Of a stretch of 64,000 nucleotides of DNA, positions 1 to 64,000 are shown one piece after another. Under the pieces are notes generated by a model. That model ran no database searches. It was not told the origin of the DNA and worked only from the letters and a program-made list of their open reading frames with translations. Each line of letters begins with the position of its first letter. Within the stretch, counting starts at the first letter, position 1. This stretch comes from an uncultured Chloroflexia bacterium (lineage in GTDB: Bacteria > Chloroflexota > Dehalococcoidia > DSTF01 > JALHUB01), in contig CAWJHZ010000005.1 in assembly GCA_963842845.1 (NCBI GenBank), positions 1,308-65,307 of the forward strand. Direction: 5' to 3'. Both the position numbers and the translations under genes were made by a program.

Positions 1-4
1 CCAG

Positions 5-490
5 ATGCCGGTCGTGCCGGCACAGCTGAACATCTCGGCGACGGCGCCGGCGGCGTTCACGCCCGCAGCGCCGGCCGGGCCGGCGGGTGCAGGCTCCGGC
101 TCGGGGCTCAATGCGTCGCTCTACGTCGACACGGTCGCCGGCACCGGACCGGTCGGCGCCGCGAAGAGGCCGGTCGGCTGCTCCCAGGCCAACGTGTTCA
201 AGCGCGGCGAGCAGGTCGTCGTCCGCACCTGGGGCACCGATCTCTCGACCAACGACGTCCTGTCGACGGACAACGTGAACTCTGCTCACGTGTCGATCGC
301 CGGCGTGCCGGACGTGACGCTGAACTGGGGCGCCCACGGCACGGCGGGCAGCCAGGTCTACTTCTGGTCGGCCCCGTGGATCATCCCGGCGACGTACCCG
401 CTCGGCGAGACGACGCTCCACGTCGTCCTCAACCTCGAGAGCGGCAAGACCGCGACGTACGACTACACGATCAACGTCATCCCGTCGTAG
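5..490 (+). CDS. secreted Ala/Gly/Thr-rich beta-type protein, 3' portion; the 5' end lies outside the window
   Basis: Open frame from the window edge to TAG at 488-490. High-GC codon bias with G/C at third positions. Low-complexity PAAPAGPAGAGSGSG linker followed by a Thr/Val-rich domain. Confidence 0.55.
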   Translation: MPVVPAQLNISATAPAAFTPAAPAGPAGAGSGSGLNASLYVDTVAGTGPVGAAKRPVGCSQANVFKRGEQVVVRTWGTDLSTNDVLSTDNVNSAHVSIAGVPDVTLNWGAHGTAGSQVYFWSAPWIIPATYPLGETTLHVVLNLESGKTATYDYTINVIPS

Positions 491-513
491 CTGAAGGCGA
501 AGGAGTCGCAACC

Positions 514-2070
514 ATGAGCATCCACTCAAGCCAGTTGCGGCCCTTGCGGCGCTGGCAGGAGCCCTGCTCCTGCCAGCGCTCGCAACCGCCGCGCCCACGC
601 CCCTCGTCATCCCGGCGCTCTCGGGCGTCGCAGCACTGCCCGGCCCGCTCGCGCCCGCCGCGACGCCGGCCGCGACCATGAAGACCCTGACGGCGAAGCC
701 CGACGACGCGGTCGCCGGGACGCCGTTCACCCTCACCGGCAGCGGACTGCCCGCGAGCAAGGCCGTCTCGATCGTCTGGAGCACGGCCAACGTGACGTGG
801 GTCGTCGACGCCCGGCCCGACAGCGTCGACTACCTCGGCCGCTCGGCCTCGAAGATCCAGGTCGTCCTCGCCCAGGCGCAGACCGACGCGCAGGGGAACC
901 TGTCCGTGAAGCTGACGGCGCCACAGGACTTCGGCGGCATCCACGACATCTACGCCGTGATCGACGGCGTCCAGGTCGCCCACGGCGGCTTCCTGGTCGC
1001 CCGCTCGGCGACGATCAGCCCGAAGCGGGGCCCGATCGGCACGATGATCACGATCACGTACAACGGGCTCGGTTCGTCGCTGTACGAGGGCGGCGCGTCG
1101 CTCCTGTACGACAACCACTACGTCGGCGCGATGATGGCGAACTGGACGCGCGGCACCGCCGTGGCGCACATCCGCGCCACCGGGCCGGTCGGCAAGCACA
1201 CGATCGAGGTCGCCGACGCGATCAGCTTCAAGTACCTCAACATCCAGCAGTCGCCGATCCCGTGGGGCACCGGCGAGAAGTTCACCTTCACGGTGACGAA
1301 GGACAACGGCCGTCCGAAGGCGCAGATCGACTGGCCGGCGAACGTCGCCCCGACGCTCGACGCGAAGACGACGCTCCAGCTCACCGCACTCGGCGCCCCC
1401 TCGGCGGCGAGCGCAGAGCTCGCCTCCTCCTCGGGCACCGTCAACTCGAAGGTCGCTCTCTCGGCGCAGGGCCTGACGCCCAATGCACCGGTGAACATGG
1501 AGTGGTCGACGGTCGTCGGCAACCGCGTCAACTGCACCGGCACCTGCTGGTCGTTCGTCTCGGTTCCGCTCGGGAACACGACAGCGACCTCCGACGGGAC
1601 GCTGGCCGGCAACGATCACGGTCCCGGACGGCCTGGGCGGCTGGCACGTCGTGCAGCTGCTCCAGGGCGGCCAGGTCAAGGCGCAGGTTCCCTACTACGT
1701 CAAGCGGAGCATCTTCGGCAAGGGCGTCTCGTCGCTCACGCTGAAGGAGGGCCAGCGCTTCACCGTGCACCTCAAGGGCCTCGGCTGGACGCAGCTCGAC
1801 AACACGATCGCGGTCGACTACGACAACAGCTACATCGGCTACGGCTGCGGCTTCAACAGCAACGGCGACACCGTCATGAACCTGGTGGCGACCGGCGGGC
1901 CCGGGACGCACCTGATCGACATGTACCCGCTGCTCTACACGCAGCAGCCGTCGTATCCCAACACTCCGTACGGCATGGTCCCCGTCCTGACGTATGCACA
2001 GGACGATCCCGGCCTCGCGCTCGGCTATCAGCTGGGCGCGATCCGGCTGGCGATCACCGTCGTCAAGTAA
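514..2070 (+). pseudogene. secreted repetitive protein gene interrupted by two frameshifts, or carrying two assembly indels
   Basis: AAGGAG sits 8 nt upstream of ATG 514. A signal-peptide-like stretch, AALAALAGALLLPALATAAPTP, is only reachable by a -1/+1 shift near 545-550. The main body 678-1620 and the tail 1651-2070 are in different frames and join naturally: ...TSDGTLAG / ITVPDGLGGWHVVQLLQGG.... Confidence 0.45.
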
Positions 2071-2116
2071 GCGAGGGCAACCGGGGGAGGAGCTTCGCGC
2101 TCCTCCCCCGCTCGTC

Positions 2117-3400
2117 TCATGCCTTCGAGTCCTGCACGCGCGCCAGGCGCGCGAATCGGGCGGGCAGCCACCAGTTGTAGCGGTCGAGGATCGCCATCAG
2201 CGCAGGCACGAGGCAGGCGCGAACGACGGTCGCGTCGACGAGCACGGCGAGCGAGAGTCCGACGCCGAACTCCTGCAGCCCGGCGATCTGGCCGGCGACG
2301 AAGCCGGAGAAGGCGGCGACCATGATCACGGCCGCAGCGGTGACGATCCGCCCCGTCCGCTCGAGCCCGTGCGCGACGGCGCGCGCGTTGTCGTGGACGT
2401 GGTCCCACGACTCGCGCATGCGCGTGACGAGGAAGACCTCGTAGTCCATCGAGAGGCCGAAGAGCATCGCGAACAGGAAGATCGGGATCCAGCCCTCGAT
2501 CTGCGGCACGCGGTAGAGGCCGAGCACGTCGGCGCCGACGCCCCAGCGGAAGATGACGACGAGCAGGCCGTAGACGGCGGCGACCGAGAGCAGGTTGAGC
2601 AGCACCGCCTTGAGCGGGAGCACGAGCGAGCGGAAGGCGCGCAGGAGCACGAGATACGTGAGCACGAGCGCGCCGAGCACGAGCCAGGGCAGCAGGCCGT
2701 ACGAGCGTGAGAGGTAGTCGACGCCCTGCGGCGGCGCGCCGCCGGCGTAGACCCGCACGCCGGCCGGGAAGTGCGCGGCGGGGACGAGCGTGTCGCGCAG
2801 CCGGTGCACGAAGGCCTGCGTTGCCTCGTCGCCGTACTCGTGCCGGCCCGCCACGATCACGCGTGCGTACCGGCCGCTCGGATCGACGTACGGCGCTCCC
2901 GGCCCGGTGGCGGTGACGAGCGCCTCGGGGTCGTGGAAGATCAGGCCGGAGAGCCGTTCGACTGCGGCGTGCACCGGCCCAGTGCGCGCGCGCCCCGGTG
3001 CGCCCGCGTCGACGACGACCTCCGTGGGTGTGAGCGCGCCCGCGCCGGCGTTGGCGCGCAGCAGCGCCAGCCCCTGCGCCGACGCGGTGTGGCCGGGCAG
3101 CGCGGAGATCGAGCCGGGCGTGACCTGGAGGAAGGCCGCGGGCACGGCGGCGGCGACGAGGATGGCGCGTGCCGACGGCCGAGGAAGGCGGCGGGCCGGC
3201 GCATGATCGCGCGGGCGAGCCGCGCCCAGAAGCCGCTGTCGACGTCGATCGTCCCGGGCAGGATGGGCAGGCGGATCGCCGAAGCGGGAGCGCAGCAGCG
3301 CGGCGACGGGCACGCGGCGGGCGCCGCGGCGGCCGAACACCGAGAGCAGCGCCGGCTGGAGCGTCGCGGCGGCGGCGATCGACGCGAGCAATACGTCGAG
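2117..3400 (-). CDS. MMPL-family (RND superfamily) transporter; only the C-terminal half is present, comprising the second periplasmic domain and TM7-12, and the 5' end is cut at the GC/AT junction
   Basis: Typical MMPL C-terminal TM bundle: LPWLVLGALVLTYLVLLRAFRSLVLPLKAVLLNLLSV...FLFAMLFGLSMDYEVFLVTRMRE. There is no ATG; the open frame simply runs into AT-rich DNA at 3400-3433. Confidence 0.7.
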   Translation of the reverse strand, partial: LDVLLASIAAAATLQPALLSVFGRRGARRVPVAALLRSRFGDPPAHPARDDRRRQRLLGAARPRDHAPARRLPRPSARAILVAAAVPAAFLQVTPGSISALPGHTASAQGLALLRANAGAGALTPTEVVVDAGAPGRARTGPVHAAVERLSGLIFHDPEALVTATGPGAPYVDPSGRYARVIVAGRHEYGDEATQAFVHRLRDTLVPAAHFPAGVRVYAGGAPPQGVDYLSRSYGLLPWLVLGALVLTYLVLLRAFRSLVLPLKAVLLNLLSVAAVYGLLVVIFRWGVGADVLGLYRVPQIEGWIPIFLFAMLFGLSMDYEVFLVTRMRESWDHVHDNARAVAHGLERTGRIVTAAAVIMVAAFSGFVAGQIAGLQEFGVGLSLAVLVDATVVRACLVPALMAILDRYNWWLPARFARLARVQDSKA

Positions 3401-3503
3401 TCGAAGGTCAACATAACAATACCCTTCTTGCAACTCAACGGCTATCTCAGGGGTGATGAAGTGTGTTGAGCCATCGATATGAGAGCGGAAGGTGACGCCC
3501 TCA

Positions 3504-3726
<223 letters not shown>

Positions 3727-3867
3727 TTTACTTCACCTTAAAATTAGAATCAACTGCCGAGTTTATAAAATTATTGCTTCCTTTGTTTTTCAGCAGGGCA
3801 AAAACGACATCTAAATAATTTATATGAATTAAAGAAAGCTATGAATTTCCATTTATGCAACCCGAGT

Positions 3868-4230
3868 TTACACCTGAGTTTCACTTTCTTTCTCCGTTTC
3901 CTCTGGTTTTTCTTCTTTCAGAGTACACATAGAGAAACGAGTCGTGATATCGGAGATAGTGCCATGTACTTTCTCTTTCGCCTGAACCGCATCATCATAC
4001 AGGGATTCAAGCTCTGGTCGAGAGGGAAACATCTGTTTCAACTCATCAATTTTCCCTATCCCTTCTGTTAAAATATGTTCTTTCCGTATCAGGTTTTCCA
4101 TGACTTTTGGCATCTCGTTACAATTCATAGTTAAAGGGTCGCATTCTTCATCGTCTTTCGTTTTTGTCGTTTTTGGGATGTCATCCATATCTTCTGGTTC
4201 GTCCATGAATGACAGAATGACGAAAACCAT
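3868..4230 (-). CDS. hypothetical acidic protein, 120 aa
   Basis: ORF with AT-rich codon usage; Asp/Glu-rich. Confidence 0.45.
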   Translation of the reverse strand: MVFVILSFMDEPEDMDDIPKTTKTKDDEECDPLTMNCNEMPKVMENLIRKEHILTEGIGKIDELKQMFPSRPELESLYDDAVQAKEKVHGTISDITTRFSMCTLKEEKPEETEKESETQV

Positions 4231-4270
4231 AAATAAACCTTTCGCATTACTTAAAAGAGAGGTAAAAAAA

Positions 4271-4582
4271 ATGCCAACAATAACTGATACATATACAATA
4301 ACTATTCAGATAACCCCTCATGGGATTGCTGATGTCATCCAGCCGGTGACCGCCCCTGCTACTGTTGACCCGAACACTGCGTTTGACCTCGCCTATACGG
4401 TGAAAAACATGGGTACAGTAACAGACCTGATTTATGGTCGTCTGACTATCGGGGGTGTCGAAGTAACGGGTAGCTATTGGTCACAAAATCTTGCGCCAAA
4501 TACAACGGTCACAAAAACATTTACATTCCAAGCGGGGATAACGGCTCAGACAACAATAGTTATTGAAGTCGGACACATATAA
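4271..4582 (+). CDS. CARDB-like (cell-adhesion-related) single-domain protein
   Basis: AGAGAGG RBS 9 nt upstream of ATG 4271. Motif VTAPATVDPNTAFDLAYTVKNMGTVTD. Paralogous to the ORFs at 61510-62206 and 49198-49833. Confidence 0.55.
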   Translation: MPTITDTYTITIQITPHGIADVIQPVTAPATVDPNTAFDLAYTVKNMGTVTDLIYGRLTIGGVEVTGSYWSQNLAPNTTVTKTFTFQAGITAQTTIVIEVGHI

Positions 4583-5069
4583 TCTTTTTAAATCTAATAT
4601 GCAAATTACTTTAGAAAAAGAGAAAAAATGTTCTCGATGTAAAAAAACATTACCTGTTTCTAATTTTCATAAAGATAAACATAATAAAGACGGATTTTAT
4701 CTTTTTTGCAAAGAATGTCGAAAATTTTACAGTTTAAACTATTGGAATACAATGAAATATGATGCTGAATTTAGGAGAGAATCAATAAAGAGATGTAAAA
4801 AATATGATGATAACATAAAACTTGATGTTTTTAAACATTATTCAAATGGAAAAATAGAATGCGCTATCTGTAAATGTGATGATTATCGGGTTTTAAACAT
4901 CGACCATATAGGTGGAGGAGGATTAAAAGAAAGAAGAAAACAAAATCTAGATGGTGGTGCTGTTTTCTTTAGATGGCTGATAAAAAACAATTATCCTGAA
5001 GGGTATCGTGTGCTATGTCGTAATTGTAATTGGTTAGAACAGGGGGTAGCTAATTGGCGACTTTTTTAG
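4563..5069 (+). CDS. HNH endonuclease with an N-terminal Cys4 zinc finger
   Basis: CxxC...CxxC N-terminus; HNH core ECAICKC...LNIDHIGG...LCRNCN. The real start may be ATG 4599. Confidence 0.8.
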   Translation: MKSDTYNLFKSNMQITLEKEKKCSRCKKTLPVSNFHKDKHNKDGFYLFCKECRKFYSLNYWNTMKYDAEFRRESIKRCKKYDDNIKLDVFKHYSNGKIECAICKCDDYRVLNIDHIGGGGLKERRKQNLDGGAVFFRWLIKNNYPEGYRVLCRNCNWLEQGVANWRLF

Positions 5070-5127
5070 GCTCATTAGCGACTTCTCGTTGGCGAGTTTT
5101 TATGGAAGAATTTAGGAGGGATATGAA

Positions 5128-6012
5128 TTGTTGAAAAATGAAGATATTTCTTTTTTAAATTGGATACTATTTATACTCTTAATATATCTAATATTTATGT
5201 TTGGAATATCTAACGATGCTCTCGCTGAAATTATTGTTATGCTCGTATTAGCAGTTATTGGTTTTTTATCTTGGCTGTTTTATGTGAAACCAAGATGGGA
5301 ACAACGATATGCTAAACAATGTAAGCTCAAAGAAGCTCATCTAAATGATATGATTAGCATTCTACAGGAATTAAGAATGTTAGTTATTGACTATAATAAT
5401 TTTAAAATCGAGATTTTGATAATAGGAGGAACTGCTTCTTCAGATTTTCATGAATCACCTGAACTAAGTTTGGCATTACAACATCTGAAAACTCAGAATT
5501 GGAATAAAATACGTGAGTCTGTTAAGAGAATAAACAATGATTTTAAAGATTTGGAAAACTATGTAAAAAACAGGATAAAAACTGAAATCATAGACGATTA
5601 CAACCATGAATTATTTGATACAATATGGGATATAACTAAGAAGATACTATCGAAAGAAGTAATAAATAAAATTGAGCCAAATGAATTAGAAATTCAAACT
5701 GAGCCCTCAAATTCTTCTTTTTCTGTTTCATTTGATAGCGACAGACCATGGCACCTTCATGTAAAAAAAATTGGAAAAAATGAAATCAAGACGTTTTTAT
5801 TAAATGTAATTAACGATACAGAGTATCAAGATAAATTAGGAACAGTTAAAACAAAAATAGAACCGACTAAAAGAGATTTCGATGATTTCCAAAAATATTT
5901 AACGGACCTATTAAAATTATCGGAAATTGAGTTACAGAGAGAACTGAGTAAAATGAAATGCGATAAGTGTAAATCATTTTTAAGGAAATGGTGGGTCATT
6001 ATCTTTATCTGA
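5128..6012 (+). CDS. hypothetical membrane-anchored protein, 294 aa
   Basis: AGGAGGG RBS; two N-terminal TM helices; C-terminal CxxC. Confidence 0.55.
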   Translation: MLKNEDISFLNWILFILLIYLIFMFGISNDALAEIIVMLVLAVIGFLSWLFYVKPRWEQRYAKQCKLKEAHLNDMISILQELRMLVIDYNNFKIEILIIGGTASSDFHESPELSLALQHLKTQNWNKIRESVKRINNDFKDLENYVKNRIKTEIIDDYNHELFDTIWDITKKILSKEVINKIEPNELEIQTEPSNSSFSVSFDSDRPWHLHVKKIGKNEIKTFLLNVINDTEYQDKLGTVKTKIEPTKRDFDDFQKYLTDLLKLSEIELQRELSKMKCDKCKSFLRKWWVIIFI

Positions 6013-6273
6013 TATCTCTGTGCATACAATCTCTGCCGAACCATCTATATTCTTATTATTATTACATATGAGCGGTTGATTTTGTCCAGAAGTTAAAACA
6101 TAATTTTTTGGGGTATCTATAAGCTCAATCTGTTCTATAATAGGACCATGAACTATTTCTAATGAACCGTTTGGATATTTTCTTACTACATAAGCTTTAG
6201 AATCGTAGAGTCTTGTTATTTTCGTTTTCCTCACCTCGTTACATGTTTCATTACGCCTATATGGCGTAATCAC
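5980..6273 (-). CDS. hypothetical protein, 97 aa
   Basis: ORF only. Confidence 0.3.
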   Translation of the reverse strand: MITPYRRNETCNEVRKTKITRLYDSKAYVVRKYPNGSLEIVHGPIIEQIELIDTPKNYVLTSGQNQPLICNNNKNIDGSAEIVCTEISDKDNDPPFP

Positions 6274-6340
6274 TATTTAAATATTACACCATAAAGGTGT
6301 AAAAAGATATTTATGACACCATTATTATTACCATATTATT

Positions 6341-6595
6341 ATGACAAACAAAAATGAAGAAACGAAACTGGATTGGAGTAGACCAGGTTCAGTAAAAATT
6401 CCAGCGTCTATCGTCAAAGCTATTGATGATTTTAAGGAAAAAAATGATTATTCCTCCAGAGGACAAGCTATAGTTGCCATGATAAAAATAGCCGAACAAC
6501 GAGATTTAGTTCAGAATATGTTTGAAAAAGAAAGAGAGAAAATCGTTAACGAAATACTTCAACAATTAGGTTCCCGTTTTTCAGGAAAAACATAG
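6341..6595 (+). CDS. ribbon-helix-helix (CopG/Arc-like) DNA-binding protein
   Basis: SVKIPASIVKAIDDF...SSRGQAIVAMI fits a beta-strand followed by two helices. It lies next to the 7.4-8.0 kb palindrome-rich intergenic region. Confidence 0.45.
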   Translation: MTNKNEETKLDWSRPGSVKIPASIVKAIDDFKEKNDYSSRGQAIVAMIKIAEQRDLVQNMFEKEREKIVNEILQQLGSRFSGKT

Positions 6596-6734
6596 TCAAT
6601 TTGCATAATACTTTAGGAACGGGGTTTTGGATGGTCTTACACGAATCGCATGTTTGACATAAACTAATCGGATTTACATGATTGCACTAATTTTAAGGAT
6701 TTACACTGGGATGCCCCACTTATGATAATTGACT

Positions 6735-7403
6735 TTATGATTTTGTATTTTTAAGATTTTCAAAGAGTATATTAATAAAAATTTCTGCTCCAAGTGTTGA
6801 AAAAATAAATAGCGAACTAAGAATAAGAAGTAAAACCTCATCGTTAGCAAAAAGAAAGGGCGTTTTATGCATTATAAACATCCACAGATAAAGATAAAGA
6901 ATTACTCCAAAGGGAAGCATAAATTCGATTACAAGTTTTGCCATATGTTTAGCTAATTCCAATTGTTTAGTATAATGAATGAACCTCAATAATATAAAAC
7001 CAAACCAAGAGGCGATAGCAGTTTCAACAATGCTTTTATGTGGAATAAAATAGAAATAGATAAAAAAAATAGCAAAATATACATAGGATACAATCAAATA
7101 ATTGATTATCCACTTTCCATTGTTTTCATTATAACTTTTTGTTGAAAAATCAATTAAATAAGAATGTACAAATCTTCTAATTCTTTCATAATATCCTTCT
7201 GACAAAAGAATCGCAAAAATGATTATAAAACCGAATATAAAAATTAATGGTAAGAAAATAGTTTGAAAACTAACAAGATAACTGGAAACCTTTAGGTATA
7301 ATGCAATCGATAAAAAGACAAAAGAACAAAAATAAACTAATAACAGTTGTATCATTTGTTTGTGTTTCTTTTCATCAAATCTTTGAAAAATGATTATAAA
7401 CAA
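6735..7403 (-). CDS. polytopic integral membrane protein
   Basis: Six or more hydrophobic helices; ORF of 222 aa. Confidence 0.55.
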   Translation of the reverse strand: MFIIIFQRFDEKKHKQMIQLLLVYFCSFVFLSIALYLKVSSYLVSFQTIFLPLIFIFGFIIIFAILLSEGYYERIRRFVHSYLIDFSTKSYNENNGKWIINYLIVSYVYFAIFFIYFYFIPHKSIVETAIASWFGFILLRFIHYTKQLELAKHMAKLVIEFMLPFGVILYLYLWMFIMHKTPFLFANDEVLLLILSSLFIFSTLGAEIFINILFENLKNTKS

Positions 7404-7789
7404 TATTATCGAAAAAATAATAAAAACAATTACAAATATGACATTTAATTGATTAATTTCTCCTCCCTGAATAAATGATAAAACAGAGAATGATATAGAA
7501 AATAGGGCACATAGAAAAAAGCCGAAAGTAAATAAAAATAATATTAGATTTTTTCTGTAAATATTATTTTACCTCCGTACGAGGACATTCTTGTGTCGTA
7601 ATTAATACTCATTTTTCTCACCGTAGTTCAGAAATCCTATAATGTCATATAAACATTATGAGAATCCATCCAGCTTTGCACGCAAAGTAATGTGTTTATG
7701 CGTAGAATTGGTTTTTGTACATAGACCTAGCTTTAAATCTGTTGGGGATATGGCACTTCTCAGTTGATTACATTGATATCTGTCTTGAT

Positions 7790-7911
7790 TTGGGCTAATT
7801 GGAATTGGCTAATTAGCCAATTTAAAAGGCTAATTAGCTTCCCTCCTTCTGGCTTCTCTTTAAAATAATTAACTATAAATACAACAATTTGCTAAACTCG
7901 CCAATTGGCGA
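7790..7911. promoter_or_regulatory. cluster of perfect palindromes (TTGGCTAATTAGCCAA, GGCTAATTAGC, CGCCAATTGGCG) in a 590-bp divergent intergenic region; putative operator or origin
   Basis: The 16-bp perfect palindrome is at 7805-7820 and the 12-bp palindrome at 7899-7910. Related GCTAATTGGCGAC and GCTCATTAGCGAC copies occur at 5048-5082. Confidence 0.5.
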
Positions 7912-7994
7912 CCACCAGAACATCTTAGACTTAAAGAACAAAAAGTAAATAAACCAGAATGACATTATCATTGTCATTGTGTCACTGGTGAAGC

Positions 7995-8273
7995 ATGTCA
8001 GGTGAGAATCCTCTATGGTTTAACTTAATAATGCTCGCTTTAGGGATATTGCTTCTTACCTATCTGCTTTATCGACACAGACCGAGGGAGATTATGGAAT
8101 CGAAATTTGAGATATTCAAGGATAAAAAGCAGAAGTTCCGCTTCCGGCTGATTGCTCCCAATGGGGAGATAATCTGCCAAAGTGAAGGCTATGAATCAAA
8201 ACAAGCATGTACGGATACGATGGCTGTGTTAGGCACATGGGCCCGAGATGCTAAAACAGTTGATTTAACCTAA
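7995..8273 (+). CDS. YegP/DUF1508-family protein with an N-terminal TM helix
   Basis: FEIFKDKKQKFRFRLIAPNGEIICQSEGYESKQAC matches the DUF1508 signature. Confidence 0.6.
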   Translation: MSGENPLWFNLIMLALGILLLTYLLYRHRPREIMESKFEIFKDKKQKFRFRLIAPNGEIICQSEGYESKQACTDTMAVLGTWARDAKTVDLT

Positions 8274-8360
8274 AATTATGAGGGGGGGCGATTAAACTTT
8301 TTTTATGTTTACCGACATGGTATACTTCACCTTCACTCCCCCTCCACCTAATTATTTTTT

Positions 8361-9350
8361 TTATGAAAAATTTGTTATTGTGATGTTTGCTGTTGCTGTG
8401 TTTGCGGTGGTATTCCCGTAGTTAATCAAGGCGTAGAGATATTGGTATGTTGTGGTGGTGCATACGATACTAAGGTGTGATACAAGAACTGTCCGTGCAG
8501 AGTCGCTATAGATATCCAGGGTGCAGGTGGTTCCTACTCTTTTTATAGTGAGGTAATACATTGTTCCTGTTGCTAGAGCAGGTGATACTGCTGATGTTCC
8601 CGCAGAAATGTCTCTCAGTTCAAGTGTATTCGTATTTATGGGAGACCAGCAAACAAATATTCCTGTTGAGGCATTTATCGCAAGCTGTATCGTGGTCTGT
8701 CCGTTAGTCAACCCGACTCCTGTTCTTAACCCTGCTCCTGAGTAGCTATTTAATTCCATGTCAACATTAAAGGTGAAATTACTGAAATGACCTACGCCAA
8801 AATCTTTTCGCACATAGGATGTGCTTGCTCTCATCATGCCTGTGCAGACAATTTGATTTGCGGTAAGCGTGAAAGAGCCGGGTGTTACATTATATGCTGT
8901 ATAGGTTGTGAAATCCTGATAGGTTGTCACATTGATTGTTACTGATACGCTGTCATCAATAATGTTGATTTGTGATAGGAAATTTGCTTGTAATGTAACA
9001 GCGGATGCTGGCATGGTGAATGATAGTGTTGCGTTTGTGTTTGTGTACGTCCCTGTCCAACCTGTGAATGTGTAACCTGTGTTTACGGTAGCGGTTACAG
9101 TGATAGCGGTTCCAGAAGCATAATTCCCATTAGCGGTTCCAGAGATAACGCCTCCTGCTATCGGGCTTTCTGTCGCTGTGAACTGGTAAGTAGCGGGGGG
9201 TGTAGAAAGATATTCATATGCCCCGATATCGTATGCTGTCCCTTGTGGTCTTATGTTCCCATCGTAATCAACGGTAACAATAGATTCTGCCATTCCAGCG
9301 TTTATTGCAGGGGACGTGCTTTGTAAATGAAAATCAGGTGTTGTCTGTAC
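8361..9350 (-). CDS. C-terminal part of a beta-helix adhesin: disaggregatase-like motif plus Listeria-Bacteroides-type GYxFxGW repeat domains
   Basis: PDFHLQSTSPAINAG...DYDGNIRPQGTAYDIGAYEY; TGYTFTGWTG. In sequence terms it is the continuation of ORF 9334-10545 after a frameshift. Confidence 0.55.
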   Translation of the reverse strand, partial: VQTTPDFHLQSTSPAINAGMAESIVTVDYDGNIRPQGTAYDIGAYEYLSTPPATYQFTATESPIAGGVISGTANGNYASGTAITVTATVNTGYTFTGWTGTYTNTNATLSFTMPASAVTLQANFLSQINIIDDSVSVTINVTTYQDFTTYTAYNVTPGSFTLTANQIVCTGMMRASTSYVRKDFGVGHFSNFTFNVDMELNSYSGAGLRTGVGLTNGQTTIQLAINASTGIFVCWSPINTNTLELRDISAGTSAVSPALATGTMYYLTIKRVGTTCTLDIYSDSARTVLVSHLSIVCTTTTYQYLYALINYGNTTANTATANITITNFS

Positions 9351-10545
9351 TGGTAAATAACGGGTTTTTAAGTATAGGATTTGTACCCCATCCAGAGCCA
9401 CTACTCCAACTATTTGTTGGGCTACTGGCACTGAAATTCCAGTAAAGATTGTTGCTAAGTGTGATAACAGAGGAGGGATATGAATAATTATTTATGGCAA
9501 GAACAGTCGCTCCTTGGGTAGTGAAGATATTGTTCTCGATGATAACATTCCCTGTGATTTCAGTGGTAGATAATCTGTTTTCCCACAGGGCAGGATATCC
9601 TATGGTTCTCACCGTGTTATTGAAGATGTAGATATCATGCATGGTTGAATTAGCAGTACCAAGACAAACAAGGCTGATACCATATGAAGATGTATCAATG
9701 ATATTGTTATAGATGTTGATGTTGTAGAGTGTTCCAGTGTTCTCTGACCCGAATGCCATTGAATTATCATCACCGGTTCCCCCTGAGATGTAGTTGTTAT
9801 AGATGTCAATGTCATGTTCATTTCCTCCTTGTGGGTCAAGATAGATTCCTACGTTATTCCATGCTTTTGATGTTGGATTGTTTATATAAATCGTATTATG
9901 ATGGAGAGACCCGGTGTAACAACCTCCTTTTACATCTATCCCTTCCCGTCCATAATATGAGAGACTGTTATCATGGATGTTGAAATTGTTGATGCTTGAA
10001 AGAGAGATTGCTTCTTGTCCTACTTGCTGGCCACCATTTGCTTGTAGATGCACACGATAGACTGTGTTATTATCAAACTCGACAGAGCTTATCGCATAAA
10101 ACTTTATCCCTGAACATTGACATTCATGGATGTAACAATGGTCGATACGGATATGACTATTTTCTGGGTTGCTCGGGTCAGATGAACCAGTATCAGTACC
10201 AATCCAGATTCCATCTAACAGAGAATTTGTTATCTCTAATCCCGTGATTCTGAGATAATGACAACCTGTGAGAATGAAGACCCCTTGACCCCAGCTGTTA
10301 CTTGTGACCCCTGTTCCGTCTACGATGACGGCAGAAGTGTTAGATGGATTCGGCTGCAATGTTATCCATGCGCTGCTCGTACCAGTTTTAGAGATAGTTA
10401 CTTGTTCATTATATATCCCTTGACTGATGTTGATGGTGTCTCCTGCTGAAACCTTACTTAACGCATATTGAATCGCCAGCCACGGGGCACTAGACGACCC
10501 TGAATTTGAGTTACTGCCTGATTTAGAAACATAATAATTCGTCAT
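9334..10545 (-). CDS. right-handed parallel beta-helix (PbH1/pectate-lyase fold) surface protein, N-terminal part; frameshift near 9340-9370
   Basis: Repeated NNTIY.N/IHDN coils such as NIHDNSLSYYG and NIYNNIIDTSSYGI. It ends NPLFTSTDNT, exactly where the conserved ...NPLF-DFHLQ... motif continues in the other frame. A T5 homopolymer lies at 9365-9369. Confidence 0.6.
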   Translation of the reverse strand: MTNYYVSKSGSNSNSGSSSAPWLAIQYALSKVSAGDTINISQGIYNEQVTISKTGTSSAWITLQPNPSNTSAVIVDGTGVTSNSWGQGVFILTGCHYLRITGLEITNSLLDGIWIGTDTGSSDPSNPENSHIRIDHCYIHECQCSGIKFYAISSVEFDNNTVYRVHLQANGGQQVGQEAISLSSINNFNIHDNSLSYYGREGIDVKGGCYTGSLHHNTIYINNPTSKAWNNVGIYLDPQGGNEHDIDIYNNYISGGTGDDNSMAFGSENTGTLYNINIYNNIIDTSSYGISLVCLGTANSTMHDIYIFNNTVRTIGYPALWENRLSTTEITGNVIIENNIFTTQGATVLAINNYSYPSSVITLSNNLYWNFSASSPTNSWSSGSGWGTNPILKNPLFTSTDNT

Positions 10546-10584
10546 AAAATAAATAATGAAGTATCTGTGATTTAAAGTTTATTG

Positions 10585-11337
10585 TTATTTCAGATAGAGT
10601 CCTTTATATCTCCCTGATTTCCCTCTTTTTATTGATAAACCATCATTATGGCGTGTTGACCACATTGGTTGCTCAGGGGGGATGTAAGTATCATTTATTT
10701 CAACGCAATCATACCATACTGTATACGAACTCCCTGTTTTTAAATCACCGAAATATATACCAACTAAAGGAGAATTAAGACCTCTTGTACCTGTCGTAAA
10801 ACCTGATACGCTTAATTCTAATCTCCCATTAATATAGAGTTTCGCCCATGAGGTGCTAGTTGTTTTATCTGCATACATGCCAAAGCAGAAACAGTACATC
10901 TTCATGAGTGCCACGGGTACCGTTCCTATTAGATTTACTGAGGTTGTCCCGTTATAATATTTTATGCACCAATATCCTGTTCCAGCAGAATTATATATGC
11001 CACATAGCCCAGGAGTACTTCCTGTAACTGTATCATAAAATGTCAGTATCCTTACCATATTACTCGCATCAGTAAGACTATCTGCCATCACATAGGCACG
11101 CATCCAACATGGATTACCACATGTTGGTCCTTGCAAAAACGCTTTCCCGTTGTTACCACTGTTTCCTGACGCTATAGTTGCAGCAGCACAGTATTTCCCA
11201 TGATGAGGATGTAATGTTGAATAGGTAAACGTGTTACCCGTGCCAGTTATTTGTGGATTAGGAAAGGCATTCCATTTTATCCAAGCTAATGTAGGGTCAT
11301 CCTCTGGTTCAAAACCATCAATGATATATCTAGTCAT
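10585..11337 (-). CDS. hypothetical secreted protein, possibly concanavalin-A/LamG-like jelly roll
   Basis: 250 aa, beta-rich, rich in Gly/Thr/Asn/Cys and aromatic residues. The fold assignment is a guess. Confidence 0.4.
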   Translation of the reverse strand: MTRYIIDGFEPEDDPTLAWIKWNAFPNPQITGTGNTFTYSTLHPHHGKYCAAATIASGNSGNNGKAFLQGPTCGNPCWMRAYVMADSLTDASNMVRILTFYDTVTGSTPGLCGIYNSAGTGYWCIKYYNGTTSVNLIGTVPVALMKMYCFCFGMYADKTTSTSWAKLYINGRLELSVSGFTTGTRGLNSPLVGIYFGDLKTGSSYTVWYDCVEINDTYIPPEQPMWSTRHNDGLSIKRGKSGRYKGLYLK

Positions 11338-11338
11338 C

Positions 11339-14300
11339 TTATGGGGCCGTCCCTATATAGTATAATAAATCACCGCTAATCACAGCACATGCGTGGACAT
11401 ACCCAATCTGACTAATATCAAGGTTGATTGCCTCGCCTGGGTCAAGAGGGAAACCAGCACCAGAGAACGGCATATGGTTTGCAGTATACCCGCCGATATA
11501 TAAAGTACCACTATTAGTCACAGCGGCTTTCACAAGGAGACTAAGTATTGCTCCTGAGTTCAATATAACCCCACCAGAGAAACAGCCAACGACTTTCGGG
11601 TTAGCGATACCACTGTATGTTGCGGCGATATTCCCTGAGCCGAAAGCGTTTGTCAAGATGGTAGTTGGCGTAACAACTAAAACCGAACCGCTAATCACTG
11701 TCACAGAACCCGAGACAAACACACCGCCGCTAATGATAGTCACCGCACCAGACATCACATGAACCTCACCAGACTGAACACCAACAAGACCCGAGACAGC
11801 AACCGTCCCAGAAACCTGGACAGCACCAGAAACCCATGCACCAACAGAGCCGCTCGTCACCCAAACCTTACCAGAAGTCGGGTCCATAAACTGAATAAGA
11901 CCGCTAATCACTGTCACAGAACCCGAGACAAACACACCGCCGCTAATGATAGTCACCGCACCAGACATCACATGAACCTCACCAGACTGAACACCAACAA
12001 GACCCGAGACAGCAACCGTACCAGAAACCTGGACAGCACCAGAAACCCATGCACCAACAGAGCCGCTCGTCACCCAAACCTTACCAGAAGTCGGGTCCAT
12101 AAACTGAATAAGACCGCTAATCACTGTCACAGAACCCGAGACAAACACACCGCCGCTAATGATAGTCACCGCACCAGACATCACATGAACCTCACCAGAC
12201 TGAACACCAACAAGACCCGAGACAGCAACCGTCCCAGAAACCTGGACAGCACCAGAAACCCATGCACCAACAGAGCCGCTCGTCACCCAAACCTTACCAG
12301 AAGTCGGGTCCATAAACTGAATAAGACCGCTAATCACTGTCACAGAACCCGAGACAAACACACCGCCGCTAATGATAGTCACCGCACCGCTCATTATATG
12401 GACTTCACCAGACTCCAAAGCCACCAGACCAGACTGCACACCCACCAACCCTGAGACAGCAACCGTACCAGACACCCATGCACCAACAACAGAAACCGCA
12501 CCACCAGACTGAATAGTCACAAACAGACCAGAGGCGAGAGTAACACCAACACCAGAAGCAGCATACGTACCAGAAGCAGCCGCCGCAACAACAAAGATAC
12601 CAGATGCCATATAGAAACCAGAATTTAGACTAATAATATTCCCGCTGATGCTTACAACATTACCACTCACACTCATTACACCAGACATTATGTGAATCTC
12701 ACCAGACTGAACACCCACAAGACCAGAGGTTATAATCGGAAGAACAGCACCACCCGATTGAATAGTCACAAACAGACCGCTCCCGATAGTCGTTGTGATA
12801 ACACCACTGATAACAGTAACAGAACCCGAGACAAACACACCGCCGCTGATGATGGTCACAGCACCAGACATCACATGAACCTCACCAGACTCCAAAGCCA
12901 CCAGACCAGACTGAACACCCACAAGACCCGAGATAGCGACCGTACCAGACACCTGAAGAGCACCAGAAACCTGAGCACCAACCACACCGCTAATCACCGT
13001 CACAGACCCGCTAATGAAGACACCACCGCTAATCACCGTCACCGCACCAGACATCACATGCACTTCACCAGATAAAATGCTGATAAAACCAGAGGTCTGA
13101 AGAACCTGAATCTGACCACTAATCACCTGAACCGCACCCGAGACAAACACACCACCAGAAATGATAGTGACTGCTCCAGACATAATATGGACTTCACCCG
13201 AAGTAACACCAATCAAACCAGAGAGAACAGCGACATTACCGCTCCCGATAGAAACATTACCAGAAACAATCACACCACCGGAAACAGTAACACCACCAGA
13301 AGTAATATGAACATCCACAAAACCGCTCATGATATGGACTTCACCAGACTGAACACCCACAAGACCCGAGACAGCAACCGTACCAGACACCCATGCACCA
13401 ACAGAGCCGCTAGTCACCCAAACCTTACCAGAAGTCGGGTCAGTAACCTGAATAAGACCACTGATAACTGTAACAGAACCCGAGACAAACACACCGCCGC
13501 TGATGATGGTCACAGCACCAGACATCACATGAACCTCACCAGACTCCAAAGCCACCAGACCAGACTGAACACCCACAAGACCCGAGATAGCGACCGTACC
13601 AGACACCTGAAGAGCACCAGAAACCTGAGCACCAACCACACCGCTAATCACCGTCACAGACCCGCTAATGAAGACACCACCGCTAATCACCGTCACCGCA
13701 CCAGACATCACATGCACTTCACCAGATAAAATGCTGATAAAACCAGAGGTCTGAAGAACCTGAATCTGACCACTAATCACCTGAACCGCACCCGAGACAA
13801 ACACACCACCAGAAATGATAGTGACTGCTCCAGACATAATATGGACTTCACCCGAAGTAACACCAATCAAACCAGAGAGAACAGCGACATTACCGCTCCC
13901 GATAGAAACATTACCAGAAACAATCACACCACCGGAAACAGTAACACCACCAGAAGTAATATGAACATCCACAAAACCGCTCATGATATGGACTTCACCA
14001 GACTGAACACCCACAAGACCCGAGACAGCAACCGTACCAGACACCCATGCACCAACAGAGCCGCTAGTCACCCAAACCTTACCAGAAGTCGGGTCAGTAA
14101 CCTGAATAAGACCACTGATAACTGTAACAGAACCCGAGACAAACACACCGCCGCTGATGATGGTCACAGCACCAGACATCACATGAACCTCACCAGACTC
14201 CAAAGCCACCAGACCAGACTGAACACCCACAAGACCCGAGATAGCGACCGTACCAGACACCTGAAGAGCACCAGAAACCTGAGCACCAACCACACCGCTA

Positions 14301-17143
14301 ATCACCGTCACAGACCCGCTAATGAAGACACCACCGCTAATCACCGTCACCGCACCAGACATCACATGCACTTCACCAGATAAAATGCTGATAAAACCAG
14401 AGGTCTGAAGAACCTGAATCTGACCACTAATCACCTGAACCGCACCCGAGACAAACACACCACCAGAAATGATAGTGACTGCTCCAGACATAATATGGAC
14501 TTCACCCGAAGTAACACCAATCAAACCAGAGAGAACAGCGACATTACCGCTCCCGATAGAAACATTACCAGAAACAATCACACCACCGGAAACAGTAACA
14601 CCACCAGAAGTAATATGAACATCCACAAAACCGCTCATGATATGGACTTCACCAGACTGAACACCCACAAGACCCGAGACAGCAACCGTACCAGACACCT
14701 GAACTGAACCAGAAACCTGCGTCATACCATACAAACCAGAGGCAAGATACACACCAGATTGAACAGTAACACCCACACCAGAATTAATGATGACACCTAC
14801 ACCAGAGGCACTATAAGTTCCTGATGCCGCGCCAGCAACAACAAAAATACCAGAAGCGAGATAAATACCAGATTGTACAACCACACCAGCGCCAGATTGA
14901 ATGACAACACCGACACCTGAGGCAAAATACTGCCCAGATGCAGAATATATCCCTGAAGCGGCGGCAGTAACAACAAATACGCCAGATGCAAGATAAATAC
15001 CTGATTCTAAAATAACACCAATACCCGATTGAACAACTACACCCACACCAGAAGCAGCATATGTTCCAGAGGCCGCAGCAGTCACCATATAAATACCAGA
15101 TGCAAAATATGAGCCGGATGCAATAGAAACAGTCTCACCAGAAACTTTAGCGATAAGCTGACCTGACATCACATAGATGTTACCGCTCAAAACCTGAACA
15201 TTACCTGAGACACCAACAATACCCGAAACCACAACAGAACCAGAAACAGTCACACCACCACTCGTAATATGAACATCCACGAAACCACTCATCACATGAA
15301 TTTCACCAGATTGGATGCCGACAAAACCAGAAGTCTGCAAAACCTGAATCTGACCACTAATCACCTGAACCGCACCCGAGACAAACACACCACCAGAAAT
15401 GATAGTCACAGCACCACTCATGATATGGACTTCACCCGAAGTAACACCAATCAAACCAGAGAGAACAGCGACATTACCGCTCCCGATAGAAACATTACCA
15501 GAAACAATCACACCACCGGAAACAGTAACACCACCAGAAGTAATATGAACATCCACAAAACCAGACATTATATGGATTTCACCAGATTGAAGAGCAACAA
15601 ATCCAGACGTCTGCAAAACCTGAATCTGACCGCTAATCACCGTCACAGACCCAGAGACAAACACACCACCAGAAATAATAGTCACATTACCGCTCATAAT
15701 ATGGATTTCACCAGAAAAAATGCTGACAAAACCAGAAGTCTGAAGAACCTGAATCTGACCACTAATCACCGTCACAGAACCGCTAATGAACACACCACCA
15801 GAAATGATAGTCACATTACCGCTCATCACATGAACCTCACCAGACTGAACACCCACAAGACCCGAGATAGCGACAGTACCAGACACCTGAACAGCACCAG
15901 AAACCCATGCACCAATACTGCCGCTCGTCACCCAAACCTTCCCAGAAGTCGCATCAACAACCCACGTACCAGACTGATAATACGAACCAGACAACAAGAA
16001 AATCGAGCCAGACACACCAACATTACCAGAGACAATCACAGAACCCGAGACAACAGGGACATTCACATACCCTGACATCACATAGATGTTACCGCTCAAA
16101 ACCTGAACATTACCAGAAACACCAACAATACCAGAAACCACAACCGCACCAGAAACCCAAGCACCAACAGAACCACTCATCACATGAACCTCACCAGAAG
16201 CTACACCGATAAGACCAGATTGAATAGCAACAAAACCAGAAGTCTGCAAAACCTGAATCTGACCACTAATCACCGTCACAGAACCCGAGACAAACACACC
16301 ACCAGAAATGATAGTGATTGCTCCAGACATAATATGGACTTCACCAGACTCCAAAGCAACCAAACCAGACTGAATACCAACCAACCCTGAGATAGCGACC
16401 GTACCAGACACCTGAAGAGCACCAGAAACCTGCGTCATACCATACAAACCAGAGGCAAGATACACACCAGATTGAACAGTAACACCCACACCAGAATTAA
16501 TGATGACACCTACACCAGAGGCAGAATATGTTCCTGATGCCGCGCCAGCAACAACAAAAATACCAGAAGCAATATACACACCAGATTCAACAAAAACATG
16601 TTGCCCTGAAATAAGTACGCCAGCACCAGATTGAATAACGACACCAACACCAGAAGCGAAAAACTGACCGGATGCACCATAAGTACCAGAGCCACCACCC
16701 GTGACAACATATAGACCAGAAGCGATATACACACCTGATTGTACGACGACACCTACACCAGAGGCAGAATATGTTCCTGATGCCGCGCCAGCAACAACAA
16801 AGATACCAGATGCAATATACACACCAGATTCAACAAAAAGATGCTGACCAGAAATCTCAACAATGTTCCCTGAAACCGTGACAGGCTGACCGCTGATATT
16901 CGCAGTTGCGGTAAACGTGCCAGCAACAAAAATGCCGGAGGCAATATACACACCTGATTCAACAAAAACATGGTCTCCCGATACAGTAACAGGTTGACCA
17001 GAGATATCTGTTTTTACATCAAAAACACCTTGAACAAATACTCCGCTTTCAACAAAAACGTGGTCTCCTGATACAGTAACAGGTTGACCAGAGACACTTA
17101 CTGTAGTTGTTGTAATCGGAGTCGGTATAATATCCATTCGCAT
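11339..17143 (-). CDS. giant (1934-aa) Ser-Gly/Val repeat beta-protein; putative fibre or surface layer protein
   Basis: Uninterrupted 5.8-kb ORF. TTTAAATA box and AGGTGAAGT RBS upstream. The protein is a long run of xSGxVxVx units with 71-aa and 218-aa higher-order repeats. Confidence 0.8.
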   Translation of the reverse strand: MRMDIIPTPITTTTVSVSGQPVTVSGDHVFVESGVFVQGVFDVKTDISGQPVTVSGDHVFVESGVYIASGIFVAGTFTATANISGQPVTVSGNIVEISGQHLFVESGVYIASGIFVVAGAASGTYSASGVGVVVQSGVYIASGLYVVTGGGSGTYGASGQFFASGVGVVIQSGAGVLISGQHVFVESGVYIASGIFVVAGAASGTYSASGVGVIINSGVGVTVQSGVYLASGLYGMTQVSGALQVSGTVAISGLVGIQSGLVALESGEVHIMSGAITIISGGVFVSGSVTVISGQIQVLQTSGFVAIQSGLIGVASGEVHVMSGSVGAWVSGAVVVSGIVGVSGNVQVLSGNIYVMSGYVNVPVVSGSVIVSGNVGVSGSIFLLSGSYYQSGTWVVDATSGKVWVTSGSIGAWVSGAVQVSGTVAISGLVGVQSGEVHVMSGNVTIISGGVFISGSVTVISGQIQVLQTSGFVSIFSGEIHIMSGNVTIISGGVFVSGSVTVISGQIQVLQTSGFVALQSGEIHIMSGFVDVHITSGGVTVSGGVIVSGNVSIGSGNVAVLSGLIGVTSGEVHIMSGAVTIISGGVFVSGAVQVISGQIQVLQTSGFVGIQSGEIHVMSGFVDVHITSGGVTVSGSVVVSGIVGVSGNVQVLSGNIYVMSGQLIAKVSGETVSIASGSYFASGIYMVTAAASGTYAASGVGVVVQSGIGVILESGIYLASGVFVVTAAASGIYSASGQYFASGVGVVIQSGAGVVVQSGIYLASGIFVVAGAASGTYSASGVGVIINSGVGVTVQSGVYLASGLYGMTQVSGSVQVSGTVAVSGLVGVQSGEVHIMSGFVDVHITSGGVTVSGGVIVSGNVSIGSGNVAVLSGLIGVTSGEVHIMSGAVTIISGGVFVSGAVQVISGQIQVLQTSGFISILSGEVHVMSGAVTVISGGVFISGSVTVISGVVGAQVSGALQVSGTVAISGLVGVQSGLVALESGEVHVMSGAVTIISGGVFVSGSVTVISGLIQVTDPTSGKVWVTSGSVGAWVSGTVAVSGLVGVQSGEVHIMSGFVDVHITSGGVTVSGGVIVSGNVSIGSGNVAVLSGLIGVTSGEVHIMSGAVTIISGGVFVSGAVQVISGQIQVLQTSGFISILSGEVHVMSGAVTVISGGVFISGSVTVISGVVGAQVSGALQVSGTVAISGLVGVQSGLVALESGEVHVMSGAVTIISGGVFVSGSVTVISGLIQVTDPTSGKVWVTSGSVGAWVSGTVAVSGLVGVQSGEVHIMSGFVDVHITSGGVTVSGGVIVSGNVSIGSGNVAVLSGLIGVTSGEVHIMSGAVTIISGGVFVSGAVQVISGQIQVLQTSGFISILSGEVHVMSGAVTVISGGVFISGSVTVISGVVGAQVSGALQVSGTVAISGLVGVQSGLVALESGEVHVMSGAVTIISGGVFVSGSVTVISGVITTTIGSGLFVTIQSGGAVLPIITSGLVGVQSGEIHIMSGVMSVSGNVVSISGNIISLNSGFYMASGIFVVAAAASGTYAASGVGVTLASGLFVTIQSGGAVSVVGAWVSGTVAVSGLVGVQSGLVALESGEVHIMSGAVTIISGGVFVSGSVTVISGLIQFMDPTSGKVWVTSGSVGAWVSGAVQVSGTVAVSGLVGVQSGEVHVMSGAVTIISGGVFVSGSVTVISGLIQFMDPTSGKVWVTSGSVGAWVSGAVQVSGTVAVSGLVGVQSGEVHVMSGAVTIISGGVFVSGSVTVISGLIQFMDPTSGKVWVTSGSVGAWVSGAVQVSGTVAVSGLVGVQSGEVHVMSGAVTIISGGVFVSGSVTVISGSVLVVTPTTILTNAFGSGNIAATYSGIANPKVVGCFSGGVILNSGAILSLLVKAAVTNSGTLYIGGYTANHMPFSGAGFPLDPGEAINLDISQIGYVHACAVISGDLLYYIGTAP
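11700..12420. repeat. 213-bp tandem repeat, about 3.3 near-identical copies, coding
   Basis: Identical reverse-strand pseudo-ORF peptides recur every 213 bp (11759, 11972, 12185). They encode the 71-aa repeat of the giant protein. Confidence 0.75.
12830..14710. repeat. 654-bp tandem repeat, about 2.9 essentially identical copies, coding
   Basis: 13076-13729 matches 13730-14383 base for base. Partial copies flank on both sides. 654 bp is 3 x 218 codons. Confidence 0.8.
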
Positions 17144-17235
17144 ACTTCACCTAAATAAACATCATTAATTGAGTATTTAAAAATTACATAGAAAAGTTTT
17201 TTATATTCTCATGCTGATGCTTTATGAGGTTAAGT

Positions 17236-17400
17236 ATGCCTCAGCGTATGTATCCATCAGATTATTATGGAGAATGTGTAACTGAACAGGTAACAGAGCC
17301 ATCTGTTATCCCTATCTGGGTTCCTGTCCTTATTGGAATTTCAATTATTGCTATAACCTTAGTTGCTCTATATGCCATTTCTAAATCATCTAAATCGTGA
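17236..17400 (+). CDS. small single-pass membrane protein, 54 aa (not in the ORF track)
   Basis: GAGGT RBS; MPQRMYPSDYYGEC...IPIWVPVLIGISIIAITLVALYAI. Its stop overlaps the start of the next gene. Confidence 0.35.
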   Translation: MPQRMYPSDYYGECVTEQVTEPSVIPIWVPVLIGISIIAITLVALYAISKSSKS

Positions 17401-17405
17401 ATACT

Positions 17406-18071
17406 ATGTTGAAAAAAGGCAACATTCCTTGGAATAAAGGATTGAAAATAGATAAAAATAAATATCCTGCTATGGGGTTTCAAAAAGGACATGCTAAATT
17501 ATATAAAATCAATGGACGGCTGGGAAAAAAACCTTGGAACAAAGAATTAACAAAAGAAACTGACGAGCGAGTCAAAAAAAATGGTGAAAATGCAGGAAAA
17601 ACAAAAAAATTACGGTATTCAACTGGGGAAATAACGAATTGGCTCAAAGATAAAAAAATTGATAGGGATAAATATCCTAATTTCGGTTATTTAAAACCAC
17701 ATACTACTGAAATGAAGAAAAAGATGTCTCAATCATTCAAAGGGAGGCATTTTTCCCCAAAAACTGAATTTAAAGAGGGGGATTTAATTGGTGAAAAACA
17801 TCCAAATTGGCGAGGAGGATATTCACCATATGGATTCGAGTTTAATAAAAAATTAAAGGAATTAATCAGAAAGCGAGATAATTATACTTGCCAAGAATGC
17901 AAATTTACGGAAAAACAATTAGGTTATACTCTTTCTGTGCATCATATAGATTTCAATAAAAAAAACAATGAACCTACAAATCTTATTTCTTTATGCAAAT
18001 CTTGTCATACTCAAACGAGTTTTAATAGAGCGGATTGGACTGATTATTTTCAAAGTAAAATGGGGATTTAA
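17406..18071 (+). CDS. HNH homing endonuclease with NUMOD3-like GNIPWNKG repeats
   Basis: Three G(N/K)xPWNKG repeats at the N-terminus; C-terminal CQEC...SVHHIDFNKKNNEPTNLISLCKSCH HNH core. Confidence 0.8.
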   Translation: MLKKGNIPWNKGLKIDKNKYPAMGFQKGHAKLYKINGRLGKKPWNKELTKETDERVKKNGENAGKTKKLRYSTGEITNWLKDKKIDRDKYPNFGYLKPHTTEMKKKMSQSFKGRHFSPKTEFKEGDLIGEKHPNWRGGYSPYGFEFNKKLKELIRKRDNYTCQECKFTEKQLGYTLSVHHIDFNKKNNEPTNLISLCKSCHTQTSFNRADWTDYFQSKMGI

Positions 18072-18073
18072 AA

Positions 18074-18208
18074 ATGGTTGAAAGAGCTACACCGCAAGAG
18101 TTCTTCGGGTTATTTGATGATAAAATGATTATAATAGGCATCATTGTTGTTGGTATTGTAGCTTGTGTCGCCTGTGTTACTATCGCAAGTATGAAGTGGG
18201 GAAAATGA
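18074..18208 (+). CDS. small TM protein, 44 aa (not in the ORF track)
   Basis: IIIGIIVVGIVACVACVTIA helix; its stop overlaps the next ATG in an ATGA arrangement. Confidence 0.3.
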   Translation: MVERATPQEFFGLFDDKMIIIGIIVVGIVACVACVTIASMKWGK

Positions 18209-18909
18209 GAAAAATACCGTTCTCTAATGTTTTTAATCCTACTCAAAGTATGGTGGTTTCTGCGAACGCTGAAGCGCGTGTTTTCTATGGTGAAATCCCT
18301 CAGGGTTATGTTGGTTTTCTTGGTGTTCTCTCCTCAAAAGTCTACCCGGGAGTTAGTTGGTCATGGTATATTGATAATGAATGTGTTGAAAGCAACATCA
18401 TGGATTCTCTTGGAGATAATACTATATTAAAACCTCCGTATGTTGTGAAAAAATATGTTGAAGTGAAAGCGAAGAATCCTTTCAATCAAGATGTGGCATT
18501 AGAGGCATCATGTAATGGCGTTTTTTATGAAGATACTAAATTTGTTCCTCTTCAGCTTATACCTTTGGAAGAAATAAAAATATTGAAAGAGATAAAAAAT
18601 GAGATGATAGCTAAAAATCCAAAGGGTGAGGTAACAGATGAGCTTATTAATGTCACAGATATTGTTCAGGATGTTCACCCGTCTGATTATGAGGCGAATC
18701 ATGGTTTGCATTGGACTGTCTGTGATGTCGTGAACCGTGGTCCAAATAATGTGTATATCGCGGTGAATGAATGGAAACAACCTGTCGCTCCGTTGTTGCC
18801 TGGTGAGGCACAGAATATCGACCTTGGAAAAAGAGGGTCTATCAAAAAGATTTACCTGAAATGCGATACTGGACAGACGGCTCAGGTACGATTCCATGTA
18901 TTAAAATAG
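18205..18909 (+). CDS. hypothetical protein, 234 aa
   Basis: ORF with ATGA coupling to the upstream mini-ORF. Confidence 0.5.
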   Translation: MRKIPFSNVFNPTQSMVVSANAEARVFYGEIPQGYVGFLGVLSSKVYPGVSWSWYIDNECVESNIMDSLGDNTILKPPYVVKKYVEVKAKNPFNQDVALEASCNGVFYEDTKFVPLQLIPLEEIKILKEIKNEMIAKNPKGEVTDELINVTDIVQDVHPSDYEANHGLHWTVCDVVNRGPNNVYIAVNEWKQPVAPLLPGEAQNIDLGKRGSIKKIYLKCDTGQTAQVRFHVLK

Positions 18910-18915
18910 AGGTGA

Positions 18916-19437
18916 TTGATTTTGAGTATATTGGGTAGATTTGGGAATACTGACTCAACTCATGATTCAGGTTTTGACCTTAGAACCAATATATGTTTTG
19001 GTCGTTTCCAGATGGATGCTAGGAAAGGAAAGGCTGTAACCATTTCTGCTTTGCTTTCAACAGTGGTGGCTAATGCTGGAACAGGGGAATTTGCGTTATA
19101 TGATGATAGCTTAAATTTCCTTGGCAATACGAGTCAGGTAGCAGTTCCAAACGTACAAGTTGATTATTTTACTTCAGGGTTAACAGCCCCATATATTTTA
19201 AATCCTGGCGCATTTTATTATCTTGCTGTATGGGGTAGTAATGATGGAGCACAACCAATCGCATGTGGTTGGAAAAATAGTGCTGGAGACCATGTGTACG
19301 TTGATAATCTTAATGTTTATGATGCTTGGCCTAACCCGATTGTTAAAGACCAAGATTTTGCTGATTACTTATTGATGGTATGGTTGGATTATGATTCATA
19401 TATTCAAGATGCGGTTTTAACTGGTTTCGCTAAATAA
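18916..19437 (+). CDS. hypothetical protein, 173 aa, with a TTG start
   Basis: GAGGTGA RBS immediately upstream. Confidence 0.45.
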   Translation: MILSILGRFGNTDSTHDSGFDLRTNICFGRFQMDARKGKAVTISALLSTVVANAGTGEFALYDDSLNFLGNTSQVAVPNVQVDYFTSGLTAPYILNPGAFYYLAVWGSNDGAQPIACGWKNSAGDHVYVDNLNVYDAWPNPIVKDQDFADYLLMVWLDYDSYIQDAVLTGFAK

Positions 19438-19451
19438 ATGTATTACAATCA

Positions 19452-19502
19452 TACAATATTACACAATTTTTTTTGTTTTTTTTCTAAAAATGTAATATTG
19501 TA
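19452..19502. terminator. bidirectional rho-independent terminator between convergent genes
   Basis: Inverted repeat TACAATATTACA ... TGTAATATTGTA with a loop rich in T8 runs. Confidence 0.5.
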
Positions 19503-19556
19503 ATATGTCAATAACTATCAATAACTAATCAATAAAATTACTTTCTCATTAAACTA

Positions 19557-20249
19557 TCAATAATTATTGATACTTGTTGATGGGATAATAACCTTCATCG
19601 CTATTACATTCAGGCTTATGAGATACCCGTCAAGGTCATATTTCGGGATGGCAGCAGCACTATTATCCTCGAATCCTTTTGGGAGGAAATCTTGCCATCG
19701 GTATCGTTTTACATCTACGAACCCGTGTTTCTCAAGATACCGTCGAAGGACAGTGAAATCAAAGGCGCATCCGTGTTTATCATAGGGTGTTTTGTGTCCA
19801 CCGACGATAGCCCCCCATAATCGCTCTAAATCTATTCCCTCACTGTACATTTTGACGGTCTTCTCAAAATCGCTGACAGCGACCCGCAAGATGCCCCCTT
19901 GCTTGAGAACCCTGTAACATTCAGATAATGCCTTATCTAGTTCTTCGTTGCGGCTGAGATGGTCAAGAACATGAGATGCGTAGATTTCATCAACAGAACA
20001 ATCATCAAATTTCAAATCAAGGATATCTATCTTCTTGAAAGCGCATCCATTTTTCGCTATCTGCTCTGTTACTCTTATATTTTCCGGTGAAACAATATCG
20101 CAATTAATCCATGGTTCAGGAAGTAATTTTTTTCCGCATCCGATGTTCAAACGAACCTCTTTTTTGTTGCTTGGGCAATCTGGATTCTCACAATAAGTTG
20201 TGTTTGTCATCTCTTGTCTGCAATACGCGCAATAAATACCTGAGAACAT
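19557..20249 (-). CDS. class I SAM-dependent methyltransferase with an N-terminal Cys4 knuckle
   Basis: LNIGCGKKLLPEPWINCDIV (motif I) ... VLKQGGILRVAVSD. Confidence 0.7.
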   Translation of the reverse strand: MFSGIYCAYCRQEMTNTTYCENPDCPSNKKEVRLNIGCGKKLLPEPWINCDIVSPENIRVTEQIAKNGCAFKKIDILDLKFDDCSVDEIYASHVLDHLSRNEELDKALSECYRVLKQGGILRVAVSDFEKTVKMYSEGIDLERLWGAIVGGHKTPYDKHGCAFDFTVLRRYLEKHGFVDVKRYRWQDFLPKGFEDNSAAAIPKYDLDGYLISLNVIAMKVIIPSTSINNY

Positions 20250-20467
20250 TATACTGCCTCCTCACCTAAAACTTCATCTATAAACTGAACAACTTCCCCA
20301 TATCCTGGGCCGTATCCAGCATATTCTTTTTTATATTCTTGCAATAATGTTTTTACATCTTTAATTGCTTGTGTATAATAAAACTCAAACATCATCCATT
20401 CATGTGCTGAATGCATTGTATCTGATTGGACTTTTGGTGGTTTTAAATCTTTTAAAGTTTTTTCCAT
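20249..20467 (-). CDS. hypothetical protein, 72 aa
   Basis: ORF; ATGA coupling. Confidence 0.4.
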   Translation of the reverse strand: MEKTLKDLKPPKVQSDTMHSAHEWMMFEFYYTQAIKDVKTLLQEYKKEYAGYGPGYGEVVQFIDEVLGEEAV

Positions 20468-21597
20468 TATAACGCCTCTTTTATTTTATCACAAATATAT
20501 CTCACATCGCTTTTTTCGAGTCTCGTGTGCATCGGGAGCATAATCCCATGTTCATAGAGGTAGTTTGCGTTAGGGAACTCGTCTTTCTCGTACATCAGAT
20601 GTTTCCAGCAGGGTTGCCGATGCAACGGATAGATTGCTTCATGGGTCTGAACACCGTTTTCCTCAAGATGTTTCATAACCTTCTTCTTATCATCAACCAG
20701 AATAGGACATCGTAAGGCAACATGATTGCTTCTAAGGTTTATATGCATCATTTTCACTTGAGAAGGCATAAAATCCTCGTACCATTTATAGATGGTTTTT
20801 CTTTTCTGTATCAGAGCAGACATTCTTTCGAGTTGAGCGTAACCGACCGCGCATTGCATGTCCGTTATCCTGAAGTTCATACCTATTTTTTCATGCTCAT
20901 AAGAACCACTTTGTATCCTCCCTTGGTTACGAAGATATTTGAGATTGAGATATGTTTTTTCATCATTGGTAACGACGACACCACCCTCCCCCATGATAAT
21001 GTGTTTATCAGAGAAAAAAGCAAAGATACCGGCATTACCGATTATTCCTACATGCTGGTCGTTAGTTACTACCTGTTTCTCAGAGGTTCGTTTGTTGAAC
21101 ATTAAATATTTTACGCCAAGACCTTGTGCTGCATCCTCCATGACAAGGAGTTTATTTTCCTTCGCTAAATTCATCAAAGGTTCCATATCAACAGACTGCC
21201 CGTAGAGATGAACTGGGATTATCGCCTTGATGTCAAACTCTTTTAGGATTTTCTTCATTTCTTTGACATCTATCTGCATTGTTTCCTTGTCCACATCGCA
21301 GAACACTGGTTTTGCTCCAAGAAACGGGAGGACGCTTGCTGTCGCATTGAATGTGATGTCAGGAACAATCACGTAATCCCCTTTTTTTATTCCAAGAGAA
21401 TATAAAGCCATGTAGATAGCAAGAGTGCCGTTTGGCGCGAGAACCGCATATTTCGCCTCAGTGATTTCCTTTATTTTCTCAAGGAACAACTCAGCGTATT
21501 TTCCCTCAGTAATCCACCTTCTTTTGAGGCAGTCTTTCACGTATTTTCGTTCTCGTCTGCCGATATCAGGCTCAACCTGTCTTATTTTGTAGCTCAT
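20467..21597 (-). CDS. DegT/DnrJ/EryC1/StrS-family PLP-dependent sugar aminotransferase
   Basis: LAPNGTLAIYMAL...DYVIVPDITFNATASV...AIIPVHLYGQ; typical length of 376 aa. Confidence 0.85.
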   Translation of the reverse strand: MSYKIRQVEPDIGRRERKYVKDCLKRRWITEGKYAELFLEKIKEITEAKYAVLAPNGTLAIYMALYSLGIKKGDYVIVPDITFNATASVLPFLGAKPVFCDVDKETMQIDVKEMKKILKEFDIKAIIPVHLYGQSVDMEPLMNLAKENKLLVMEDAAQGLGVKYLMFNKRTSEKQVVTNDQHVGIIGNAGIFAFFSDKHIIMGEGGVVVTNDEKTYLNLKYLRNQGRIQSGSYEHEKIGMNFRITDMQCAVGYAQLERMSALIQKRKTIYKWYEDFMPSQVKMMHINLRSNHVALRCPILVDDKKKVMKHLEENGVQTHEAIYPLHRQPCWKHLMYEKDEFPNANYLYEHGIMLPMHTRLEKSDVRYICDKIKEAL

Positions 21598-21695
21598 TTT
21601 CCCTCTCTTTCATTATCTTTCTCCTGTACCTTGTATTTCTCGTTCCATATCTATTGAATATTTTCTCCCAGAATGGCAGTTTCTTATTTTCAGGC

Positions 21696-22061
21696 TCAAC
21701 CTGTCTTATTTTGTACTTCATTTTTTTCCTCAATCTCCTTTATTCTAACTTTTAAAAACTCTTCAATATCTTGAAATCCTCTGCCCCAATCATTTATACA
21801 TCCATCAATACATAAAAAACTTTCATCAGAATCATATTCCGCTATTTCAAAAGAATTATTTGCGGGAATTGTATTTATTACAATCCCAGGTAATTCTTTT
21901 TCACCGAAGCGATATAAAGTTCCCCCTACACAGCTATTATATATTGGGTCTGCTTCATAAAATTTATTTCCATCAATATCAATATGTTCTACAATAGCCC
22001 ATGCGATTATTGGATTTAAATAAAAATACTTACTTTTTCTGATATCATCTATTGTTTTCAT
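21696..22061 (-). CDS. hypothetical protein, 121 aa
   Basis: ORF only. Confidence 0.45.
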   Translation of the reverse strand: MKTIDDIRKSKYFYLNPIIAWAIVEHIDIDGNKFYEADPIYNSCVGGTLYRFGEKELPGIVINTIPANNSFEIAEYDSDESFLCIDGCINDWGRGFQDIEEFLKVRIKEIEEKNEVQNKTG

Positions 22062-22065
22062 TTTT

Positions 22066-22410
22066 TCATCTCTTATCTGGCATATTCATCCACTTTACAT
22101 AGTTACGGGTTGTCTCATCCACGGTGTTCTTTTCTTCTTTTGTTACACCCCATTCCATCATAATGCAATCGGTCTCCGCTACCATCATGTGAATCGTGTT
22201 ATGAGGGATGAAAACAGACATCCCTTTTTTCAGGGTCATCCATTTATCATCAAGGAGAATGTTCACTGTCCCCTCAATCACCACTACATATTCATCGTTC
22301 AATAGATGGTATCCGCCGCCACGAGCGCAACCTGCTTTCGTAGTGTAAATCATCAGGTCTTTTTCAGGTACTGAGGGGGATAACATGCATCTCCCCTCGC
22401 TTGTCTTCAT
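22066..22410 (-). CDS. cupin-fold sugar 3,4-ketoisomerase (FdtA/WxcM-like)
   Basis: Cupin motifs RGGGYHLLNDEYVVVIEG ... VFIPHNTIHMMVAE. Its position between the aminotransferase and the formyltransferase supports this call. Confidence 0.6.
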   Translation of the reverse strand: MKTSEGRCMLSPSVPEKDLMIYTTKAGCARGGGYHLLNDEYVVVIEGTVNILLDDKWMTLKKGMSVFIPHNTIHMMVAETDCIMMEWGVTKEEKNTVDETTRNYVKWMNMPDKR

Positions 22411-22433
22411 TGATTTTCTTCATTTCTAACATT

Positions 22434-22772
22434 TTATTTTCCTCCTTTTTTACTTAAACCATATTTGTTCTTGAGATATTCGTTTCTTGCACGAAGAAGC
22501 ATCTCCTCCCCTTGATAATTATTCATATGTTTTGTGTTACTTCTAACTGGTTCTGGTGTGTCTGAGTTTAAATCAACCATTAACATAGGATATGTTCTGC
22601 TTTCAGTTTTATTATAATGTATAATGCAATATTTAATCGAGGTAACATCTCCACCAAGGAGAACTGACGGGTTTTTTTCTATGAATTTCGCTACATCTTC
22701 ATCGTAGAAGCCATGCTCAAGCAGAAAAACCTCTTTCTGCAAATCTCGGTACGACATTTTCTTGTAGTTCAT
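22434..22772 (-). CDS. hypothetical protein, 112 aa
   Basis: ORF only. Confidence 0.4.
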   Translation of the reverse strand: MNYKKMSYRDLQKEVFLLEHGFYDEDVAKFIEKNPSVLLGGDVTSIKYCIIHYNKTESRTYPMLMVDLNSDTPEPVRSNTKHMNNYQGEEMLLRARNEYLKNKYGLSKKGGK

Positions 22773-23035
22773 TTCATTCCTCCGTTGTAGATAGGGCAGT
22801 TCTTCTCACCGACACACTGACCCTTAAATATCTCTTCGTAAGTAATTTGTCTACATGTTTCTAATCCCTCCCTTAGATATTTAAATGGGCATGGGTGGTC
22901 TTTTATCCATTGCTCCTTTGATTTCTTGAGTTCCTCTACGAAACAGCTACCACAAACTTCCCCTTTGAATTGGATGTAATGCTCCTCTCCATCAGGTATT
23001 TTTTTCCCACAAATTTTACATATTTTTATCTTCAT
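22769..23035 (-). CDS. Cys-rich zinc-ribbon protein
   Basis: MKIKICKICGKKIPDGEEHYIQFKGEVCGSCF...CP. Immediately preceded by the shared 40-bp leader. Confidence 0.5.
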   Translation of the reverse strand: MKIKICKICGKKIPDGEEHYIQFKGEVCGSCFVEELKKSKEQWIKDHPCPFKYLREGLETCRQITYEEIFKGQCVGEKNCPIYNGGMK

Positions 23036-23085
23036 TGAGTAATCTTTTCTTCCTGTTCCTCGTGCCTCAAGCATTTTTTCATTTT

Positions 23086-23586
23086 TTACATTCTCGAACA
23101 TAGTTTATCTAACTCCTCTTTTGTTTTTGGTGCAAACGCTAATGCTCTGATTGTTTGTTTAAACAACTGAAAAAGATAATAATGCCCGATATCGCCTAAC
23201 TCTTGAGCCTCAACAGGAACCGACATCAAAGGAATATTCAACACACGTAAAACAGTTCCGCTATCAATACCCTTATCAACTACAAACAATGATACCCCCC
23301 ATTCCTTTAATTTCCCTCTTTTTAAATCATGTAACCCTCGTGCGTAATTCCCCCAATCACCATATGTTGGCAGTGGACCAGGATGAAAACAATACCAGGG
23401 TTTATCTTCAAGGGTTTCTTCATCAATTAACCAAGAATATGAATAGCATACTCCGATATCAAACGAGAACTCCTTCGGACCATATTGGCTTGTGCCAACA
23501 ACATACTTTATTTCTGGAGTATATTGATTAAGGAAATTAATTAATTTCACTGCATGTTGCTTGCTTGTCATGATGCCGTATATCAT
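23086..23586 (-). CDS. formyltransferase-family protein, Fmt N-terminal-domain-like; putative sugar N-formyltransferase
   Basis: FHPGPLPTYGDWGN (compare HPSLLPKYRG) and GVSLFVVDKGIDSGTVL (compare tih.vd...DtGpIl). Confidence 0.55.
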   Translation of the reverse strand: MIYGIMTSKQHAVKLINFLNQYTPEIKYVVGTSQYGPKEFSFDIGVCYSYSWLIDEETLEDKPWYCFHPGPLPTYGDWGNYARGLHDLKRGKLKEWGVSLFVVDKGIDSGTVLRVLNIPLMSVPVEAQELGDIGHYYLFQLFKQTIRALAFAPKTKEELDKLCSRM

Positions 23587-24503
23587 TTTTTCCTCAGTAT
23601 GAATGATTGAATCGACGAGTAGTTCCCTATCGGTGGTAAAAAGGAGAAGAATTTGACGAACTCAGTGTTTTTCTTTTGTTCTCCTTTTGTTACTAACGCA
23701 TGAAGCACCCGAGAAACAAAATAATGACTACTCAGGAAATTATTTGGTTCACAGCTTGTGAATTTAGTTCCCATCCATTGAAAAAACAGTTCTTTATCAA
23801 GGTATTTATTGAATGGTGCTTCATGTAATTCTGGTAAACCACATTCCACCCGTGCTTTATTATTGTTGATTAACCCATCGGTGAATGCCTCTATCATCAG
23901 GTAGTATCCGCCTGGTTTTAGAACCCTGTGTATCTCATCTAACGCTTTTTTTTGTTCCCCCCATGAGAGGATATTCTGGATGCAACGCTGAGTATAGACA
24001 ATATCATAGAAATGACTATGGCCCTCTGAAGAAGTAGCATTTTTTTCTATGAATACACAGTTTTTAAGGTTTCTTTCTTTTGCACGGTCAATCAATTCTC
24101 TTGTGATGTCAAAACCGAAGAAATCACAATCATATTCCTTGTATTTTTCTGAGAGTTTTTCGAGTGTGTATCCATCTCCGCATCCGACATCTACCACTCG
24201 TTCTGTCCATGGCTTCATGTGTCTATCGAAAAAGTTGAGTATCACATCAGTTTCTTTCTGCCTAGCTATCTCATCATCTAAAACACAGATGTTTCCATAT
24301 TTTTCTACTGCTTCTTTATAACGATTCATTTGGTTTTCCCCTTTTTTCTCCATAGATAAAATAAAATTTACAGTATTATATTCATGTTTTTTCAACCAAG
24401 ATAAAGGAACCCAATCTTCTAATGCTTCTGGGATATCTTTTAATGCTTTATTTTGTGATAATGCGCGATAGATTTCCTTTCCTGTTTTAATATGCTCATC
24501 CAT
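23583..24503 (-). CDS. class I SAM-dependent methyltransferase
   Basis: VVDVGCGDGYTLEKL ... VLKPGGYYLMIE. Confidence 0.75.
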   Translation of the reverse strand: MDEHIKTGKEIYRALSQNKALKDIPEALEDWVPLSWLKKHEYNTVNFILSMEKKGENQMNRYKEAVEKYGNICVLDDEIARQKETDVILNFFDRHMKPWTERVVDVGCGDGYTLEKLSEKYKEYDCDFFGFDITRELIDRAKERNLKNCVFIEKNATSSEGHSHFYDIVYTQRCIQNILSWGEQKKALDEIHRVLKPGGYYLMIEAFTDGLINNNKARVECGLPELHEAPFNKYLDKELFFQWMGTKFTSCEPNNFLSSHYFVSRVLHALVTKGEQKKNTEFVKFFSFLPPIGNYSSIQSFILRKK

Positions 24504-24621
24504 TTTCTTTCACCTCATAAAAAAAATAGAATAAAAAAAATAAGAGTATAGAAATAATAGCGATGATTACCATTATATCAAGTTCATGTTCTTGCCAGAA
24601 ATTCTTAATGCTCATTTTCTT

Positions 24622-24948
24622 TCACCATGTTGTTTGTGGGTAATTTCCTTCAATATTTATACCATCATAATATCGTGGTATATACCAATCAACAATAGTT
24701 GCTTTAATCAGCGTATCAATAGTCGGTGGTGTTTCTTTACCACATTTTTTGCATTCGTGAAAAAAACAAGGCAATAAACCTTCAAGACCTATGGAGTCCA
24801 TGTAGTCTTTTGTTTCATAAAACCAACCTTTTTTAATGTCGCTTATGTTTTCTTCAACCGTGAAATCAGGGTTATAAATAAAAAAATTATGAGTAACCCA
24901 CTCATGGCGGCAAAATACTTTTTTTATTCTGGCTAATAGTTCACTCAT
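24622..24948 (-). CDS. hypothetical protein, 108 aa
   Basis: ORF only. Confidence 0.4.
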   Translation of the reverse strand: MSELLARIKKVFCRHEWVTHNFFIYNPDFTVEENISDIKKGWFYETKDYMDSIGLEGLLPCFFHECKKCGKETPPTIDTLIKATIVDWYIPRYYDGINIEGNYPQTTW

Positions 24949-24958
24949 TTTTTTCTCC

Positions 24959-25777
24959 CTATAATATATATTTATATTTTTCTGTCATCATAAATTCATC
25001 ATGGATTCTAGCTAAATTAAAATCATTTACCCTCCAGATGTTGTCCTTAGACCATTGTTTTTTATCATATATCTGTTTGCATTCCTCTCCATACTCAGGT
25101 GGAGACATGGAGACATGAGGATACCGGTATATCATGAGCTTCTGGTCAACAACCACCGGGGTTTTTGCTACATACAGACGGTCAAGAAGCTCGTTATCCC
25201 ACCATTTACAGCCAACATCATACTCCTCGTTAATACCATTAAATCCATACCAAAAAAACCGTGACATGATGATAAACCCACTGGTTATAATAGGGAGGAT
25301 ACTTCGCAATCCTTCTCTCCCCAATGGATTACATGGTAAAATAAAATACCGCTGAGGAAATTTAATGTAACTCACCCATCGTACATCCCCGTTATTCGCC
25401 TCAAGCTCAACAGGTCGTATAGCAACGGAAATACCGAAGTTATCTATTGTTTCCATGAGATTATAAAAGAAATTTGCGGCAAACTCGTTTTTACCGCCAG
25501 TTATCATACAAAATGGTTCCTCTGCATACGCAAGCCCTGTGTTATACCCAGAGAGTAAATCATACCGCATGGTGTTAAAACGAATCTTGGGTGGGGCGTA
25601 CACGACTTTTTTTAATAATGGCACAAGGTCTCGAAACTGCTCTCCTTTCTGTTGTTCCCAGAGTGAATCAATGATAATGAGTTCGATTTCTTTAAGAATC
25701 TGCTTGTTCTGTGATTCAAGTTTCAATAGACGAAGTGAATCTAAATCACCTTTATTTGAAAAAATCAAAGAAAGCAT
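24959..25777 (-). CDS. GT-A fold glycosyltransferase, beta-1,4-galactosyltransferase-like C-terminal domain
   Basis: LPCNPLGREG...FFWYGFNGINEEYDVGCKWWDNELLDRL resembles the b4GalT motif FGGVSAL...INGF.N.YWGWGGEDDD..NRL. Confidence 0.55.
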   Translation of the reverse strand: MLSLIFSNKGDLDSLRLLKLESQNKQILKEIELIIIDSLWEQQKGEQFRDLVPLLKKVVYAPPKIRFNTMRYDLLSGYNTGLAYAEEPFCMITGGKNEFAANFFYNLMETIDNFGISVAIRPVELEANNGDVRWVSYIKFPQRYFILPCNPLGREGLRSILPIITSGFIIMSRFFWYGFNGINEEYDVGCKWWDNELLDRLYVAKTPVVVDQKLMIYRYPHVSMSPPEYGEECKQIYDKKQWSKDNIWRVNDFNLARIHDEFMMTEKYKYIL

Positions 25778-25783
25778 AAAAAA

Positions 25784-26698
25784 TCACTTGAACCCCCTAA
25801 TTTTCTCTATTATCATCTGTTCATTTATTAATTCTGATTCCCAGATAATTAGAGTTGAAAAACCAAATTTAGCAAACGCTTCTTTTCTACCTTCTTCTGT
25901 TTGATAATATTTCATGTTTTTTCTATTATGCCAATAATCCCCAAAAATTTCAATTATCTGCTTTTTTCCATTGCAGTTAATGAAATCAGGGCACAATCCG
26001 TTTATGATTACTTGCCCATCACCAACATAATCCCATTCATCAGGAAAATAATTCTGCAACAAACAATCAAGATAGAGTTCCAATCCATTTGGTTTTATAG
26101 TAAATCTTCTAAAGAAATTTTTCACATAGTTATCATCTTTGAAATGATTTTTATGTGCTACGCTAATTTTTTCTTTTGTTCTTTCTGATTTCGGTTTGTT
26201 AATATGCGTAAAACTTATTTTTTTCCTTATTTTTTCTGCTTTCTCATTACCAAAAAATTCATCTATAGTTTTTCCTTTAATTGGAGGGATTCTACCTAAA
26301 CTTGCTTTTCTAAGTTTTTCCATTGATTCTTCTGAAAAAATACCATTTTTCCCCTTGTTCCAAGGGATTTTCCCTTTCATTTTTTGTTTCCATTCTTCAG
26401 TATGATGTGTCCCAAATAAGGGGTTATTTATACCTTTTTTACCCCACATTGGATTACTTTTTCCAGAATTAATTCCTTTTTTTGCTTTACAAACTCCACA
26501 CATGCAATCTGATTTATGATTCAATGGTTTTCCGATATGAGCTAATTTTATTTTTTTCTTTGTTTCTTCGTTTAAATGTTTTCCTTTAATCCAGGGAATA
26601 TGTCCTTTTTTAAATAAAGTTGGTTCTAATTTTTTTAATGTTTTTTCAGAATGAGAAATTCCTTTGTTCCAAGGTATGTTACCTTTTTTAAACACCAT
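25784..26698 (-). CDS. homing-endonuclease-like protein: NUMOD3-like repeats plus a C-terminal Vsr/PD-(D/E)XK-like nuclease domain
   Basis: GNIPWNKG, GHIPWIKG, GKIPWNKG repeats. C-terminal GLCPDFINCNGKKQIIEIFGDYWHN...TLIIWESE. Paralogue of the C-terminus of ORF 35533-36426. Confidence 0.7.
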   Translation of the reverse strand: MVFKKGNIPWNKGISHSEKTLKKLEPTLFKKGHIPWIKGKHLNEETKKKIKLAHIGKPLNHKSDCMCGVCKAKKGINSGKSNPMWGKKGINNPLFGTHHTEEWKQKMKGKIPWNKGKNGIFSEESMEKLRKASLGRIPPIKGKTIDEFFGNEKAEKIRKKISFTHINKPKSERTKEKISVAHKNHFKDDNYVKNFFRRFTIKPNGLELYLDCLLQNYFPDEWDYVGDGQVIINGLCPDFINCNGKKQIIEIFGDYWHNRKNMKYYQTEEGRKEAFAKFGFSTLIIWESELINEQMIIEKIRGFK

Positions 26699-26810
26699 CT
26701 TTATCCAATATCTCCTCTTTGAGAAAAATAGCCCATGACCGTTTCGTTCCTTTTAATTTTAGAAGCTTATAATATTCATCTTCTTCAACATCTATCTGCA
26801 ATTTAACCAT
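26688..26810 (-). CDS. small RHH-like protein (40 aa) overlapping the endonuclease start; not in the ORF track
   Basis: MVKLQIDVEEDEYYKLLKLKGTKRSWAIFLKEEIL, consistent with a beta-strand followed by two helices. Its stop lies 8 nt inside the endonuclease ORF. Confidence 0.3.
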   Translation of the reverse strand: MVKLQIDVEEDEYYKLLKLKGTKRSWAIFLKEEILDKDGV

Positions 26811-26846
26811 ATAAGCAATATATATGATATATATTTAAAAATGTTT

Positions 26847-28142
26847 CTATTTCGCAGTTCGTCTCCCAAGAGATATAAGTTTTATATCAGCAGGGATATC
26901 AGTAATTATCCCCCAGGGGTCAACAATCTTACTCCCTGGGCAATAGTCAAATGTACGGAATTGTGGCCAGTTAGTAGAGATAAAAAATATTGACGGTCTC
27001 CTATCAGGGGTAACTGGGTCTGTTTCGGGGTCATAAAAAACTGCTTCAATATTCCTTTCCTTCAAGATATTAAATAGGAGTAAACCAGGACTTCCATATA
27101 TTAAATTGGTCCCGACTTTATACGTCTTTCCCATAATAATAACCTGTTGGTCAGGTGATTCCATTGCTTTCTGAATCTCATCAGCGAACCATTCTGCGTG
27201 TTTCTCACGAATTGTCATTGCAAAATCGAAAATGTTGTATCCTAGTCCTAGTTCATCAGATATATATGACATCGCAAGATTATCGCGACAATGGCAGCCG
27301 CCGCCATCTAGTCCGCCACCACGAAGATATTTTCCACTAGTAATTCTATCCCATGCTTTCGCAAATGCATCAGAAACTATATCGCAATTCGCCCCAAGCC
27401 TATCACAGAGATGCATAACTGTATTGGAAAAATTTATTTTCTGTGTGATATATAAATTATACCACACTTTTGTTCCTTCTGCTTCAGCCCATGTCATTCG
27501 TAATATAGGCGCATTATGAATTGTTTTATAGAATTTTTCAATGATATCTCCTGCAATACTTTTTCGTTGATGTTCACCGATAAGAGTGAACTCAGGGTTT
27601 GTGAAATCAGCGATAGTCTGCCCCATCGCGATGAAAGATGGAGAATAAATAATTGACCAGCCGTGCCCAATTTTTTTCTTGCAGTGTTTTTGCATTTCTG
27701 GGTAAACCTGTGATATTGTTGTTCCCGGGAGGACGGTGCTGATTATAGCGACTACTTTATATTCCTCGCATTTGTCGATTATTTTTGCGATATCATTGCA
27801 TACTTTTATAAGGTAGGTGTAGTCGAAATCTTTCCGCACATGGTTAAAACGCACCGAACCGTCTAGCTCAATCGGATGTGGTGTCTGCACGGCTACGAAT
27901 ATAATTTCTCCTTCGCGTACAGCATCTTCGAGTTCATTTGTTAGTAATAATCTCTGGTTCTTTATTTGTTCTTGTAGTTTTTTGTCTATATCTGGCTCAT
28001 AGAGGCCCGTTTTACCACTTCGGTATTTATTGATAAGCTCTTTGTTGATATCGTATCCAACTACGGTGTGTCCTTTTTCTGCGATTGCGACAGCAACCGG
28101 TAATCCCAGCTTTCCTATCCCGATAAAAGCCACATTTGTCAT
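26847..28142 (-). CDS. UDP-glucose/GDP-mannose 6-dehydrogenase family nucleotide-sugar dehydrogenase
   Basis: N-terminal Rossmann fold VAFIGIGKLGLPVAVAIAEKGHTVVGYD; 431 aa; catalytic-region motifs GGGC. Confidence 0.85.
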   Translation of the reverse strand: MTNVAFIGIGKLGLPVAVAIAEKGHTVVGYDINKELINKYRSGKTGLYEPDIDKKLQEQIKNQRLLLTNELEDAVREGEIIFVAVQTPHPIELDGSVRFNHVRKDFDYTYLIKVCNDIAKIIDKCEEYKVVAIISTVLPGTTISQVYPEMQKHCKKKIGHGWSIIYSPSFIAMGQTIADFTNPEFTLIGEHQRKSIAGDIIEKFYKTIHNAPILRMTWAEAEGTKVWYNLYITQKINFSNTVMHLCDRLGANCDIVSDAFAKAWDRITSGKYLRGGGLDGGGCHCRDNLAMSYISDELGLGYNIFDFAMTIREKHAEWFADEIQKAMESPDQQVIIMGKTYKVGTNLIYGSPGLLLFNILKERNIEAVFYDPETDPVTPDRRPSIFFISTNWPQFRTFDYCPGSKIVDPWGIITDIPADIKLISLGRRTAK

Positions 28143-28300
28143 AAATTCATATAATATTATTCTTATTTATATCTCTTTTGTATGTCTTTACGAAACCTTT
28201 ATTAATGAAATGCGAAATTCTGTTGTCATGGACATAAACGAAGATATTAAACGCTATTGGGAAAACAGAACACCGTAACTCATGGGGTGGCTATGAAGAA

Positions 28301-28906
28301 ATGCGAAAATTACGCTACGGGCTTCAGGACTATATGGCTAAAACCTTTGAGTTTGATAAATGGAGAGACAAGAAAGTATTGGAGATAGGTGCTGGTGTCG
28401 GCATTGATGCGATAGAGTATGCTAAATATGGCGCAAAGGTGTATGCGACAGATATGACCGATACAGCAGTTGCGTTTATCGCAGATAATTTTATGGATGC
28501 GGGGGTCGAAGCAAAGGAGATACGGAAAGCTGATGCGAACCAGTTACCATATGAAGATAATTTCTTTGACCTTGTGTATTGTTTTGGTGTCATTCATCAT
28601 AACCCTGAGCCAAAGGAAATCATCAGAGAAATACATCGTGTTCTTAAACCAAATGGGAAAGTATATATGATGCTTTATCATAAAGACAGTTTGTTGTATT
28701 ATTTCAGCATCATTTATCTCCGTGGTATCGTAAAAGGGGGTTTTTCTGAGGGGTTAACAGAGGAACAATTACTCTCAAGATATAGTGAGGGGAAAGAAGG
28801 GATGCCCTTATACAAAAGCATATACGGTAGAGGATGCAGAAAACCTTTTAAAATACTCAACAACATGGAATGTATCAGCATTTTCAGATATAAATATCTC
28901 CATTGA
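28301..28906 (+). CDS. class I SAM-dependent methyltransferase
   Basis: VLEIGAGVGIDAIEYAKYGAKVYATDMTD ... VLKPNGKVYMM. Confidence 0.7.
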   Translation: MRKLRYGLQDYMAKTFEFDKWRDKKVLEIGAGVGIDAIEYAKYGAKVYATDMTDTAVAFIADNFMDAGVEAKEIRKADANQLPYEDNFFDLVYCFGVIHHNPEPKEIIREIHRVLKPNGKVYMMLYHKDSLLYYFSIIYLRGIVKGGFSEGLTEEQLLSRYSEGKEGMPLYKSIYGRGCRKPFKILNNMECISIFRYKYLH

Positions 28907-29005
28907 ATACCCTGTTATAGATACGCTTACCGAGCGGAAAAAAAAGATGCCAGGATTACCTAAACATCTTGGATGGCATCTGATTGTGAAAGCGGAGAAA
29001 AAACC

Positions 29006-29959
29006 ATGAAGATTCTTGTAACTGGCGGCGCAGGCTATATTGGCTCTATACTGACAAGTAAACTCCTTGAACATGGTTACGAGGTTGATGTGCTGGATTC
29101 TCTTGTTTTTGGTGGTCAATCTCTGTTGCAGCATTTCTATAACCCTGCGTTTAGTCTTATTGTTGGTTCTATCGCCTCGGTAAAAAAAAGCATGATTGTT
29201 GATTATGATGCGGTGTTGCATCTTGCAGCATTGGCATTCACTCAAGGGGAGTATATGGCAGACCGGCTCAATGATGTTAATTTCGAGTGTACAAAAAATA
29301 TTGTTGAACTCTGTAAGAAATATAAGAAGAAACTCATTCTTTCTTCAACCTGTAGTAATTATGGTGTTTCTTCACATTTTTTAGCAAATGAACAAAGCCC
29401 GTTGCATCCAACGAATGCGTATGCTCGCTCTAAGGTAAATGCAGAGCAATATATTTTGAAGAACTACCCGTCAGCGGTGATAATTCGATTTGCTACTGTT
29501 TTCGGGTTATCTCCTCGGATGCGGTTTGATACGACTATTAATGAATTTGTTTTAAATGCTGTTAGCACGGGTTATTTGAGCGTCTACAATTATGACTCAT
29601 GGAGACCCTATATCCATATTGATGATGCGACAAATGCGTTCCTGTTCTTTTTACAAGAGAAACATAAAGGGGTCTATAATGTCGGGGATAACAAGATGAA
29701 TTATACGAAAAGAGATGTCTGTGATGTGATAAAGAAATATGTCCCTGCTCTGAATGTTGAACTCATAAAAGAAGTTAATGAGCCACGGGACTATCAGGTT
29801 TCCTTCAATAAACTAAATGATGTTGGATTCAGGGCAAAACGAACGATTGAAGAAGGAGTAACTGAGATTAAACAAGCATTAGATAACCATATTTTTGAGA
29901 ACCCATCTGGCGCTATTCATAATAATTTTAAAACATATCAACGATATTACTCAGAATAA
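29006..29959 (+). CDS. NAD-dependent nucleotide-sugar epimerase/dehydratase (SDR family)
   Basis: GGAGA RBS; MKILVTGGAGYIGS; catalytic YxxxK at NAYARSK. Confidence 0.8.
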   Translation: MKILVTGGAGYIGSILTSKLLEHGYEVDVLDSLVFGGQSLLQHFYNPAFSLIVGSIASVKKSMIVDYDAVLHLAALAFTQGEYMADRLNDVNFECTKNIVELCKKYKKKLILSSTCSNYGVSSHFLANEQSPLHPTNAYARSKVNAEQYILKNYPSAVIIRFATVFGLSPRMRFDTTINEFVLNAVSTGYLSVYNYDSWRPYIHIDDATNAFLFFLQEKHKGVYNVGDNKMNYTKRDVCDVIKKYVPALNVELIKEVNEPRDYQVSFNKLNDVGFRAKRTIEEGVTEIKQALDNHIFENPSGAIHNNFKTYQRYYSE

Positions 29960-30095
29960 AAACAGGTGAAGAATGTGGGATGCATTCATCAAGCAGTTTC
30001 CTCAATGTGAGAACTGCCCTTTTCTTGGTTTTGTGATAGATAGCATGGGTCCGTTGGAGTTCACGTTTATCTGTAAGAAAAAAGAATGTATTTAC

Positions 30096-30169
30096 GTGGA
30101 TGGCAGGATTTGAACCTGCGTACAATCGGTTAACGGCCGATTACTTGAACCTGACTCAGCTACATCCAC
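30096..30169 (-). tRNA. tRNA-like gene, anticodon GUU (Asn), with atypical C33 and a weak D-stem
   Basis: 7-bp acceptor GTGGATG/CATCCAC; T-arm GCAGG-TTCAAAT-CCTGC; anticodon arm ATCGG-CCGTTAA-CCGAT; 74 nt; no CCA encoded. Confidence 0.5.
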
Positions 30170-30178
30170 TAAAAAGAT

Positions 30179-30601
30179 TTACCAGCCTTTCCCTGTCACT
30201 ACCAGCCCTGATACTGCACATGCATAAACATCTCGGAGCTTTCTGGTTTCTGTAAGTCCAGTAAGACTCTCTCGTATTGCGTTATTTATAAAACGAGCAT
30301 CTATGAGTATTTCAGATTCTTCTAATGACTCGAAAAAAGCGATGTATCCTTTTACTATGTCTGTCTGGCTTGGTCTTTCAGGTTTTGAGCTTGGTGGATT
30401 TACCTGTTTTGAACCAGGGTTTTTTGCAATAAAATCACTATATAATTTCACGCTTTTTTTCCATAGTTTTATTGCTTCATCATATTTTGAGTTGATGTCT
30501 TTCTCTATTTCTTTTAATTTCTCAAGAATAGTCTCTGTTTTGAATTTTATTTTATTGTCTGCTTCTTCGATAAGATTTTTTATTTCTGTTATATCATACA
30601 T
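30179..30601 (-). CDS. hypothetical protein, 140 aa
   Basis: ORF only. Confidence 0.4.
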   Translation of the reverse strand: MYDITEIKNLIEEADNKIKFKTETILEKLKEIEKDINSKYDEAIKLWKKSVKLYSDFIAKNPGSKQVNPPSSKPERPSQTDIVKGYIAFFESLEESEILIDARFINNAIRESLTGLTETRKLRDVYACAVSGLVVTGKGW

Positions 30602-30842
30602 TTTTTCTCACACCTCTTGTCAAACTGTCATAATGTCAAAAGATATATAAATTATTTTTGGTTTACATATTTGAAGATGATGTCGAACTATTTTATTTGA
30701 ATAGGGGGAGAAAGCAGGAAAAACCCCCTATTCTCGTTAGTGAGGTGGTGAGGAGATGTGCAGTGCCGGTAGTTGCGGAACGGACAAGCCTAACCAACAA
30801 ACATGAAACGGTTGCTATGTTTATAAATTTGGCGGTCTAAAA

Positions 30843-31659
30843 ATGTTCTCAATCATCATATCGACCATACGTGAGGATGTCATGGCGTTAAGACCTGTTT
30901 TTATGACTTCTTCTAAGGATGCGGAGGTTATTATTATAGATTCTTTTTATAATGAGCATACCAAAAAAATTCTTCAGGAATTGGAACATTGTTATAATAA
31001 AGTTATATATGCGCCCCCTAAGCAGCGTACCTGAAGTCAGGGAGTATCAGTTTCTTTCCTCGCATAATACGGGTCTTGCGTACGCTGAGGGGCCTTGGTG
31101 TCTTGCTGTGAATGATAACATTGAGTTTAAACCGGATTTCTTTTATCGGTTGAAAGAAACCATTGATTCCTATTCTCCTTTGTATCAGCATAGGTTTGTG
31201 GTGCGTCCTGTTGACCTTGAGCAGAATTGCAATGATATACGATGGGAGAGTTATATTTTTTTTAAACAACGGTATTTCCATCTTCCTTGTGGTCCTCTTG
31301 GGAAAGGAGGGATGCGCCAGTTTGTTCCTATTTTGACCTGTGGGGCAGTCGTGGCTCATCTGGAAACATGGTTTTTGCTGAATGGTTTCGATGAGCGATA
31401 TGATATTGGGCTTTCTTGGTTTGATAACGAGTTGTTTGACCGGTTGGTTATCATGCGTTATCAAATTGTTCTTGACCAGCAACTCATGATTTATCACCTT
31501 CCCTATATAGTAAGTTCTATTGGGAAAGAGGAATGTAAAAAACTCTATGATTCTACGATGATGGAGAGGAATAATAGTATCCGTTCCCCTAATTCCTTTG
31601 ATTTACGGGGGATGCATGATGCTCTGATGAAAGAAAAAGAGAAGTATGTGATATGTTGA
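30843..31659 (+). pseudogene. second copy of the b4GalT-like GT-A glycosyltransferase, frameshifted near 31015-31035
   Basis: ORFs 30843-31034 and 30952-31659 align in series with the single paralogue 24959-25777 (...VIYAPPKQR / EYQFLSSHNTGLAYAE...). A C5 homopolymer lies at 31015-31019. Confidence 0.55.
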
Positions 31660-31662
31660 TTT

Positions 31663-32013
31663 TTGATAGGTCTTCGTTTTTACGGCTTCTTGCTTCTCTC
31701 TGAGATACTTGAGCATCTAGATAACCCGTTAGATGTTTTAAATGAGGCGCAACGTGTCGCAAAAACAATTCTCTTTTGTGTGCCAAATGAATATCAATGG
31801 GGGGATGAAAATAAACCGTTTACTCATGCCGAGCATAAAACAAATTTCACTGAAAAAAAAGTATTTGATTTAGTGTTAAAATCAAGATTAGGAATTATTA
31901 CATATTTTAAACTTATTTATTATGGTTGGAGTTATTTTATAGTCCAGGGTAAATCAAAATATTGTAAACAGAATATTGTGAAACAAAGCATTCGGTTTAA
32001 GTTACCTTCTTAA
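31663..32013 (+). pseudogene. C-terminal fragment of a class I methyltransferase; the SAM-binding N-terminus is missing
   Basis: EILEHLDNPLDVLNEAQRVAKTILFCVPNE matches the methyltransferase motif II/III region, with no motif I upstream. Confidence 0.4.
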
Positions 32014-32254
32014 TCCCTGTTTTTATATCTACTTTTGCGTCAACAACTCTTGTTTTTGGTTGCTCTGGTTTTATCAAATCAAGGGTTTCATATGCGTTTT
32101 TGAATTTACCCTCTAAACCTGCCCGTCGTTGACCATCGAGTTTAATGCGGTCTGCGAGTTCCATGGTCTCTTCTTCAATCTGTTTCAAATATTCTTTTAC
32201 AGCATTTACTTCTTTCGGTATATCAACAATCAATACCATTACATTCACCAGCAT
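31997..32254 (-). CDS. hypothetical coiled-coil protein, 85 aa
   Basis: ORF only. Confidence 0.35.
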   Translation of the reverse strand: MLVNVMVLIVDIPKEVNAVKEYLKQIEEETMELADRIKLDGQRRAGLEGKFKNAYETLDLIKPEQPKTRVVDAKVDIKTGIKKVT

Positions 32255-32285
32255 CTAATAGAAAAGAAAGCATTTAAAGTTTTTC

Positions 32286-34007
32286 CTATTTCTCTGCTTC
32301 TACAATCACAGAAAGCGACGGGAATGTATTTATTGTCTGCGTCTGAATCACTTTTGACCTTGATGAAAACGGTGATGCTATTTGTATGTTCTTGAATCCT
32401 GTTTCCTCAAGTAATTTAATTAAAGCATCTTCATCATAGAGTGTTTTATGGTTTGCATATAGTAATTCATGGAGTGCTTCAGCATCATCATGAGCTCGTT
32501 CCACCCCTACATTAACATAGCGGTATTCTTTTATTTCTCCATTAAGATATTTCCGTGTTATTTTAGCGGTATCTGGTACGCTTATCCTGATGATTCCTCC
32601 TGGCTTCAAAACACGGCAGCATTCTGTTAGAAACTGTTTACCTTCTACTCTAGTAAAATGTTCAAGGAGATGTGAATGGAAAATGATGTCTACAATGTTA
32701 TCCTCGCAGGGTATCCCTTTTGATATGTCTATTTGTCTGAAACGGTATGCCTGTGTATCCGCAAATTGTCTCAAATCAATGATATCTATGTTCACCCATC
32801 CATAATAAAACATGTTCTTGTATGACCCGATGTTTAATTTATAGAGGTCGTCAATATATTTTATTACGCCGTTTTCTCCCCATAGTCCCGGGGCCATTGA
32901 TGTTGGTGGCTGCTGATACGGGTTTTCATATTCTACCGTCCGTGGATACTCTATTTGAATAGGATACTCAGGGGCGATTGATTTGAATTTATCTAACCAA
33001 AACTGCTTGTTTTTCATCGTCACATGCGTTATATCAATATCTTTATCTGCCTCAACATACCCATGGTCAGTGAAATGAATCGCATGCAGTCCTCTTTTTG
33101 ACACGCGTACCATTTCCTGTATCACGGAATCAATTTTATCCTCTGGTATGTGTTCAAGGAGGTTACTGCTAAAACAAAGGTCTATTGCTTTGTTTGCGAA
33201 TCCCCATGGTGTAATTGTTATATCGCAAACCCTCATGCTGTCTGTTGCTCTGGTGTGCCAACAATGATGACTAATGTCAAGTCCTGTTACTTTTATCCCC
33301 TCGTTCTCAAGCACACGGATGACATATCCACGACCGCAACCGACATCAAGGACGCTCTCTGGTTTTAATTTCGCTATAAACCGTGCTGTGGAATAATGGG
33401 TGCAGAAATCACGATATTCTCTATATCCGATGGTTCCGTCCTCGAAATACTCACGTTCAAAAACTTCTCCTTGCATTTTAAACACCTCGATAATCATGTC
33501 TGTCTTGGAGACAGGATGTGGTAACACCGTTACTTTAAAGCCTGCTTCTCCAAATAATTTTTTTGCGTATTCAGGGCTGAAACCAGCTTTATGGCAACCA
33601 CCATAATTCGGGAACTCTTGGCTACCAAAAATACGCTCAACTGTCCCTTTATTTACTCCTTCTTCAACCACACTTCTGCATTGTTCAAGGAGATTCGCTG
33701 TAATAATCACGGCTCTCCCATTTGGTTTCAGGATACGATGAATTTCTTTAATGAAATCTATTGTTTTTCTCCATTCAACATGCTCTATAGTATATTGACA
33801 GAAAACGCCATCATACTCCCCTGTTTTCAACGGCCAGGGGAAACATGAAAGGTCATGGATGATGTCAACAGTCGGCTCTTTGATAATGTCGACATTCGGG
33901 CGTATGATAGGGTTTTTCCCCCCCCCAAGCTCTATTGTTTTTCCTGAAAACGGGAGGATGTAACTATATTGGTTTTTAGTAAGCGGAACGTATGGCATTA
34001 CAAACAT
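32286..34007 (-). CDS. methyltransferase with three tandem class I methyltransferase domains
   Basis: Three independent motif I/post-I sets: IELGGGKNP...ILKPNGRAVI; VLDVGCGRGYVIRVL...VSKRGLHAI; YYGWVNIDII...VLKPGGIIRISVPD. Confidence 0.7.
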   Translation of the reverse strand: MFVMPYVPLTKNQYSYILPFSGKTIELGGGKNPIIRPNVDIIKEPTVDIIHDLSCFPWPLKTGEYDGVFCQYTIEHVEWRKTIDFIKEIHRILKPNGRAVIITANLLEQCRSVVEEGVNKGTVERIFGSQEFPNYGGCHKAGFSPEYAKKLFGEAGFKVTVLPHPVSKTDMIIEVFKMQGEVFEREYFEDGTIGYREYRDFCTHYSTARFIAKLKPESVLDVGCGRGYVIRVLENEGIKVTGLDISHHCWHTRATDSMRVCDITITPWGFANKAIDLCFSSNLLEHIPEDKIDSVIQEMVRVSKRGLHAIHFTDHGYVEADKDIDITHVTMKNKQFWLDKFKSIAPEYPIQIEYPRTVEYENPYQQPPTSMAPGLWGENGVIKYIDDLYKLNIGSYKNMFYYGWVNIDIIDLRQFADTQAYRFRQIDISKGIPCEDNIVDIIFHSHLLEHFTRVEGKQFLTECCRVLKPGGIIRISVPDTAKITRKYLNGEIKEYRYVNVGVERAHDDAEALHELLYANHKTLYDEDALIKLLEETGFKNIQIASPFSSRSKVIQTQTINTFPSLSVIVEAEK

Positions 34008-35082
34008 CCTTGTAGCGACTTTGTATTTTCTCCCAGGTATATTTTTCTGCGGTTTTCCGTGCGTTTTTCCCCATTCTATCAATTTCTTCAGGGTTGTCCT
34101 TGAAGTATTGCAGTTTCGTTAGTATGCTCTCAGCATCGCGTCTGGGAACGACAAAACCATCTTTGCCGTCTGTGATGAGTTCTGACATCCCTGCTCCTTC
34201 TGACACGATTACAGGTCGGTTGAATGCCATCGCTTCAAGCGGTGTGATTCCAAAACCTTCAATGACGGAGGGTTGAACATAGACGCTTATTTTACTATAG
34301 AACTCAGGTAAAGATGTTTCACCGAGGACATGAATTGTCTCGTTTGATTCTAAATTAGCTGCTTCTCGTCCACCAATTATTAATTGCATGTTGTTTTTTT
34401 GTATTGCGGTTAATAGATATATTATTCCTTTGTCTTTCCCGAGGCTACCGAAATACCCTGGCATGAACTCCGCTGGTGGTTCAGGTATCTCAGATGGAAG
34501 ATAGCAACCATGTGGTATCACTATTGGTTTTTCTGTAAGTTTTGCCTCATTCATGATATATTCCGCTGATGAATGAGAATGGACTATTACTTTATCCGCA
34601 AGTCGTAGTTGTTTCAAATATAACTCAAGAAGATATTGATTTGTAAGGTGGGGATAGGGATATTGATGCGGAATATATTTAAGATGCTCTTCCCTGCTGA
34701 TTTTGATATTATGCGGGGCGAGGTCACAGATGACTTTGCAGAATGATTCTTTTTTAAGGGTTCTTACTGTCTCACCGAACGGGCATCCGTAGGTTATCGC
34801 TAGGTCAAAATCCTTATATCGTACCATTGAATTTGCGAAGTAATCATAGAAAAAAGGGTCATCATATCCAAACTGCCGAGGGTCAAGACATTGAGCATAA
34901 ATGGGAATTACTATATCCGCTATTGCAGATAAATACCTTCCATCTTGAAAATGCTGATTGGAGAGAATAAGCTCTACTGTTGATATGGATTTTAATACTT
35001 CCAGCAGATTATAGCTGACGATGCCGCCTCCGCTGTATTGGTTCACACCAGAATTAGTGATGAGTGCTGATTTCATTTCCAC
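33976..35082 (-). CDS. GT4-family (GT-B) glycosyltransferase
   Basis: C-terminal EGFGITPLEAMAFNRPVIVSEGAGMSELI signature. Confidence 0.85.
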   Translation of the reverse strand: MEMKSALITNSGVNQYSGGGIVSYNLLEVLKSISTVELILSNQHFQDGRYLSAIADIVIPIYAQCLDPRQFGYDDPFFYDYFANSMVRYKDFDLAITYGCPFGETVRTLKKESFCKVICDLAPHNIKISREEHLKYIPHQYPYPHLTNQYLLELYLKQLRLADKVIVHSHSSAEYIMNEAKLTEKPIVIPHGCYLPSEIPEPPAEFMPGYFGSLGKDKGIIYLLTAIQKNNMQLIIGGREAANLESNETIHVLGETSLPEFYSKISVYVQPSVIEGFGITPLEAMAFNRPVIVSEGAGMSELITDGKDGFVVPRRDAESILTKLQYFKDNPEEIDRMGKNARKTAEKYTWEKIQSRYKDVCNAIRSAY

Positions 35083-35200
35083 ACCACGGACATAATCCTT
35101 TTTTTTTATACCCGTAATAATTCAATATTGTCGCTAATACCATGCCACCGAATAAACCAAGGAGAAAACCGATAATTATGTCTTTTGTGTCTTTTTTCAT

Positions 35201-35536
35201 TTATCCCCCAACATAGGGTGTTTTTTCTTTCTCACCCTCTATTTTCATGGCTTCAGCGACATGAATCGTATACGTGTTTTTTAATTTCTGTGACCTCATT
35301 AATAGGTTAAGAATAAAATTAACTGATACCATATCATAGACAAGATTTTTCATCGTTGGGTGTCCATTGAAATTCTCTTTACATATCTTTTCAGTTTCGT
35401 CAGCAAGATGACGCATTACTTCTTGAAGAAGTTTATTCATCTTTTCAACATCAAAATCAAGGGTTTTTAAAATACTCTCATCCTGGAGTTGTTTCAGTTT
35501 TTTTTTATCTATCCCTATGTTGATTTCTTTTATCAT
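35201..35536 (-). CDS. hypothetical protein, 111 aa
   Basis: ORF only. Confidence 0.4.
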   Translation of the reverse strand: MIKEINIGIDKKKLKQLQDESILKTLDFDVEKMNKLLQEVMRHLADETEKICKENFNGHPTMKNLVYDMVSVNFILNLLMRSQKLKNTYTIHVAEAMKIEGEKEKTPYVGG

Positions 35537-36426
35537 TTATCCTCCTCGTTGAAATCTTCAATCTTTTTTGCTATTTCTTCATCTGATAATTTTCTCATTT
35601 CATCATCCCACAAAATAAGGGTTTCGTATCCTGCTTTTGAAAGAATTATTTTTCTAATTTTTTCAGTTCTTCTTGGAGGGGGAGAGAATGCTCCATCTTT
35701 ATCATGGAATGCTCTTCCAAAAACCTCTATTATTCTATTATTGGAATTATTTATAAAATCAGGATTTAAACCATTTATCCAAATACTTTTATTTCCAACA
35801 TATTTAAAAGGTAGTTTGTATTTCTTTAGAATGTTCTCGATTCTAATTTCTGGCTTTGTTTTATTGTCTCCATTTACATATGTCCATGGTTTTCGGTCTG
35901 TACAATTTTTTGATGCTTGCTTTCCAATACAGTCTTTTGTCTTGTGTAATCCTAATGAATTTGCTTTTACTTGTATTGAAGCATATCGATGATTTGGTAT
36001 CAACTCTATCAATTCTAATTTAGATGATGCGGCATAATTTTCAATTAGATTTTTCATCTCTTCAGCCATCCATGTTCTTGGATTTTTACTCCATCTAGAA
36101 AAACGTTCTATCTCACGTTGGTTAAATTTTTTTGATTTCTCAAATCCAACTCTTTTCGCTTTATGCTCAATACTTCGCATAGTTCTTCCAGGAAATAGAG
36201 ATATAAGTTCGCTTAGATATTTATCTGGATAATTGTCTCTTAAAATTTTAATTTCTTTTTTTGACCATTTATTCTTTTTTTTAAGACCATACTTATTTAT
36301 TTTTTGTTGTATGCTAGATATCGTTCTACTGGACAGTAGTCTCTGGAGTTCTTGATAGGAAGATGCTGTAGAAAAATATTTTTTTAATGTTTCTACTTCT
36401 TGTTCTTCCCAATGTTTATTTCCCAT
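35533..36426 (-). CDS. homing-endonuclease-like protein: N-terminal Myb/SANT-like helix-turn-helix repeats plus a C-terminal Vsr/PD-(D/E)XK-like nuclease
   Basis: C-terminus GLNPDFINNSNNRIIEVFGRAFHD...TLILWDDE is paralogous to 25784-26698. The N-terminus has two W...W...RT..S...K.K repeats. Confidence 0.6.
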   Translation of the reverse strand: MGNKHWEEQEVETLKKYFSTASSYQELQRLLSSRTISSIQQKINKYGLKKKNKWSKKEIKILRDNYPDKYLSELISLFPGRTMRSIEHKAKRVGFEKSKKFNQREIERFSRWSKNPRTWMAEEMKNLIENYAASSKLELIELIPNHRYASIQVKANSLGLHKTKDCIGKQASKNCTDRKPWTYVNGDNKTKPEIRIENILKKYKLPFKYVGNKSIWINGLNPDFINNSNNRIIEVFGRAFHDKDGAFSPPPRRTEKIRKIILSKAGYETLILWDDEMRKLSDEEIAKKIEDFNEEDK

Positions 36427-36461
36427 TAATTAAACAATGGGTTTGACGTATTTAAACATTT

Positions 36462-37574
36462 CTACCAAGTATTACCCGATAAAATTTGCTTATATAGGGA
36501 TAGATATTCCCTAGCCATCCTTTCATATGAAAACCACTCTGCGTGTCGTCTACAATCTTCTGGTCGTATCTCATCAATCCTTTTGATATAATACATAAAT
36601 TCTTCGTCACTGTTAGCGAAAAAACCATTGAAACCATGTACCGTTGTCTCGTTCCATCCACCAGATGGGCATACCACGGTTGGTGTTCCGCAGGCGTTTG
36701 CTTCTGGGACAATCAAGCCGAAAGGCTCTATGAAATGATTCGCTTGACCTGGGAGACCGGTATAGGTTTCTACGCTTGGCATCACGACCGCTTTCGCATT
36801 CTGGTACATCTCGAGTTTCTTCTCAAAAGGAACTGCTTTGCCGAGTTCACCAACAACTGATACTTGACTGCTTTTTGAGAGTTTCTCATTGATGAATTTG
36901 AGGTAATCAGGGTCTTGTCCGAAGCTGCCGCCAAGGATAAATCCTTTCATCTTGAGTTTATCGCAAATATCTATGAAACGATGAGCTCCTTTTGGAGGGA
37001 AAATACGGCTCACCCATAGGAGGTAATCTTGTTTCTCTTTTTTAAAAGGGTATTTTGTTAAATCAATGCCGTTCTGAACGCCCCTCCATATGCATCCCAT
37101 CGGGGGAGAAAACGTCCCATCTGGTTTTATCCATCGAAACTCTGTGAGATTCTTCGCATGGTTCTGTGAAACACCACAGAGATTTGCATTAAAAGCGGGT
37201 TTTTCTCTGAAGCCAGGGTCAGGGCCATGATGTGTTTTTATGATACGTCCGTTGCGCTCATTGTAGAGAGAATAAGGAAAATAATTCCATGAATGGTCAT
37301 GGAGAATATCTGCTTCAAGTAACGCTTTTTTCGCCTGAGGATTATCCATATACATCTTCCAAGCGTTGATTTCATCGACTGCCCCTGGTTGCCCTGCCGC
37401 ATAGATAAACCCATGCTGTGGCTGATACGAGCCCATAGGCGCAAAATGATGTACCTCGTGTCCATGGTCATCAAAATATTTCGCCAATAATCCAACTATC
37501 AATTCAAGACCAGCATACCCTTTCAAATCAGGATGTGATGCAAAGATTTGTGTGCTATATAGTGCTATTTTCAT
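36462..37574 (-). CDS. GT4-family glycosyltransferase
   Basis: AAGGAAGG RBS; MKIALYSTQ...; C-terminal FIEPFGLIVPEANACGTPTVV. Its start overlaps the endonuclease stop in an ATGA arrangement. Confidence 0.8.
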   Translation of the reverse strand: MKIALYSTQIFASHPDLKGYAGLELIVGLLAKYFDDHGHEVHHFAPMGSYQPQHGFIYAAGQPGAVDEINAWKMYMDNPQAKKALLEADILHDHSWNYFPYSLYNERNGRIIKTHHGPDPGFREKPAFNANLCGVSQNHAKNLTEFRWIKPDGTFSPPMGCIWRGVQNGIDLTKYPFKKEKQDYLLWVSRIFPPKGAHRFIDICDKLKMKGFILGGSFGQDPDYLKFINEKLSKSSQVSVVGELGKAVPFEKKLEMYQNAKAVVMPSVETYTGLPGQANHFIEPFGLIVPEANACGTPTVVCPSGGWNETTVHGFNGFFANSDEEFMYYIKRIDEIRPEDCRRHAEWFSYERMAREYLSLYKQILSGNTW

Positions 37575-38368
37575 ATTGCAACCTTCCTTAATATACATGG
37601 TTTTATGTTTTTAATCAATTCTTTCACTTCCCTATCTCTATACATCCCAATTTTATAGATGTCGCTTTTATCTTTTTCCCGTTTCTTTCGTTTTGCTTTT
37701 CTGATGGTTGGATGAAACCCTAATTCCTCAAGAAATTGCTTTATCATTGATAATGTTTTTTCATTTGAATTAATTATTTCTATAGCATAGCATCCGTTAT
37801 TATTTAGCAGAGAACCTTCAGATTCGTACATGCCTTGTATAAAAGCGAATTTAAATTTATCTTCTATTGCATTTTTTTGTATCCATTCTAACGGTGTTTT
37901 TTTATACCATTCTACAAATATTTTGCAATATGCTCTTGTTTTAAAGGCATCATTCCACTTTTCATTTTTCTTTTTCTCCGTAAAAATCCACCCACTGTGA
38001 GAGATTCCTATAGATTTTAATGAAGAAATGAATGCCTCTACAAAACATTTATCAGTGGAAGTAAGTTCTATTTTATAATGGTTACAACCATTTTTAGTAG
38101 GTTGTATGGATACACTACCATCTCCTTTTAATATTCCAAGTAAATAAAAAAGATTTTCTGATTCTTTTGGTTTCCATCCATCTACTGTATTTTCCCAATA
38201 TCTTAAATCTAATTTTGATAATGAAGTCTGGTCTGCTTGTTTGCGAATAAAAAAACCTGATTCGGAGAATCTTCGTTTCAAAGTATGTCTACTTATGTGT
38301 TCTTTTTTTGATATTTCAGATAAACTTAATCCAGATTCGTATTGGTTATATACAGATGCTATCTTCAT
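37571..38368 (-). CDS. free-standing LAGLIDADG homing endonuclease with an N-terminal helix-turn-helix
   Basis: Two motifs, LLGILKGDGSV and FAFIQGMYESEGSL. ATGA overlaps with the glycosyltransferase genes on both sides. Confidence 0.8.
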   Translation of the reverse strand: MKIASVYNQYESGLSLSEISKKEHISRHTLKRRFSESGFFIRKQADQTSLSKLDLRYWENTVDGWKPKESENLFYLLGILKGDGSVSIQPTKNGCNHYKIELTSTDKCFVEAFISSLKSIGISHSGWIFTEKKKNEKWNDAFKTRAYCKIFVEWYKKTPLEWIQKNAIEDKFKFAFIQGMYESEGSLLNNNGCYAIEIINSNEKTLSMIKQFLEELGFHPTIRKAKRKKREKDKSDIYKIGMYRDREVKELIKNIKPCILRKVAI

Positions 38369-39132
38369 AGTGTCAGTTTCCCGTCTAACGCCCGTCGTTT
38401 GCCAACGGGGAATAAAAGATGGTCACATTTTATGGCTGTCGCAAGATGCGGTTTAATCCCGAGTTCCCTGTTTAAACGGTCGCAGAAATAGAAATCCTCT
38501 GACATCTGCAACAATGGTTTCCCGGTGTTTTCATCCTTTCGAGTTAGCCCCCATTGGAAATAGGGTTTATTCGGGTTGCTTGCATCGAGTTTCTTAAATA
38601 ACTCTGTTTTTATCAAAAGACATCCTGCGCCCACGACATCAACTTCTACAAGAGCGTTTTTATCAAGATATGGTTTAAGCTCATTCTCAATGCTTTTATA
38701 ACTAACCATATTTTTGTTGAGGTCTTCGCCTATTTTCGCCCAGGCGCATGGCATTGGTGTCTCCTCATGTTTCTTCGCCCAGTACAATCCTGATATCAAG
38801 GGTTTGTTTTGCTGATTGGCCAGTTGAATAAGTTGAATTACTGCATCACGAGGGGGAACTACATCTGTATCAATAAAGTAAATCCATTCAGGGTTATGTG
38901 CTTTCAATATCTCCTGTACCACCATGTTCCGTGAGCAATCATATGGCATGTTGCTCCCATGAAAATACACATGGTTCCATGGTATGTTCAGATATCTGAA
39001 ACTTAATGCCCATTCCATGGTCACGATGCCAGTGTGAATGATGCCTAACCCAAGAACGGGGTTAACGCCTCCTCCCCCTTGTACGCTTGGTGTTGGTCCT
39101 GATAAAACCCCTGGTGTCTCCCAAAAAGCCAT
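38365..39132 (-). CDS. GT-A fold glycosyltransferase (DxD-type)
   Basis: IYFIDTDVV (DxD) ... SEDFYFCDRL, as seen in GT-A enzymes. Family unassigned. Confidence 0.5.
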   Translation of the reverse strand: MAFWETPGVLSGPTPSVQGGGGVNPVLGLGIIHTGIVTMEWALSFRYLNIPWNHVYFHGSNMPYDCSRNMVVQEILKAHNPEWIYFIDTDVVPPRDAVIQLIQLANQQNKPLISGLYWAKKHEETPMPCAWAKIGEDLNKNMVSYKSIENELKPYLDKNALVEVDVVGAGCLLIKTELFKKLDASNPNKPYFQWGLTRKDENTGKPLLQMSEDFYFCDRLNRELGIKPHLATAIKCDHLLFPVGKRRALDGKLTL

Positions 39133-39181
39133 AATTATGTCACAATGACACAGAATAATAAAAGCATTAATAAATGTTTGT

Positions 39182-39607
39182 TTAAGATTGTACCTGAACC
39201 ATCTCGCAGAGATATGTTATAGGGCTTCCGCTTGTCTCCGCTGCTGCTCGAATATACCCGAGGTTTAATGGTTGTAACTTTATTTCTTCTCCAGGTCCGA
39301 TGAATAATCCTCTGCCACTTGCAATAATGCCACTACCAATATATGGTCTATATGGGGTAGCGCCGCCTATCCATATTCCTCGTAAAGTATCCCCTGAGTT
39401 CACGAAAAAATTATGAGATTGAATGCCTGATGCAAAAATCATTGGTACTTTTACGACAACATTATTGACTACAAACCCTGATGTCTGTAGACCACTTCCT
39501 ATCGCCTGTCCACCGCTTGCGCTCGTTATCAGCACTGTTTCTGCTTTAATTATATTCCCTTCACCAATTAACTGTATTTTCTGCCTACCTTCAGCTATCA
39601 TCACCAT
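39182..39607 (-). CDS. hypothetical Gly/Ser-rich beta-protein with the conserved leader; start of the small-gene operon
   Basis: AAGGTGATTAAAAATG leader; 141 aa. Confidence 0.45.
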   Translation of the reverse strand: MVMIAEGRQKIQLIGEGNIIKAETVLITSASGGQAIGSGLQTSGFVVNNVVVKVPMIFASGIQSHNFFVNSGDTLRGIWIGGATPYRPYIGSGIIASGRGLFIGPGEEIKLQPLNLGYIRAAAETSGSPITYLCEMVQVQS

Positions 39608-39609
39608 TT

Positions 39610-39834
39610 TTAATCACCTTTTTTAACTGGCATTTTTTTTCTATCTATATTTCTTTTTATTATGAAAACAGGTAATTCTCCTGTTGTTGTAATATATGTA
39701 CCATCATCATTTTCTCTCATGTGACGAACTAATATTTTTGCTGGTTTCGGGAAATCAACGCCATCTACGTTCTGCCAATCTCTATTATGTTCTTTGTCTT
39801 TCTTCACATCTGGTTTAAGTTTATCAGAGTCCAT
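39610..39834 (-). CDS. hypothetical basic protein, 74 aa
   Basis: Tightly packed ORF in the operon. Confidence 0.4.
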   Translation of the reverse strand: MDSDKLKPDVKKDKEHNRDWQNVDGVDFPKPAKILVRHMRENDDGTYITTTGELPVFIIKRNIDRKKMPVKKGD

Positions 39835-40096
39835 ATACTACTTTCTCCTGAATCATATACGCTACTAAATTCAGCCCGTCCGTAGTCTCAAGATAATTCC
39901 CTCGTGGTAAACTTGGATATGGATTATCGAGAATCATATTCCATGCGAGTATTAGACAAAATGTTGCATCATATACTATTCCTTTTGTAAAATTAAGTTC
40001 AGCTCTCCCATATCCTGATGTTGTTCCGAAATAATCATCGTTTATTGGGATGTACGTCGCAGCGACATCATATGACGGACATTTATAGAGTTGCAT
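39824..40096 (-). CDS. hypothetical protein, 90 aa
   Basis: ORF in the operon. Confidence 0.4.
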   Translation of the reverse strand: MQLYKCPSYDVAATYIPINDDYFGTTSGYGRAELNFTKGIVYDATFCLILAWNMILDNPYPSLPRGNYLETTDGLNLVAYMIQEKVVYGL

Positions 40097-40109
40097 AATA
40101 ATTAAATTA

Positions 40110-40376
40110 TTACTTTGTGAAGTGGCGATTATCTTTTGGATATAATGATGGTCTGGTTCCCAATAGAATGGGTCTAAACTTGGTGTTGGGGGAGGGCAAC
40201 AATGCTATTCCAACCATATTCGGCCAGTCATATGAGTAATTTGCGAACAATGCACCAGGGAGGTTAAATACATGTCTTCTTTGATGTGACCGTATCGTTG
40301 TAGCTGTTGCATACTCCACATTTTCAGAATAATCCACTCTACCTGTTCCAACTGATGATACAAGCGTCATACTCAT
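40110..40376 (-). CDS. hypothetical protein, 88 aa
   Basis: ORF in the operon. Confidence 0.4.
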   Translation of the reverse strand: MSMTLVSSVGTGRVDYSENVEYATATTIRSHQRRHVFNLPGALFANYSYDWPNMVGIALLPSPNTKFRPILLGTRPSLYPKDNRHFTK

Positions 40377-40771
40377 CCTATTCTCAGATAATATTCTTTT
40401 TCTGCAGTATACATTCCATTCATGGATACATCAACATCAATAATTTTATCACTATAATTGGAGAGTATTAATCGTATTGTCTTAAAAAATGGGAAACCTG
40501 CTGGGATGTTTTGATAAACGCTTGTATATCCTGCTCCATATGTTACATCAGCAATAGTTCCATCTGTTCCAATCGCTTGTACTTTAAGACCTGTGAGAAC
40601 ATGAGCAAAAGTGCAGAGCCTAAAATCATAGACAAAAACAACACTATCTAATGGTATGTCAACATCAACAGTGATATCAGTTAATGGGGGGAAATCTATA
40701 TATTCAGAAAAATATTTATATAACTGTTGATAACTCCTTATGACGGGTTCTACGATATACTCGATGTTCAT
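40373..40771 (-). CDS. hypothetical protein, about 132 aa, preceded by the shared 40-bp leader
   Basis: ATG at 40769-40771 directly follows a leader copy identical to the one upstream of 22769-23035. Confidence 0.45.
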   Translation of the reverse strand: MNIEYIVEPVIRSYQQLYKYFSEYIDFPPLTDITVDVDIPLDSVVFVYDFRLCTFAHVLTGLKVQAIGTDGTIADVTYGAGYTSVYQNIPAGFPFFKTIRLILSNYSDKIIDVDVSMNGMYTAEKEYYLRIG

Positions 40772-40812
40772 TGAATAATCTTTTCTTCCTGTTCCTCGTG
40801 CCTCAACCGTCG

Positions 40813-41154
40813 TCATTTGTTTTCCCCTTCACCTTTCCCATCTATATGCATCGTAACAGTAATAGTATGTGCATTTGTATCATCGTGATTAAGTAATACC
40901 ACTTGAATCATCTCATTAATATCAACATCTATGTTCATTGCAAATGTGCCTGTGAAATCATCTAATGCTAAAGGGTCTGGGGGGAAAGGAAAAATCTGTT
41001 GAGTTCCTTTTTGAATAACAGCATCAACTAAACCGTTACATCCTGCGGGGTAATGAAAAAGAAGCCGTGTTATTTTCCCCGTTATTGGAGAGCATTTTGT
41101 CTGTGTTGTACTCGTTAAGAGCGGGACTGTTTGTCTATATACCATTTCTTCCAT
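40813..41154 (-). CDS. hypothetical protein, 113 aa
   Basis: GAGGT RBS; ORF. Confidence 0.45.
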   Translation of the reverse strand: MEEMVYRQTVPLLTSTTQTKCSPITGKITRLLFHYPAGCNGLVDAVIQKGTQQIFPFPPDPLALDDFTGTFAMNIDVDINEMIQVVLLNHDDTNAHTITVTMHIDGKGEGENK

Positions 41155-41213
41155 TTTTTTCCGACCTCGGTAAAAAGAAATAGAGTGGTAAGTTATTAAA
41201 ACTTACCATGATT

Positions 41214-41657
41214 TTATTCGTATGGCTGTGGGTCGATTTGTATGACTGCTGTTACTGTGCCGCCTAGCTGTGAGCCACCGCTTACCATGACGATGCCGCT
41301 TACATATGGTCCGAGTGCTGGTTCTAATTTGACGATGAAGCTACCACCCAATGCTTGACCACTTGAGATGATGTAATCAACAGCGTAAGCGTTTCCTGAT
41401 ATTTGGAAACCTGATTGTGCGGTTGCGGCATCAGCCCATATCAGTTCAACAGGGTAAATACCGCTTTTATTTGTAACGATGAACTCTTTTAGATACGCGA
41501 CTTTACCGCTTGCTACAGGGAATATCCCTGAGCCGGGGAACTCTCCGCTGATGAATGTTTTCGTTGCATATTGAATCGACCGTAATGAATCAAGAGGGAC
41601 GACAAATGCGCCTTCTTTTGTTCTTACTTGTTGTCTCTCATATTCTACTTCTCCCAT
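41214..41657 (-). CDS. hypothetical beta-rich protein, 147 aa
   Basis: GAGGAGGTG RBS. Confidence 0.45.
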   Translation of the reverse strand: MGEVEYERQQVRTKEGAFVVPLDSLRSIQYATKTFISGEFPGSGIFPVASGKVAYLKEFIVTNKSGIYPVELIWADAATAQSGFQISGNAYAVDYIISSGQALGGSFIVKLEPALGPYVSGIVMVSGGSQLGGTVTAVIQIDPQPYE

Positions 41658-41660
41658 TGT

Positions 41661-42350
41661 TTACACCTCCTCGGGTAAAACCATGTATTGCTGGTAGTCT
41701 TCAAGCATCCAATTTGGTGCTTTAATAGGTCGGTCTCCGTCACCCATTGTTCTGATATGCGCTGGTTTCTCTTTATGGAGATATTGCAGTATCTTTGGTT
41801 TTTCTCTGATGACTTTGTAAGAATAAATGTTGATGTAGAATGCGACAGCGATATTGATTGATTTTCCTGTTATCGGAGGATTCTCAGCGTTGAAATGCGG
41901 GTAGAGGTCATGTACTGTCCAGAGTTCTGTCTCTGGCGCAGGGTCGTCGTAGAGTGAGGAGTTTCCATCCCAATAACCAAATGCCCCAGGAACCGGTCGT
42001 GGAACGATAAGGTTCATCCGGTCTACTCGTTGTGTGTATTGGAGATAGATTTTCGCTTGGGTTGGAGAGATGCCTGTGAAGAACTGATAAATGTATTCTT
42101 CTTCTCGTGGCTCAAGATATCGTCTTGCTGAGGCATCTGTTGGGGTCTGCCAGTTGCTTGTGCCTCCTGCGGCTATTGGTGCTACTAACCCTGTGGTGGT
42201 ATCAATAAACTCATATGGTTTATATCTAGTAAGTTGCTGTTTGCGCAATATCTGTACAAACCAGTATCCTTCATCAAAAAGAAGCCCCACAGTATAGTTT
42301 TCTTTTGGTATAAACTCTTTTTCTTCTATTTCCATCATAGTATTTTTCAC
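41661..42350 (-). CDS. hypothetical protein, 229 aa
   Basis: AGGTGAAAAATACTATG leader. Confidence 0.45.
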   Translation of the reverse strand: MKNTMMEIEEKEFIPKENYTVGLLFDEGYWFVQILRKQQLTRYKPYEFIDTTTGLVAPIAAGGTSNWQTPTDASARRYLEPREEEYIYQFFTGISPTQAKIYLQYTQRVDRMNLIVPRPVPGAFGYWDGNSSLYDDPAPETELWTVHDLYPHFNAENPPITGKSINIAVAFYINIYSYKVIREKPKILQYLHKEKPAHIRTMGDGDRPIKAPNWMLEDYQQYMVLPEEV

Positions 42351-42404
42351 CTTCTATATATATCTACAGGTGTTTTTTAAAGGAAAGAGACTAAGGCTTT
42401 CGCC

Positions 42405-42881
42405 TTAGTAGATACTTCCGAATGCGATGATGTCGACTCTGCCAGAGTTTGCTACAAGCGTTCCTGATGCCCAGCACATTGCACCGGACATAAAGAACCC
42501 GCTGTTACCCTGGATTAATGCATAGTGGATGAGAGCAACGTTTCCGCTGATTCCACCAATACCTGATTCAACATTTGCGTAGGTTGCCTGGTCACATGCT
42601 GCTTGCAGGTTCGGGTTTTTCGGTGTCACAAATATCTTGTGAACCTCACTCAGTTCAGGAATACGGATGCATCCCCAACCTGAGTCGTTGATGGGTTGAA
42701 CATCAACATCACCTGACTCGAACCAGTAGCCGCTTGCTCCTGCATCGCTAGAACCGCAGATACCAGAATAGATGACTTTTGTTCCAGCCCAGACCAATGC
42801 GAGGTCCGCCTTGCTGACGACAACGACATCTTCTTCTGTTCCTTTTGTGACTGCACCTGATGTTTTAATCGGCCATGCCAT
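42405..42881 (-). CDS. hypothetical beta-rich protein, 158 aa; candidate small structural protein
   Basis: AGAGGTGAAGAAAAATG leader; Gly/Ser-rich beta composition. Confidence 0.45.
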   Translation of the reverse strand: MAWPIKTSGAVTKGTEEDVVVVSKADLALVWAGTKVIYSGICGSSDAGASGYWFESGDVDVQPINDSGWGCIRIPELSEVHKIFVTPKNPNLQAACDQATYANVESGIGGISGNVALIHYALIQGNSGFFMSGAMCWASGTLVANSGRVDIIAFGSIY

Positions 42882-42907
42882 TTTTCTTCACCTCTAAGTA
42901 ACTCCAA

Positions 42908-43639
42908 TTACACTGAGGCTGTGACTGTGACTGCAACTTGGTTAGTATTTGCTGCGTAGCTTGTTGCGTTCAGGAAAGCACCTTGTCCGATGGTGAATCC
43001 ACCAAGCCGTGGTTCAGTGACCCCGGGGGCAAGGAATCCGAGTGCGACAAGGACATCCATGTTCTTTAACCAGAATGTTGTCGGTAATGGAATGAGATTT
43101 GTACCTGTCTGATAGTCTCGCAATCGTGCGGCTCGGACATCATAATGGAGGATGTTTGTACGTCCGATATCCATCTTGATTGTCTGTATCTTCGGACATG
43201 CGTTTTCCTCGACGATGTACATTGGGTAGACGGCATAGGTGGTGGCGATGTTAAACGCGGTTGTTGCGGTTGTCGGACTATGAATCCAGTTCTCCAATCC
43301 CACAGTGTTTGCTTCCTTCCGGCAGTCATGCTTCCATTTCCAGACATTATCTGCCTCGGGAACCGCACCATTCACCAATCCGACATGTCCCGGTCTGATT
43401 GGGCTTATTCCAATTTCACTGTTACCACAGTTGAAACCACCAAACTTGAGTTCATCAAGGGCGTTCTTTGCTACTGCGGCGAATAGTTTTACGGTTTCAA
43501 ATTTACTGCCTATGAATTGGCGCTCGAAACCCCAGCTTGGGATATAGAGGTCATTCCATTGACCTACTAAAAGGTTCATCTCATCTGGTGTTAAGTCGGT
43601 TTGCGCAAATTCCTCGTTTTGGATTGCTAATCTTACCAT
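42908..43639 (-). CDS. hypothetical beta-rich protein, 243 aa; candidate structural protein and first gene of the operon
   Basis: TATA-like TTATATAC about 45 nt upstream, then the AAGGTGAAGTAATG leader. Confidence 0.45.
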   Translation of the reverse strand: MVRLAIQNEEFAQTDLTPDEMNLLVGQWNDLYIPSWGFERQFIGSKFETVKLFAAVAKNALDELKFGGFNCGNSEIGISPIRPGHVGLVNGAVPEADNVWKWKHDCRKEANTVGLENWIHSPTTATTAFNIATTYAVYPMYIVEENACPKIQTIKMDIGRTNILHYDVRAARLRDYQTGTNLIPLPTTFWLKNMDVLVALGFLAPGVTEPRLGGFTIGQGAFLNATSYAANTNQVAVTVTASV

Positions 43640-43750
43640 TACTTCACCTTGAGAAAAACAATTTCATCGAAAGTATATAATGGTTGTTGTCTCGATACAT
43701 TACTTGTGTATACAGAAACAGTTAAATAATATAGTATTGATTTATACAAT

Positions 43751-43921
43751 ATGACTAAAAAATTTGCAACAATTCTTGTAAATGTTAAACTCCCTGATGA
43801 CATTGTAAAAAAAATGGATTCCCTCATCGAAAAACATGAATTTGATACCCGCTCAAGCCTCATTAGAAAAGCTGTTGTTGAATATCTAAAAAAATATGAA
43901 GAAAAAACATTAATATCTTAG
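43751..43921 (+). CDS. ribbon-helix-helix (CopG-like) transcription regulator, 56 aa; not in the ORF track
   Basis: MTKKFATILVNVKLPDDIVKKMDSLIEKHEFDTRSSLIRKAVVEYL fits the classic beta-strand plus two helices. It is divergent from the structural-like operon. Confidence 0.55.
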   Translation: MTKKFATILVNVKLPDDIVKKMDSLIEKHEFDTRSSLIRKAVVEYLKKYEEKTLIS

Positions 43922-44196
43922 AAAAATTCCAGATGGCTTTAGAGTATTATGTAGAAATTGCAACTGGATAGAGAGATTAAAAATGATTAAAAAATGACAC
44001 TTTGACATAATCTTTAAATAGTGATAAAGTAATTATTCCCCATGGCTGAAACTGTGAGACCAACGAATGTCGACCGTGAGAAATATGTCTCTTTTGTGAA
44101 TAACTGCCGGAGCAATGATAAAAACATTCGTTTTGAGTTAGAAAGTCTCCTTGATTCTTATAATAAAAAAAATAAAAAATAAATTGGTGAAATGTT

Positions 44197-44625
44197 TTAA
44201 GCGATGATAACGCCAGATGATACTCGCCCTAAGCCTGTGCCTTCATACCCTGGCACTTTACTGGTGACGTACCACGGGTTGTTGACTTGTGTATAATATC
44301 CTTGTGTCGCTACTGTTTTCATCGGGGCAGCTCGTGATGTCATTGCGTATGCGCAAGGCCAAATATATTGAAGGATTCCGTAGATGATTGCTGGAACACT
44401 ATATGCCATGATAAATGTGTTTACATTGTCTTTTTTAATAAGTTTCGTGAAAAATGCAGCAATGAGACCGATACCACCTGTTGCTATCGGGATTAACACT
44501 GATGGTCTAAACCCGAAGATGCTTGGGTATTGTGGGTCAAGATATTTTGCTATTAATGTTGGAACAAGGATGCCTGTTCCTGCTCCCGCTCCTATCACGG
44601 CTAATTGTTTTTTATAGGGGTCCAT
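44197..44625 (-). CDS. small membrane protein; paralogue A of a tandem pair
   Basis: MDPYKKQLAVIGAGAGTGILV...; 3-4 TM segments; paralogous to 44651-45076. Confidence 0.5.
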   Translation of the reverse strand: MDPYKKQLAVIGAGAGTGILVPTLIAKYLDPQYPSIFGFRPSVLIPIATGGIGLIAAFFTKLIKKDNVNTFIMAYSVPAIIYGILQYIWPCAYAMTSRAAPMKTVATQGYYTQVNNPWYVTSKVPGYEGTGLGRVSSGVIIA

Positions 44626-44650
44626 AGATTTTACCTTCTATGTTTTTTTT

Positions 44651-45076
44651 TTAAGCGACGATGGTTTTATTGGAGATGCCTGTTGGTGTTTGCATTCCAT
44701 TCCCCAGGACGGGGGTTACTGCCGCCGACCGGACTATTTGCCGATTGGTCGACATTCTAAGTCCAGCGCCAGGGGTTGATTCGACAAACCCGGTGATTAA
44801 GGAACTGAACAGTGCGGCGAACCCGTACATTGCAAGTGAGTCGTTTATGAATGCATGTTTTCGGGATATCCAGTCTGTGAATTGTGTGATAACTAAGGAT
44901 GCTGCACCAGTAACAAGTGGTACAAACACATGGTATGTTCCCCAGACTCCGAGTGTGTTGAGATATGGTACTTGTGTGCCAATCATTGGCTCAACGTATT
45001 TTTTCAAAACAGGGCTCATTATTGCACCGACGCTAGCGCCGGCACCCATCGCTAAAATTCTTTTCTCAAAGCGCAT
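44651..45076 (-). CDS. small membrane protein; paralogue B of a tandem pair
   Basis: MRFEKRILAMGAGASVGAIM...; doubled GGTGAA leader. Confidence 0.5.
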   Translation of the reverse strand: MRFEKRILAMGAGASVGAIMSPVLKKYVEPMIGTQVPYLNTLGVWGTYHVFVPLVTGAASLVITQFTDWISRKHAFINDSLAMYGFAALFSSLITGFVESTPGAGLRMSTNRQIVRSAAVTPVLGNGMQTPTGISNKTIVA

Positions 45077-45155
45077 TTTTATTTCACCTTTGGTTTTACT
45101 TCACCTTATACTAAGAATAAATTAAACAGTATTTAAAACTTTCTTGTCATTCAAT

Positions 45156-45461
45156 TTATCGACCGCGAATGGCACTTGCTGTTCGTTGACCAGCTGCACC
45201 AAGGACGCTTCTTCCTGTCGCTGTCGCAAATAAGGCAACAAGAATGCCGCCGACAATCATGCCGCCCACAAAACTTCCCCAATCGAAACCAAGTTTCTGT
45301 GTCTGTCCATTCATGCTGGTTGTATATTGCTGAGTTGGAGTTTGTTGAATTTCTTGAGAATAGGGATAATGTACATCTTGTCCTGGTTGCGACCTCCCTA
45401 TGATATCACGTCCCATGATGCTTGGGTTGTCAACAACAACACCACAATTACTGCATACCAT
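45156..45461 (-). CDS. hypothetical protein with a C-terminal TM anchor, 101 aa
   Basis: Conserved leader; hydrophobic WGSFVGGMIVGGILVALFATA. Confidence 0.45.
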   Translation of the reverse strand: MVCSNCGVVVDNPSIMGRDIIGRSQPGQDVHYPYSQEIQQTPTQQYTTSMNGQTQKLGFDWGSFVGGMIVGGILVALFATATGRSVLGAAGQRTASAIRGR

Positions 45462-45503
45462 TTTTACTTCACCTTACTAAAGAAAATAAAATATCAGGTA
45501 TAT

Positions 45504-46340
45504 CTATTTTTTCACTGCGAGATAAATAATCCCGACAACAAATACGATGGGGATGAGAATTGCGGGGTTGAATAATGTTTTTTGCTGTGCGATGCTATGA
45601 CAACTTGTTCCATCCCAGGTGCATCCTGCGGCTGTACAATCCGCTTCGTTTGTTATGTAGTCACATTGGGTTAATGCAACAAGACCATCTCGGTTATGGG
45701 CAAGCCACATGATGCAATCCTGCGATGACGGGTCGCCAGGGTTGTCATGATACCAGTAAGAAATCCAATCATTATATTTCTGTATAGATGCTTGAACTGC
45801 CTCAATAAAAGAACTGCCGTTGCTTAATGCAATCATAAGCTCATTTGCTGATTCGTAGAAACCTTTTGCATATTTATCTTGATATGGGTCTACATAAATA
45901 AAATTGTTATCTGTGTCTGTCTCCGCTATCCATGTCCATTCGACATTGAAACCAGCGTACGCGAGAGCCCCTTTTTTCATTATCATTGGGCCAAGAGAAT
46001 TTGCTGTAAGACAACTTAAAAGATAGACCATTCTCCCATTTAGATTATCACAGGAATTTGTATTCCAAATATCTTCTCTATGTTGAGCAGTAAAACGGTC
46101 GTTATTCCCATGACCGAAACCATAGATAACGCCAGGGTCGTTTGTAGCGATAGATGAGTAAACCGCCTCCTGGTTCGCCTGTTCATCAGCTAAATCAAAG
46201 GTTGCCCATTTTGTTTGAGCGTCTTGTTCAACATGTCCAACGGCATTAAAACCCTGGAGACATGTATCGCATGATTCCGCTGGAGAACAATCATCACAAC
46301 GCTTCGCTCGGATGAAAAGTATTTTACTCATATCAGGCAT
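45504..46340 (-). CDS. putative clan-CD-like cysteine peptidase with a C-terminal membrane anchor
   Basis: A hydrophobic block then His-Gly (VIYGFGHGN), and a hydrophobic block then Cys (MVYLLSCLTAN), fit the His/Cys dyad pattern of C11/C13/C25-type enzymes. C-terminal TM helix. Confidence 0.35.
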   Translation of the reverse strand: MPDMSKILFIRAKRCDDCSPAESCDTCLQGFNAVGHVEQDAQTKWATFDLADEQANQEAVYSSIATNDPGVIYGFGHGNNDRFTAQHREDIWNTNSCDNLNGRMVYLLSCLTANSLGPMIMKKGALAYAGFNVEWTWIAETDTDNNFIYVDPYQDKYAKGFYESANELMIALSNGSSFIEAVQASIQKYNDWISYWYHDNPGDPSSQDCIMWLAHNRDGLVALTQCDYITNEADCTAAGCTWDGTSCHSIAQQKTLFNPAILIPIVFVVGIIYLAVKK

Positions 46341-46350
46341 ATTTTACCTC

Positions 46351-47196
46351 TTAACTAGGTTTTGGAGGAAGATAATATTGTTGTTTTCTACTTAATAAGC
46401 CAGGGACTACTTTTGCTACAACATAGATACCAGCGACAGCTGCTACCCCTATAATAATTACATTGACTAGGTTTTTCCATGTTTGTTGGTCAAGTAATTT
46501 ATTATATAACGCTGTGGTATCAATCCCTTGTTGTTGTACACAAACTGATTTTCCGCAACTTGCTTGGTTAAACGTCTGCCCGGCTTGATTTAACGGGATA
46601 TCAATGATTTCTCCATTGTTTAATGTACGTCGCTCTAAAGTATCTCCAGTGGTATAGGTAGAATGTACTGCTCCTGTTCCACTATTTATAAATTCACGTT
46701 CTTTTATGTCTTGTGACTGTGCAGCTACATCATAGGCATGGATATTCGCATTTTGTTGATTAACTTGAACCCAAGAATTTGCAATTATCGCTAGAGCACC
46801 CACTAAAATAACGATACAAACAAGAACAATAATAAAAATAGGAATTGGTAACCCATGTATCATCGTCATTGTTATTTGTTCAGGGTTTTTAACTTGATTT
46901 AATTCTATCGGATGTCCCATGAAGATTGGTGCGCCATTGCTAGCTGTATCAATTTTTGTCCCAATCATACTATTTAATATTGTTGCTGATACTGTTGTTC
47001 CATCAGCAAGAGATAGCATCCCCCCTGTGGTAACAGGTTGTATAACATAAAAACGGTTTGATGTTAAAGTCTCTTGATGCGGTTGATTTATAAGTATTGT
47101 ACTGTTCGGTGCTTGATATACTGAGACATTTGTTTCAGTTGTGTAGGGATAGGCATAACCAAATGTAGTTGGTATAAGATATGGGTAGAGGGACAT
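46351..47196 (-). CDS. hypothetical membrane protein, 281 aa
   Basis: Conserved leader; internal TM helix IPIFIIVLVCIVILVGALAIIA and a C-terminal TM. Confidence 0.5.
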   Translation of the reverse strand: MSLYPYLIPTTFGYAYPYTTETNVSVYQAPNSTILINQPHQETLTSNRFYVIQPVTTGGMLSLADGTTVSATILNSMIGTKIDTASNGAPIFMGHPIELNQVKNPEQITMTMIHGLPIPIFIIVLVCIVILVGALAIIANSWVQVNQQNANIHAYDVAAQSQDIKEREFINSGTGAVHSTYTTGDTLERRTLNNGEIIDIPLNQAGQTFNQASCGKSVCVQQQGIDTTALYNKLLDQQTWKNLVNVIIIGVAAVAGIYVVAKVVPGLLSRKQQYYLPPKPS

Positions 47197-47230
47197 TTTA
47201 CTTCACCTTCTTTTGAATCATCTTATTTGT

Positions 47231-48166
47231 TTATAAAACTTTCTCTGAAAATGTTAAATTCCATGATTTTATAGGACTATATTCGGGGGGGAGGACAGTT
47301 CTGCACCAAGCGTACATATTCCAACTCACTAATTTTTTTTCTGTAAAATTAACATTAACATTTAACTGACTCTGGTTTTCATTCCACCCTGACTGATATA
47401 TAAGAGTAGATGCCCCATAGACATCTACAACATTAATAGCACATGAGCGTGTAACATAACCCCAGCATGAATTTACACCGATTGTTCCCTCTAAATGATT
47501 CATTGTATATTGTTTATCAAAAGCGATATTACATCCTGAAATCTCTGCGCCGCTATAAGTGAAATTAACAGTTGGCATCCATATCATATTATCCACCCCT
47601 GCTATTTGACAAGCACTATTTTTCTGTAGAGGACATCCGCCTGGATATTGATAATCGCTTGTTATAGGGATATAGGGAAAATTAGTATCATAATACCCTG
47701 CCGCTGAAGCATGAGTGCTATAAACACCAAATGGTATGTTTGCTATGTACCAATATCCATTTAAATCACTAACACCAGTATAGGTTTGATTGGTGTCTTT
47801 ATTGGTGAATGTTATCGTCATCCCTGCGACAGGGCCAAGCCGTACGTTTTCATAATATCCCATTGCTTGTCCACCAATTATTGTTGTTGTGGGGGCATCT
47901 GGTACGCAAAATCCATCGGTACAATGTTCACCCGTGGGACAATTAGCATTACTTGAACAATTAGTATCTAACTGACATGTACCATCTGTTCCACATATTT
48001 GACCTTGTGGACAATCTGAATTTGATGCACAGGAAACTTTTTTATTTCCACCTAAATATCCGTTTTGCCATGCCCAATAAACTACATATCCTCCTATTCC
48101 TACTGCTGCTAATCCAGCGATAATTGCCGCCCAATTTGTTCCCTTTTTAGAAGGAAAGTAATACAT
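47231..48166 (-). CDS. membrane-anchored Cys-rich secreted protein with a carboxypeptidase-regulatory-like beta-sandwich
   Basis: N-terminal TM helix; three CxxGxxC(T/G)DGxC modules; MTITFTNKDTNQTYTGVSDLNGYWYIANIPFGVY. Confidence 0.45.
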   Translation of the reverse strand: MYYFPSKKGTNWAAIIAGLAAVGIGGYVVYWAWQNGYLGGNKKVSCASNSDCPQGQICGTDGTCQLDTNCSSNANCPTGEHCTDGFCVPDAPTTTIIGGQAMGYYENVRLGPVAGMTITFTNKDTNQTYTGVSDLNGYWYIANIPFGVYSTHASAAGYYDTNFPYIPITSDYQYPGGCPLQKNSACQIAGVDNMIWMPTVNFTYSGAEISGCNIAFDKQYTMNHLEGTIGVNSCWGYVTRSCAINVVDVYGASTLIYQSGWNENQSQLNVNVNFTEKKLVSWNMYAWCRTVLPPEYSPIKSWNLTFSEKVL

Positions 48167-48278
48167 GGGTGGAGGAGGATAATATGGTGGTTCTTGAAAA
48201 ACATTCGGTTGATGGTCGTATCTATTCTTAGGAATAATAATTCACCAAACAAATAATGAATTGTGGAGTATTAAAAAG

Positions 48279-48497
48279 TTATGCTATCCCACCAAGTTTT
48301 AATAGCTCATCATGGAGTTTCTTCTCCGCTATGAGTATCTGCTCCCCCACGGTGCTCCCTGATTGTGCTTCTCGTATCATGTCTTCAGGGCTGTAATATT
48401 GTCCTATCATGAATACGCCTTTTAAATCACCGGATTCATACCGCTGTTGTAATCGTTGGAGTAGAATCTGTTTTGTCGTCTGGTCTATGAGTTCCAT
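48279..48497 (-). CDS. hypothetical protein, 72 aa
   Basis: Conserved leader. Confidence 0.4.
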   Translation of the reverse strand: MELIDQTTKQILLQRLQQRYESGDLKGVFMIGQYYSPEDMIREAQSGSTVGEQILIAEKKLHDELLKLGGIA

Positions 48498-48650
48498 TTT
48501 ATTTCACCTGTTGCCATATCGCGTCATTTGCTTGTGCGTGTTGCAAGAGCCCTCGTGGTGTCATCACCACTCCTTTTATATCAAACGGTGTGTCTGCTTG
48601 ACCGAGTGGTTCAAGCTGTCTCACCCATGTTTCTACTTGTGCTAAATCCA

Positions 48651-49187
48651 TTATTCTCTTTCTCCTTTTTTACGTCCCATGAGTAAACCTAATAGAAGAA
48701 TACCCCCGAATCCAGCAAGCATTATCACCCCGCCAGCAGTTGTTGGTGGTGTTGCGCATGATTCTGTTGTTGGATTCCATGTGCCATTAATGCAATCATT
48801 CCAATAACCATTAATGCATTCCCTTGCGCCCTCGCTGCATCCTCCTTCGATATGCCCAACCCGTATCTCTCCAAAGAATGCATCTGAGATACCATCCGGG
48901 AATGAAACAACTACAGATTTGTTTCCTCCTGCTATAATTTGTGCTTCCCAATAGGTTCCTATAACCTCCTGATTCAACACAGTATCCCATAGCATTCCAT
49001 ATGCAGTTAATGATGCAGTGGCAGCGTTTGTTGCAGTATAAGATATATTAAAAACTGTTCCTGGTTCAACTGGTGATGGGGAAACCAGGTCAGTGATATT
49101 CATGAATGAACCGAAATTTTGTACTCCGTTTCTGCCCCCTATGCTATCAAGGACATATTGCATACTTTTTCCTCTATCAATCGTCAC
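48651..49187 (-). CDS. hypothetical secreted/anchored protein, 178 aa
   Basis: ORF; C-terminal TM helix. Confidence 0.45.
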   Translation of the reverse strand: MTIDRGKSMQYVLDSIGGRNGVQNFGSFMNITDLVSPSPVEPGTVFNISYTATNAATASLTAYGMLWDTVLNQEVIGTYWEAQIIAGGNKSVVVSFPDGISDAFFGEIRVGHIEGGCSEGARECINGYWNDCINGTWNPTTESCATPPTTAGGVIMLAGFGGILLLGLLMGRKKGERE

Positions 49188-49197
49188 GTTTCAGGCT

Positions 49198-49833
49198 TTA
49201 TTGAATATGTCCTGCTAACAACTGTCCTGTGAAAGCAGCATTTACTGTAACAGTTACAGATTCGGTTGCTGTTGCTCCAGCAGCTACAGCTACTTCTACA
49301 TAACCGCCAATTAAATTCGGGGTTGGTGTCGCTAAATCATAGAGACCCGCCCAAAGCGTTCCTGGTCCACCATTGTTCTTTATTGTATAACCGATTGTAC
49401 AGTTTGTTGTTGGTTCTACCGTCTGACTTGGGCTATATGTTATTGTTCCAGTGAATGCTGCTGAGGGATACGCCTGATAAGCGACAGTTACACTCATTGT
49501 GTCATCAAGGACTTGAGTACTAGTCCCTAGATAATGTCCACAATCTACTCTAATCACTGTTGCTGCACTACCCATAGTAAATGAATATGTCGCTGATGAC
49601 CATGTTGCTCCGGCCCCTATTGATGCTGTTACTGTATCCACCAGAGAACCATCCCTATAGACTTTTCTCCAGAGGGTGTCTGCTGCTCCTGTGTTTGTGA
49701 TGGTTGGGGTTACAACAACAGTTGCATTTGGCAACGAGGGGTTTGGATTTGCAACAAGATTTGTTATATCAGCAAAACCTTGCGCTAAAACATAAATTGA
49801 CACTGATGCGGTTGCATCTTGTATGTTCGTCAT
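49198..49833 (-). CDS. tandem CARDB-like-domain protein
   Basis: Two modules resembling NATVVVTPTITNTGAADTLW...; TTTATAT box and GGTGAAGTAAGTATG leader. Confidence 0.5.
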   Translation of the reverse strand: MTNIQDATASVSIYVLAQGFADITNLVANPNPSLPNATVVVTPTITNTGAADTLWRKVYRDGSLVDTVTASIGAGATWSSATYSFTMGSAATVIRVDCGHYLGTSTQVLDDTMSVTVAYQAYPSAAFTGTITYSPSQTVEPTTNCTIGYTIKNNGGPGTLWAGLYDLATPTPNLIGGYVEVAVAAGATATESVTVTVNAAFTGQLLAGHIQ

Positions 49834-49935
49834 ACTTACTTCACCAAGAACGAATCACAATATCAGAATATAAACTTTTTGTTAAAAAATAAAAAATTTC
49901 ACCAGTGCTATCTCCACTGGTGAATCCTCATCTTT

Positions 49936-50253
49936 TTAACTTGTCGATGTAGTTGGCGTTATCCAAGTAATGATTTTATTGAGGATGTCGTCACTTGCCC
50001 AGCCAAACCCAAAGGCTAATGCAAAGACATTTAATAACGATGTTGCAGGTATTGAAAACATCGGGAATACTAATATTGCTGCGACCCCGCCACCAATCAC
50101 AACAAGGACGAACGATAACACATATTTCACTTGGAAGTTAATTGTGTTATCATCTTTGTGTTTAAAGACATAGGGTATCGTTGTTCGCAATATACAGGCG
50201 AGCAGTATTCCAATGAACGCAACAGCCTCGGGACTTATATTTATGCCTAACAT
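49936..50253 (-). CDS. small polytopic membrane protein, 105 aa
   Basis: Conserved leader; three TM helices. Confidence 0.5.
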   Translation of the reverse strand: MLGINISPEAVAFIGILLACILRTTIPYVFKHKDDNTINFQVKYVLSFVLVVIGGGVAAILVFPMFSIPATSLLNVFALAFGFGWASDDILNKIITWITPTTSTS

Positions 50254-50425
50254 TACTTCACCATTTAAGAAAAATTGATTGTCTCTATTTAATACTTTCT
50301 AGAAAAACTTATTAAACATCAATAAAACCTGTACCAATAATAGCATTCTTTCTCAAAACAGCAGAGATACATCCAAGGGCAATACGGGTAGCAATATCTT
50401 TTCTCAGATGTTTCTTTCGCCTCCG

Positions 50426-50677
50426 TCATATTTTGTCAAACCATTCTAATATGAACCAACATCCAAATGCGATAAAAAACATGATTGTATACAATATTGC
50501 TAATTTCATAATATATTTTTGCCTAAGCTCATCGTTTTCTCTCATGGTAAAACTGTTAATCCTGGGACTTTTGGTTTGAAGTAATTCACTGGTGGATAAT
50601 TCATATTGCGGTGAGGGTTCTTTGAACAGACCATGCAATATTGTTCTTTGTTTTGGCAATGGCGGAGCATACGGCAT
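50426..50677 (-). CDS. hypothetical protein with a C-terminal TM, 83 aa
   Basis: ORF; alternative to the overlapping frame 50542-50814. Confidence 0.35.
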   Translation of the reverse strand: MPYAPPLPKQRTILHGLFKEPSPQYELSTSELLQTKSPRINSFTMRENDELRQKYIMKLAILYTIMFFIAFGCWFILEWFDKI

Positions 50678-50792
50678 TGTATCTGTGTAATGCTTTTCAT
50701 CATCGCTTGTTCTTTTTGCTGGATAAGGCTCTGTTGTTGTTTCTGTCTTCTTATTTGTTGTCGCATCTGTTCTTGTTCACGAAGATATAATG

Positions 50793-50996
50793 TCATATTA
50801 CCGTCCCGAGCCATTCCAATATTGCGTCTTTCCCTTCAAGCGATGTTCCATCCTCAAGCACAAGGATTGGTGTTCTGTTCTCATATTCTGGTGCGCCCTG
50901 TACATTAACAAATGTAAAGACTATTCCATAATGGTCTAGCATCTGTTTTGTCTCCCGACATGGTGCGCAGGTCGGGTCTCCATAATATATCAACAT
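50793..50996 (-). CDS. glutaredoxin/NrdH-like small redoxin (CxxC)
   Basis: YYGDPTCAPCRETKQ...PILVLEDGT thioredoxin-fold signature. Confidence 0.55.
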   Translation of the reverse strand: MLIYYGDPTCAPCRETKQMLDHYGIVFTFVNVQGAPEYENRTPILVLEDGTSLEGKDAILEWLGTVI

Positions 50997-51264
50997 GTTT
51001 TTCCTCCATTCACAAAGGATACCAAACGGTTTCCTTGAATTTAATATATTCGATATTCGCTTTTTCTAGTATCTTTCCTATTGATTCTATAAGCTCTGTT
51101 TTTCTTGCGTCCGTCACCATAATATCACTCGCTGTTTTAATGATTATTTTCATTGTTTTTTTCTCCTTTTTAAAAATACGGTTTCTGAGATTTGCTGAGA
51201 TGGTTTTATTACAGGCTCTAAAACAACCTGTCTGACTATCTCATATTTCTTTTTTTTCATTTTT

Positions 51265-51447
51265 TTAATATTCCTCTGGTTTTATCTCTACTAGCTCAAT
51301 GGAATATTTTTTCTGGTTTTTCATTATGATGTTAACCAGTTTTGCATCGAGATGTTTCTCAAGTTTTCGTAATGCTTTATGAAATGAATTTGTGCGTATC
51401 TCTATTAATGATTTAACCCCATCACATCTGAATAGATATGTCGTCAT
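51265..51447 (-). CDS. hypothetical protein, 60 aa
   Basis: ORF only. Confidence 0.35.
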   Translation of the reverse strand: MTTYLFRCDGVKSLIEIRTNSFHKALRKLEKHLDAKLVNIIMKNQKKYSIELVEIKPEEY

Positions 51448-51668
51448 TTTCCCTCCTTAAATGCCCCTGAGAAATATTTTTTTGCGAACTCTTGAGCGGT
51501 AAGTGTCTCCACCGGTTTCAACCCATAGTGTTTTTTCATGATATCTATGATGCATCCGAGACAATACACGATGATTGTTTTATCGTTGTAAAGTTCATAC
51601 CATGAGTTCTCCAAAGTTGCTGGATGCCCACAAGGACGCAATGGGATAAAGGGCTGCATCTCAGGCAT
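51444..51668 (-). CDS. hypothetical protein, 74 aa
   Basis: ORF only. Confidence 0.4.
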   Translation of the reverse strand: MPEMQPFIPLRPCGHPATLENSWYELYNDKTIIVYCLGCIIDIMKKHYGLKPVETLTAQEFAKKYFSGAFKEGK

Positions 51669-53474
51669 TTATACCTCCCCGAAACATATTTTCGTGTTCT
51701 CCTCAGAGCCTTGTACCTCGTATTCCATGACTATGCCATCAAGTACAAGACCTGTTTTTTTCTTTGTTTTATGGTTGAATAACACGTTAATCATGCGGTT
51801 GCTTTTGCCATCAAGCATACAGCGGATGGAATTATGACATAAAATTCCTTCTGCAACAAAAGATTCTGTTGGTTTTATCTCAATATCATATACATCTTTT
51901 TTTCCAATATATTCTATCTTTCTTATTTTTCGTAGATAAATATCGTAGTTCTTTTTTCCACCATTGACAATATATTTATTTCTCTTGTATTTTTTAATGA
52001 ATCCTATCTTTTGTAAAAATTTTTTTACAGAATTTCTTTGTTCTATAGTTAAGGTATATATCTCTTTTGGTGATTGATTGAAACCACCATTGAAACCACC
52101 AGATTGTTTTCGATGATTTATATTTGATTCGATACCCAGTTTAGATAACAATGTTTTAATTCCATAAATTAATTCCTTAGAAATTGAACATGCTGTAATA
52201 ACTGATTGTTTATGGCTAAAAGTTAAACAACCATCTCCGCTAAAATATCCTTTTAATAAGCAAGCTATATATTCATTTGGTAAAACATATACAAATGATG
52301 GTATTTTTTTTGAATCTGAATAACCGTTGAATCCAAGTTGTTTCATTATTCCAACGAGATAAAAAGATGAAAATATCACATCTCCCTTTCTAAATCTTGA
52401 TTCATTTATTTTTATTGATTTTCTATATATGTTTTGTCTTTTATTACAAAAATCTTTAATCCAATTTATAATTTCCTTGTTTCCACCTGTTGATATGTGT
52501 ATCTGTGGTCCGTCGTAACAACCATCAGCAAGCCATAAACCACAAAATGTTAGAAGATTTTTTAATTCTTTCATTATTTTTTCTTTGTATGCTTCATCAA
52601 TTGCTTCATTAATTCTCCATTTTCGCCATACTTTATTCCTTTCATCAATTAAAGCTATTTTACCTATTTTCGCAAACCAATACATTAACCCATTTAATGT
52701 ATCTCTTGAAATTTCTCCGTTTTTTTCCCTAAAGCATCTATAAAGTTCCCTGCTTGTCAAAATCTTTGCTTCATTTTCGCATAATATTTTATATAATTCT
52801 AAGGGTTTTTTGTCATGCACGGTAAACATTTTTGATTGCAAATATATATCCAATGCAGTATCAAGGTCATAATCAATTATTTCTTTATCAACGGAAGCAA
52901 CTACCTCTAAATTACTTAATTTAAGAGGGATTATCTTATTCGCTATTCCTTGTTTTTTTTCTTGACCAAACAGAGAATGGTCTTTTGTTATTTCTATCTG
53001 TTTTCCGTTATTTACTTCTATAAGATATACTTCCTTTTCACCACGATACCAACAATCTTGTATCTCACCCCATATTATTTCTGTATATGGCTGCGTCATT
53101 AATAATCTAAGATTCGTATTATTACATTTTTTCTCTTTTATTTTTGCAGTTAATACCTCTATTTTGTTTCCATTTTTAAAGCTAGTATATAATACGGATA
53201 TTTTTGTAAATTTTAATTTCCCATTTTCTTTCCAGTAAAGATTTGTATCAGCAGAAATAGAATCATCACCTGCTTTTCGACGTATTTTCAGCAATTTTTT
53301 TAACGGAACTCCTTTATCTGACCAAGCTATTGCATGGAAACCGTGCTCTGAACTTGATAATTTTACTGTTAGTTCTTTAGTAAAACCATAACGTTTGAAT
53401 ACCTTTAGACAGCGAATGAGAAACTTGATATCTCTTGTATCTAGGTCACACGTAATTCTAGTAATTTTTTTCAT
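51669..53474 (-). CDS. intein-containing protein; the extein of about 170 aa carries primase-polymerase (AEP)-like DxD and sxH motifs
   Basis: Intein blocks: TKDH (block B), two LAGLIDADG motifs (LTFCGLWLADGCYDG and LLKGYFSGDGCLTF), and C-terminal VAEGILCHN/S. The N-extein carries ITCDLDTRD and SSSEHGFHAIAW. Confidence 0.65.
   Translation of the reverse strand: MKKITRITCDLDTRDIKFLIRCLKVFKRYGFTKELTVKLSSSEHGFHAIAWSDKGVPLKKLLKIRRKAGDDSISADTNLYWKENGKLKFTKISVLYTSFKNGNKIEVLTAKIKEKKCNNTNLRLLMTQPYTEIIWGEIQDCWYRGEKEVYLIEVNNGKQIEITKDHSLFGQEKKQGIANKIIPLKLSNLEVVASVDKEIIDYDLDTALDIYLQSKMFTVHDKKPLELYKILCENEAKILTSRELYRCFREKNGEISRDTLNGLMYWFAKIGKIALIDERNKVWRKWRINEAIDEAYKEKIMKELKNLLTFCGLWLADGCYDGPQIHISTGGNKEIINWIKDFCNKRQNIYRKSIKINESRFRKGDVIFSSFYLVGIMKQLGFNGYSDSKKIPSFVYVLPNEYIACLLKGYFSGDGCLTFSHKQSVITACSISKELIYGIKTLLSKLGIESNINHRKQSGGFNGGFNQSPKEIYTLTIEQRNSVKKFLQKIGFIKKYKRNKYIVNGGKKNYDIYLRKIRKIEYIGKKDVYDIEIKPTESFVAEGILCHNSIRCMLDGKSNRMINVLFNHKTKKKTGLVLDGIVMEYEVQGSEENTKICFGEV
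51831..53135 (-). mobile_element. intein with a double-LAGLIDADG homing-endonuclease domain; approximate boundaries
   Basis: The C-terminal splice junction HN/S is well defined at 51831. The N-terminal junction is tentatively the Cys at residue 117. Confidence 0.5.
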
Positions 53475-53482
53475 AAATTATT

Positions 53483-54376
53483 TTATCTCCAAACAAAACC
53501 GTTTGAATCAATTTCTAATCCCTGTTTTTTTAGAACTTCATTTATTCTATCATTCAGATAGATATATCGGTCTAATTCATGAGATTTATATGATGATTCA
53601 TTCAAGACACGTACATATTTAATGCAGGTAAGAAAATCGTTTTCCTGTCCATGGTGAGTAGTATCGGTTTCGTAATCCATGTAAAGTGTTCTCGGAAATT
53701 CAGGGAAACGTTTTCTCAGCAGGATTTTATCTTTCACATAATCTATTGCTCCGATATGTTCAGCCCATGACATCTTGCTATATGGGGCTATTTTCCTATC
53801 TTCTTTTGGTTTTGGTCTATCGAAAAAATATTCCAATATGTTTATAATGGTGATTTCTAAGGCATTTTGCAAGAGCATAAATCGCCCATCATGAAGGAAA
53901 CCATTCGGGCTTAACTTCAAGTCATAGACTTTATCCTCAGGTTGATAATACATCTTTGGCATAGCTGATAAATATGTGCTCCTTAATTCTGCGAGAAATG
54001 GATATTCAACATCCTCTGTCGCAGTATAATTTCTTACTGCTAGATTTCTGTACGCATAATTCATGCGTTCAGCAATGAGTTTTGCTGCGGGTTTTCTGAA
54101 ATTAAAATCAATGATGACCCGCCCCCTATATTTGTTGCATTCCGCTATCGGCATGTAGTTCCTTCGTAGCCCCTCGAGTAACACCGGATGACTGGCGATA
54201 TCCTCAGATATTGTCCATCTCCATTTTCCCTCTACAACCTCCGCTGGATAGGTTTTCCCCATGTGCTCTACTTCAACATATCGTTCTATAACTGTTATTC
54301 TTCTTTTTCTTGGGAAAGCATATCCTCTTATTTTAGCAAGGATGGTTGATTCGGGTTTAATCTTTAATGCATCCAC
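53483..54376 (-). CDS. hypothetical protein, 297 aa, immediately upstream of the intein gene; possible replication-associated protein
   Basis: ORF; weak DnaQ-like exo-I-type MDYETDTT motif near the C-terminus. It ends 8 nt before the intein gene in a +1 offset. Confidence 0.4.
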   Translation of the reverse strand: MDALKIKPESTILAKIRGYAFPRKRRITVIERYVEVEHMGKTYPAEVVEGKWRWTISEDIASHPVLLEGLRRNYMPIAECNKYRGRVIIDFNFRKPAAKLIAERMNYAYRNLAVRNYTATEDVEYPFLAELRSTYLSAMPKMYYQPEDKVYDLKLSPNGFLHDGRFMLLQNALEITIINILEYFFDRPKPKEDRKIAPYSKMSWAEHIGAIDYVKDKILLRKRFPEFPRTLYMDYETDTTHHGQENDFLTCIKYVRVLNESSYKSHELDRYIYLNDRINEVLKKQGLEIDSNGFVWR

Positions 54377-54443
54377 TACTCTTTTTGGTAGCCATACCCG
54401 CCCGTAGAATGGTCGTGCTTCCCAACGGTAGATAAGATGAGCA

Positions 54444-54728
54444 TCAAACCAGAAGGTACGGTGCTGCCTGTATCTTTATCGAAATGACTTTGTTCAGGTC
54501 GAAATTCAATGGTTCCATCTGGTTCTTATAGAGGAAAACAGGGAGTCTCCCGTCTTTGCTTCTTTGACCGGTCTGTAATCGTATCCATCGTGGGTACTCA
54601 TGGAAATACCCTGGCACTTCCTCTTCCCTCTCCCGTACTGCCCCAGGTGGTAACACCTCATCAGGCAACTCAACATACAAGGGAGCACCTGTTCTTCTCC
54701 CGTTTACCTCATAGACACCGACATTCAT
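54444..54728 (-). CDS. hypothetical protein, 94 aa
   Basis: ORF only. Confidence 0.35.
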   Translation of the reverse strand: MNVGVYEVNGRRTGAPLYVELPDEVLPPGAVREREEEVPGYFHEYPRWIRLQTGQRSKDGRLPVFLYKNQMEPLNFDLNKVISIKIQAAPYLLV

Positions 54729-54951
54729 ATTCTATTGCCTCTAATGCTCTCTCCACTCTTTCAAACCAATGCTGAATATTTAACTGAATGACTCTTCTTT
54801 CTAAAGCATGGATAAGAGCATTCAGAATAATCACATTATCGGTATTGTACGCTTTTGCTATTGTATCGAAGAAATCAAATGCCTCACACATGCTTCTTAT
54901 AAACTCAGGGTCATTGATTGCTTCTTTAATGATTTCTTCTGCTGTCTTCAT
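54709..54951 (-). CDS. hypothetical protein, 80 aa
   Basis: ORF only. Confidence 0.35.
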   Translation of the reverse strand: MKTAEEIIKEAINDPEFIRSMCEAFDFFDTIAKAYNTDNVIILNALIHALERRVIQLNIQHWFERVERALEAIEYECRCL

Positions 54952-54954
54952 TAA

Positions 54955-55233
54955 TTACCTCCAACGGAAATCATAACCTCCAACTGAAACTCTAATCTCT
55001 TCTTTAAGACAATCGCAATCCGGCTTGAATGTGTGTTCATCTATTTTTTTATATTTCTTGCTACAGTAATAGCAACGTAACCTATCTCCAATAGTCGCCT
55101 CAACAAATTTTCTACATGCAGTTTCAAGACCTGTTACATGCTTTTTTCTTGGTTCGCACCACATGAGATGATATGTTAATTCTTTACAGTTGCCGCAGAT
55201 TTTCTCAATAGGCATGTGCCTCCAGTGTTTCAA
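54955..55233 (-). CDS. Cys-rich zinc-finger protein, 92 aa
   Basis: CGNC...C...C...CYYC...CDC pattern. Confidence 0.45.
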   Translation of the reverse strand: MKHWRHMPIEKICGNCKELTYHLMWCEPRKKHVTGLETACRKFVEATIGDRLRCYYCSKKYKKIDEHTFKPDCDCLKEEIRVSVGGYDFRWR

Positions 55234-55450
55234 CTTCTAATTGGGAGAATCCCTCATCAGGCAACCATTCTTCTTGAGGGTCGAGTTCTCCACCTTTTGT
55301 CTTATGCGCCTTATACCCCATGCTAAACCCTGTGAGAAACGCATGTTTCTCTTCTACACTTGGCTCAACTTGCTTTGCTTTTGTGAGACCGTTTCTCCAT
55401 TTTTTGAAATATTTTCTTCTTAATAGGATTTTTATTTTATCTCTCGTCAT
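55205..55450 (-). CDS. hypothetical protein, 81 aa
   Basis: ORF only. Confidence 0.35.
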   Translation of the reverse strand: MTRDKIKILLRRKYFKKWRNGLTKAKQVEPSVEEKHAFLTGFSMGYKAHKTKGGELDPQEEWLPDEGFSQLEVETLEAHAY

Positions 55451-55800
55451 GCTCCCTCCAATTTGAAATCTCTTTTCAACCGCATATTGAGCGCACGTTT
55501 CTCTTCATCTGACATAAAATGGTTTTGCACCCATGCCTCAAGATGCTCTTTATCAATATAGTAAAGCCTCATCCCTGAGTATTCAGTGAAAAACTTATAT
55601 TTGCAAGACGTGTTGTTCCCGATGACGACATAACGGATTTTATCTTTTTTTACCATGGTGCGAAGTCGAGAAATCAATGATGCTGTATATCCAAGTGCTT
55701 TTGATAACTCCGGCTCGGTCATTGCATCATGCGCATTGATGGTTTTTATTATCTGGTTATCTGTTTTCTTCCTATGTTTCTGTTTTGGTTTTTCGCTCAT
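55447..55800 (-). CDS. winged-helix/helix-turn-helix DNA-binding protein
   Basis: MTEPELSKALGYTASLISRLRTM helix-turn-helix segment. Confidence 0.45.
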   Translation of the reverse strand: MSEKPKQKHRKKTDNQIIKTINAHDAMTEPELSKALGYTASLISRLRTMVKKDKIRYVVIGNNTSCKYKFFTEYSGMRLYYIDKEHLEAWVQNHFMSDEEKRALNMRLKRDFKLEGA

Positions 55801-56096
55801 GTTCCGATGCTCTGTATAAATCTCAAATCTGCACGTATTTTAATGTCCAGTATTTTTATGAGGTCCATTTCATAACGGTAAATAAACACCCCGTTTTTTC
55901 TCCAGGGGAAATTAGTGAGAGGCGTTATGTCTACTCCTTCATGGGCTACAAGATACATAGGGAGATGTTTTTCTTCCGCCATATGGCAGTCATAGAGCGT
56001 TTTTTCTTTGTTGTAGTCATTATCTTTTATTACTAAGACAAACGCCTCTGCTGTTTCTAACCTCACCACCATGCCCTCATCTCTCCTTTCTGCCAA
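55797..56096 (-). CDS. hypothetical protein, 99 aa
   Basis: ORF only. Confidence 0.35.
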   Translation of the reverse strand: MAERRDEGMVVRLETAEAFVLVIKDNDYNKEKTLYDCHMAEEKHLPMYLVAHEGVDITPLTNFPWRKNGVFIYRYEMDLIKILDIKIRADLRFIQSIGT

Positions 56097-56195
56097 TCAC
56101 AGGCAAGGTGATGAAAGGATTTCGGAGAGAAAGACTAGCATCACCCTGACTGTATCGGCAAAAAAAAGAATACTATCCTATATTTATATACGTTT

Positions 56196-56441
56196 CTATT
56201 TTTTCCATAGTTTTTCCCAAAGAAGGCGCAAAGGAGTAGATGCCGTGATGGTGTGTTCTATCACATCATCTATGAAGATGTATGTTCCTACGCCAAGAAA
56301 ACCCTGGAATAAAGGAATAAGACTGACATATAGCCCATTGTTGATGTCCATGTACCAGAAGAATGCACCGAAAGCCATGAAAAATAATCCGAGGTATCCA
56401 TGATGAATCCCTCTCCAGTTAAATGGATTTTTTGGTTTCAT
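56196..56441 (-). CDS. small membrane protein, 81 aa
   Basis: Two TM helices. Confidence 0.4.
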   Translation of the reverse strand: MKPKNPFNWRGIHHGYLGLFFMAFGAFFWYMDINNGLYVSLIPLFQGFLGVGTYIFIDDVIEHTITASTPLRLLWEKLWKK

Positions 56442-56638
56442 TGTTTTTTCTTTTTCCCATCTATTTTTACTTCAAATTCAAGACCTTGTTGTTTTACTTG
56501 TTGCCATATCTCAGAGATGGTTTTTGTTATAAATGGTTTCATGATTTTGAATGCAAGCCATCCGAATATCGCGCTGGCGACAAACATCCCTGTTCCTGCA
56601 ATAAAACCTTGTGCAAAGTTTTCTAAAATGCTCATCAT
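56438..56638 (-). CDS. small membrane protein, 66 aa
   Basis: TM helix; ATGA coupling. Confidence 0.4.
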   Translation of the reverse strand: MMSILENFAQGFIAGTGMFVASAIFGWLAFKIMKPFITKTISEIWQQVKQQGLEFEVKIDGKKKKQ

Positions 56639-56964
56639 TTTTCTGCAACTCCTTCTATTTTAACAACCTCTACTTTTGATGCTTCTTGTTTTACTTCAAT
56701 CAGAGGATTAGCGGGTGGAACAGTTATTGCTTCTCCTGCGAGGATACTGTTCCCACAAAGATTAATTACTGGTGGAATCGGTTGCATCGGCATTGGTTTT
56801 AATCTCGGCATCTCACGTCCTCTTTCATCTTTGACGCTTATCCGAGCTAAAGGTGTCGCGTCACGGAATATTGTCATCTGCTGCTTCAAAAATTCTTTCT
56901 CCATCGGGTTCTTCCAGCGCATTGTCGCTGTATCCCCATGGAACCGTATTTTTATTGCCATCAA
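56635..56964 (-). CDS. hypothetical protein, 109 aa
   Basis: ORF only. Confidence 0.4.
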   Translation of the reverse strand: MMAIKIRFHGDTATMRWKNPMEKEFLKQQMTIFRDATPLARISVKDERGREMPRLKPMPMQPIPPVINLCGNSILAGEAITVPPANPLIEVKQEASKVEVVKIEGVAEK

Positions 56965-57197
56965 TCAACCATCCATACGATTATCCATTCGATTATAAAA
57001 AGCAAAATATAGAGAAATACGGATATGACTGTCATCGCTGCTGTCTGCCAAAACCCATTTGGTTTAAGAGCCATCCACAGGAAACTAATAATGAAACAAG
57101 GTATCATCATTAAAACCAGGATGAAAGAAATAAGACCAATTCCTGATAGTTTATCAAGTATTCTACCCATACATTTCGCTCTCTTTTTTCTCCTCAA
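56961..57197 (-). CDS. small membrane protein, 78 aa
   Basis: Two TM helices. Confidence 0.4.
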   Translation of the reverse strand: MRRKKRAKCMGRILDKLSGIGLISFILVLMMIPCFIISFLWMALKPNGFWQTAAMTVISVFLYILLFIIEWIIVWMVD

Positions 57198-57888
57198 GGA
57201 TGCCCATGAGGGTTTTCACGCATTTCTCTTTTTCTTCTCCATCGAAGTTCCGGCAGAGTTTATCAACCGTCCCATCACGCATCGCCATCTGAAATACATT
57301 TTTCATGAATTTCGTCCGTATTTTAGCGGCTTCCGCTGCAACCTGCTCTAACCCCTCAGGGGATTTCACTGAGAGTATCTTATGTCGTAAGTCCCGTGAT
57401 TCATTCAATGCCTCTAACGCTATTTTTCTTTCGTGACCATCAAGTGTAATCATTTTTTGTGGCGATAAATCAATGCGCTCCATGATGTTCAATTCATCTG
57501 ATGCGATGCCGAGCCGGTCTTGTACCTCGGGATGGTTGATGCCTTCTTTCCGTGCGAATCGTAACGCCTCGCTTAATGCCCCTGATGCGGTGCTGAAATG
57601 GTCTTTTGAACAGGCGAGACACGCGGTTCCTTTCTCAATCTTGCTTGTTGTTAAATCCTTTTCTGGTACTGCAATGTATTCTCTCTCTTTCTCCGGTTCT
57701 TCTTCTTTAGGATGTTGATATCTTGCTTCTTTCTGCGCATTTGCCACTATCTTTGATGCTTTCGCATAATACTCGTTTTGAAGTTCCTCGTATTTATCGC
57801 TAGTCCCTTTTAACTGAGTTTGAATAACTGTGCCAGCAAGGTTAAAAACTGCATTAAGAACTTGCATTTTAAAATCTTCAAACGCCAT
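57163..57888 (-). CDS. hypothetical protein, 241 aa
   Basis: ORF only. Confidence 0.45.
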   Translation of the reverse strand: MAFEDFKMQVLNAVFNLAGTVIQTQLKGTSDKYEELQNEYYAKASKIVANAQKEARYQHPKEEEPEKEREYIAVPEKDLTTSKIEKGTACLACSKDHFSTASGALSEALRFARKEGINHPEVQDRLGIASDELNIMERIDLSPQKMITLDGHERKIALEALNESRDLRHKILSVKSPEGLEQVAAEAAKIRTKFMKNVFQMAMRDGTVDKLCRNFDGEEKEKCVKTLMGILEEKKESEMYG

Positions 57889-57922
57889 GATTCCACATAT
57901 TCTTTATTGAGTATTTAGTTTT

Positions 57923-58645
57923 TTACTTTATTCTGCGAACAGGGATATAGGATATAATTTCATCTACAGTCACAGGCATGCCTGTGTTGTTTAGGTTTCC
58001 TAAGCCATATCCCATGCCCCATCGGTATGTAATGGGCATTAATGGAGTATTTGATGCGACCATCAGATGATGACTGAAACATTCACAGTTTACTTTAAGG
58101 TAATAAATGACTTTAAGCCCTGCTTTATTCATTGTTTCATTGAGGGTTTCTCTAGTATGAAATATTTTATGTTTGTCCAACTCTTTCTGCACATTTTTAT
58201 TAAACTGGATGTTTTCAGGCCACTCCCATTCATTTGGTGTGGAGAGAATAACGTAATCTGCAACTCTCCCTGATTCTTTCAAAATAGCGGTGGTTTCTGC
58301 TTCGTCAAGGTGTTCTATTACCTCTGATAAGACAGCGCAATCAAATGTCTTATCATCGAAAGGTATTTTTTTTGTTGCATCTGCTTGTACATAATTTGCT
58401 GTTTTCCCATCAGGAAATACTATTTTGAACCAATCATAGAGTATCTTATCTGTTTTCTCCACCAGTTTTATCATTTCCTCATTAGGGATTTTATCTAAAT
58501 TAGTAGCGGTGTTGCCGAATGTTGTCCCTAGACCACATCCGACATCAATGATTTTCCCAAAAGCAAATAACCGAAGCATGCTTAATCTTCCAAGAATCAC
58601 TGGTTCCCCTTTCTCTATAAAAAAAAACGGGAGAATGTCACTCAT
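57923..58645 (-). CDS. class I SAM-dependent methyltransferase
   Basis: IIDVGCGLGTTFG ... DCAVLSEVIEHL. Confidence 0.65.
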   Translation of the reverse strand: MSDILPFFFIEKGEPVILGRLSMLRLFAFGKIIDVGCGLGTTFGNTATNLDKIPNEEMIKLVEKTDKILYDWFKIVFPDGKTANYVQADATKKIPFDDKTFDCAVLSEVIEHLDEAETTAILKESGRVADYVILSTPNEWEWPENIQFNKNVQKELDKHKIFHTRETLNETMNKAGLKVIYYLKVNCECFSHHLMVASNTPLMPITYRWGMGYGLGNLNNTGMPVTVDEIISYIPVRRIK

Positions 58646-58655
58646 GTTTTATCCT

Positions 58656-58979
58656 CTATAATTTAGATACGTATTCTACTAATCGTTTTAGACAATCGAG
58701 CGTAAGATACTCCCCACCAATGTTTATTGCCCAATGAGGCCCTATTTCACCAGCTTCAACGAAAAATATATCCCCTACAATAGTCCCGTTCTCTCGCTTT
58801 ATAACATGTTGCCTGTTTTCAAATACTGCATCAGTTTTAACGTAAGTAATATGATTCCAAACTCGTTCTATTTTTCCCTCTTTCACATCTTGGAGTGATT
58901 TGTCTATCTTTTGTTTTTCTTCTTGTGTAAATTCCTGTTTTTTTTTCTTTAATATTAATACTTTTCCGAATATGGTCAT
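58656..58979 (-). CDS. hypothetical protein, 107 aa
   Basis: ORF only. Confidence 0.4.
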   Translation of the reverse strand: MTIFGKVLILKKKKQEFTQEEKQKIDKSLQDVKEGKIERVWNHITYVKTDAVFENRQHVIKRENGTIVGDIFFVEAGEIGPHWAINIGGEYLTLDCLKRLVEYVSKL

Positions 58980-59374
58980 AGTTTTTTTATCTCCTCTTTT
59001 ATTTTCCTTACTTGAGCATCAAGCCATTGGTATTCTTTTTCTTGTGGTGGTGAGAATGGGTCTGGTTGGATGATGCTGTAAAGATGCGGCTGGTCATAAC
59101 TAAGCCAGGTGAGTATCAACTGTGTATCAACATGTTCATCAAAATATTTCTTGAATGCATCCCCGTATGTTCCTTTCATGATGCCACCGACGCTTCTCAT
59201 CCAGCCTGGGGTTGCTCCCCATAAATCCTCCTTATCGTCAATGGCTTTCTGTAACTCTGCTGGAGTGAATTTCCCTATCGCGCCGTTAAGAAACCCACGG
59301 GCTGCACGTATGGCTATTGTTTCAAATATGTTCATTGGCTTCCTTTTCCTGTATATATTGATTGATAGCACCAA
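58976..59374 (-). CDS. hypothetical protein, 132 aa
   Basis: ORF only. Confidence 0.4.
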   Translation of the reverse strand: MVLSINIYRKRKPMNIFETIAIRAARGFLNGAIGKFTPAELQKAIDDKEDLWGATPGWMRSVGGIMKGTYGDAFKKYFDEHVDTQLILTWLSYDQPHLYSIIQPDPFSPPQEKEYQWLDAQVRKIKEEIKKL

Positions 59375-59546
59375 AACCTATTATCCATTTCCCGTCCTCA
59401 AGAATCAATACCGGTATCTCTCCAGCCCCGCTGTAGTCAAGATTTCCTGCATCCTCAAGCCTCCAATCTAATGAGGTTTTCCTGAGTAACGTCTGTGCTT
59501 GTTTACAGGAATTACATGATTCGCGTCCGTATAATATAGCGGTCAT
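59322..59546 (-). CDS. glutaredoxin/NrdH-like small redoxin (CxxC), second copy
   Basis: LYGRESCNSCKQ ... IPVLILEDGKWIIGF. Confidence 0.55.
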   Translation of the reverse strand: MTAILYGRESCNSCKQAQTLLRKTSLDWRLEDAGNLDYSGAGEIPVLILEDGKWIIGFGAINQYIQEKEANEHI

Positions 59547-59700
59547 TTTAAACCCTTCATCTCTTTATTGCAAAAAGGGCAATAGTATCTCTCTTTTTTC
59601 TCGACAGGGCTAGTGAATGAGCCTCCACAAGGACATTGAAAATGAAAAAAAGAAAAAGTATATCCTCCTGCTGAAAGGCATCCTGCTCTTTCAGAGTTAC

Positions 59701-60873
59701 TCATTGGCTTTCTACTCCCGCCTCCCCTGGTCTTATATCTGATGGTGGTGTTGGTACTACTCGTGGTGGTGGTGATGCTTGTTGTTGTGGTTGCTCTATG
59801 TATTTATGGGCTATCCCTGTTTCAAGGTCTACCTCTATCTTACCATTACAGGAGGGGCATACCCCATATCGGACATTCGGTGGGAGTACTAACGGAGTCC
59901 CACAATGAGGACATTGGTTTTGAATTTGCTTTCCCTCTTGCCCTGGTGCGTTCTGTTGTAGTTTCCCCATTCCTCTTCCAAGTCCTTCACCGAATGTACC
60001 AGCAACAGTTTTCAGGGTATCTCCCCATTGACCAGTTTTCTTGTCTTCAATATCAAGTTTTTTTACGCCAAGTGCGAGTTCATTTCGTATTTTTTCCATG
60101 TCTACTTCTGTCTGTGTTGGACCATGAGATACATTTGAGAGTTTTTTATCAATCATGTCCTCAAGGTTTTTTTCTACAAGGAGTTGAGACCGATATTGTT
60201 CAACTGTGTCTTTTAGGTATGTTTTTATTTCTTCTGCTGATGGTGTGTTATGAGCCATTGTTTTCATTAGTTCTTCTGCTTGTCGTACTCTTTCAAGAAT
60301 TGTTTGTTCTTTCAGTTGTTCATATTGCTCTCGTGTGCGTTTGTTCTCCATCTCCATCGCCTCAATTTTCTGCTCAAGGCGACTTCCGCCACCACCACCG
60401 CCCCCTGTTTGTAATGTCTGTTGTAATGCGGATAATTGTGATTTTAAATCAGAGTTTTCCTGGTCTCTCCTTCTGCGGTCTTCATCATCACGTTTTCGAG
60501 CGTCGTCTCGTAAACGTATGAGTTCATCCTCCATCCATGTCGTTGGTGCTGCTCCCCCTCCCCGGTATGTACGTGGAGGCTCTATAGGGTATGGGTCATA
60601 TTCTCTTCTCATTTGTATGCCTCGATGTTGATAGTCCATCGGTCTTTCTCTTTCCCGTGTTCTTATTCCTCTCCCATAGTTTCTATCTATCTCTACTTTG
60701 TTAAGGTAATCATCTAATGCTGCCTCGTAGAATTGTCTGATGTAATATGCTTCTGTGTCATTTTTTACACCAGAATCCATGCGTTTCAAATCATTTTCAA
60801 GGTCCATGGGGTCTGGGAGTTCATTATAAAGACGGACGCGCTGTTGCATGAAACCGATGAACTTGTCCTTCAC
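59701..60873 (-). CDS. coiled-coil protein with a Gly7 linker, a C-terminal zinc ribbon and a Pro-rich tail
   Basis: CPHCGTPLV...CPSCNGKIE; GGGGGGGS; ...QQQASPPPRVVPTPP. Confidence 0.5.
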   Translation of the reverse strand: MKDKFIGFMQQRVRLYNELPDPMDLENDLKRMDSGVKNDTEAYYIRQFYEAALDDYLNKVEIDRNYGRGIRTRERERPMDYQHRGIQMRREYDPYPIEPPRTYRGGGAAPTTWMEDELIRLRDDARKRDDEDRRRRDQENSDLKSQLSALQQTLQTGGGGGGGSRLEQKIEAMEMENKRTREQYEQLKEQTILERVRQAEELMKTMAHNTPSAEEIKTYLKDTVEQYRSQLLVEKNLEDMIDKKLSNVSHGPTQTEVDMEKIRNELALGVKKLDIEDKKTGQWGDTLKTVAGTFGEGLGRGMGKLQQNAPGQEGKQIQNQCPHCGTPLVLPPNVRYGVCPSCNGKIEVDLETGIAHKYIEQPQQQASPPPRVVPTPPSDIRPGEAGVESQ

Positions 60874-60899
60874 ACTTGCTTGTGTTTTTAAAAAATTCG

Positions 60900-61187
60900 C
60901 TATCCATTCATCCGGTAATGGTACTCATTTATGGGTATTTCGATTTTCTGAGGTGCTTTGGATAATTTCTGAAATTCTGGTTCTTCTTTTTCTTTTTTCT
61001 CTTCTTTTTCCTCTATGATGTAATGGTCTATGGGTTGTTTTTTAAATTCCTCTAACTTGTCAGCATGGCTTGTTGCTACATGGGTTTCAAGGTTTCTTTC
61101 TCCGAGTTTCGGGTTATTTGGTGGTCCGCGCACTGTCTTATCACAATAAGGGCATCCATACGTTGGTATATCATATTCTTTTGTCAT
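60900..61187 (-). CDS. zinc-ribbon protein, 95 aa
   Basis: YGCPYCDKTVRGPPNN...HVATSH. Confidence 0.45.
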   Translation of the reverse strand: MTKEYDIPTYGCPYCDKTVRGPPNNPKLGERNLETHVATSHADKLEEFKKQPIDHYIIEEKEEKKEKEEPEFQKLSKAPQKIEIPINEYHYRMNG

Positions 61188-61509
61188 AACGTCACAAAGT
61201 CAAAATGACAAATGCTGTATTTATATTTTATGGGGTATGGGGTCATTGAGTTTTCTAGGGAGGCGGCGAGGTGAGAAAGAAAACGAGTAAATGAGAGAAA
61301 AAAGGAAAGAAGAATATCATATCCGTTTACTTTCCTCTCGCCAATTATTAAATAACTGGTCAAGTATTTAGAATTTTTGATTATGACTGAAAATGCGCTC
61401 TGGAATCATCCGAGTCATTGCGATAGTTGTATAGAATCAGGTGACTGTGAGGATAAAAAACGTGCGGAGGATAATGGCATCAGGGTTTATTTCTGTAAAA
61501 AATATGTCT

Positions 61510-61920
61510 CTAAGTGACTGTTATTAAAACATCATGATAATCCAATAATGTGTTGTGGATGTCATCTTTTACTTGATAACTGAATGTTGTCGTGACTGGT
61601 GGTGTGAATGTAAATTCTTCTTCTACCGTCCCGAGGGAGGGGATGGTTGCTATTTGCGACATATAGAGCAGGTTGTTGTCTTTATCCCATAATTCAACCC
61701 GTGCTGTTATAGCCTGATTTGTTTGATTTACTATGTCTGCCTGAAATCGTATTGTAGTCCCATATGTGATATTTGTCGCTGTGGCAACAAAATTAGTGAT
61801 TTTCAGAATAGTTGCAGCTTTTACTCTTTTTGCTAAAAAATAAAGTAAGAGTAATCCTGCGCCAATGCTTAAAACAATACCTACTTTCTCCTGGTTGCTC
61901 ATTTTTCTATTTGTTATCAT
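61510..61920 (-). CDS. membrane-anchored CARDB-like domain protein
   Basis: N-terminal TM helix; beta-sandwich-like TNITYGTTIRFQADIVNQTN. Confidence 0.45.
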   Translation of the reverse strand: MITNRKMSNQEKVGIVLSIGAGLLLLYFLAKRVKAATILKITNFVATATNITYGTTIRFQADIVNQTNQAITARVELWDKDNNLLYMSQIATIPSLGTVEEEFTFTPPVTTTFSYQVKDDIHNTLLDYHDVLITVT

Positions 61921-62206
61921 TTAATATCCCGGCCTCAAGTTTGATGGCTTCTGGTAATGGTACTCCTGGGTGGTGATATGTTTTTGTTACTGTGCCGTTC
62001 ACGGTGATTTTCTGCGACCATCTGCTGTTTGTGAGTTCTTTCCCGTTAAACGTAAGATGCGCCCAGAGATAATCTGTGTATCTCCCTGTGTTTTTAATGC
62101 TGTATGTTATGTTGAATGGTTTGTTTGGGTCTACTGTCGCTGGAGATAATACAGGACGGAGTATGGTTGCGATGCCGTGTCTACTGATGAATTGAGTTAA
62201 GCCCAT
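61907..62206 (-). CDS. CARDB-like domain protein, paralogue of 4271-4582
   Basis: LSPATVDPNKPFNITYSIKNTGRYTDYLW aligns to VTAPATVDPNTAFDLAYTVKNMGTVTDLIY. Confidence 0.5.
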   Translation of the reverse strand: MGLTQFISRHGIATILRPVLSPATVDPNKPFNITYSIKNTGRYTDYLWAHLTFNGKELTNSRWSQKITVNGTVTKTYHHPGVPLPEAIKLEAGILNDNK

Positions 62207-62314
62207 TGATTTCTATATCAAAACATGAGAATTTAAAACTTCTGTTCTTTTTTATGTCTTCATCATGGGAGTTCAATGGGTTTTTTCAAAAATTAGAACA
62301 GTGGTGAACATTGG

Positions 62315-62491
62315 TTAAGGTTTGTGTCGGGGCATATCGGGATGCCACATGCCTACAACGTAGAGGGTTTCTTTATGTTGGCATTTAGGGCAGACCCACA
62401 GGTGGTTGAGTTTGCCGACTTCTTCATGCAGCAGAGGGACATGGCAGAACGGACATGATTTCTCAGGGATACGGGGCTTAATGGCAGACAT
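62315..62491 (-). CDS. Cys4 zinc-ribbon mini-protein, 58 aa; not in the ORF track
   Basis: CPFC...CPKC. Confidence 0.35.
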   Translation of the reverse strand: MSAIKPRIPEKSCPFCHVPLLHEEVGKLNHLWVCPKCQHKETLYVVGMWHPDMPRHKP

Positions 62492-62500
62492 GCCGTAACC

Positions 62501-62653
62501 TCAGGATATAATCATCATGCCTGTGCCTATTAGTATCCGCATGATTCTCCCCATGTTGCTGACGGGTCGCTGGTCATTGGATGCTACAATGGATAACCCC
62601 GCCTCAAAAACAATGAATGCACCAGCGATTCCCCAATAGTTAATCTTCGCCAT
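62501..62653 (-). CDS. small TM mini-protein, 50 aa; not in the ORF track
   Basis: Two hydrophobic segments. Confidence 0.3.
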   Translation of the reverse strand: MAKINYWGIAGAFIVFEAGLSIVASNDQRPVSNMGRIMRILIGTGMMIIS

Positions 62654-62705
62654 GAATAGTATGAAACAACTACTGGTTAAAAAAAGTTATCTTATTTTTT
62701 TATAG

Positions 62706-63134
62706 TTACGCTGTTTCATTCTTTTTTAATGTCTCATTTTTTTCTCTCAGTTTTTTATTTTCTATTAAGAGAGCTTTCTTTTCACGTTCAAGCATTTGTT
62801 CCATTGTTTTTTGTGTTTTTATTAAATTGTTTTGTAAAAAAAACTGGTTTTCATATAGCGTCATGTTTTCTTCATGGAGAAGAAAGTGCTGTCTTTGGAG
62901 ATATTGACAATATGCCATGAGATAATTTATCATATCGTTTAGGCTCATAAGTCGTTTTTCTTTCATCGCTCGTATTGGTATCTCTTCCATCTTTCTGCTA
63001 AAACCATCTCGTGTTTTTTGCAATCGTTTAATCCGTCTTGCTCGTTCGGCAGTTGTTTCCTTAAAAACAGATGCGCTATGCATTGGTTTTCTTAATCCTT
63101 CTTTACTTTTTTTCTCCATAAATTCCACCACCAT
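62706..63134 (-). CDS. coiled-coil protein, 142 aa
   Basis: Heptad-rich basic protein. Confidence 0.4.
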   Translation of the reverse strand: MVVEFMEKKSKEGLRKPMHSASVFKETTAERARRIKRLQKTRDGFSRKMEEIPIRAMKEKRLMSLNDMINYLMAYCQYLQRQHFLLHEENMTLYENQFFLQNNLIKTQKTMEQMLEREKKALLIENKKLREKNETLKKNETA

Positions 63135-63991
63135 TTCTTTTTTTGAATAGGGAATAATTTATGTAGAGTAACCTGTATTTCTTCTTCTGATACTCCTTTT
63201 GATGATGCCATTTCTTTATATGCTGTTGTAATCCCTTTAATGAGCTTCATCACGTCTGGTAATTCGCAGTAGGTGAGCCATTGTGGTTTATAATCTTCTA
63301 CATGGGTTTCATTGTTTACTCTGTGGATGCTGAGGGCGAGAGCGGATTCCATGCCACGGTGTTCTTTGAGAAGCAGGATGTTGATATGTTGTGTGAATTT
63401 TATGAGAGGTAATGCTTTTATGTCAGTTTCTAATTCAATGGTATTTGATTTTTTGTACCCCAGCATTTTTTCTTCTGGTGTGAGAAATATCTTAGGCATA
63501 TTGAACTGATGGATGAGAAAGTAGAGCACAGCGCAGATGTGTTTACAAAGCATCGCACTGTTATCCCGATAATGGCTCATGATATGGTCTTGGCATGTGC
63601 AATCCACGTAGAGGTCAGCGATATATTCTTCCCGTTCATATAAACGCTGTGGTAATGTCTCAGGTAAATAATTTTTGATGATGATAGTATAGTTGTTTTT
63701 CTCTGATTGTACTACCGCATGGACATCTCCGCCTCGATGTGTCGTCACTGTATTCTTGATGATTGCTTTATTGCGATATAGCTCCAGCCCTTTTGTTACT
63801 CTACGGTCATCAATGAGTTTATGTACCTCCTGGAGGTCTCTTCGTTTCTGGTAGTGTGCTACATTTAAGATTGCCTTATACCAGTACCTGGTCGATATTT
63901 CGTGAGGTGATTGAAAGACTACGGGGATGACATTCTTTCTGCTCTGTGGTTTGGTTTCCTTTTTCGTCAAAATGATATACTGTTTTCTCAA
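63092..63991 (-). CDS. SWIM zinc-finger domain protein
   Basis: CxC-x(n)-CxH signature: DCTCQDHIMSHYRDNSAMLCKHICAV. Confidence 0.5.
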   Translation of the reverse strand: MRKQYIILTKKETKPQSRKNVIPVVFQSPHEISTRYWYKAILNVAHYQKRRDLQEVHKLIDDRRVTKGLELYRNKAIIKNTVTTHRGGDVHAVVQSEKNNYTIIIKNYLPETLPQRLYEREEYIADLYVDCTCQDHIMSHYRDNSAMLCKHICAVLYFLIHQFNMPKIFLTPEEKMLGYKKSNTIELETDIKALPLIKFTQHINILLLKEHRGMESALALSIHRVNNETHVEDYKPQWLTYCELPDVMKLIKGITTAYKEMASSKGVSEEEIQVTLHKLFPIQKKKWWWNLWRKKVKKD

Positions 63992-64000
63992 CCATTTTTA

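What the first reader, a model, noticed from the sequence alone, without database searches (positions are those of the whole stretch)
23031..23070. Identical 40-bp leader upstream of two unrelated genes 17.7 kb apart
TTGAGGCACGAGGAACAGGAAGAAAAGATTA(C/T)TCAATG occurs immediately 5' of the zinc-ribbon gene (start 23035). The same sequence sits 5' of an operon gene (start 40771), at 40767-40806 with one mismatch. It reads through as VEARGTGRKDYSM in longer ORF predictions, but the conserved ATG follows it in both cases. Such a purine-rich 40-mer could be a shared promoter or translational leader, a recombination scar, or the boundaries of an internally mobile segment. The 17.7 kb between the copies contains the tRNA and most of the glycan island.
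Basis: seen in the sequence. Interest (0 to 1): 0.55.

Follow-up and report, generated by a model that had tools for sequence, protein, structure and literature searches.

The report
Capsid-like gene start copied onto zinc-ribbon gene
The repeated 40-base sequence is real, but it is the protein-coding start of a conserved virus-like structural gene, and a short piece of it was recently copied in frame onto the front of an unrelated zinc-ribbon gene; this is a small, fairly ordinary case of gene-piece shuffling in an otherwise unknown virus-like element.

Summary
Two minus-strand copies (23031-23070 and 40767-40806) match 39/40, extensible to 41/43, with none expected by chance.

The "shared leader" reading fails for copy B. 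There the sequence is codons 4-16 of gene B (40373..40816). It encodes the first block of a very conserved N-terminal arm, V-x-x-x-G-[TVI]-G-R-x-D-Y-S. The ATG after it is not conserved in homologs. B's real start (40816) overlaps the upstream stop as ATGA and has a good Shine-Dalgarno.

At copy A the sequence is an add-on. The closest Zn-ribbon homolog starts at the ATG that ends the repeat and has nothing similar upstream.

Copy A matches this genome's own B at 37/38, against 33/38 or less for any relative. So it is a recent intragenomic partial duplicate, joined at an ATGAA.AT microhomology. It leaves ORF A open in frame from ATG 23074 or 23101 (M-L-E-A-R-G-T-G-R-K-D-Y-S-...).

I found no promoter, terminator, RNA structure, Rfam family or recombinase. 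Half of the 17.7-kb interval is syntenic with relatives, so it is not one mobile unit.

Best reading: a recombination by-product that made a chimeric 5' end. A functional, portable arm tag remains possible. A close relative (L046) carries the same arm on a different protein body.

The parts
40764..40806 (-). Copy B (source copy): codons 4-16 (plus 5 nt) of gene B, encoding (V)EARGTGRKDYSM(N), block 1 of the conserved N-terminal arm
   Evidence: for the repeat. for peptide conservation. One search shows synonymous differences inside it in relatives L004 and L005, so it behaves as ordinary coding DNA.
23028..23070 (-). Copy A (derived copy): 43-nt ectopic duplicate of the B arm segment. It sits between the stop of gene X (23088-23086) and the body of the Zn-ribbon gene, and its last codon ATG (23035-23033) coincides with the Zn-ribbon family's usual start
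   Evidence: 37/38 identical to this genome's own B, against 33/38 or less for any relative. Homolog P0009 starts at this ATG and L006 has no such sequence upstream. 3' junction microhomology is ATGAA(G/C)AT.
40373..40816 (-). Gene B: 147-aa protein with a low-confidence N-terminal arm (residues 1-29) and an eight-strand jelly-roll-like beta-sandwich (residues ~30-140)
   Evidence: Homologs. AF2 mean pLDDT 73, core blocks 77-93, arm below 50. Foldseek matches STMV coat protein, IBDV VP2 and virion/uncharacterised phage proteins. Start has an ATGA overlap and an AGGTGA-type SD.
22769..23101 (-). ORF A: Zn-ribbon protein (CxxC...CxxC plus conserved KDHPCPFK...NCPIYNGGMK). In-frame ATGs at 23101 (110 aa), 23074 (101 aa, begins MLEARGTGRKDYS) and 23035 (88 aa, the homolog-type start)
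   Evidence: Pfam gives only a weak DUF2175 hit, E=0.005. AF2 model is poor, with residues 1-23 disordered.
23086..23586 (-). Gene X, upstream of ORF A: 166 aa, weakly formyltransferase-like. Its stop TAA (23088-23086) lies 13 nt after ATG 23101 and 11 nt before ATG 23074
   Evidence: PHROG 9240, E=0.0017.
40813..41154 (-). 113-aa gene upstream of B. Its stop TGA overlaps B's ATG (ATGA), and this coupled arrangement is conserved in relatives
39824..40376 (-). Second arm-bearing paralog B' (begins MSMTLVSSVGTGRVDYSENVEY). It is split by a frameshift near 40190 into ORFs 40110..40376 and 39824..40096

Best explanation
The 38-43-nt repeat is protein-coding DNA. Its native home is gene B (40373..40816, minus strand). 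There it encodes residues 4-16, (V)EARGTGRKDYSM, the first and most invariant block of an N-terminal arm. That arm heads a family of small jelly-roll-like proteins found as an adjacent paralog pair (B and B') in a group of uncultivated virus-like elements. Copy A is a recent duplicate of that segment, taken from this genome's own B or a near-identical co-infecting genome. It was placed 17.7 kb away, directly onto the native start codon of an unrelated Zn-ribbon gene in the lineage-specific part of the glycan gene island. The 3' joint lies in a short microhomology (ATGAA.AT) shared by B codons 16-18 and Zn-ribbon codons 1-3, which is the signature of illegitimate or microhomology-mediated recombination or template switching. 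Because the joint is at an in-frame ATG, the borrowed codons are automatically in frame. Two upstream in-frame ATGs (23074, 23101) mean that ORF A can be translated as a chimera carrying the first arm block. Shown: the repeat, its coding nature in B, its absence from the closest Zn-ribbon homolog, its recency, and the absence of regulatory or mobile-element features. Inferred: the direction B to A, the recombination mechanism, and that the event is a neutral or nearly neutral by-product and not a dedicated DNA or RNA signal.
For: Repeat significance. Coding in B: the arm is invariant at G, G, R, D, Y, S across 7 close and 105 retrieved family proteins and always lies 5-18 residues from the N-terminus. 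The start ATG 40816 with ATGA overlap is conserved in L004 and L005. No extra nucleotide constraint: L004, L005 and L046 carry synonymous changes inside the 38-mer. Add-on at A: P0009 (62-66% identical) starts at the aligned Met, and L006 has only 3 nt between the upstream gene and that ATG. P0010 has a different N-terminus. Recency and source: A vs own B is 37/38; the best relatives score 33 (L046), 30 (L005) and 29 (L004) of 38; the window's own B' arm is far more diverged. Uniqueness: in about 320 kb of 50 related loci the arm occurs only in the adjacent B/B' pair, and the window's copy A is the only extra and only truncated one. Recombination-prone context: the 19.5-32 kb segment holding A has no counterpart in relatives and contains inverted paralogs at 43% identity and several homing-endonuclease genes. 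No signal features: no promoter or terminator between X and A, no RNA structure (z = +0.64, +0.31, -1.0), and Rfam finds only the tRNA.
Against: A purely accidental event does not predict several things. The copied piece coincides almost exactly with the invariant arm block. An in-frame ATG sits immediately before it (ATG-CTT-GAG gives M-L-E-A-R-G-T-G-R), at an offset (5) typical of the family. The first codon changed only from V to L, a substitution seen within the family. A close relative (L046) carries the same arm on a different body. These points hint at selection for arm-tagged proteins. There is no population or read data to date or polarise the event, and no near-identical strain exists in the searched collections. 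The 5' joint shows no clear microhomology.
Confidence: 0.6

Rival explanations
1. Functional portable tag. The first arm block (GTGRKDYS) is a transferable N-terminal signal, for example for docking onto a capsid or shell partner, incorporation into particles, or recognition by a processing or modifying enzyme. Under this reading the Zn-ribbon protein was recruited by acquiring it, and the copy is kept by selection.
For: The arm is more conserved than the jelly-roll body across 100+ proteins and heads at least three body classes. L046 has the identical first 15 residues on a 248-aa protein whose only other homolog (P0126) lacks the GxGR block. ORF A from ATG 23074 or 23101 places the motif at offset 5 or 14, both typical of the family. 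The better translation contexts (an SD-like GAGGAG before 23101, and proximity to X's stop for coupling) favour the extended forms over ATG 23035. The Zn-ribbon family tolerates N-terminal extensions (P0010).
Against: Only block 1 (12 residues) was copied. Block 2 (N-[VI]-E-x-S-V-E-P-V-I-R-S-Y-Q), equally conserved in the family, is missing. The event is so recent (1 synonymous difference in 38 nt) that selection has left no readable trace. No other example of a truncated arm or an arm on a non-jelly-roll protein was seen in about 320 kb of relatives. The arm's function is unknown, and the 'structural' role of B rests only on a fold prediction and gene context.
Confidence: 0.2
2. Shared regulatory leader. 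The purine-rich 40-mer would be a common promoter, 5'-UTR or ribosome-loading element placed in front of the real ATG of both genes.
For: It is purine-rich with SD-like GAGGAA/AGGAAG, and an ATG follows in both copies. For gene A the following ATG is the homolog-type start.
Against: In B the sequence is downstream of the conserved, translationally coupled start and encodes the family's invariant peptide, and the following Met is not conserved. The SD-like purines lie 13-20 nt from the ATG, whereas this genome's genes use AGGTGA/GGAGG at about 5-10 nt. Relatives vary at synonymous sites inside it. No sigma-70-like promoter, no structure and no Rfam family were found.
Confidence: 0.04
3. Recombination sites bounding a mobile or excisable 17.7-kb segment. 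The repeats would be att-like direct repeats, or substrates for programmed deletion of the glycan island.
For: The two copies are direct repeats flanking a block with a tRNA-Asn, sugar-modifying genes and homing endonucleases. A 40-nt direct repeat could support rare homologous deletion, which would fuse B's start to the Zn-ribbon body.
Against: No integrase or recombinase was found among the interval's ORFs. The 40.8-32.3 kb half of the interval, including B itself, is syntenic with relatives L001, L038 and L004, so the interval was not inserted as a unit. The repeat is not at the tRNA. One copy is native coding sequence of an evidently important gene that excision would destroy.
Confidence: 0.06
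4. Assembly or amplification artefact. Copy A would have been created by a chimeric read or a mis-join in a metagenomic assembly.
For: The contig shows signs of chimerism elsewhere: the first ~3.7 kb is 65-69% GC and encodes an MMPL transporter, while the rest is about 38% GC.
Against: Copy A has unique sequence on both sides within 43 nt, which would need two chimeric joints. It differs from copy B at 2 of 43 positions. It sits exactly at an ATG in frame. The B-side arrangement is confirmed by synteny.
Confidence: 0.04

Closest known systems
Modular (mosaic) evolution of phage structural genes: conserved N-terminal virion-anchoring part with exchangeable distal part, as in tail-fibre genes of T-even and lambdoid phages (from my own knowledge)
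   Same: A conserved N-terminal segment is retained while different bodies are joined behind it. The conserved coding DNA serves as the recombination boundary. L046 and P0126 show such an exchange at B's position.
   Different: Here the conserved part is only a 12-27-residue arm on small jelly-roll-like proteins. The window's event placed just half of it on a non-structural-looking Zn-ribbon gene 17.7 kb away, inside a glycan island.
Short terminal targeting peptides shared by unrelated proteins: phage T4 capsid targeting sequence of internal proteins, and encapsulin cargo-loading peptides (from my own knowledge)
   Same: A roughly 10-residue terminal peptide shared by otherwise unrelated proteins of one genome, lying in a disordered terminus.
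   Different: There is no evidence here for packaging, protease processing or a shell partner. Only one extra recipient is known. The copy is recent and may be neutral. The full family arm is longer than the copied piece.
Mobile regulatory cassettes (promoter-early stem-loops, PeSLs) that flank and shuffle genes in T4-type phages (from my own knowledge)
   Same: Short repeated sequences at the 5' ends of genes in hyperplastic regions of a viral genome that can mediate recombination.
   Different: PeSLs are non-coding promoter plus stem-loop units present in many copies. This repeat is coding in its source, unstructured, without a promoter match, and present only twice.
Chimeric genes formed by partial duplication and illegitimate, microhomology-mediated recombination
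   Same: Sharp boundaries, a few bases of junction microhomology (ATGAA.AT), an in-frame fusion to a pre-existing ORF, and near-identity to the parental copy.
   Different: Nothing essential. This is the category I file it under.

Membership tests
Shared non-coding leader / promoter / RBS element | Lies upstream of the true start codon in every gene that carries it | tested here: not met
   In B it is codons 4-16, downstream of the conserved ATGA-coupled start at 40816. At A it is upstream only of the homolog-type start.
Shared non-coding leader / promoter / RBS element | Nucleotide conservation beyond what the encoded peptide requires, or a promoter or structure signature | tested here: not met
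   Synonymous changes occur in L004, L005 and L046. There is no promoter or terminator, no RNA structure (z about 0) and no Rfam hit. SD-like purines lie 13-20 nt from the ATG against about 5-10 nt genome-wide.
att-type direct repeats of an integrated mobile element | Integrase or recombinase encoded within or next to the bounded segment | tested here: not met
   Pfam and PHROGs scans of the interval's ORFs find methyltransferases, glycosyltransferases, sugar-nucleotide enzymes and homing endonucleases, but no recombinase. ORFs under 100 aa were not all scanned.
att-type direct repeats of an integrated mobile element | The bounded segment is present or absent as a unit among relatives | tested here: not met
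   Genes from 40.8 to 32.3 kb are syntenic with L001, L038 and L004, whereas 32-19.5 kb has no counterpart.
Arm-bearing jelly-roll protein family (B/B'), with ORF A as a candidate member | Full N-terminal arm: block 1 G-x-G-R-x-D-Y-S plus block 2 [VI]-E-x-S-V-E-P-[VI]-I-R-S-[YWH]-Q | tested here: not met
   ORF A has block 1 only. After DYS it continues MKIKICKICGK.
Arm-bearing jelly-roll protein family (B/B'), with ORF A as a candidate member | Beta-sandwich body homologous to B | tested here: not met
   ORF A's body is a Cys-rich Zn-ribbon homologous to P0009 and P0010. It has no similarity to B beyond the repeat.
Terminal targeting peptides (T4 CTS, encapsulin cargo-loading peptide) | Same short terminal peptide on unrelated proteins of one genome | tested here: met
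   B, B' (diverged) and ORF A in the window. L046 has the arm on a different body.
Terminal targeting peptides (T4 CTS, encapsulin cargo-loading peptide) | The peptide directs the protein into a particle or shell, or is processed there | not testable with these tools
   This needs particle proteomics or heterologous tagging experiments.
Two-single-jelly-roll major capsid protein viruses (Sphaerolipoviridae / Simuloviridae type), as a possible home for B and B' | Adjacent genes for two jelly-roll capsid proteins next to a packaging ATPase | tested here: inconclusive
   B and B' are adjacent in all relatives, and B is predicted as a jelly-roll-like sandwich. No ATPase or any Pfam/PHROG hallmark was found nearby. 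B' was not modelled. The window holds at least 60 kb of ~38%-GC sequence, which from my own knowledge is much larger than genomes of these virus families.

The most novel reading that the evidence does not exclude
The invariant arm block (G-T-G-R-K-D-Y-S) of this uncharacterised virus-like lineage is a portable N-terminal address tag that docks proteins onto, or into, the particle, or marks them for a modifying enzyme. Under this reading, the window catches the tag in the act of recruiting a new cargo, a Zn-ribbon protein from the glycan island. This would be analogous to the T4 capsid targeting sequence or encapsulin cargo-loading peptides, but in a new virus group and on jelly-roll proteins.
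Probability: 0.15. Interest if true: 0.6.

Novelty: new member of a known kind. Interest (0 to 1): 0.3.

Why it matters
The main value is corrective. Two secondary points follow. First, it brings out an unannotated protein family (113 cluster representatives, no Pfam or PHROG model) with an unusually conserved N-terminal arm on a jelly-roll-like body, present as an adjacent gene pair in elements from many metagenomes. Second, together with L046 it shows that the arm-coding DNA is a boundary at which new protein bodies get attached in this lineage. If the arm proves to be an assembly or targeting signal, it would give a handle on particle assembly in an unknown virus group and a candidate tag for loading cargo. 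If not, this is an ordinary example of how chimeric gene starts arise.

Tried and rejected
- Identifying the genome. Megablast of 24 kb against GenBank phages found no match. The exact 36-mer in IMG/VR found none. Protein-guided scans of IMG/VR for B and A relatives found none. A scan of GTDB species genomes for B found none. So I could not name a host or taxon or find near-identical strains. Cluster look-ups gave no names, and the window's own B protein is not on record in the contig index.
- Regulatory or RNA-element readings. The promoter/terminator scan, RNA folding of both contexts and of the repeat alone, and Rfam were all negative.
- Mobile-island reading. I searched the interval's ORFs for recombinases and compared synteny. 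Rejected.
- A second source for copy A's flanks. blastn-short of the flanks against the window gave only chance-level 10-14-mers.
- Concerted evolution between B and B' arms as a general process. Within-genome identity (mean 24.6/38) is only slightly above between-genome identity (21.5/38), with one high case (L038, 34/38). This is not strong enough to claim routine gene conversion.
- Structure of ORF A. AF2 with 3 sequences gave pLDDT 59, too poor for a fold search. The PDB sequence search gave only marginal RING/zinc-finger-type hits with E >= 0.015.
- Viral hallmark genes. Pfam and PHROGs on about 50 ORFs gave no capsid, portal, terminase or polymerase family. 'Virus-like' therefore remains an inference.
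- Literature. One search did not surface a description of this arm motif or group, and I did not pursue it further.

Full report
**1. The observation**

The 38-mer TTGAGGCACGAGGAACAGGAAGAAAAGATTA(C/T)TCAATG is present exactly twice, both times on the minus strand, at 23033-23070 and 40769-40806. Even with 3 mismatches allowed there are no further copies, and 100 dinucleotide-preserving shuffles gave none. Similarity ends abruptly on both sides. It is the only long-range near-exact repeat in the window apart from the internal repeats of a giant gene at 11.3-17.1 kb.

**2. What the sequence is at copy B**

Copy B lies inside ORF 40373..40816 (147 aa, MTTVEARGTGRKDYSMNIEY...).
- Its ATG at 40816 overlaps the stop of the upstream 113-aa gene (ATGA) and follows an AGGTGA/GGGG Shine-Dalgarno like those of neighbouring genes.
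- The same 4-nt overlap is seen in relatives L004 and L005.
- A word-based search found 6 homologs (38-67% identical). A full profile search found 113 cluster representatives, mostly about 150 aa.
- In these proteins the peptide encoded by the repeat is the most conserved part. G8, G10, R11, K12, D13, Y14 and S15 are invariant among the close homologs.
- Over 105 retrieved proteins the arm reads V-x-x-x-G-[TVI]-G-R-x-D-Y-S-x-x-[VI]-E-x-S-V-E-P-[VI]-I-R-S-[YWH]-Q and always starts 5-18 residues from the N-terminus.
- Relatives carry synonymous differences within the 38-mer, e.g. GGAACTGGTAGA and GGAACAGGGCGG. So there is no nucleotide-level constraint beyond coding.

Hence at B the repeat is codons 4-16 of a translated, conserved arm and not a leader.

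**3. What gene B is**

AlphaFold2 on the 7-sequence alignment gives an eight-strand beta-sandwich for residues ~30-140 (10-residue blocks at pLDDT 77-93) and a low-confidence arm for residues 1-29. Foldseek matches jelly-roll-type proteins: STMV coat protein, IBDV VP2, nucleoplasmin cores, Ena fibres and several virion or uncharacterised phage proteins.

Every related locus carries two adjacent arm-bearing genes, a ~150-aa B and a ~160-190-aa B'. Neither these nor the surrounding cluster (243-, 158-, 229-, 147- and 113-aa genes) hit Pfam or PHROGs.

The element has compact, co-oriented genes, an intein, HNH, NUMOD3 and LAGLIDADG endonucleases, a tRNA-Asn and many glycan-modifying genes. I call it virus-like by inference. 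No hallmark family was detected, and no relatives exist in GenBank phages, IMG/VR or GTDB genomes.

**4. What the sequence is at copy A**

Copy A lies between the stop of gene X (TAA at 23088-23086) and the Cys-rich body of ORF 22769..23101. The closest homolog of that ORF, P0009 (93 aa, 62-66% identical), begins MTEKICAICGK, aligned with the Met encoded by the ATG at 23035-23033, which is the last codon of the repeat. In its contig (L006) that ATG follows the upstream gene by 3 nt, with nothing resembling the repeat. A more distant homolog, P0010, has a different 48-residue N-terminus. The repeat is therefore an add-on at A.

It is in frame, and two further in-frame ATGs lie upstream:
- 23074 gives M-L-E-A-R-G-T-G-R-K-D-Y-S-M-K-I-K-I-C.
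- 23101 is the 110-aa form that gene callers chose (P0008).

None of the three starts has a good Shine-Dalgarno. GAGGAG lies 11 nt before 23101. ATG 23074 is 11 nt past X's stop. The purines of the repeat lie 13-20 nt before 23035, whereas the genome's norm is about 5-10 nt. Translation of the extended forms is thus at least as plausible as the short form, but it is unproven.

**5. Origin**

Copy A matches this genome's own B at 37/38, and the single difference (TAC/TAT) is synonymous. The best arms from relatives score 33/38 (L046), 30/38 (L005) and 29/38 (L004), and the window's own B' arm is far more diverged. So A is a recent copy of B's segment and not an old paralog.

At the 3' joint, B (ATG AAC ATC) and the Zn-ribbon gene (ATG AAG ATA) share ATGAA.AT. 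This fits microhomology-mediated illegitimate recombination or template switching. The 5' joint shows no clear microhomology, and the flanks of A have no other source in the window.

The neighbourhood is recombination-prone. The 19.5-32 kb segment has no counterpart in about 320 kb of related loci. It contains an inverted pair of paralogs at 43% identity and free-standing homing-endonuclease genes.

**6. Rejected readings**

*Regulatory leader.* This is contradicted by section 2, by SD geometry, and by negative promoter, terminator, RNA-fold and Rfam results.

*Mobile-segment boundaries.* No recombinase lies in the interval. The interval's 40.8-32.3 kb half (B, B', a 255-aa gene, two GT4 glycosyltransferases, a triple methyltransferase) is syntenic with L001, L038 and L004. 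One 'boundary' is the native start of a conserved gene.

*Artefact.* This is unlikely. It would need two chimeric joints 43 nt apart, the copies differ at 2 positions, and the B side is confirmed by synteny. However, the contig does have a suspicious GC-rich end, so read-level confirmation is desirable.

**7. Is the borrowed peptide functional?**

Points in favour:
- The copied piece coincides with the invariant block 1.
- The preceding codon changed only from V to L, which is within family variation.
- An ATG sits immediately before it, at a family-typical offset.
- The arm is portable in this lineage. In L046, a close relative whose 243-aa protein is 78% identical to the window's, the arm MTTVEARGTGRKDYSQNVEYISEP heads a 248-aa protein. 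The only other homolog of that body, P0126 (50% identical), begins MVHTAPDYTMKYK, lacks the GxGR block, and starts right after the upstream gene's stop. It sits where B normally sits, though that rests on a weak match (pairwise E = 3e-4) between its upstream gene and the 113-aa gene.

Points against:
- Block 2 of the arm is missing in ORF A.
- No other truncated or ectopic arm exists in the relatives.
- The event is too young for selection to be readable.

I therefore favour a neutral or nearly neutral recombination by-product (0.6) over a functional tag (0.2). The other readings share the remainder.

**8. Novelty and score**

Chimeric 5' ends made by partial duplication, and modular exchange behind conserved N-terminal parts of viral structural proteins, are known kinds. 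This is a new member. The unannotated arm-bearing family and the possibility of a portable arm tag give it some residual interest, so I score overall interest at 0.3.

Noticed in passing
window 1-3700 (junction about 3650-3750): The first ~3.7 kb is 65-69% GC and encodes an MMPL-family transporter (2117..3433 minus, PF03176, E=6e-33). The rest of the window is about 38% GC and virus-like. This is either a chimeric assembly or an element abutting foreign high-GC bacterial DNA. A 15-nt exact match (TTTTACTTCACCTTA) links 3726-3740 to 45094-45108.
   Followed up: partly
window 39824-40376 (minus), frameshift near 40190: The second arm-bearing paralog B' is split into two ORFs (88 aa and 90 aa). 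L004's intact 183-aa B' aligns with residues 1-62 in one frame (40370-40188) and residues 61-183 in another (40192-39827). This could be a pseudogene, a sequencing error or a programmed frameshift.
   Followed up: partly
L046 4219-4986 (Ga0315268_10025128); L051 343-1068: In a close relative the B-type arm (first 15 residues identical to the window's B, 33/38 nt) heads a 248-aa protein with an unrelated body. That body's only other homolog (P0126, 50% identity) lacks the GxGR block. This is evidence that bodies are exchanged behind the arm.
   Followed up: yes
window 11339-17143 (minus): A giant 1934-aa ORF built of highly similar tandem repeats (periods 213 and 654 nt, some copies 99-100% identical) with strong GC/AT skew. 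Its neighbours carry beta-helix (9334..10545, PF13229) and Flg_new_2 (8361..9431) domains. It is likely a fibre or adhesin-like surface protein.
   Followed up: no
window 51669-53474 (minus): A 601-aa ORF carries an intein with a LAGLIDADG endonuclease (PF14890, PF14528). The exteins are short and unidentified.
   Followed up: no
window 17397-18071 (+), 25784-26698 (-), 35533-36426 (-), 37571-38368 (-): There are three free-standing homing-endonuclease genes (HNH; NUMOD3; LAGLIDADG) plus a fourth candidate (35533..36426, only a weak GcrA-like Pfam hit). The latter two are inserted between glycosyltransferase genes that are adjacent in relatives L001 and L038.
   Followed up: partly
window 24959-25777 (-) and 30952-31659 (+): Inverted paralogs (43% identity over 227 aa, no Pfam family) lie within the glycan island. 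The 28.3-32.0 kb block is transcribed on the opposite strand, suggesting an inversion or duplication.
   Followed up: partly
Protein family of window 40373-40816 (P0001-P0122): This unannotated family has 113 cluster representatives with an exceptionally conserved N-terminal arm and no Pfam or PHROG model. One member (P0062, 1583 aa) contains 14 tandem copies of the beta-sandwich body, and P0041 (321 aa) appears to be a tandem B-B' fusion.
   Followed up: partly

What the first reader, a model, noticed from the sequence alone, without database searches (positions are those of the whole stretch)
39182..50253. Eleven-kb minus-strand operon of 20 small unknown proteins sharing a near-invariant AAGGTGAAGTAAAATG leader
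At least ten start codons (3726, 39607, 42350, 42881, 43639, 45076, 45461, 47196, 48497, 49833, 50253) are preceded by the same 11-13 nt TACTTCACCTT-type sequence on the plus strand. Its reverse complement is (A)AGGTGAAGTAAAA, a maximal GGTGA Shine-Dalgarno with a fixed A-rich spacer. Genes are stop/start overlapped, beta-rich or membrane-anchored, and have no recognisable homologues. They could encode a virion or surface-structure module, but no capsid, portal or ATPase hallmark is present. The leader's uniformity suggests co-regulated, highly translated genes or a leader-specific recognition element.
Basis: seen in the sequence. Interest (0 to 1): 0.55.

Follow-up and report, generated by a model that had tools for sequence, protein, structure and literature searches.

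The report
Repeated promoter-leader in archaeal virus-like genes
The repeated AAGGTGAAGTA sequence is real, and it most likely marks the transcription start and ribosome-binding site of about nine separate short transcripts, not one operon, in the probable particle and membrane-protein genes of an uncharacterised archaeal virus-like element.

Summary
The motif is real. GGTGAAGTA occurs 9 times, all on the minus strand, against 0.35 expected. The region is not one operon, and the 16-mer is exact at only 2 starts.

The region holds about 9 transcription units, 2 plus-strand regulator-type genes and 3 hairpin terminators. Eight of the 9 copies lie 21-25 nt downstream of a TATA-like octamer. In 49 related loci that spacing peaks sharply at 21-25 nt, the archaeal TATA-to-start distance. 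So the motif most likely sits at the transcription start, giving an 11-19 nt leader that begins with the Shine-Dalgarno GGUGA.

The AGT extension goes with promoter-linked sites. Operon-internal sites use GGAGGT or GGTGAT. Some long leaders keep a start-site copy too far from the ATG to serve as its ribosome-binding site.

The carrier is an AT-rich element with many orphan genes, homing endonucleases, an intein and sugar-modification genes. It is absent from IMG/VR and INPHARED. One 3.3-kb contig is binned as Nanoarchaeota.

Two conserved proteins (243 and 225 aa) model confidently as beta-sandwiches, with only weak, non-significant jelly-roll similarity. No capsid, portal or ATPase hallmark was found.

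The leader is an ordinary kind of signal with a family-specific sequence. The element itself is the more interesting part.

The parts
50251..50293 (-). Promoter-leader unit 1. ATTAAATA (50293-50286), 23 nt, then GGTGAAGTA (50262-50254) and ATG at 50253.
   Evidence: (27.8 bits)
49936..50253 (-). 105-aa protein with 3 hydrophobic segments. It is the only gene of its unit.
49898..49924 (-). 10-bp hairpin followed by ATTTTTTATT. Terminator-like, and closes unit 1.
49831..49874 (-). Promoter-leader unit 2. TTTATATT (49874-49867), 21 nt, then GGTGAAGTA (49845-49837) and ATG at 49833.
48279..49833 (-). Four genes of unit 2: 211 aa (weak CARDB-like match), 178 aa or 170 aa depending on the start chosen (C-terminal membrane anchor), 50 aa and 72 aa. 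The last start (48497) uses the internal site GGTGAAATAAAATG.
48238..48276 (-). Promoter-like unit 3. TTTTAATA (48276-48269), 22 nt, then GGTGAATTA. The first ATG of the 311-aa ORF is 80 nt downstream at 48166, and the frame is open from the motif onwards.
   Evidence: (19.5 bits); unexplained
47231..48166 (-). 311-aa protein with an N-terminal membrane anchor, 14 Cys and a CarboxypepD_reg domain (E = 5.8e-9).
47194..47237 (-). Promoter-leader unit 4. TTTATAAA (47237-47230), 22 nt, then AAGGTGAAGTAAAATG with ATG at 47196.
   Evidence: (27.2 bits)
45504..47196 (-). 281-aa membrane protein and 278-aa Cys-rich (11 Cys) protein with a C-terminal anchor. The second gene uses GAGGTAAAATATG.
45459..45506 (-). 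Promoter-leader unit 5. TAGATATA (45506-45499, only 6/8 match), 25 nt, then AAGGTGAAGTAAAAATG with ATG at 45461. Followed by the 101-aa C-terminally anchored protein (45156-45461).
45074..45137 (-). Promoter-leader unit 6 with two motif copies. TTTAAATA (45137-45130), 24 nt, then AAGGTGAAGTAAAA (start-site copy at 45105). A second copy, AAGGTGAAATAAAAATG (45088), sits at the ATG at 45076.
44197..45076 (-). Two similar-sized membrane proteins, 141 and 142 aa. Homologues are found in 24 and 15 related loci.
44162..44183 (-). Oligo-T tract (TTTATTTTTTATTTTTTTTATT) after the stop at 44197. Candidate archaeal terminator.
   Evidence: read directly
43751..44182 (+). Two plus-strand genes that split the supposed operon. 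One is a 56-aa ribbon-helix-helix (RHH) protein (43751-43921), divergent from the 243-aa gene. The other is a conserved 46-aa protein (44042-44182). Both have leaderless-type promoters.
   Evidence: the divergent gene is also seen
43637..43681 (-). Promoter-leader unit 7. ATTATATA (43681-43674), 25 nt, then AAGGTGAAGTAATG with ATG at 43639.
42908..43639 (-). 243-aa conserved protein and the family marker. It has 105 homologues. The AF2 model has pLDDT 89: three N-terminal helices followed by an 8-9-strand beta-sandwich. Candidate major structural protein.
42405..42881 (-). 158-aa beta-rich protein, the second gene of unit 7. Its internal SD is GAGGTGAAGAAAAATG. Relatives use GGAGGTAAA at this position.
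42390..42409 (-). 8-bp hairpin followed by CTCTTTCCTT. Terminator-like.
42336..42381 (-). Promoter-leader unit 8. TTTAAAAA (42381-42374), 22 nt, then AAGGTGAAAAATACTATG with ATG at 42338.
   Evidence: (15.8 bits)
41214..42338 (-). 225-aa conserved protein (68 homologues; AF2 pLDDT 81.6; beta-sandwich) and a 147-aa protein whose internal SD is GAGGAGGTG.
41186..41208 (-). 9-bp hairpin followed by CTCTATTTCT. Terminator-like. It overlaps the next TATA box (TTTTAATA, 41201-41194).
39182..41154 (-). Unit 9. Six tightly packed or overlapping genes (113, 147, 88, 90, 74 and 141 aa), soluble and beta-rich. The unit is headed by TATA, 23 nt, then GAGGTCGGAAAAAAATG, so it lacks the GGTGAAGTA form.
17141..17181 (-). 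Same promoter-leader outside the finding. TTTAAATA, 22 nt, then GGTGAAGTATG, in front of the 1934-aa repeat protein (11339-17143).
3724..3769 (-). Same promoter-leader outside the finding. TTTATAAA, 24 nt, then AAGGTGAAGTAAAATG. Its gene is cut off by the chimeric junction near 3640.
8323..8331 (-). Orphan exact copy of GGTGAAGTA. It has no ORF of 30 aa or more downstream and no well-placed TATA box.

Best explanation
The 11-kb region is the late or structural gene cluster of an uncultivated archaeal virus-like element. It is not one operon. It is read as about nine short transcription units.

Each unit has an archaeal core promoter: an A-rich BRE-like stretch, a TATA octamer and an AT-rich proximal element. 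The conserved (A)AGGTGAAGTA begins 21-25 nt downstream of the TATA box, which is where archaeal RNA polymerase starts. The mRNAs would therefore begin with about 5'-(A)GGUGAAGUA... The whole 5' leader would be only about 11-19 nt. Its first bases would be the Shine-Dalgarno (SD) element GGUGA, which pairs with the canonical ...AUCACCUCC-3' end of 16S rRNA.

The leader looks near-invariant because three signals are packed into about 15 nt: the start site with its initially transcribed sequence, the SD, and an A-rich spacer before AUG. The AGT(A/G) extension belongs to the promoter or 5'-end function, not to rRNA pairing.

The motif marks a co-regulated set of membrane-anchored and beta-sandwich proteins, probably virion and envelope components. 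Regulator and enzyme genes of the same element use leaderless or other starts.

Shown: motif enrichment, its position before starts, the fixed TATA spacing, family-wide conservation, and the multi-unit layout. Inferred: the actual transcription start, late timing, the virion role and the archaeal host.
For: Enrichment and strand: 9 exact copies, all on the minus strand, against 0.35 expected.

TATA spacing in the window: 8 of the 9 copies have a TATA-like octamer 21-25 nt upstream.

TATA spacing in the family (49 non-redundant related loci, 441 kb):
- 73 of 112 GGTGAAGT sites have a TTTAWATA match of at least 7/8 within 60 nt upstream.
- The gap peaks at 21-25 nt, with 56 hits.
- The controls GGTGAA[not G] and GGTGA[not A] show only weak peaks.

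Position profile anchored on the motif: A-rich at -36 to -34, T/A-rich at -31 to -25, AT-rich at -10 to -8, and A at -1 in 66% of sites.

Independent test. A matrix was trained on relatives only, without imposing the extension. It shows A 77%, G 66% and T 72% after GGTGA. It finds 12 sites of at least 15.8 bits in the window, against about 0.35 per shuffle at 14 bits or more.

Promoter linkage of the extension: GGTGAAGT is present at 51 of 135 promoter-proximal SD sites and at 16 of 85 operon-internal sites (p = 0.004). Internal sites use GGAGGT or GGTGAT, the canonical anti-SD complement.

Separation of the start-site role from the SD role: 23 of 60 TATA-linked copies have no ATG within 12 nt. 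At least 6 long leaders carry a second copy at the ATG, including the pair at 45105 and 45088 in the window.

Other genes of the window have a TATA box 21-24 nt from the ATG itself, the leaderless type. This fits the same TATA-to-start distance.

Bacterial sigma-70-type promoters are not enriched: 32 found against 35.5 expected.

Published Thermococcales start-site maps show the TATA box about 23 bp upstream of the start, median 5' UTRs of 11-16 nt, and SD GGDGRD a few nt from the start (PMC4247193 and PMC5316973).

Family conservation. The motif is upstream of the 243-aa gene in nearly all of 45 distinct relatives. Gene order and the divergent small gene are conserved; that gene carries an RHH match in the window and a weak one in L003.

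Virus-like nature:
- No housekeeping genes in 60 kb.
- Homing endonucleases, an intein and a sugar-modification set are present.
- Among 185,579 species genomes there is a single hit, on a 3.3-kb contig.
Against: - No transcript data exist, so the start site is inferred from spacing alone.
- No viral hallmark gene was found (capsid of known fold, portal, terminase, packaging ATPase, polymerase or integrase). The family is absent from IMG/VR and INPHARED. A plasmid or another element is therefore not excluded.
- Foldseek gave no match at E <= 1e-3 for either model, so the structural-protein reading is weak.
- In long leaders the second, ATG-proximal copy often carries the same AGT extension. 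The extension may therefore also matter at the RNA or translation level.
- Unit 9 and unit 8 lack the full motif.
- The copy at 8331 has no gene downstream. The promoter at 48246 has no nearby start codon.
- The host 16S 3' end is unknown.
Confidence: 0.62

Rival explanations
1. The motif is purely translational: an extended ribosome-binding site. It works only at the RNA level as a strong SD plus enhancer, and its position relative to the TATA box is incidental.
For: - 220 GGTGA sites across the family are followed at 3-10 nt by an ATG-started ORF of at least 50 codons.
- In long leaders the ATG-proximal copy often keeps the AGT extension: L057, L019 and L034.
- 16 of 85 operon-internal sites also carry GGTGAAGT.
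Against: - The extension A-G-T does not pair with the canonical ...GGAUCACCUCC-3' tail.
- Internal SD sites of the same genomes prefer GGAGGT or GGTGAT.
- The sharp 21-25 nt TATA spacing is specific to GGTGAAGT.
- Start-site copies with no start codon within 12 nt exist.
Confidence: 0.15
2. The motif is a recognition element specific to the leader or initiator. A factor encoded by the element would bind it on DNA or on the 5' end of the RNA and switch on a late regulon. Candidates are the conserved divergent RHH protein or the 46-aa protein. This overlaps with the best explanation rather than excluding it.
For: - The motif is restricted to one functional subset of genes.
- It is conserved across relatives whose marker protein is only 41-50% identical.
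- The small divergent genes next to the 243-aa gene are conserved in 31-35 loci.
- A Nanoarchaeota chromosome fragment has the same TATA-to-SD layout but no GGTGAAGT in 21 kb.
Against: - No binding data exist.
- No dyad or repeat operator was found in the 43640-43750 region.
- RHH proteins usually bind inverted or direct repeats, not a single 9-mer.
- The motif varies between clades (GGTGAAATGAAAA in L004, GGTGATGTGAAA in the Guaymas-type loci) without any matching factor having been identified.
Confidence: 0.2
3. The region is not viral. It would be a cell-surface and glycosylation island of an archaeal (DPANN-type) chromosome or plasmid, and the motif would simply be that organism's usual strong promoter.
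For: - No viral hallmark genes were found.
- Glycosyltransferases, methyltransferases and sugar enzymes lie next to the cluster in the window and in relatives.
- One relative is binned in a Nanoarchaeota MAG.
- A real Nanoarchaeota locus shows the same compact promoter layout.
Against: - There is only 1 hit among 185,579 species genomes, and it is on a 3.3-kb contig.
- Contigs top out at 68-89 kb, and the same contig recurs in different samples.
- No housekeeping gene is present in 60 kb.
- Free-standing LAGLIDADG, HNH and NUMOD3 endonucleases and an intein are typical of large virus genomes.
- The motif is used by only a subset of the element's genes.
Confidence: 0.15
4. The element is a bacteriophage with sigma-70 promoters, and GGTGA is a bacterial SD.
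For: GGTGA can pair with bacterial 16S rRNA as well. The closest named relatives of the DegT gene include Bacteroidales, at about 45% identity.
Against: - Sigma-70-type promoters are not enriched: 32 found against 35.5 expected.
- TATA octamers lie at a fixed 21-25 nt from the motif, or from the ATG of SD-less genes.
- No PHROG or INPHARED matches were found.
Confidence: 0.03

Closest known systems
Compact archaeal promoter and 5' UTR layout mapped in Thermococcales (T. kodakarensis, T. onnurineus)
   Same: The BRE and TATA box lie about 23 bp upstream of the start, with an AT-rich element near -10 and a purine start. The median 5' UTR is 11-16 nt, and an SD of the GGDGRD type lies a few nt from the 5' end. 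Leaderless mRNAs coexist with SD-led ones (PMC4247193 and PMC5316973). The window shows the same spacing and both classes.
   Different: Here the SD starts at or within about 1 nt of the predicted start, rather than about 6 nt in. A specific 9-11-mer, (A)AGGTGAAGT(A/G), recurs at many promoters of one element family, whereas cellular 5' UTRs are described as poorly conserved. No start-site mapping exists for this element.
Class-specific promoter consensus motifs of large DNA viruses (T4 late TATAAATA, poxvirus late TAAAT(G), mimivirus AAAATTGA); cited from general knowledge
   Same: A short, nearly identical sequence sits at or next to the transcription start of a functional gene class (structural or late genes). 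It is repeated many times in one genome.
   Different: Those motifs are read by virus-encoded or virus-modified transcription machinery. Here no such factor has been identified, and the motif also contains the ribosome-binding site. Temporal class was not tested.
Single jelly-roll capsid proteins and other jelly-roll beta-sandwiches (IBDV VP2, tymovirus, sobemovirus and picornavirus coat proteins, C1q/TNF, CBM)
   Same: The confident AF2 models of the 243-aa and 225-aa proteins are 8-9-strand beta-sandwiches. Their best, though weak, Foldseek matches are of this type.
   Different: All matches have E >= 0.015 and a TM-score of about 0.2-0.3. There are no matches in Pfam, PHROGs or by PDB sequence search. 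No packaging ATPase is present in the window. The two proteins are not detectably related to each other.
Virus-encoded glycosylation of virion proteins (chlorovirus PBCV-1, STIV); cited from general knowledge
   Same: The structural-type gene cluster is conserved next to GT1 glycosyltransferases, methyltransferases and nucleotide-sugar enzymes, in the window and in relatives.
   Different: Glycosylation of these proteins was not shown. The link rests on gene neighbourhood only.

Membership tests
Archaeal BRE/TATA promoter with a short SD-containing leader | A TATA octamer centred about 26-27 nt upstream of the transcription start, leaving about 22-24 nt between the TATA box and +1. | tested here: met
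   The gap from TATA end to the first G of the motif is 21-25 nt for 8 of 9 copies in the window. It peaks at 21-25 nt for 56 hits in the family, and only weakly in the controls.
Archaeal BRE/TATA promoter with a short SD-containing leader | [quoted passage not shown] | tested here: met
   The profile of 112 sites shows A at 47-58% for -36 to -34, and A+T of at least 79% for -10 to -8. The information content is low.
Archaeal BRE/TATA promoter with a short SD-containing leader | A mapped transcription start at a purine, downstream of the TATA box. | not testable with these tools
   No RNA data are available. A at -1 (66%) and G at 0 are the candidate start bases.
Archaeal BRE/TATA promoter with a short SD-containing leader | An SD complementary to the 16S rRNA 3' end, placed 3-10 nt before the start codon. 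| tested here: met
   AGGTGA matches the canonical ...UCACCU... tail (established knowledge). The spacing from GGTGA to ATG is 3-11 nt, with the mode at 7-8. The host 16S rRNA itself is not available.
   About 9 TATA-headed units, two plus-strand genes at 43751-44182, and 3 intergenic hairpin-plus-T sites together with an oligo-T tract.
Bacterial sigma-70 promoter | -35 and -10 hexamers enriched upstream of genes. | tested here: not met
   32 sites found against 35.5 +/- 6 in shuffles.
Jelly-roll (single or double) major capsid protein | A significant structural match to a known jelly-roll capsid protein. | tested here: inconclusive
   The best matches are IBDV VP2 at E = 0.015 with TM 0.28 (243 aa), and TYMV, AMV and SBMV coat proteins at E = 0.07-0.1 with TM 0.24-0.30 (225 aa). 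None reaches E <= 1e-3. BFVD also gave none.
Jelly-roll (single or double) major capsid protein | An FtsK/HerA-type packaging ATPase encoded in the same genome. | tested here: not met
   No such Pfam or PHROG match was found among about 70 ORFs of the 60-kb window. About 9 kb of the 73-kb contig was not seen.
Tailed viruses (Caudoviricetes, HK97 fold) | A large terminase subunit, a portal protein and an HK97-fold capsid protein. | tested here: not met
   The same scans found none. tblastn against INPHARED with 3 proteins gave no match.
Known viral contig collections | A relative of the marker protein in IMG/VR or in deposited phage or archaeal-virus genomes. | tested here: not met
   IMG/VR has 0 relatives. 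INPHARED has 0.

The most novel reading that the evidence does not exclude
The element belongs to an undescribed family of large (about 70-90 kb) viruses of DPANN-type archaea. Their virion proteins would have folds unrelated to any known capsid lineage. GGTGAAGT(A/G) would be a family-specific initiator or 5'-terminal leader element that defines a late regulon. It would be read by a factor encoded by the element, or it would load ribosomes from the extreme 5' end of the mRNA.
Probability: 0.2. Interest if true: 0.75.

Novelty: new member of a known kind. Interest (0 to 1): 0.42.

Why it matters
The leader itself is an ordinary type of signal, an archaeal core promoter fused to a Shine-Dalgarno element. 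It is still useful in three ways.
- It gives a sequence handle for finding the highly expressed, probably virion-related genes of an element whose proteins match nothing known.
- It shows that one element uses at least two expression classes side by side: leaders with the Shine-Dalgarno element at the very 5' end, and leaderless starts.
- It offers a simple test system for how far a Shine-Dalgarno element can sit at the very 5' end of an archaeal mRNA.

The carrier family has about 105 marker homologues, mostly from metagenomes. It is invisible to IMG/VR and INPHARED, and only one member is binned, in a Nanoarchaeota MAG. It may be an unrecognised group of archaeal viruses with their own glycosylation genes.

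Tried and rejected
Protein family and homology searches
- Pfam and PHROGs on the module proteins gave almost nothing. The exceptions were a CarboxypepD_reg domain, weak CARDB matches and RHH_1.
- tblastn of the 243-aa, 225-aa and 297-aa proteins against INPHARED found nothing.
- An IMG/VR scan for relatives of the marker protein found none.
- The profile of the 243-aa family found nothing credible against PDB sequences.
- The profile search of 1.84 billion representative proteins gave 80 clusters, most of them about 200-270 aa, plus some short fragments. None is in Pfam or PHROGs. The tape-measure and decoration hits belong to three odd multi-domain or low-complexity proteins (P0336, P0364, P0367; P0364 and P0367 are borderline at E about 3e-4), not to the 243-aa domain.
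- hhalign of the 243-aa family against the 225-aa family showed no relationship.

Structure comparison
- Foldseek of both AF2 models against PDB, and of the 243-aa model against BFVD, gave no match at E <= 1e-3.

Host inference
- The closest relatives of the DegT aminotransferase are unnamed metagenomic proteins. Named ones, at about 45% identity, are a mix of Bacteroidales and Nanoarchaeota, so this was uninformative.

RNA and DNA features
- Predicted folding energy of the leaders does not differ from that of random 45-nt windows (p = 0.42).
- A search for operator-like repeats around the RHH gene and the 243-aa intergenic region found nothing convincing.
- Rfam found only the tRNA-Asn gene.

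Literature
- Searches for the motif and for DPANN viruses found no description of this family.

Ideas rejected
- The repeats are copies of a longer duplicated cassette. Rejected because similarity stops outside the TATA box and the roughly 11-nt motif.
- The extension pairs with rRNA. Rejected because internal SD sites point to a canonical anti-SD.

Full report
**1. The observation**

The motif is real and far above chance.
- GGTGAAGTA occurs 9 times in the window, all on the minus strand. Dinucleotide-preserving shuffles give 0.35 on average and never more than 2.
- AGGTGAAGTA with up to one mismatch gives 14 hits against 3.6 expected, 12 of them on the minus strand.

I read the upstream sequence of every ORF in 39182-50253.
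- The start at 45076 has GGTGAAATA, plus an exact copy 17 nt further upstream.
- The starts at 48497, 42881 and 42350 have GGTGAA followed by something else.
- The start at 39607 has only GGTGATTAA.
- The full 16-mer is exact at only two starts.
- The distance to the ATG is not fixed.
- Two exact copies were missed: 17151, in front of a 1934-aa repeat protein, and 8331, which has no ORF of 30 aa or more downstream.

**2. It is not one operon**

- The minus-strand run is interrupted by two plus-strand genes. One is a 56-aa ribbon-helix-helix (RHH) protein at 43751-43921 (RHH_1, E = 1.6e-6). The other is a 46-aa protein at 44042-44182.
- Intergenic hairpins followed by T-rich tails lie at 49924-49898, 42409-42390 and 41208-41186. 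An oligo-T tract follows the stop at 44197.
- A TATA-like octamer precedes eight GGTGA sites in the region, and a ninth unit that has GAGGTCGG instead.
- The region therefore holds about nine short transcription units of 1-6 genes each. True stop/start overlap is limited to 39182-41154 and 48279-49187.

**3. Where the motif sits**

In the window, 8 of the 9 exact copies have a TATA-like octamer whose end lies 21-25 nt upstream of the first G.

To test this beyond one genome I collected relatives through the best-conserved protein of the cluster, the 243-aa product of 42908-43639.
- It has 105 homologues at 41-100% identity.
- I obtained 63 loci from JGI metagenomes and several from ENA.

In 49 non-redundant loci (441 kb):
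- 73 of 112 GGTGAAGT occurrences have a TTTAWATA match of at least 7/8 within 60 nt upstream.
- The gap distribution has a sharp peak at 21-25 nt, with 56 hits.
- GGTGAA[not G] (284 sites) and GGTGA[not A] (522 sites) show only weak peaks.

A position profile anchored on the motif shows an A-rich stretch at -36 to -34, T/A-rich positions at -31 to -25, an AT-rich patch at -10 to -8, and A at -1 in 66% of sites. This is the layout of an archaeal BRE/TATA promoter. In that layout transcription starts about 23 bp downstream of the TATA box (PMC4247193; PMC5316973). The predicted start therefore falls on the A or G at the 5' edge of the motif. The whole 5' UTR would be about 11-19 nt and would begin with the Shine-Dalgarno (SD) sequence.

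Bacterial sigma-70-type promoters are not enriched (32 against 35.5 expected).

**4. The extension beyond GGTGA goes with the promoter, not with rRNA pairing**

- Across the family I found 220 GGTGA sites followed, after 3-10 nt, by an ATG-started ORF of at least 50 codons. GGTGAAGT is present at 51 of 135 promoter-proximal sites and at 16 of 85 operon-internal sites (Fisher p = 0.004).
- Internal sites favour GGTGAT (T at +5 in 34% against 12%). In orthologous second genes they favour GGAGGTA or GAGGAGGTG. These are the canonical complement of ...AUCACCUCC-3'. The host anti-SD therefore looks ordinary, and A-G-T would not pair with it.
- I trained a weight matrix on relatives only, using any GGTGA with a TATA box at 21-25 nt and without imposing the extension. 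The matrix still shows A 77%, G 66%, T 72%, purine 81% and A 72% after GGTGA. It recovers 12 sites of at least 15.8 bits in the window: 50262, 49845, 48246, 47207, 45473, 45105, 43648, 42351, 24514, 17151 and 3737, plus one probable false hit on the plus strand. The null gives about 0.35 per shuffle at 14 bits or more.
- Of 60 TATA-linked GGTGAAG sites, 23 have no ATG within 12 nt. Some use TTG. At least six long leaders carry a second copy right at the ATG, including the pair at 45105 and 45088 in the window. The start-site copy is therefore kept even where it cannot be the working ribosome-binding site.
- The ATG-proximal copies in these long leaders often keep the AGT extension too. An additional RNA-level role is therefore not excluded.

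**5. Other genes of the same element use other starts**

- Several window genes have a TATA box 21-24 nt from the ATG itself and no SD: 9334-10545, 26847-28142, 35533-36426, 57163-57888 and the RHH gene. These are leaderless-type starts.
- The conserved 46-aa gene shows this layout in 16 of 24 relatives.
- A family-wide count of SD-less first ATGs shows only a modest peak at 22-25 nt.
- The motif thus marks a subset of genes.
- A real Nanoarchaeota chromosome fragment (L069, with RuBisCO and other cellular genes) has the same layout of TATA, 20-23 nt, a purine-rich SD and then the start. Its SD is of the AGGGG type, and there is no GGTGAAGT in 21 kb. This is one lineage only, and not necessarily the host.

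**6. What the genes are**

- In 44197-50253, 8 of 11 proteins have N- or C-terminal hydrophobic anchors. Two are Cys-rich (11 and 14 Cys). One has a CarboxypepD_reg domain (E = 5.8e-9), and one has a weak CARDB-like match.
- In 39182-43639, all ten proteins are soluble.
- The conserved core across relatives comprises the 243-aa, 225-aa, 158-aa, 147-aa and 113-aa proteins, the paired membrane proteins, the 278-aa Cys-rich protein and the two small plus-strand genes.
- The AF2 model of the 243-aa protein has pLDDT 89 and pTM 0.88. It shows three N-terminal helices and an 8-9-strand beta-sandwich.
- The AF2 model of the 225-aa protein has pLDDT 81.6 and is also a beta-sandwich.
- Foldseek found no match at E <= 1e-3 in PDB (both models) or in BFVD (the 243-aa model). 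The weak top hits are jelly-roll sandwiches. For the 243-aa protein they are IBDV VP2, C1q and CBM35. For the 225-aa protein they are tymovirus, sobemovirus, alfamovirus and picornavirus coat proteins.
- Neither model is a metabolic fold, but capsid identity is not established.
- The two families are not detectably related to each other.
- The profile of the 243-aa family reaches only 80 clusters among 1.84 billion representative proteins. Most are 200-270 aa, and none is in Pfam or PHROGs.

**7. The carrier**

- Apart from the first roughly 3.6 kb, the window is 30-43% GC.
- It encodes many orphan genes.
- It has free-standing LAGLIDADG, HNH and NUMOD3 endonucleases.
- It has an intein-bearing protein.
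- It has a tRNA-Asn gene.
- It has a block of sugar-modification genes: a DegT aminotransferase, an epimerase, UDP-glucose dehydrogenase, two GT1 glycosyltransferases and several methyltransferases.
- It has beta-helix and InlB-repeat proteins.
- It has a 1934-aa repeat protein.
- No housekeeping gene and no viral hallmark gene was found.
- Relatives sit on contigs of up to 68-89 kb. One contig recurs in two samples.
- The gene order is conserved: a small divergent gene (an RHH match in the window and a weak one in L003), then the 243-aa gene, then small beta proteins, with glycosyltransferases nearby.
- IMG/VR holds no relative.
- Among 185,579 species genomes there is one hit, a 3.3-kb contig binned as Nanoarchaeota.
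- I read this as an uncultivated archaeal virus-like element. The viral nature and the host are both inferences.

**8. Mechanism, with shown and inferred steps**

Shown:
- motif enrichment, strand and position;
- the fixed TATA spacing;
- family-wide conservation;
- the promoter-proximal bias of the extension;
- the multi-unit layout;
- the class of proteins served.

Inferred:
- Host TBP and TFB bind the TATA box and BRE, and RNAP starts at the A or G at the 5' edge of the motif.
- The mRNA begins with (A)GGUGAAGUA.
- The 30S subunit pairs its ...AUCACCUCC-3' tail with AGGUGA at the very 5' end and starts 3-10 nt downstream.
- The shared start region gives these units similar, probably high and co-timed, expression.
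- The conserved divergent RHH and 46-aa genes are the obvious regulator candidates, but nothing links them to the motif.

**9. Comparison with what is known**

The layout matches the compact promoter and 5' UTR layout mapped in Thermococcales: a TATA box about 23 bp upstream of the start, median UTRs of 11-16 nt, and SD GGDGRD close to the 5' end.

Three things differ here.
- The SD lies at the predicted 5' terminus.
- One specific 9-11-mer is reused at many promoters.
- That 9-11-mer is conserved across an element family.

As a class-specific signal at the start site it resembles the late-promoter motifs of large DNA viruses (general knowledge). No dedicated factor is known here.

**10. Verdict**

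The finding is a true, strongly non-random signal. It is best explained as a start-site-embedded SD leader repeated at about nine promoters of a probable structural and membrane-protein regulon. The single-operon framing is wrong, and "near-invariant" is overstated. The signal is a new member of a known kind. The element that carries it is uncharacterised and is the more interesting object.

Noticed in passing
window 1-3640: The left end has 65-69% GC, against 30-43% for the rest. It encodes an MmpL3-like transporter fragment (E = 1.8e-37 to PDB MmpL3). A short stretch around 3440-3640 looks by eye like a tRNA-guanine transglycosylase fragment; this was not tested. The motif-headed gene that starts at 3726 is cut off at this point. 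The region is most likely an assembly chimera joined to the AT-rich element.
   Followed up: partly
window 51669-53474 (-): This 601-aa ORF consists mostly of an intein (Intein_splicing plus LAGLIDADG_3, E about 1e-16) inserted in a host protein of only about 124 aa. By eye the flanking parts carry primase-like motifs (ITCDLD ... SSEHGFH ... AGDD|intein|SIRC). The spliced sequence had no Pfam match.
   Followed up: partly
window 48166-48276 (-): A well-scoring promoter (TTTTAATA, 22 nt, then GGTGAATTA; 19.5 bits) has no start codon nearby. The first ATG of the 311-aa ORF is 80 nt downstream. The frame is open from the TGA inside GGTGA and would encode ...EPPYYPPPP. Either this is a long leader without an SD, or translation starts at a non-canonical codon (ATT). 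No homologues were found among the loci held that could decide this.
   Followed up: partly
window 11339-17143 (-): A 1934-aa protein with long internal tandem repeats (GGTGAAGTCCATAT recurs about every 650 bp) and strong strand compositional skew. It is headed by the same promoter-leader. Next to it lie a beta-helix protein (9334-10545) and an InlB-B-repeat protein (8361-9431). This could be a fibre or adhesin block.
   Followed up: no
window 8323-8331 (-): An orphan exact GGTGAAGTA, followed by ATG at 8317 but by no ORF of 30 aa or more. It is preceded by GGTGGAGGGGGAGTGAA rather than a well-placed TATA box. It could be a decayed gene start, a tiny ORF, or the 5' end of a non-coding RNA.
   Followed up: partly
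window 19557-38368: A large block of sugar- and methyl-modification genes: a DegT/perosamine-synthase-like aminotransferase, a cupin, an epimerase, UDP-glucose dehydrogenase, two GT1 glycosyltransferases, and a 598-aa protein with a three-fold methyltransferase match. Free-standing homing endonucleases are interleaved (NUMOD3 at 25784-26698, LAGLIDADG at 37571-38368, HNH at 17397-18071). GT genes also sit next to the 243-aa gene in distant relatives (L001, L004, L066).
   Followed up: partly
window 30095-30169 (-): A tRNA-Asn (GTT) gene lies inside the element, with no integrase nearby.
   Followed up: no
L015, L054, L055, L061, L058, L009, L057, L019, L034 (upstream of the 243-aa gene or its neighbours): Tandem copies of the motif occur within one leader. 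In some cases each copy has its own TATA box 22-24 nt upstream (L034), which suggests duplicated promoter-leader cassettes. In clades with a marker protein 41-52% identical, the consensus shifts to GGTGAAATGAAAA (L004) or GGTGATGTGAAA (L037, L038, L042).
   Followed up: partly
L001 and L002 (10774-11730); L003 (10764-11446); L004 (10817-11465): The gene after the 243-aa gene is present once in the window (158 aa). In relatives it is present as two adjacent genes of similar length (156+156, 105+113 and 103+104 aa).
   Followed up: no
L069 (JAGLZG010000057, Nanoarchaeota MAG): In this cellular DPANN locus, several genes show a TATA box, then 20-23 nt, then AGGGG(G/T) and the start. Others are leaderless-type. 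The compact layout with the SD at the start site may be common in this lineage.
   Followed up: partly

What the first reader, a model, noticed from the sequence alone, without database searches (positions are those of the whole stretch)
51669..54376. Intein with a double-LAGLIDADG nuclease inside a small protein carrying primase-polymerase-like motifs, next to a gene with an exonuclease-like motif
The 601-aa ORF has canonical intein blocks: TKDH, two LAGLIDADG motifs and a terminal HN followed by Ser. The flanking extein is only about 170 aa. It contains ITCDLDTRD (DxD) and SSSEHGFHAIAW (sGxHxh), which resemble motifs I and II of archaeo-eukaryotic primase/PrimPol catalytic domains. Inteins normally lodge in replication or repair enzymes, so this may mark the element's replication module. 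The upstream ORF (53483-54376) ends 8 nt before it in a +1 offset and carries an MDYETDTT DnaQ-like motif. The pair could be one frameshifted replication protein.
Basis: partly seen in the sequence, partly recalled or inferred. Interest (0 to 1): 0.65.

Follow-up and report, generated by a model that had tools for sequence, protein, structure and literature searches.

The report
Intein splitting a miniature primase-like protein
A 477-residue self-splicing intein with a homing nuclease sits inside a 124-residue protein of an uncultivated archaeal virus-like element. The host protein belongs to a large unannotated family that carries part of the catalytic motif set of archaeal/eukaryotic-type primase-polymerases and also occurs in archaeal viruses with no known replication enzyme.

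Summary
The intein is real and canonical. ORF 51669-53474(-), 601 aa, is a 124-aa host protein (aa 1-71 and 549-601) interrupted by a 477-aa Ser1...His-Asn/Ser+1 intein with a double-LAGLIDADG nuclease. Thirty intein-less homologues of about 124 aa, up to 86% identical over full length, fix the junction at AGDD|SISADT...CHN|SIRC.

The primase-polymerase idea is partly supported. The extein family has 304 clusters, mostly about 100 aa, and includes SH1 ORF41. It matches NrS-1-type PrimPol profiles over motifs I and II (hhalign E 2.5e-6; shuffles score at most 18 against 40). Named weak hits in three HMM libraries include primases in each, and in PHROGs and Pfam they are the most recurrent. However, the N-terminal AEP module is absent and motif III does not align, so it is an AEP-like mini-domain rather than a shown primase.

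The exonuclease and frameshift ideas fail. MDYETDTT is not conserved. The upstream gene is a separate, conserved 414-aa partner of unknown fold. It is broken elsewhere, by one extra base at 54455/54456 that an independent assembly lacks.

The parts
51669..53474 (-). Precursor ORF of 601 aa plus stop: N-extein, intein, C-extein
   Evidence: ORF list. Pfam Intein_splicing and LAGLIDADG_3. An identical 601-aa gene is present in independent assembly L004.
53262..53474 (-). N-extein, aa 1-71. Carries motif I ITCDLD (53439-53456), the Ser-rich loop plus motif II SSSEHGFH (53334-53357), and AGDD (53262-53273) immediately before the splice site.
   Evidence: Alignment with 30 intein-less homologues. 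Conservation over 139 members: D12, H47 and R65 invariant; D10, G45, D70 and D71 at 90% or more. Coordinates.
51831..53261 (-). Intein, aa 72-548 (477 aa). Block A SISADTNLYWKENG 53220-53261; block B EITKDHSLF 52968-52994; winged-helix-like insert about 52641-52760; LAGLIDADG motif 1 52509-52553; LAGLIDADG motif 2 52224-52268; block F 51846-51893. Block G ILCHN ends at 51831 (the ILCHN|S string spans 51828-51845). GC is 27.5% against about 40% in the flanks.
   Evidence: The same insertion site and a homologous intein occur in P0064, P0086 and P0099.
51672..51830 (-). C-extein, aa 549-601. Starts with the +1 Ser and carries the conserved R74, D78, R83 and VLF..K positions (extein numbering).
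53483..54728 (-). Upstream partner gene, 414 aa when one base is removed. In the window it is split into a 94-aa ORF (54444-54728) and a 297-aa ORF (53483-54376).
   Evidence: Homologues are 404-432 aa. P0196 (414 aa) is encoded intact in L004. Removing one C restores P0196 exactly.
54455..54456 (.). Site of the single extra base (GG on the + strand, TACC on the coding strand) that breaks the 414-aa gene
   Evidence: L004 is 99.97% identical to window 49987-57685, with one gap, located here.
53475..53482 (-). 8-nt spacer between the stop of the 414-aa gene and the ATG of the intein-bearing gene. It is not a frameshift site.
   Evidence: The arrangement is identical in L004 (4202/4211). The two genes are separate in L001, L008, L011 and L017.
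53657..53680 (-). MDYETDTT, the supposed DnaQ-like motif. It is not conserved.
   Evidence: In alignment A2 this region reads YLSF-TSAGEG, ISY-DAEGEG, ISY-HEI and ISY-GEI in other members, and none of its residues is among the invariant columns.

Best explanation
The 601-aa ORF encodes a precursor. A canonical class-1 intein (Ser72 nucleophile, TxxH block B, His-Asn C-terminus, Ser+1) carrying an apparently intact double-LAGLIDADG homing endonuclease is inserted directly after the invariant GDD of a 124-aa host protein.

Shown by sequence:
- Removing residues 72-548 recreates, residue for residue, the uninterrupted protein found in many related elements.
- The host protein belongs to a large, unannotated family of about 100-aa proteins (phrog_25650; SH1 ORF41, PH1 ORF35, HHIV-2 protein 30, HCIV-1 ORF36).
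- It is predicted to fold as a beta-alpha-beta-beta-alpha ferredoxin/RRM-like unit (pLDDT above 90 for residues 1-80). This unit carries the hhhDhD motif, a Ser-x-Ser loop and the GxH motif of NrS-1-type primase-polymerases, followed by a family-specific GDD..R..D..R..VLF..K segment.

Inferred:
- The protein is a metal-dependent nucleotidyl-transferase derived from, or ancestral-like to, the AEP catalytic module.
- It acts as the small catalytic subunit of a two-protein replication-initiation module. Its partner is the product of the translationally adjacent upstream 414-aa gene, whose C-terminal 200-residue domain is the conserved part.
- The intein and the neighbouring free-standing endonuclease genes are selfish elements homing into this conserved gene.
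- The break in the upstream gene at 54455/54456 is an assembly error or a strain polymorphism. It is not biology linking the two ORFs.
For: Intein:
- Pfam hits.
- Exact junction from 30 intein-less homologues, up to 86% identity and 100% coverage.
- The spliced sequence matches phrog_25650 continuously (2.9e-7), against 0.0013 for the unspliced ORF.
- All splicing blocks and both LAGLIDADG acidic residues are present.
- Three further alleles carry a homologous intein at the same site.
- Intein GC is 27.5% against 40% in the flanks.

AEP-like extein:
- 304 clusters at 50% identity match at E up to 1e-3.
- Conservation over 139 members centres on D10, D12, G45, H47, R65, D70, D71, R74 and D78.
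- hhalign against the NrS-1-like PrimPol profile gives E 8.9e-5, or 2.5e-6 for the trimmed core. The score is 40.4, against 11.3 +/- 2.2 (maximum 18.4) in 200 column shuffles.
- The same tool scores two accepted AEP families against each other at only E 0.022.
- The aligned serines are the NrS-1 S108 and S110. [quoted passage not shown]
- Weak recurrent named hits include AEP-TOTE and BT4734-like_N (Pfam), phrog_3022/1829/8643 'DNA primase', and PrimPol_Db and PriS (NCBIfam).
- The AF2 model has pLDDT above 90 for residues 1-80 with an RRM-like topology.
- Foldseek finds AFV1 ORF144 and HHIV-2 protein 30 at E 1.5-4e-4. The LigD polymerase domain appears among ferredoxin-like PDB hits with probability 0.82.

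Partner gene:
- A homologous large gene lies immediately upstream in L001, L008/9, L011/12 and L017.
- The same large-then-small, 4-nt-overlap arrangement occurs in SH1, PH1, HHIV-2 and HCIV-1.
Against: - No enzymatic evidence exists for any member of the family.
- No Pfam, NCBIfam or PHROG primase model reaches significance for the window protein itself.
- Profile searches against PDB sequences find nothing.
- Foldseek against the PDB gives only generic ferredoxin-like matches at E above 0.02.
- Only 43 columns (motifs I-II) align to PrimPol. The PrimPol N-terminal module (about 70 residues before motif I) has no counterpart, and motif III (E139-x-Y...R145-Y146) does not align.
- In the model GDD lies between two helices, not on a strand.
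- Concatenating the partner's C-terminus to the small protein did not extend the alignment.
- The partner has no detectable relative of known function and only its N-terminal half is modelled confidently.
- The large neighbours in the sphaerolipoviruses, and in the distant locus L018, are not detectably homologous to it.
Confidence: 0.5

Rival explanations
1. The extein family is an RRM/ferredoxin-like protein whose Asp/His cluster serves another chemistry, such as a metal-dependent nuclease or phosphoesterase, or pure DNA/RNA binding. On this view its DxD/SxSGxGxH similarity to PrimPols is convergent, or a relic without polymerase function.
For: - The protein is only about 95-124 aa and lacks the AEP N-terminal module and a recognisable motif III.
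- The best PDB fold matches are ACT, ferredoxin-like and de novo designed domains.
- No curated AEP model passes its threshold.
Against: - The match covers two motifs in register with correct spacing, including the Ser-x-Ser loop specific to NrS-1-type enzymes. It is far above the shuffled controls and stronger than between two true AEP families.
- Primase models recur among the weak named hits in all three independent libraries.
Confidence: 0.25
2. The AEP catalytic domain is split between the two genes. The C-terminal domain of the 414-aa protein, which ends ...D-x-N-G-F-V-W, would supply the missing N-terminal module, and the small protein would supply the RRM-like module. The pair would then be functionally 'one replication protein', though not through a frameshift.
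For: - The C-terminal 200-residue domain of the large protein is the part conserved with the small gene, whereas N-terminal domains vary (L017).
- The genes are adjacent or overlapping.
- The string NGFVW + 8-10 aa + RITxDLD resembles the PrimPol GLGFVL + 8 aa + FIDLD (sequence inspection).
- The partner's C-terminal half models poorly on its own.
Against: - hhalign of the large-protein family against the PrimPol profile finds nothing (E 0.71).
- Concatenated pairs do not extend or improve the PrimPol alignment (scores 33.3 to 35.7).
- In L001 a 340-aa endonuclease gene separates the two genes.
Confidence: 0.15
3. One reading: the 297-aa ORF and the 601-aa ORF are one replication protein with an exonuclease domain, broken by a sequencing frameshift at 53470-53490.
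For: The two ORFs are 8 nt apart on the same strand in different frames. A frameshift does exist in this neighbourhood, but about 1 kb upstream.
Against: - An independent assembly has the same stop/8-nt/ATG arrangement.
- Thirty homologues of the small protein start at the same Met as stand-alone proteins of about 124 aa.
- Homologues of the large protein end at the same ...GFVW(xx).
- In L001 another gene lies between them.
- MDYETDTT is not conserved.
- There are no exonuclease hits in Pfam, PHROGs or PDB sequence searches.
Confidence: 0.02

Closest known systems
NrS-1 phage primase-polymerase and its stand-alone relatives of about 165 aa (Pfam PF09250 Prim-Pol; AEP superfamily)
   Same: - Motif I hhhDhD at the end of a strand.
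- About 27-28 residues containing one helix and one strand.
- A Ser-Pro/Ser-Ser-Gly-x-Gly-x-His loop and strand.
- The profile-profile alignment places D10/D12, S40/S42, G45 and H47 on NrS-1 D78/D80, S108/S110, G113 and H115.
- Neither has a zinc finger.
   Different: - The family lacks the roughly 70-residue N-terminal module.
- It lacks the E139-x-Y...R145-Y146 motif III region and the helix-bundle domain.
- It has instead an invariant R65...GDD..R..D..R..VLF..K tail.
- It is 95-124 aa, against 165 or more.
SH1 ORF41 / PH1 ORF35 / HHIV-2 putative protein 30 / HCIV-1 ORF36 (phrog_25650, function unknown)
   Same: - True homologues: hhalign probability 97%, E 5e-11; tblastn 5e-4.
- Same motif set.
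- Same position directly downstream of, and overlapping, a gene of about 400 aa.
   Different: - The halovirus proteins are 157-186 aa with an extra C-terminal helical tail.
- They have no intein.
- Their upstream neighbour is not detectably related to the 414-aa family.
Archaeal LAGLIDADG inteins (PI-PkoII of the Thermococcus kodakarensis DNA polymerase, 2cw7; archaeal V-ATPase subunit A inteins, 7qsu/7qss)
   Same: Hint splicing blocks A, B, F and G, and a double-LAGLIDADG endonuclease inserted in the Hint domain. Sequence matches at E 6e-4 to 1.4e-3.
   Different: - New host protein and new insertion site (after GDD of a 124-aa protein).
- Ser rather than Cys at both nucleophile positions.
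- An extra winged-helix-like insert of about 100 residues, shared only with allele P0064.
- The intein is almost four times longer than its host.
AFV1 ORF144, AFV2 ORF116 and other lipothrixvirus proteins of unknown function
   Same: Closest predicted structures in the viral library: Foldseek E 1.5e-4 to 2.5e-3, probability 1.00.
   Different: The evidence is structure prediction only. Sequence relationship and motif conservation were not tested here.

Membership tests
Intein (Hint domain, class 1) with LAGLIDADG homing endonuclease | In-frame insertion whose precise removal restores the uninterrupted host protein | tested here: met
   The spliced sequence aligns end to end with 30 intein-less homologues, with no gap at D71|S72.
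Intein (Hint domain, class 1) with LAGLIDADG homing endonuclease | N-terminal Cys/Ser nucleophile, block B TxxH, C-terminal His-Asn, and +1 Cys/Ser/Thr | tested here: met
   S72, T164-K-D-H167, H547-N548 and S549. Pfam PF14890 scores 61.3 bits against a cut-off of 35.8.
Intein (Hint domain, class 1) with LAGLIDADG homing endonuclease | Two LAGLIDADG motifs, each with the catalytic acidic residue | tested here: met
   GLWLADGCY and GYFSGDGCL. PF14528 scores 61 bits against a cut-off of 22.5.
Intein (Hint domain, class 1) with LAGLIDADG homing endonuclease | Protein splicing and DNA cleavage activity | not testable with these tools
   Requires expression of the precursor and a cleavage assay on the intein-less GDD-S allele.
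Archaeo-eukaryotic primase (AEP) / PrimPol superfamily | Motif I hhhDhD/E (metal ligands; definition from PMC5862659) | tested here: met
   I-T-C-D10-L-D12. D12 is invariant and D10 is at 90% or more in 139 members. It aligns to NrS-1 D78/D80.
Archaeo-eukaryotic primase (AEP) / PrimPol superfamily | Motif II sxH (nucleotide binding) | tested here: met
   G45-F-H47, with H47 invariant. It aligns to NrS-1 G113-L-H115, with S40/S42 on S108/S110 (PMC8718748).
Archaeo-eukaryotic primase (AEP) / PrimPol superfamily | Motif III hD/E on a strand downstream of motif II | tested here: inconclusive
   Conserved D70-D71 lie 23 residues after H47. They do not align to NrS-1 E139 and sit between helices in the model.
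Archaeo-eukaryotic primase (AEP) / PrimPol superfamily | Two-module catalytic domain, with an N-terminal module preceding motif I | tested here: not met
   Only 9 residues precede motif I. The conserved core starts at profile position 2-8.
Archaeo-eukaryotic primase (AEP) / PrimPol superfamily | Significant match to a curated AEP model or a solved AEP structure | tested here: inconclusive
   No hit passes a curated cut-off. Sub-threshold primase hits recur in 3 libraries. hhalign to the PrimPol profile gives E 2.5e-6 over 43 columns. The Foldseek LigD PolDom match has E 0.22 and probability 0.82.
Archaeo-eukaryotic primase (AEP) / PrimPol superfamily | Primase and/or polymerase activity | not testable with these tools
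   Biochemistry is needed.
DnaQ-like 3'-5' exonuclease (upstream ORF) | Conserved Exo I D-x-E motif and DEDD fold | tested here: not met
   The MDYETD residues vary or are absent in 15 homologues. No exonuclease hit appears in Pfam, PHROGs, PDB sequences or Foldseek.
Single gene disrupted by a frameshift (297-aa + 601-aa ORFs) | Homologues encode one continuous protein across the junction | tested here: not met
   The genes are separate in all six related loci examined, and the junction is identical in the independent assembly.

The most novel reading that the evidence does not exclude
The 95-124-aa family would be a free-standing, RRM-module-only primase-polymerase and the smallest AEP-type enzyme. 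Working with a variable upstream partner, it would be the long-missing replication-initiation enzyme of archaeal viruses for which no polymerase or primase has been found: alphasphaerolipoviruses such as SH1, and possibly lipothrixviruses such as AFV1. It could also represent the minimal or ancestral form of the AEP catalytic core.
Probability: 0.3. Interest if true: 0.85.

Novelty: new variant of a known kind. Interest (0 to 1): 0.62.

Why it matters
Inteins mark functionally critical sites of essential information-processing proteins. Here one sits directly after an invariant GDD in a tiny, unnamed protein, and at least three other mobile nucleases target the same gene in related elements.

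That protein family is widespread in metagenomes (304 clusters at 50% identity). It also occurs in cultivated haloarchaeal viruses. The literature states that no canonical DNA polymerase motif could be found in HCIV-1 and that SH1 is thought to replicate by protein priming (PMC4958249). The papers searched on these viruses never mention a primase.

If the AEP-like motif set is catalytic, three things follow:
- It gives a directly testable candidate for how these viruses start DNA synthesis.
- It defines a new minimal architecture for the AEP superfamily.
- It provides an intein-less GDD-S homing site for studying intein spread among archaeal viruses.

If the motif set is not catalytic, the result is still a clean new intein allele, a corrected gene model and a named assembly error.

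Tried and rejected
- Junction at residue 116 (reader): rejected in favour of D71|S72 on the homologue alignment.
- DnaQ motif: rejected because it is not conserved.
- Frameshift at 53470-53490: rejected. The real single-base indel is at 54455/54456.
- Profile-to-sequence searches of both families against PDB sequences: nothing.
- Single-sequence hhalign against pRN1 ORF904 and NrS-1: only short motif II matches.
- A shallow pRN1-type profile aligned motifs I and II in register but was not significant (E 0.068).
- Foldseek of the 414-aa model against the PDB: only small beta-barrel fragments, nothing at E below 1e-3.
- An AbrB/MazE-like reading of the partner's LxhxhP..hLP segments: E 0.073 against one MazE-like sequence, not significant.
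- Relationship of SH1 ORF42 and the other sphaerolipovirus large neighbours to the 414-aa family: none.
- Split-AEP test by concatenation: no gain.
- P-loop in HMGKTY: rejected because K/T are not conserved and there is no upstream Gly.
- RdRp-like reading of DxD...SG...GDD: set aside. GDD is not in a beta-hairpin in the model and the profile evidence points to AEP.
- Pattern scans of GTDB genomes and IMG/VR found no confirmed relatives.
- The element has no DNA or capsid-protein match in the phage collection, so host and virus family remain unknown.
Full report
**1. The observation**

The minus strand of 51669-53474 carries a 601-aa ORF. It matches Pfam Intein_splicing (E 1.2e-16) and LAGLIDADG_3 (E 1.3e-16). 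The 297-aa ORF 53483-54376(-) ends 8 nt before the ATG and contains MDYETDTT. So the raw observation holds. The N-terminal junction and the extein length needed correction.

**2. The junction**

I read block A as SISADTNLYW, starting at Ser72, which gives a 71 + 53 = 124-aa extein.
- This spliced sequence retrieved 30 proteins of 99-153 aa. The best is 86% identical over 100% of its length.
- In the alignment there is no gap at D71|S72. The flanking AGDD and IR..LD are among the most conserved columns.
- The spliced sequence matches phrog_25650 continuously (2.9e-7). The unspliced ORF matches only its N-terminal piece (0.0013).
- The intein is therefore aa 72-548 (window 51831-53261) and the exteins are 53262-53474 and 51672-51830.
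- All splicing residues are present: Ser1, T-K-D-H, the block F Asp, His-Asn and Ser+1. So are both LAGLIDADG acidic residues.
- Its closest solved relatives are archaeal inteins: V-ATPase subunit A and PI-PkoII, E about 1e-3.
- Its DNA is 27.5% G+C against about 40% around it. Three free-standing endonuclease genes elsewhere in the window are similarly low, at about 30%.

**3. The host family**

An exhaustive profile search found 304 clusters (at 50% identity) at E up to 1e-3. Most are stand-alone proteins of 90-125 aa.
- Three further members (594, 492 and 500 aa) carry a homologous intein at exactly the same site (AGDD|S[IV]S[AE]D...CHN|S.R).
- Other members have a LAGLIDADG or HNH endonuclease fused or inserted next to the gene.
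- In locus L001 a free-standing LAGLIDADG gene sits just upstream.
- The gene is thus a repeated target of homing elements, which usually indicates a conserved, important sequence.
- Over 139 diverse members, D12, H47 and R65 are invariant. T8, D10, G45, D70, D71, R74, D78, L88, F89 and K92 are conserved at 90% or more.
- tblastn and hhalign show that SH1 ORF41, PH1 ORF35, HHIV-2 protein 30 and HCIV-1 ORF36 are members.

**4. Is it primase-polymerase-like?**

Direct scans of the window protein find no named family. Profile-to-sequence searches of the PDB find nothing.

Scanning all 139 members at permissive thresholds turns up primase models in every library.
- Pfam: AEP-TOTE (4 members) and BT4734-like_N (2), the most recurrent families listed.
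- PHROGs: phrog_3022 and phrog_1829 'DNA primase' (9 and 6 members) and phrog_8643 'DNA polymerase/primase' (4) are the only recurrent annotated families.
- NCBIfam: PrimPol_Db (1) and PriS (2), but unrelated enzymes such as S-ribosylhomocysteine lyase and aspartate kinase recur as often or more.

I then built a profile of 42 relatives of the NrS-1 phage PrimPol domain, several annotated PF09250.
- hhalign against the family gave E 8.9e-5 (probability 60%) over 43 columns.
- With the family trimmed to its 98 core columns it gave E 2.5e-6 (probability 89%, score 40.4). Two hundred column-shuffled controls scored 11.3 +/- 2.2, with a maximum of 18.4.
- The alignment is in register for motif I (D10/D12 on D78/D80), the Ser-x-Ser loop (S40/S42 on S108/S110) and motif II (G45/H47 on G113/H115).
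- As a calibration, the NrS-1-like and pRN1-like profiles are both accepted AEPs. They match each other only at E 0.022 with the same tool. The mini-family aligns to the shallow pRN1 profile in the same register, but not significantly (E 0.068).

The AlphaFold model has pLDDT above 90 for residues 1-80 and is a beta-alpha-beta-beta-alpha unit. DxD lies at the end of strand 1 and His at the start of strand 3.
- Foldseek against the PDB gives only generic ferredoxin-like hits. The LigD polymerase domain (an AEP) appears at probability 0.82 but E 0.22.
- Against viral models the best hits are AFV1 ORF144, a betalipothrixvirus protein and HHIV-2 protein 30 (E 1.5-4e-4).

**5. Limits of that similarity**

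- Nothing beyond motifs I-II aligns.
- Only nine residues precede motif I, so the N-terminal AEP module is absent.
- Motif III (hD/E; definition in PMC5862659) has no aligned counterpart. Instead the family has R65...GDD..R..D..R..VLF..K, and in the model GDD lies between two helices.

I therefore describe the protein as an AEP-like mini-domain. It works, at best, like the catalytic half of a PrimPol. It does not pass the membership test for a complete AEP domain.

**6. The upstream gene**

Homologues of the 297-aa ORF are 404-432 aa.
- Their first 95 or so residues match the neighbouring 94-aa ORF 54444-54728(-).
- An independent assembly (L004, 7.7 kb) is 99.97% identical to window 49987-57685. 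It differs by one mismatch and one gap: the window has TACC where L004 has TAC, at 54455/54456. L004 encodes an intact 414-aa protein.
- Deleting one C from the window restores that protein exactly.
- L004 has the same stop, 8-nt spacer and ATG before the 601-aa gene.
- In L008/L009 and L011/L012 the two genes overlap by 19 and 11 nt. In L017 they are 4 nt apart. In L001 a 340-aa endonuclease gene lies between them.
- Hence there are two genes and no frameshift between them.

MDYETDTT is not conserved. No exonuclease or any other named family is found by Pfam, PHROGs, PDB-sequence profile search or Foldseek.

The AlphaFold model is confident only for the beta-rich N-terminal 230 residues. In L017 the partner is 320 aa and shares only the C-terminal 200 residues or so (E 2e-39). 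These carry the motifs YRNxxVRNYTAT, YPFLxExRATY, CIKYVRxxNE and GFVW. That domain is therefore the conserved companion of the small protein.

The alphasphaerolipoviruses show the same layout, a gene of about 400 aa overlapping the small gene by 4 nt. Their large proteins are not detectably related. In a more distant locus (L018) the neighbours differ.

**7. Mechanism proposed**

Shown:
- A canonical intein with a nuclease interrupts a 124-aa protein directly after its invariant GDD.
- The protein carries PrimPol motifs I and II on an RRM-like fold.
- It is encoded next to a conserved partner.

Inferred:
- After splicing, the small protein binds divalent metal through D10/D12, probably with D70/D71.
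- It binds a nucleotide triphosphate through S40/S42/H47 and the conserved arginines.
- It catalyses nucleotidyl transfer (priming or short extension) in complex with the partner, which would supply DNA binding.

I put about 0.5 on this. The rest is split among a non-polymerase catalytic or binding role (0.25), a split AEP shared by the two genes (0.15), and other or undetermined readings.

**8. Context and novelty**

- Window 42-61 kb is syntenic with metagenomic contigs L001 and L003.
- It consists mostly of small ORFs without known families, plus methyltransferases, glycosyltransferases and several homing endonucleases.
- There is no DNA match in the phage collection, no protein match there for the 278-aa ORF or the 414-aa partner, and no confirmed relative in GTDB genomes or IMG/VR.
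- Related contigs come from hydrothermal-vent and sediment metagenomes. The element is an uncultivated, presumably archaeal, virus or plasmid.
- The papers I could search on sphaerolipoviruses do not mention a primase. They state that no canonical polymerase motif was found in HCIV-1 (PMC4958249). The survey of new AEP families does not mention these viruses or a protein this small (PMC5862659).

I rate the intein as a new member of a known kind. I rate the host family as a new variant of a known kind: an AEP-like mini-domain.

Noticed in passing
window 1-3700: The first 3.6 kb or so is 65-79% G+C and encodes an MMPL-family transporter fragment (2117-3433 -). Composition then drops abruptly to 30-40% G+C, which looks like a chimeric join or a concatenation of unrelated sequences.
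   Followed up: partly
window 54455-54456: A single extra base (TACC against TAC) splits a 414-aa gene into 94-aa and 297-aa ORFs. An independent assembly of a 99.97% identical sequence lacks it.
   Followed up: yes
window 11339-17143 (-): A 1934-aa ORF built from long tandem repeats: 213 nt x 3.4 copies at 98% identity, and a periodicity of about 654 nt over 12884-14609. It has extreme GC and AT skew and no informative Pfam hit.
   Followed up: partly
window 37571-38368 (-), 25784-26698 (-), 35533-36426 (-): Three further free-standing homing-endonuclease-type genes: LAGLIDADG, NUMOD3-containing, and HNH/D5-like. Each is about 30% G+C against about 40% background, like the intein (27.5%).
   Followed up: partly
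window 23028-23070 and 40764-40806: A 43-nt direct repeat (95% identical) brackets a 17.7-kb block of sugar-modification genes (two GT4 glycosyltransferases, several methyltransferases, UDP-glucose dehydrogenase, epimerase) and tRNA-Asn (30095-30169 -). The DegT-type aminotransferase (20467-21597) lies just outside the repeat. This may be an inserted gene cluster.
   Followed up: no
window 50793-50996 (-) and 59322-59546 (-): Two small glutaredoxin-like ORFs with a C..C motif, paralogous to each other and conserved in related contigs L001, L003 and L011.
   Followed up: no
window 63092-63991 (-): A 299-aa ORF with a SWIM-type CxC...CxH zinc-finger signature and no Pfam hit at E up to 1e-3.
   Followed up: no
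P0070 (387 aa homologue); L001 8979-10001; P0062, P0072, P0066: The same small gene is hit by other mobile nucleases in related elements: an HNH-like insertion a few residues after GDD with no intein signature, a free-standing LAGLIDADG gene between the large and small genes, and LAGLIDADG or HNH domains fused upstream.
   Followed up: partly
L017 3644-4606; L018 1-835: In L017 the partner protein keeps only the C-terminal 200-residue domain of the 414-aa family behind a different N-terminus. In the distant locus L018 the small gene lies on a contig that also encodes a PriX-domain protein and a Rad51/RadA-like protein.
   Followed up: partly
L011 6473-7744, L012 2386-3657, L001 10798-11361: IS200/IS605-type genes (OrfB/TnpB-like, Y1 transposase) lie directly downstream of the small gene in related contigs.
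   Followed up: no
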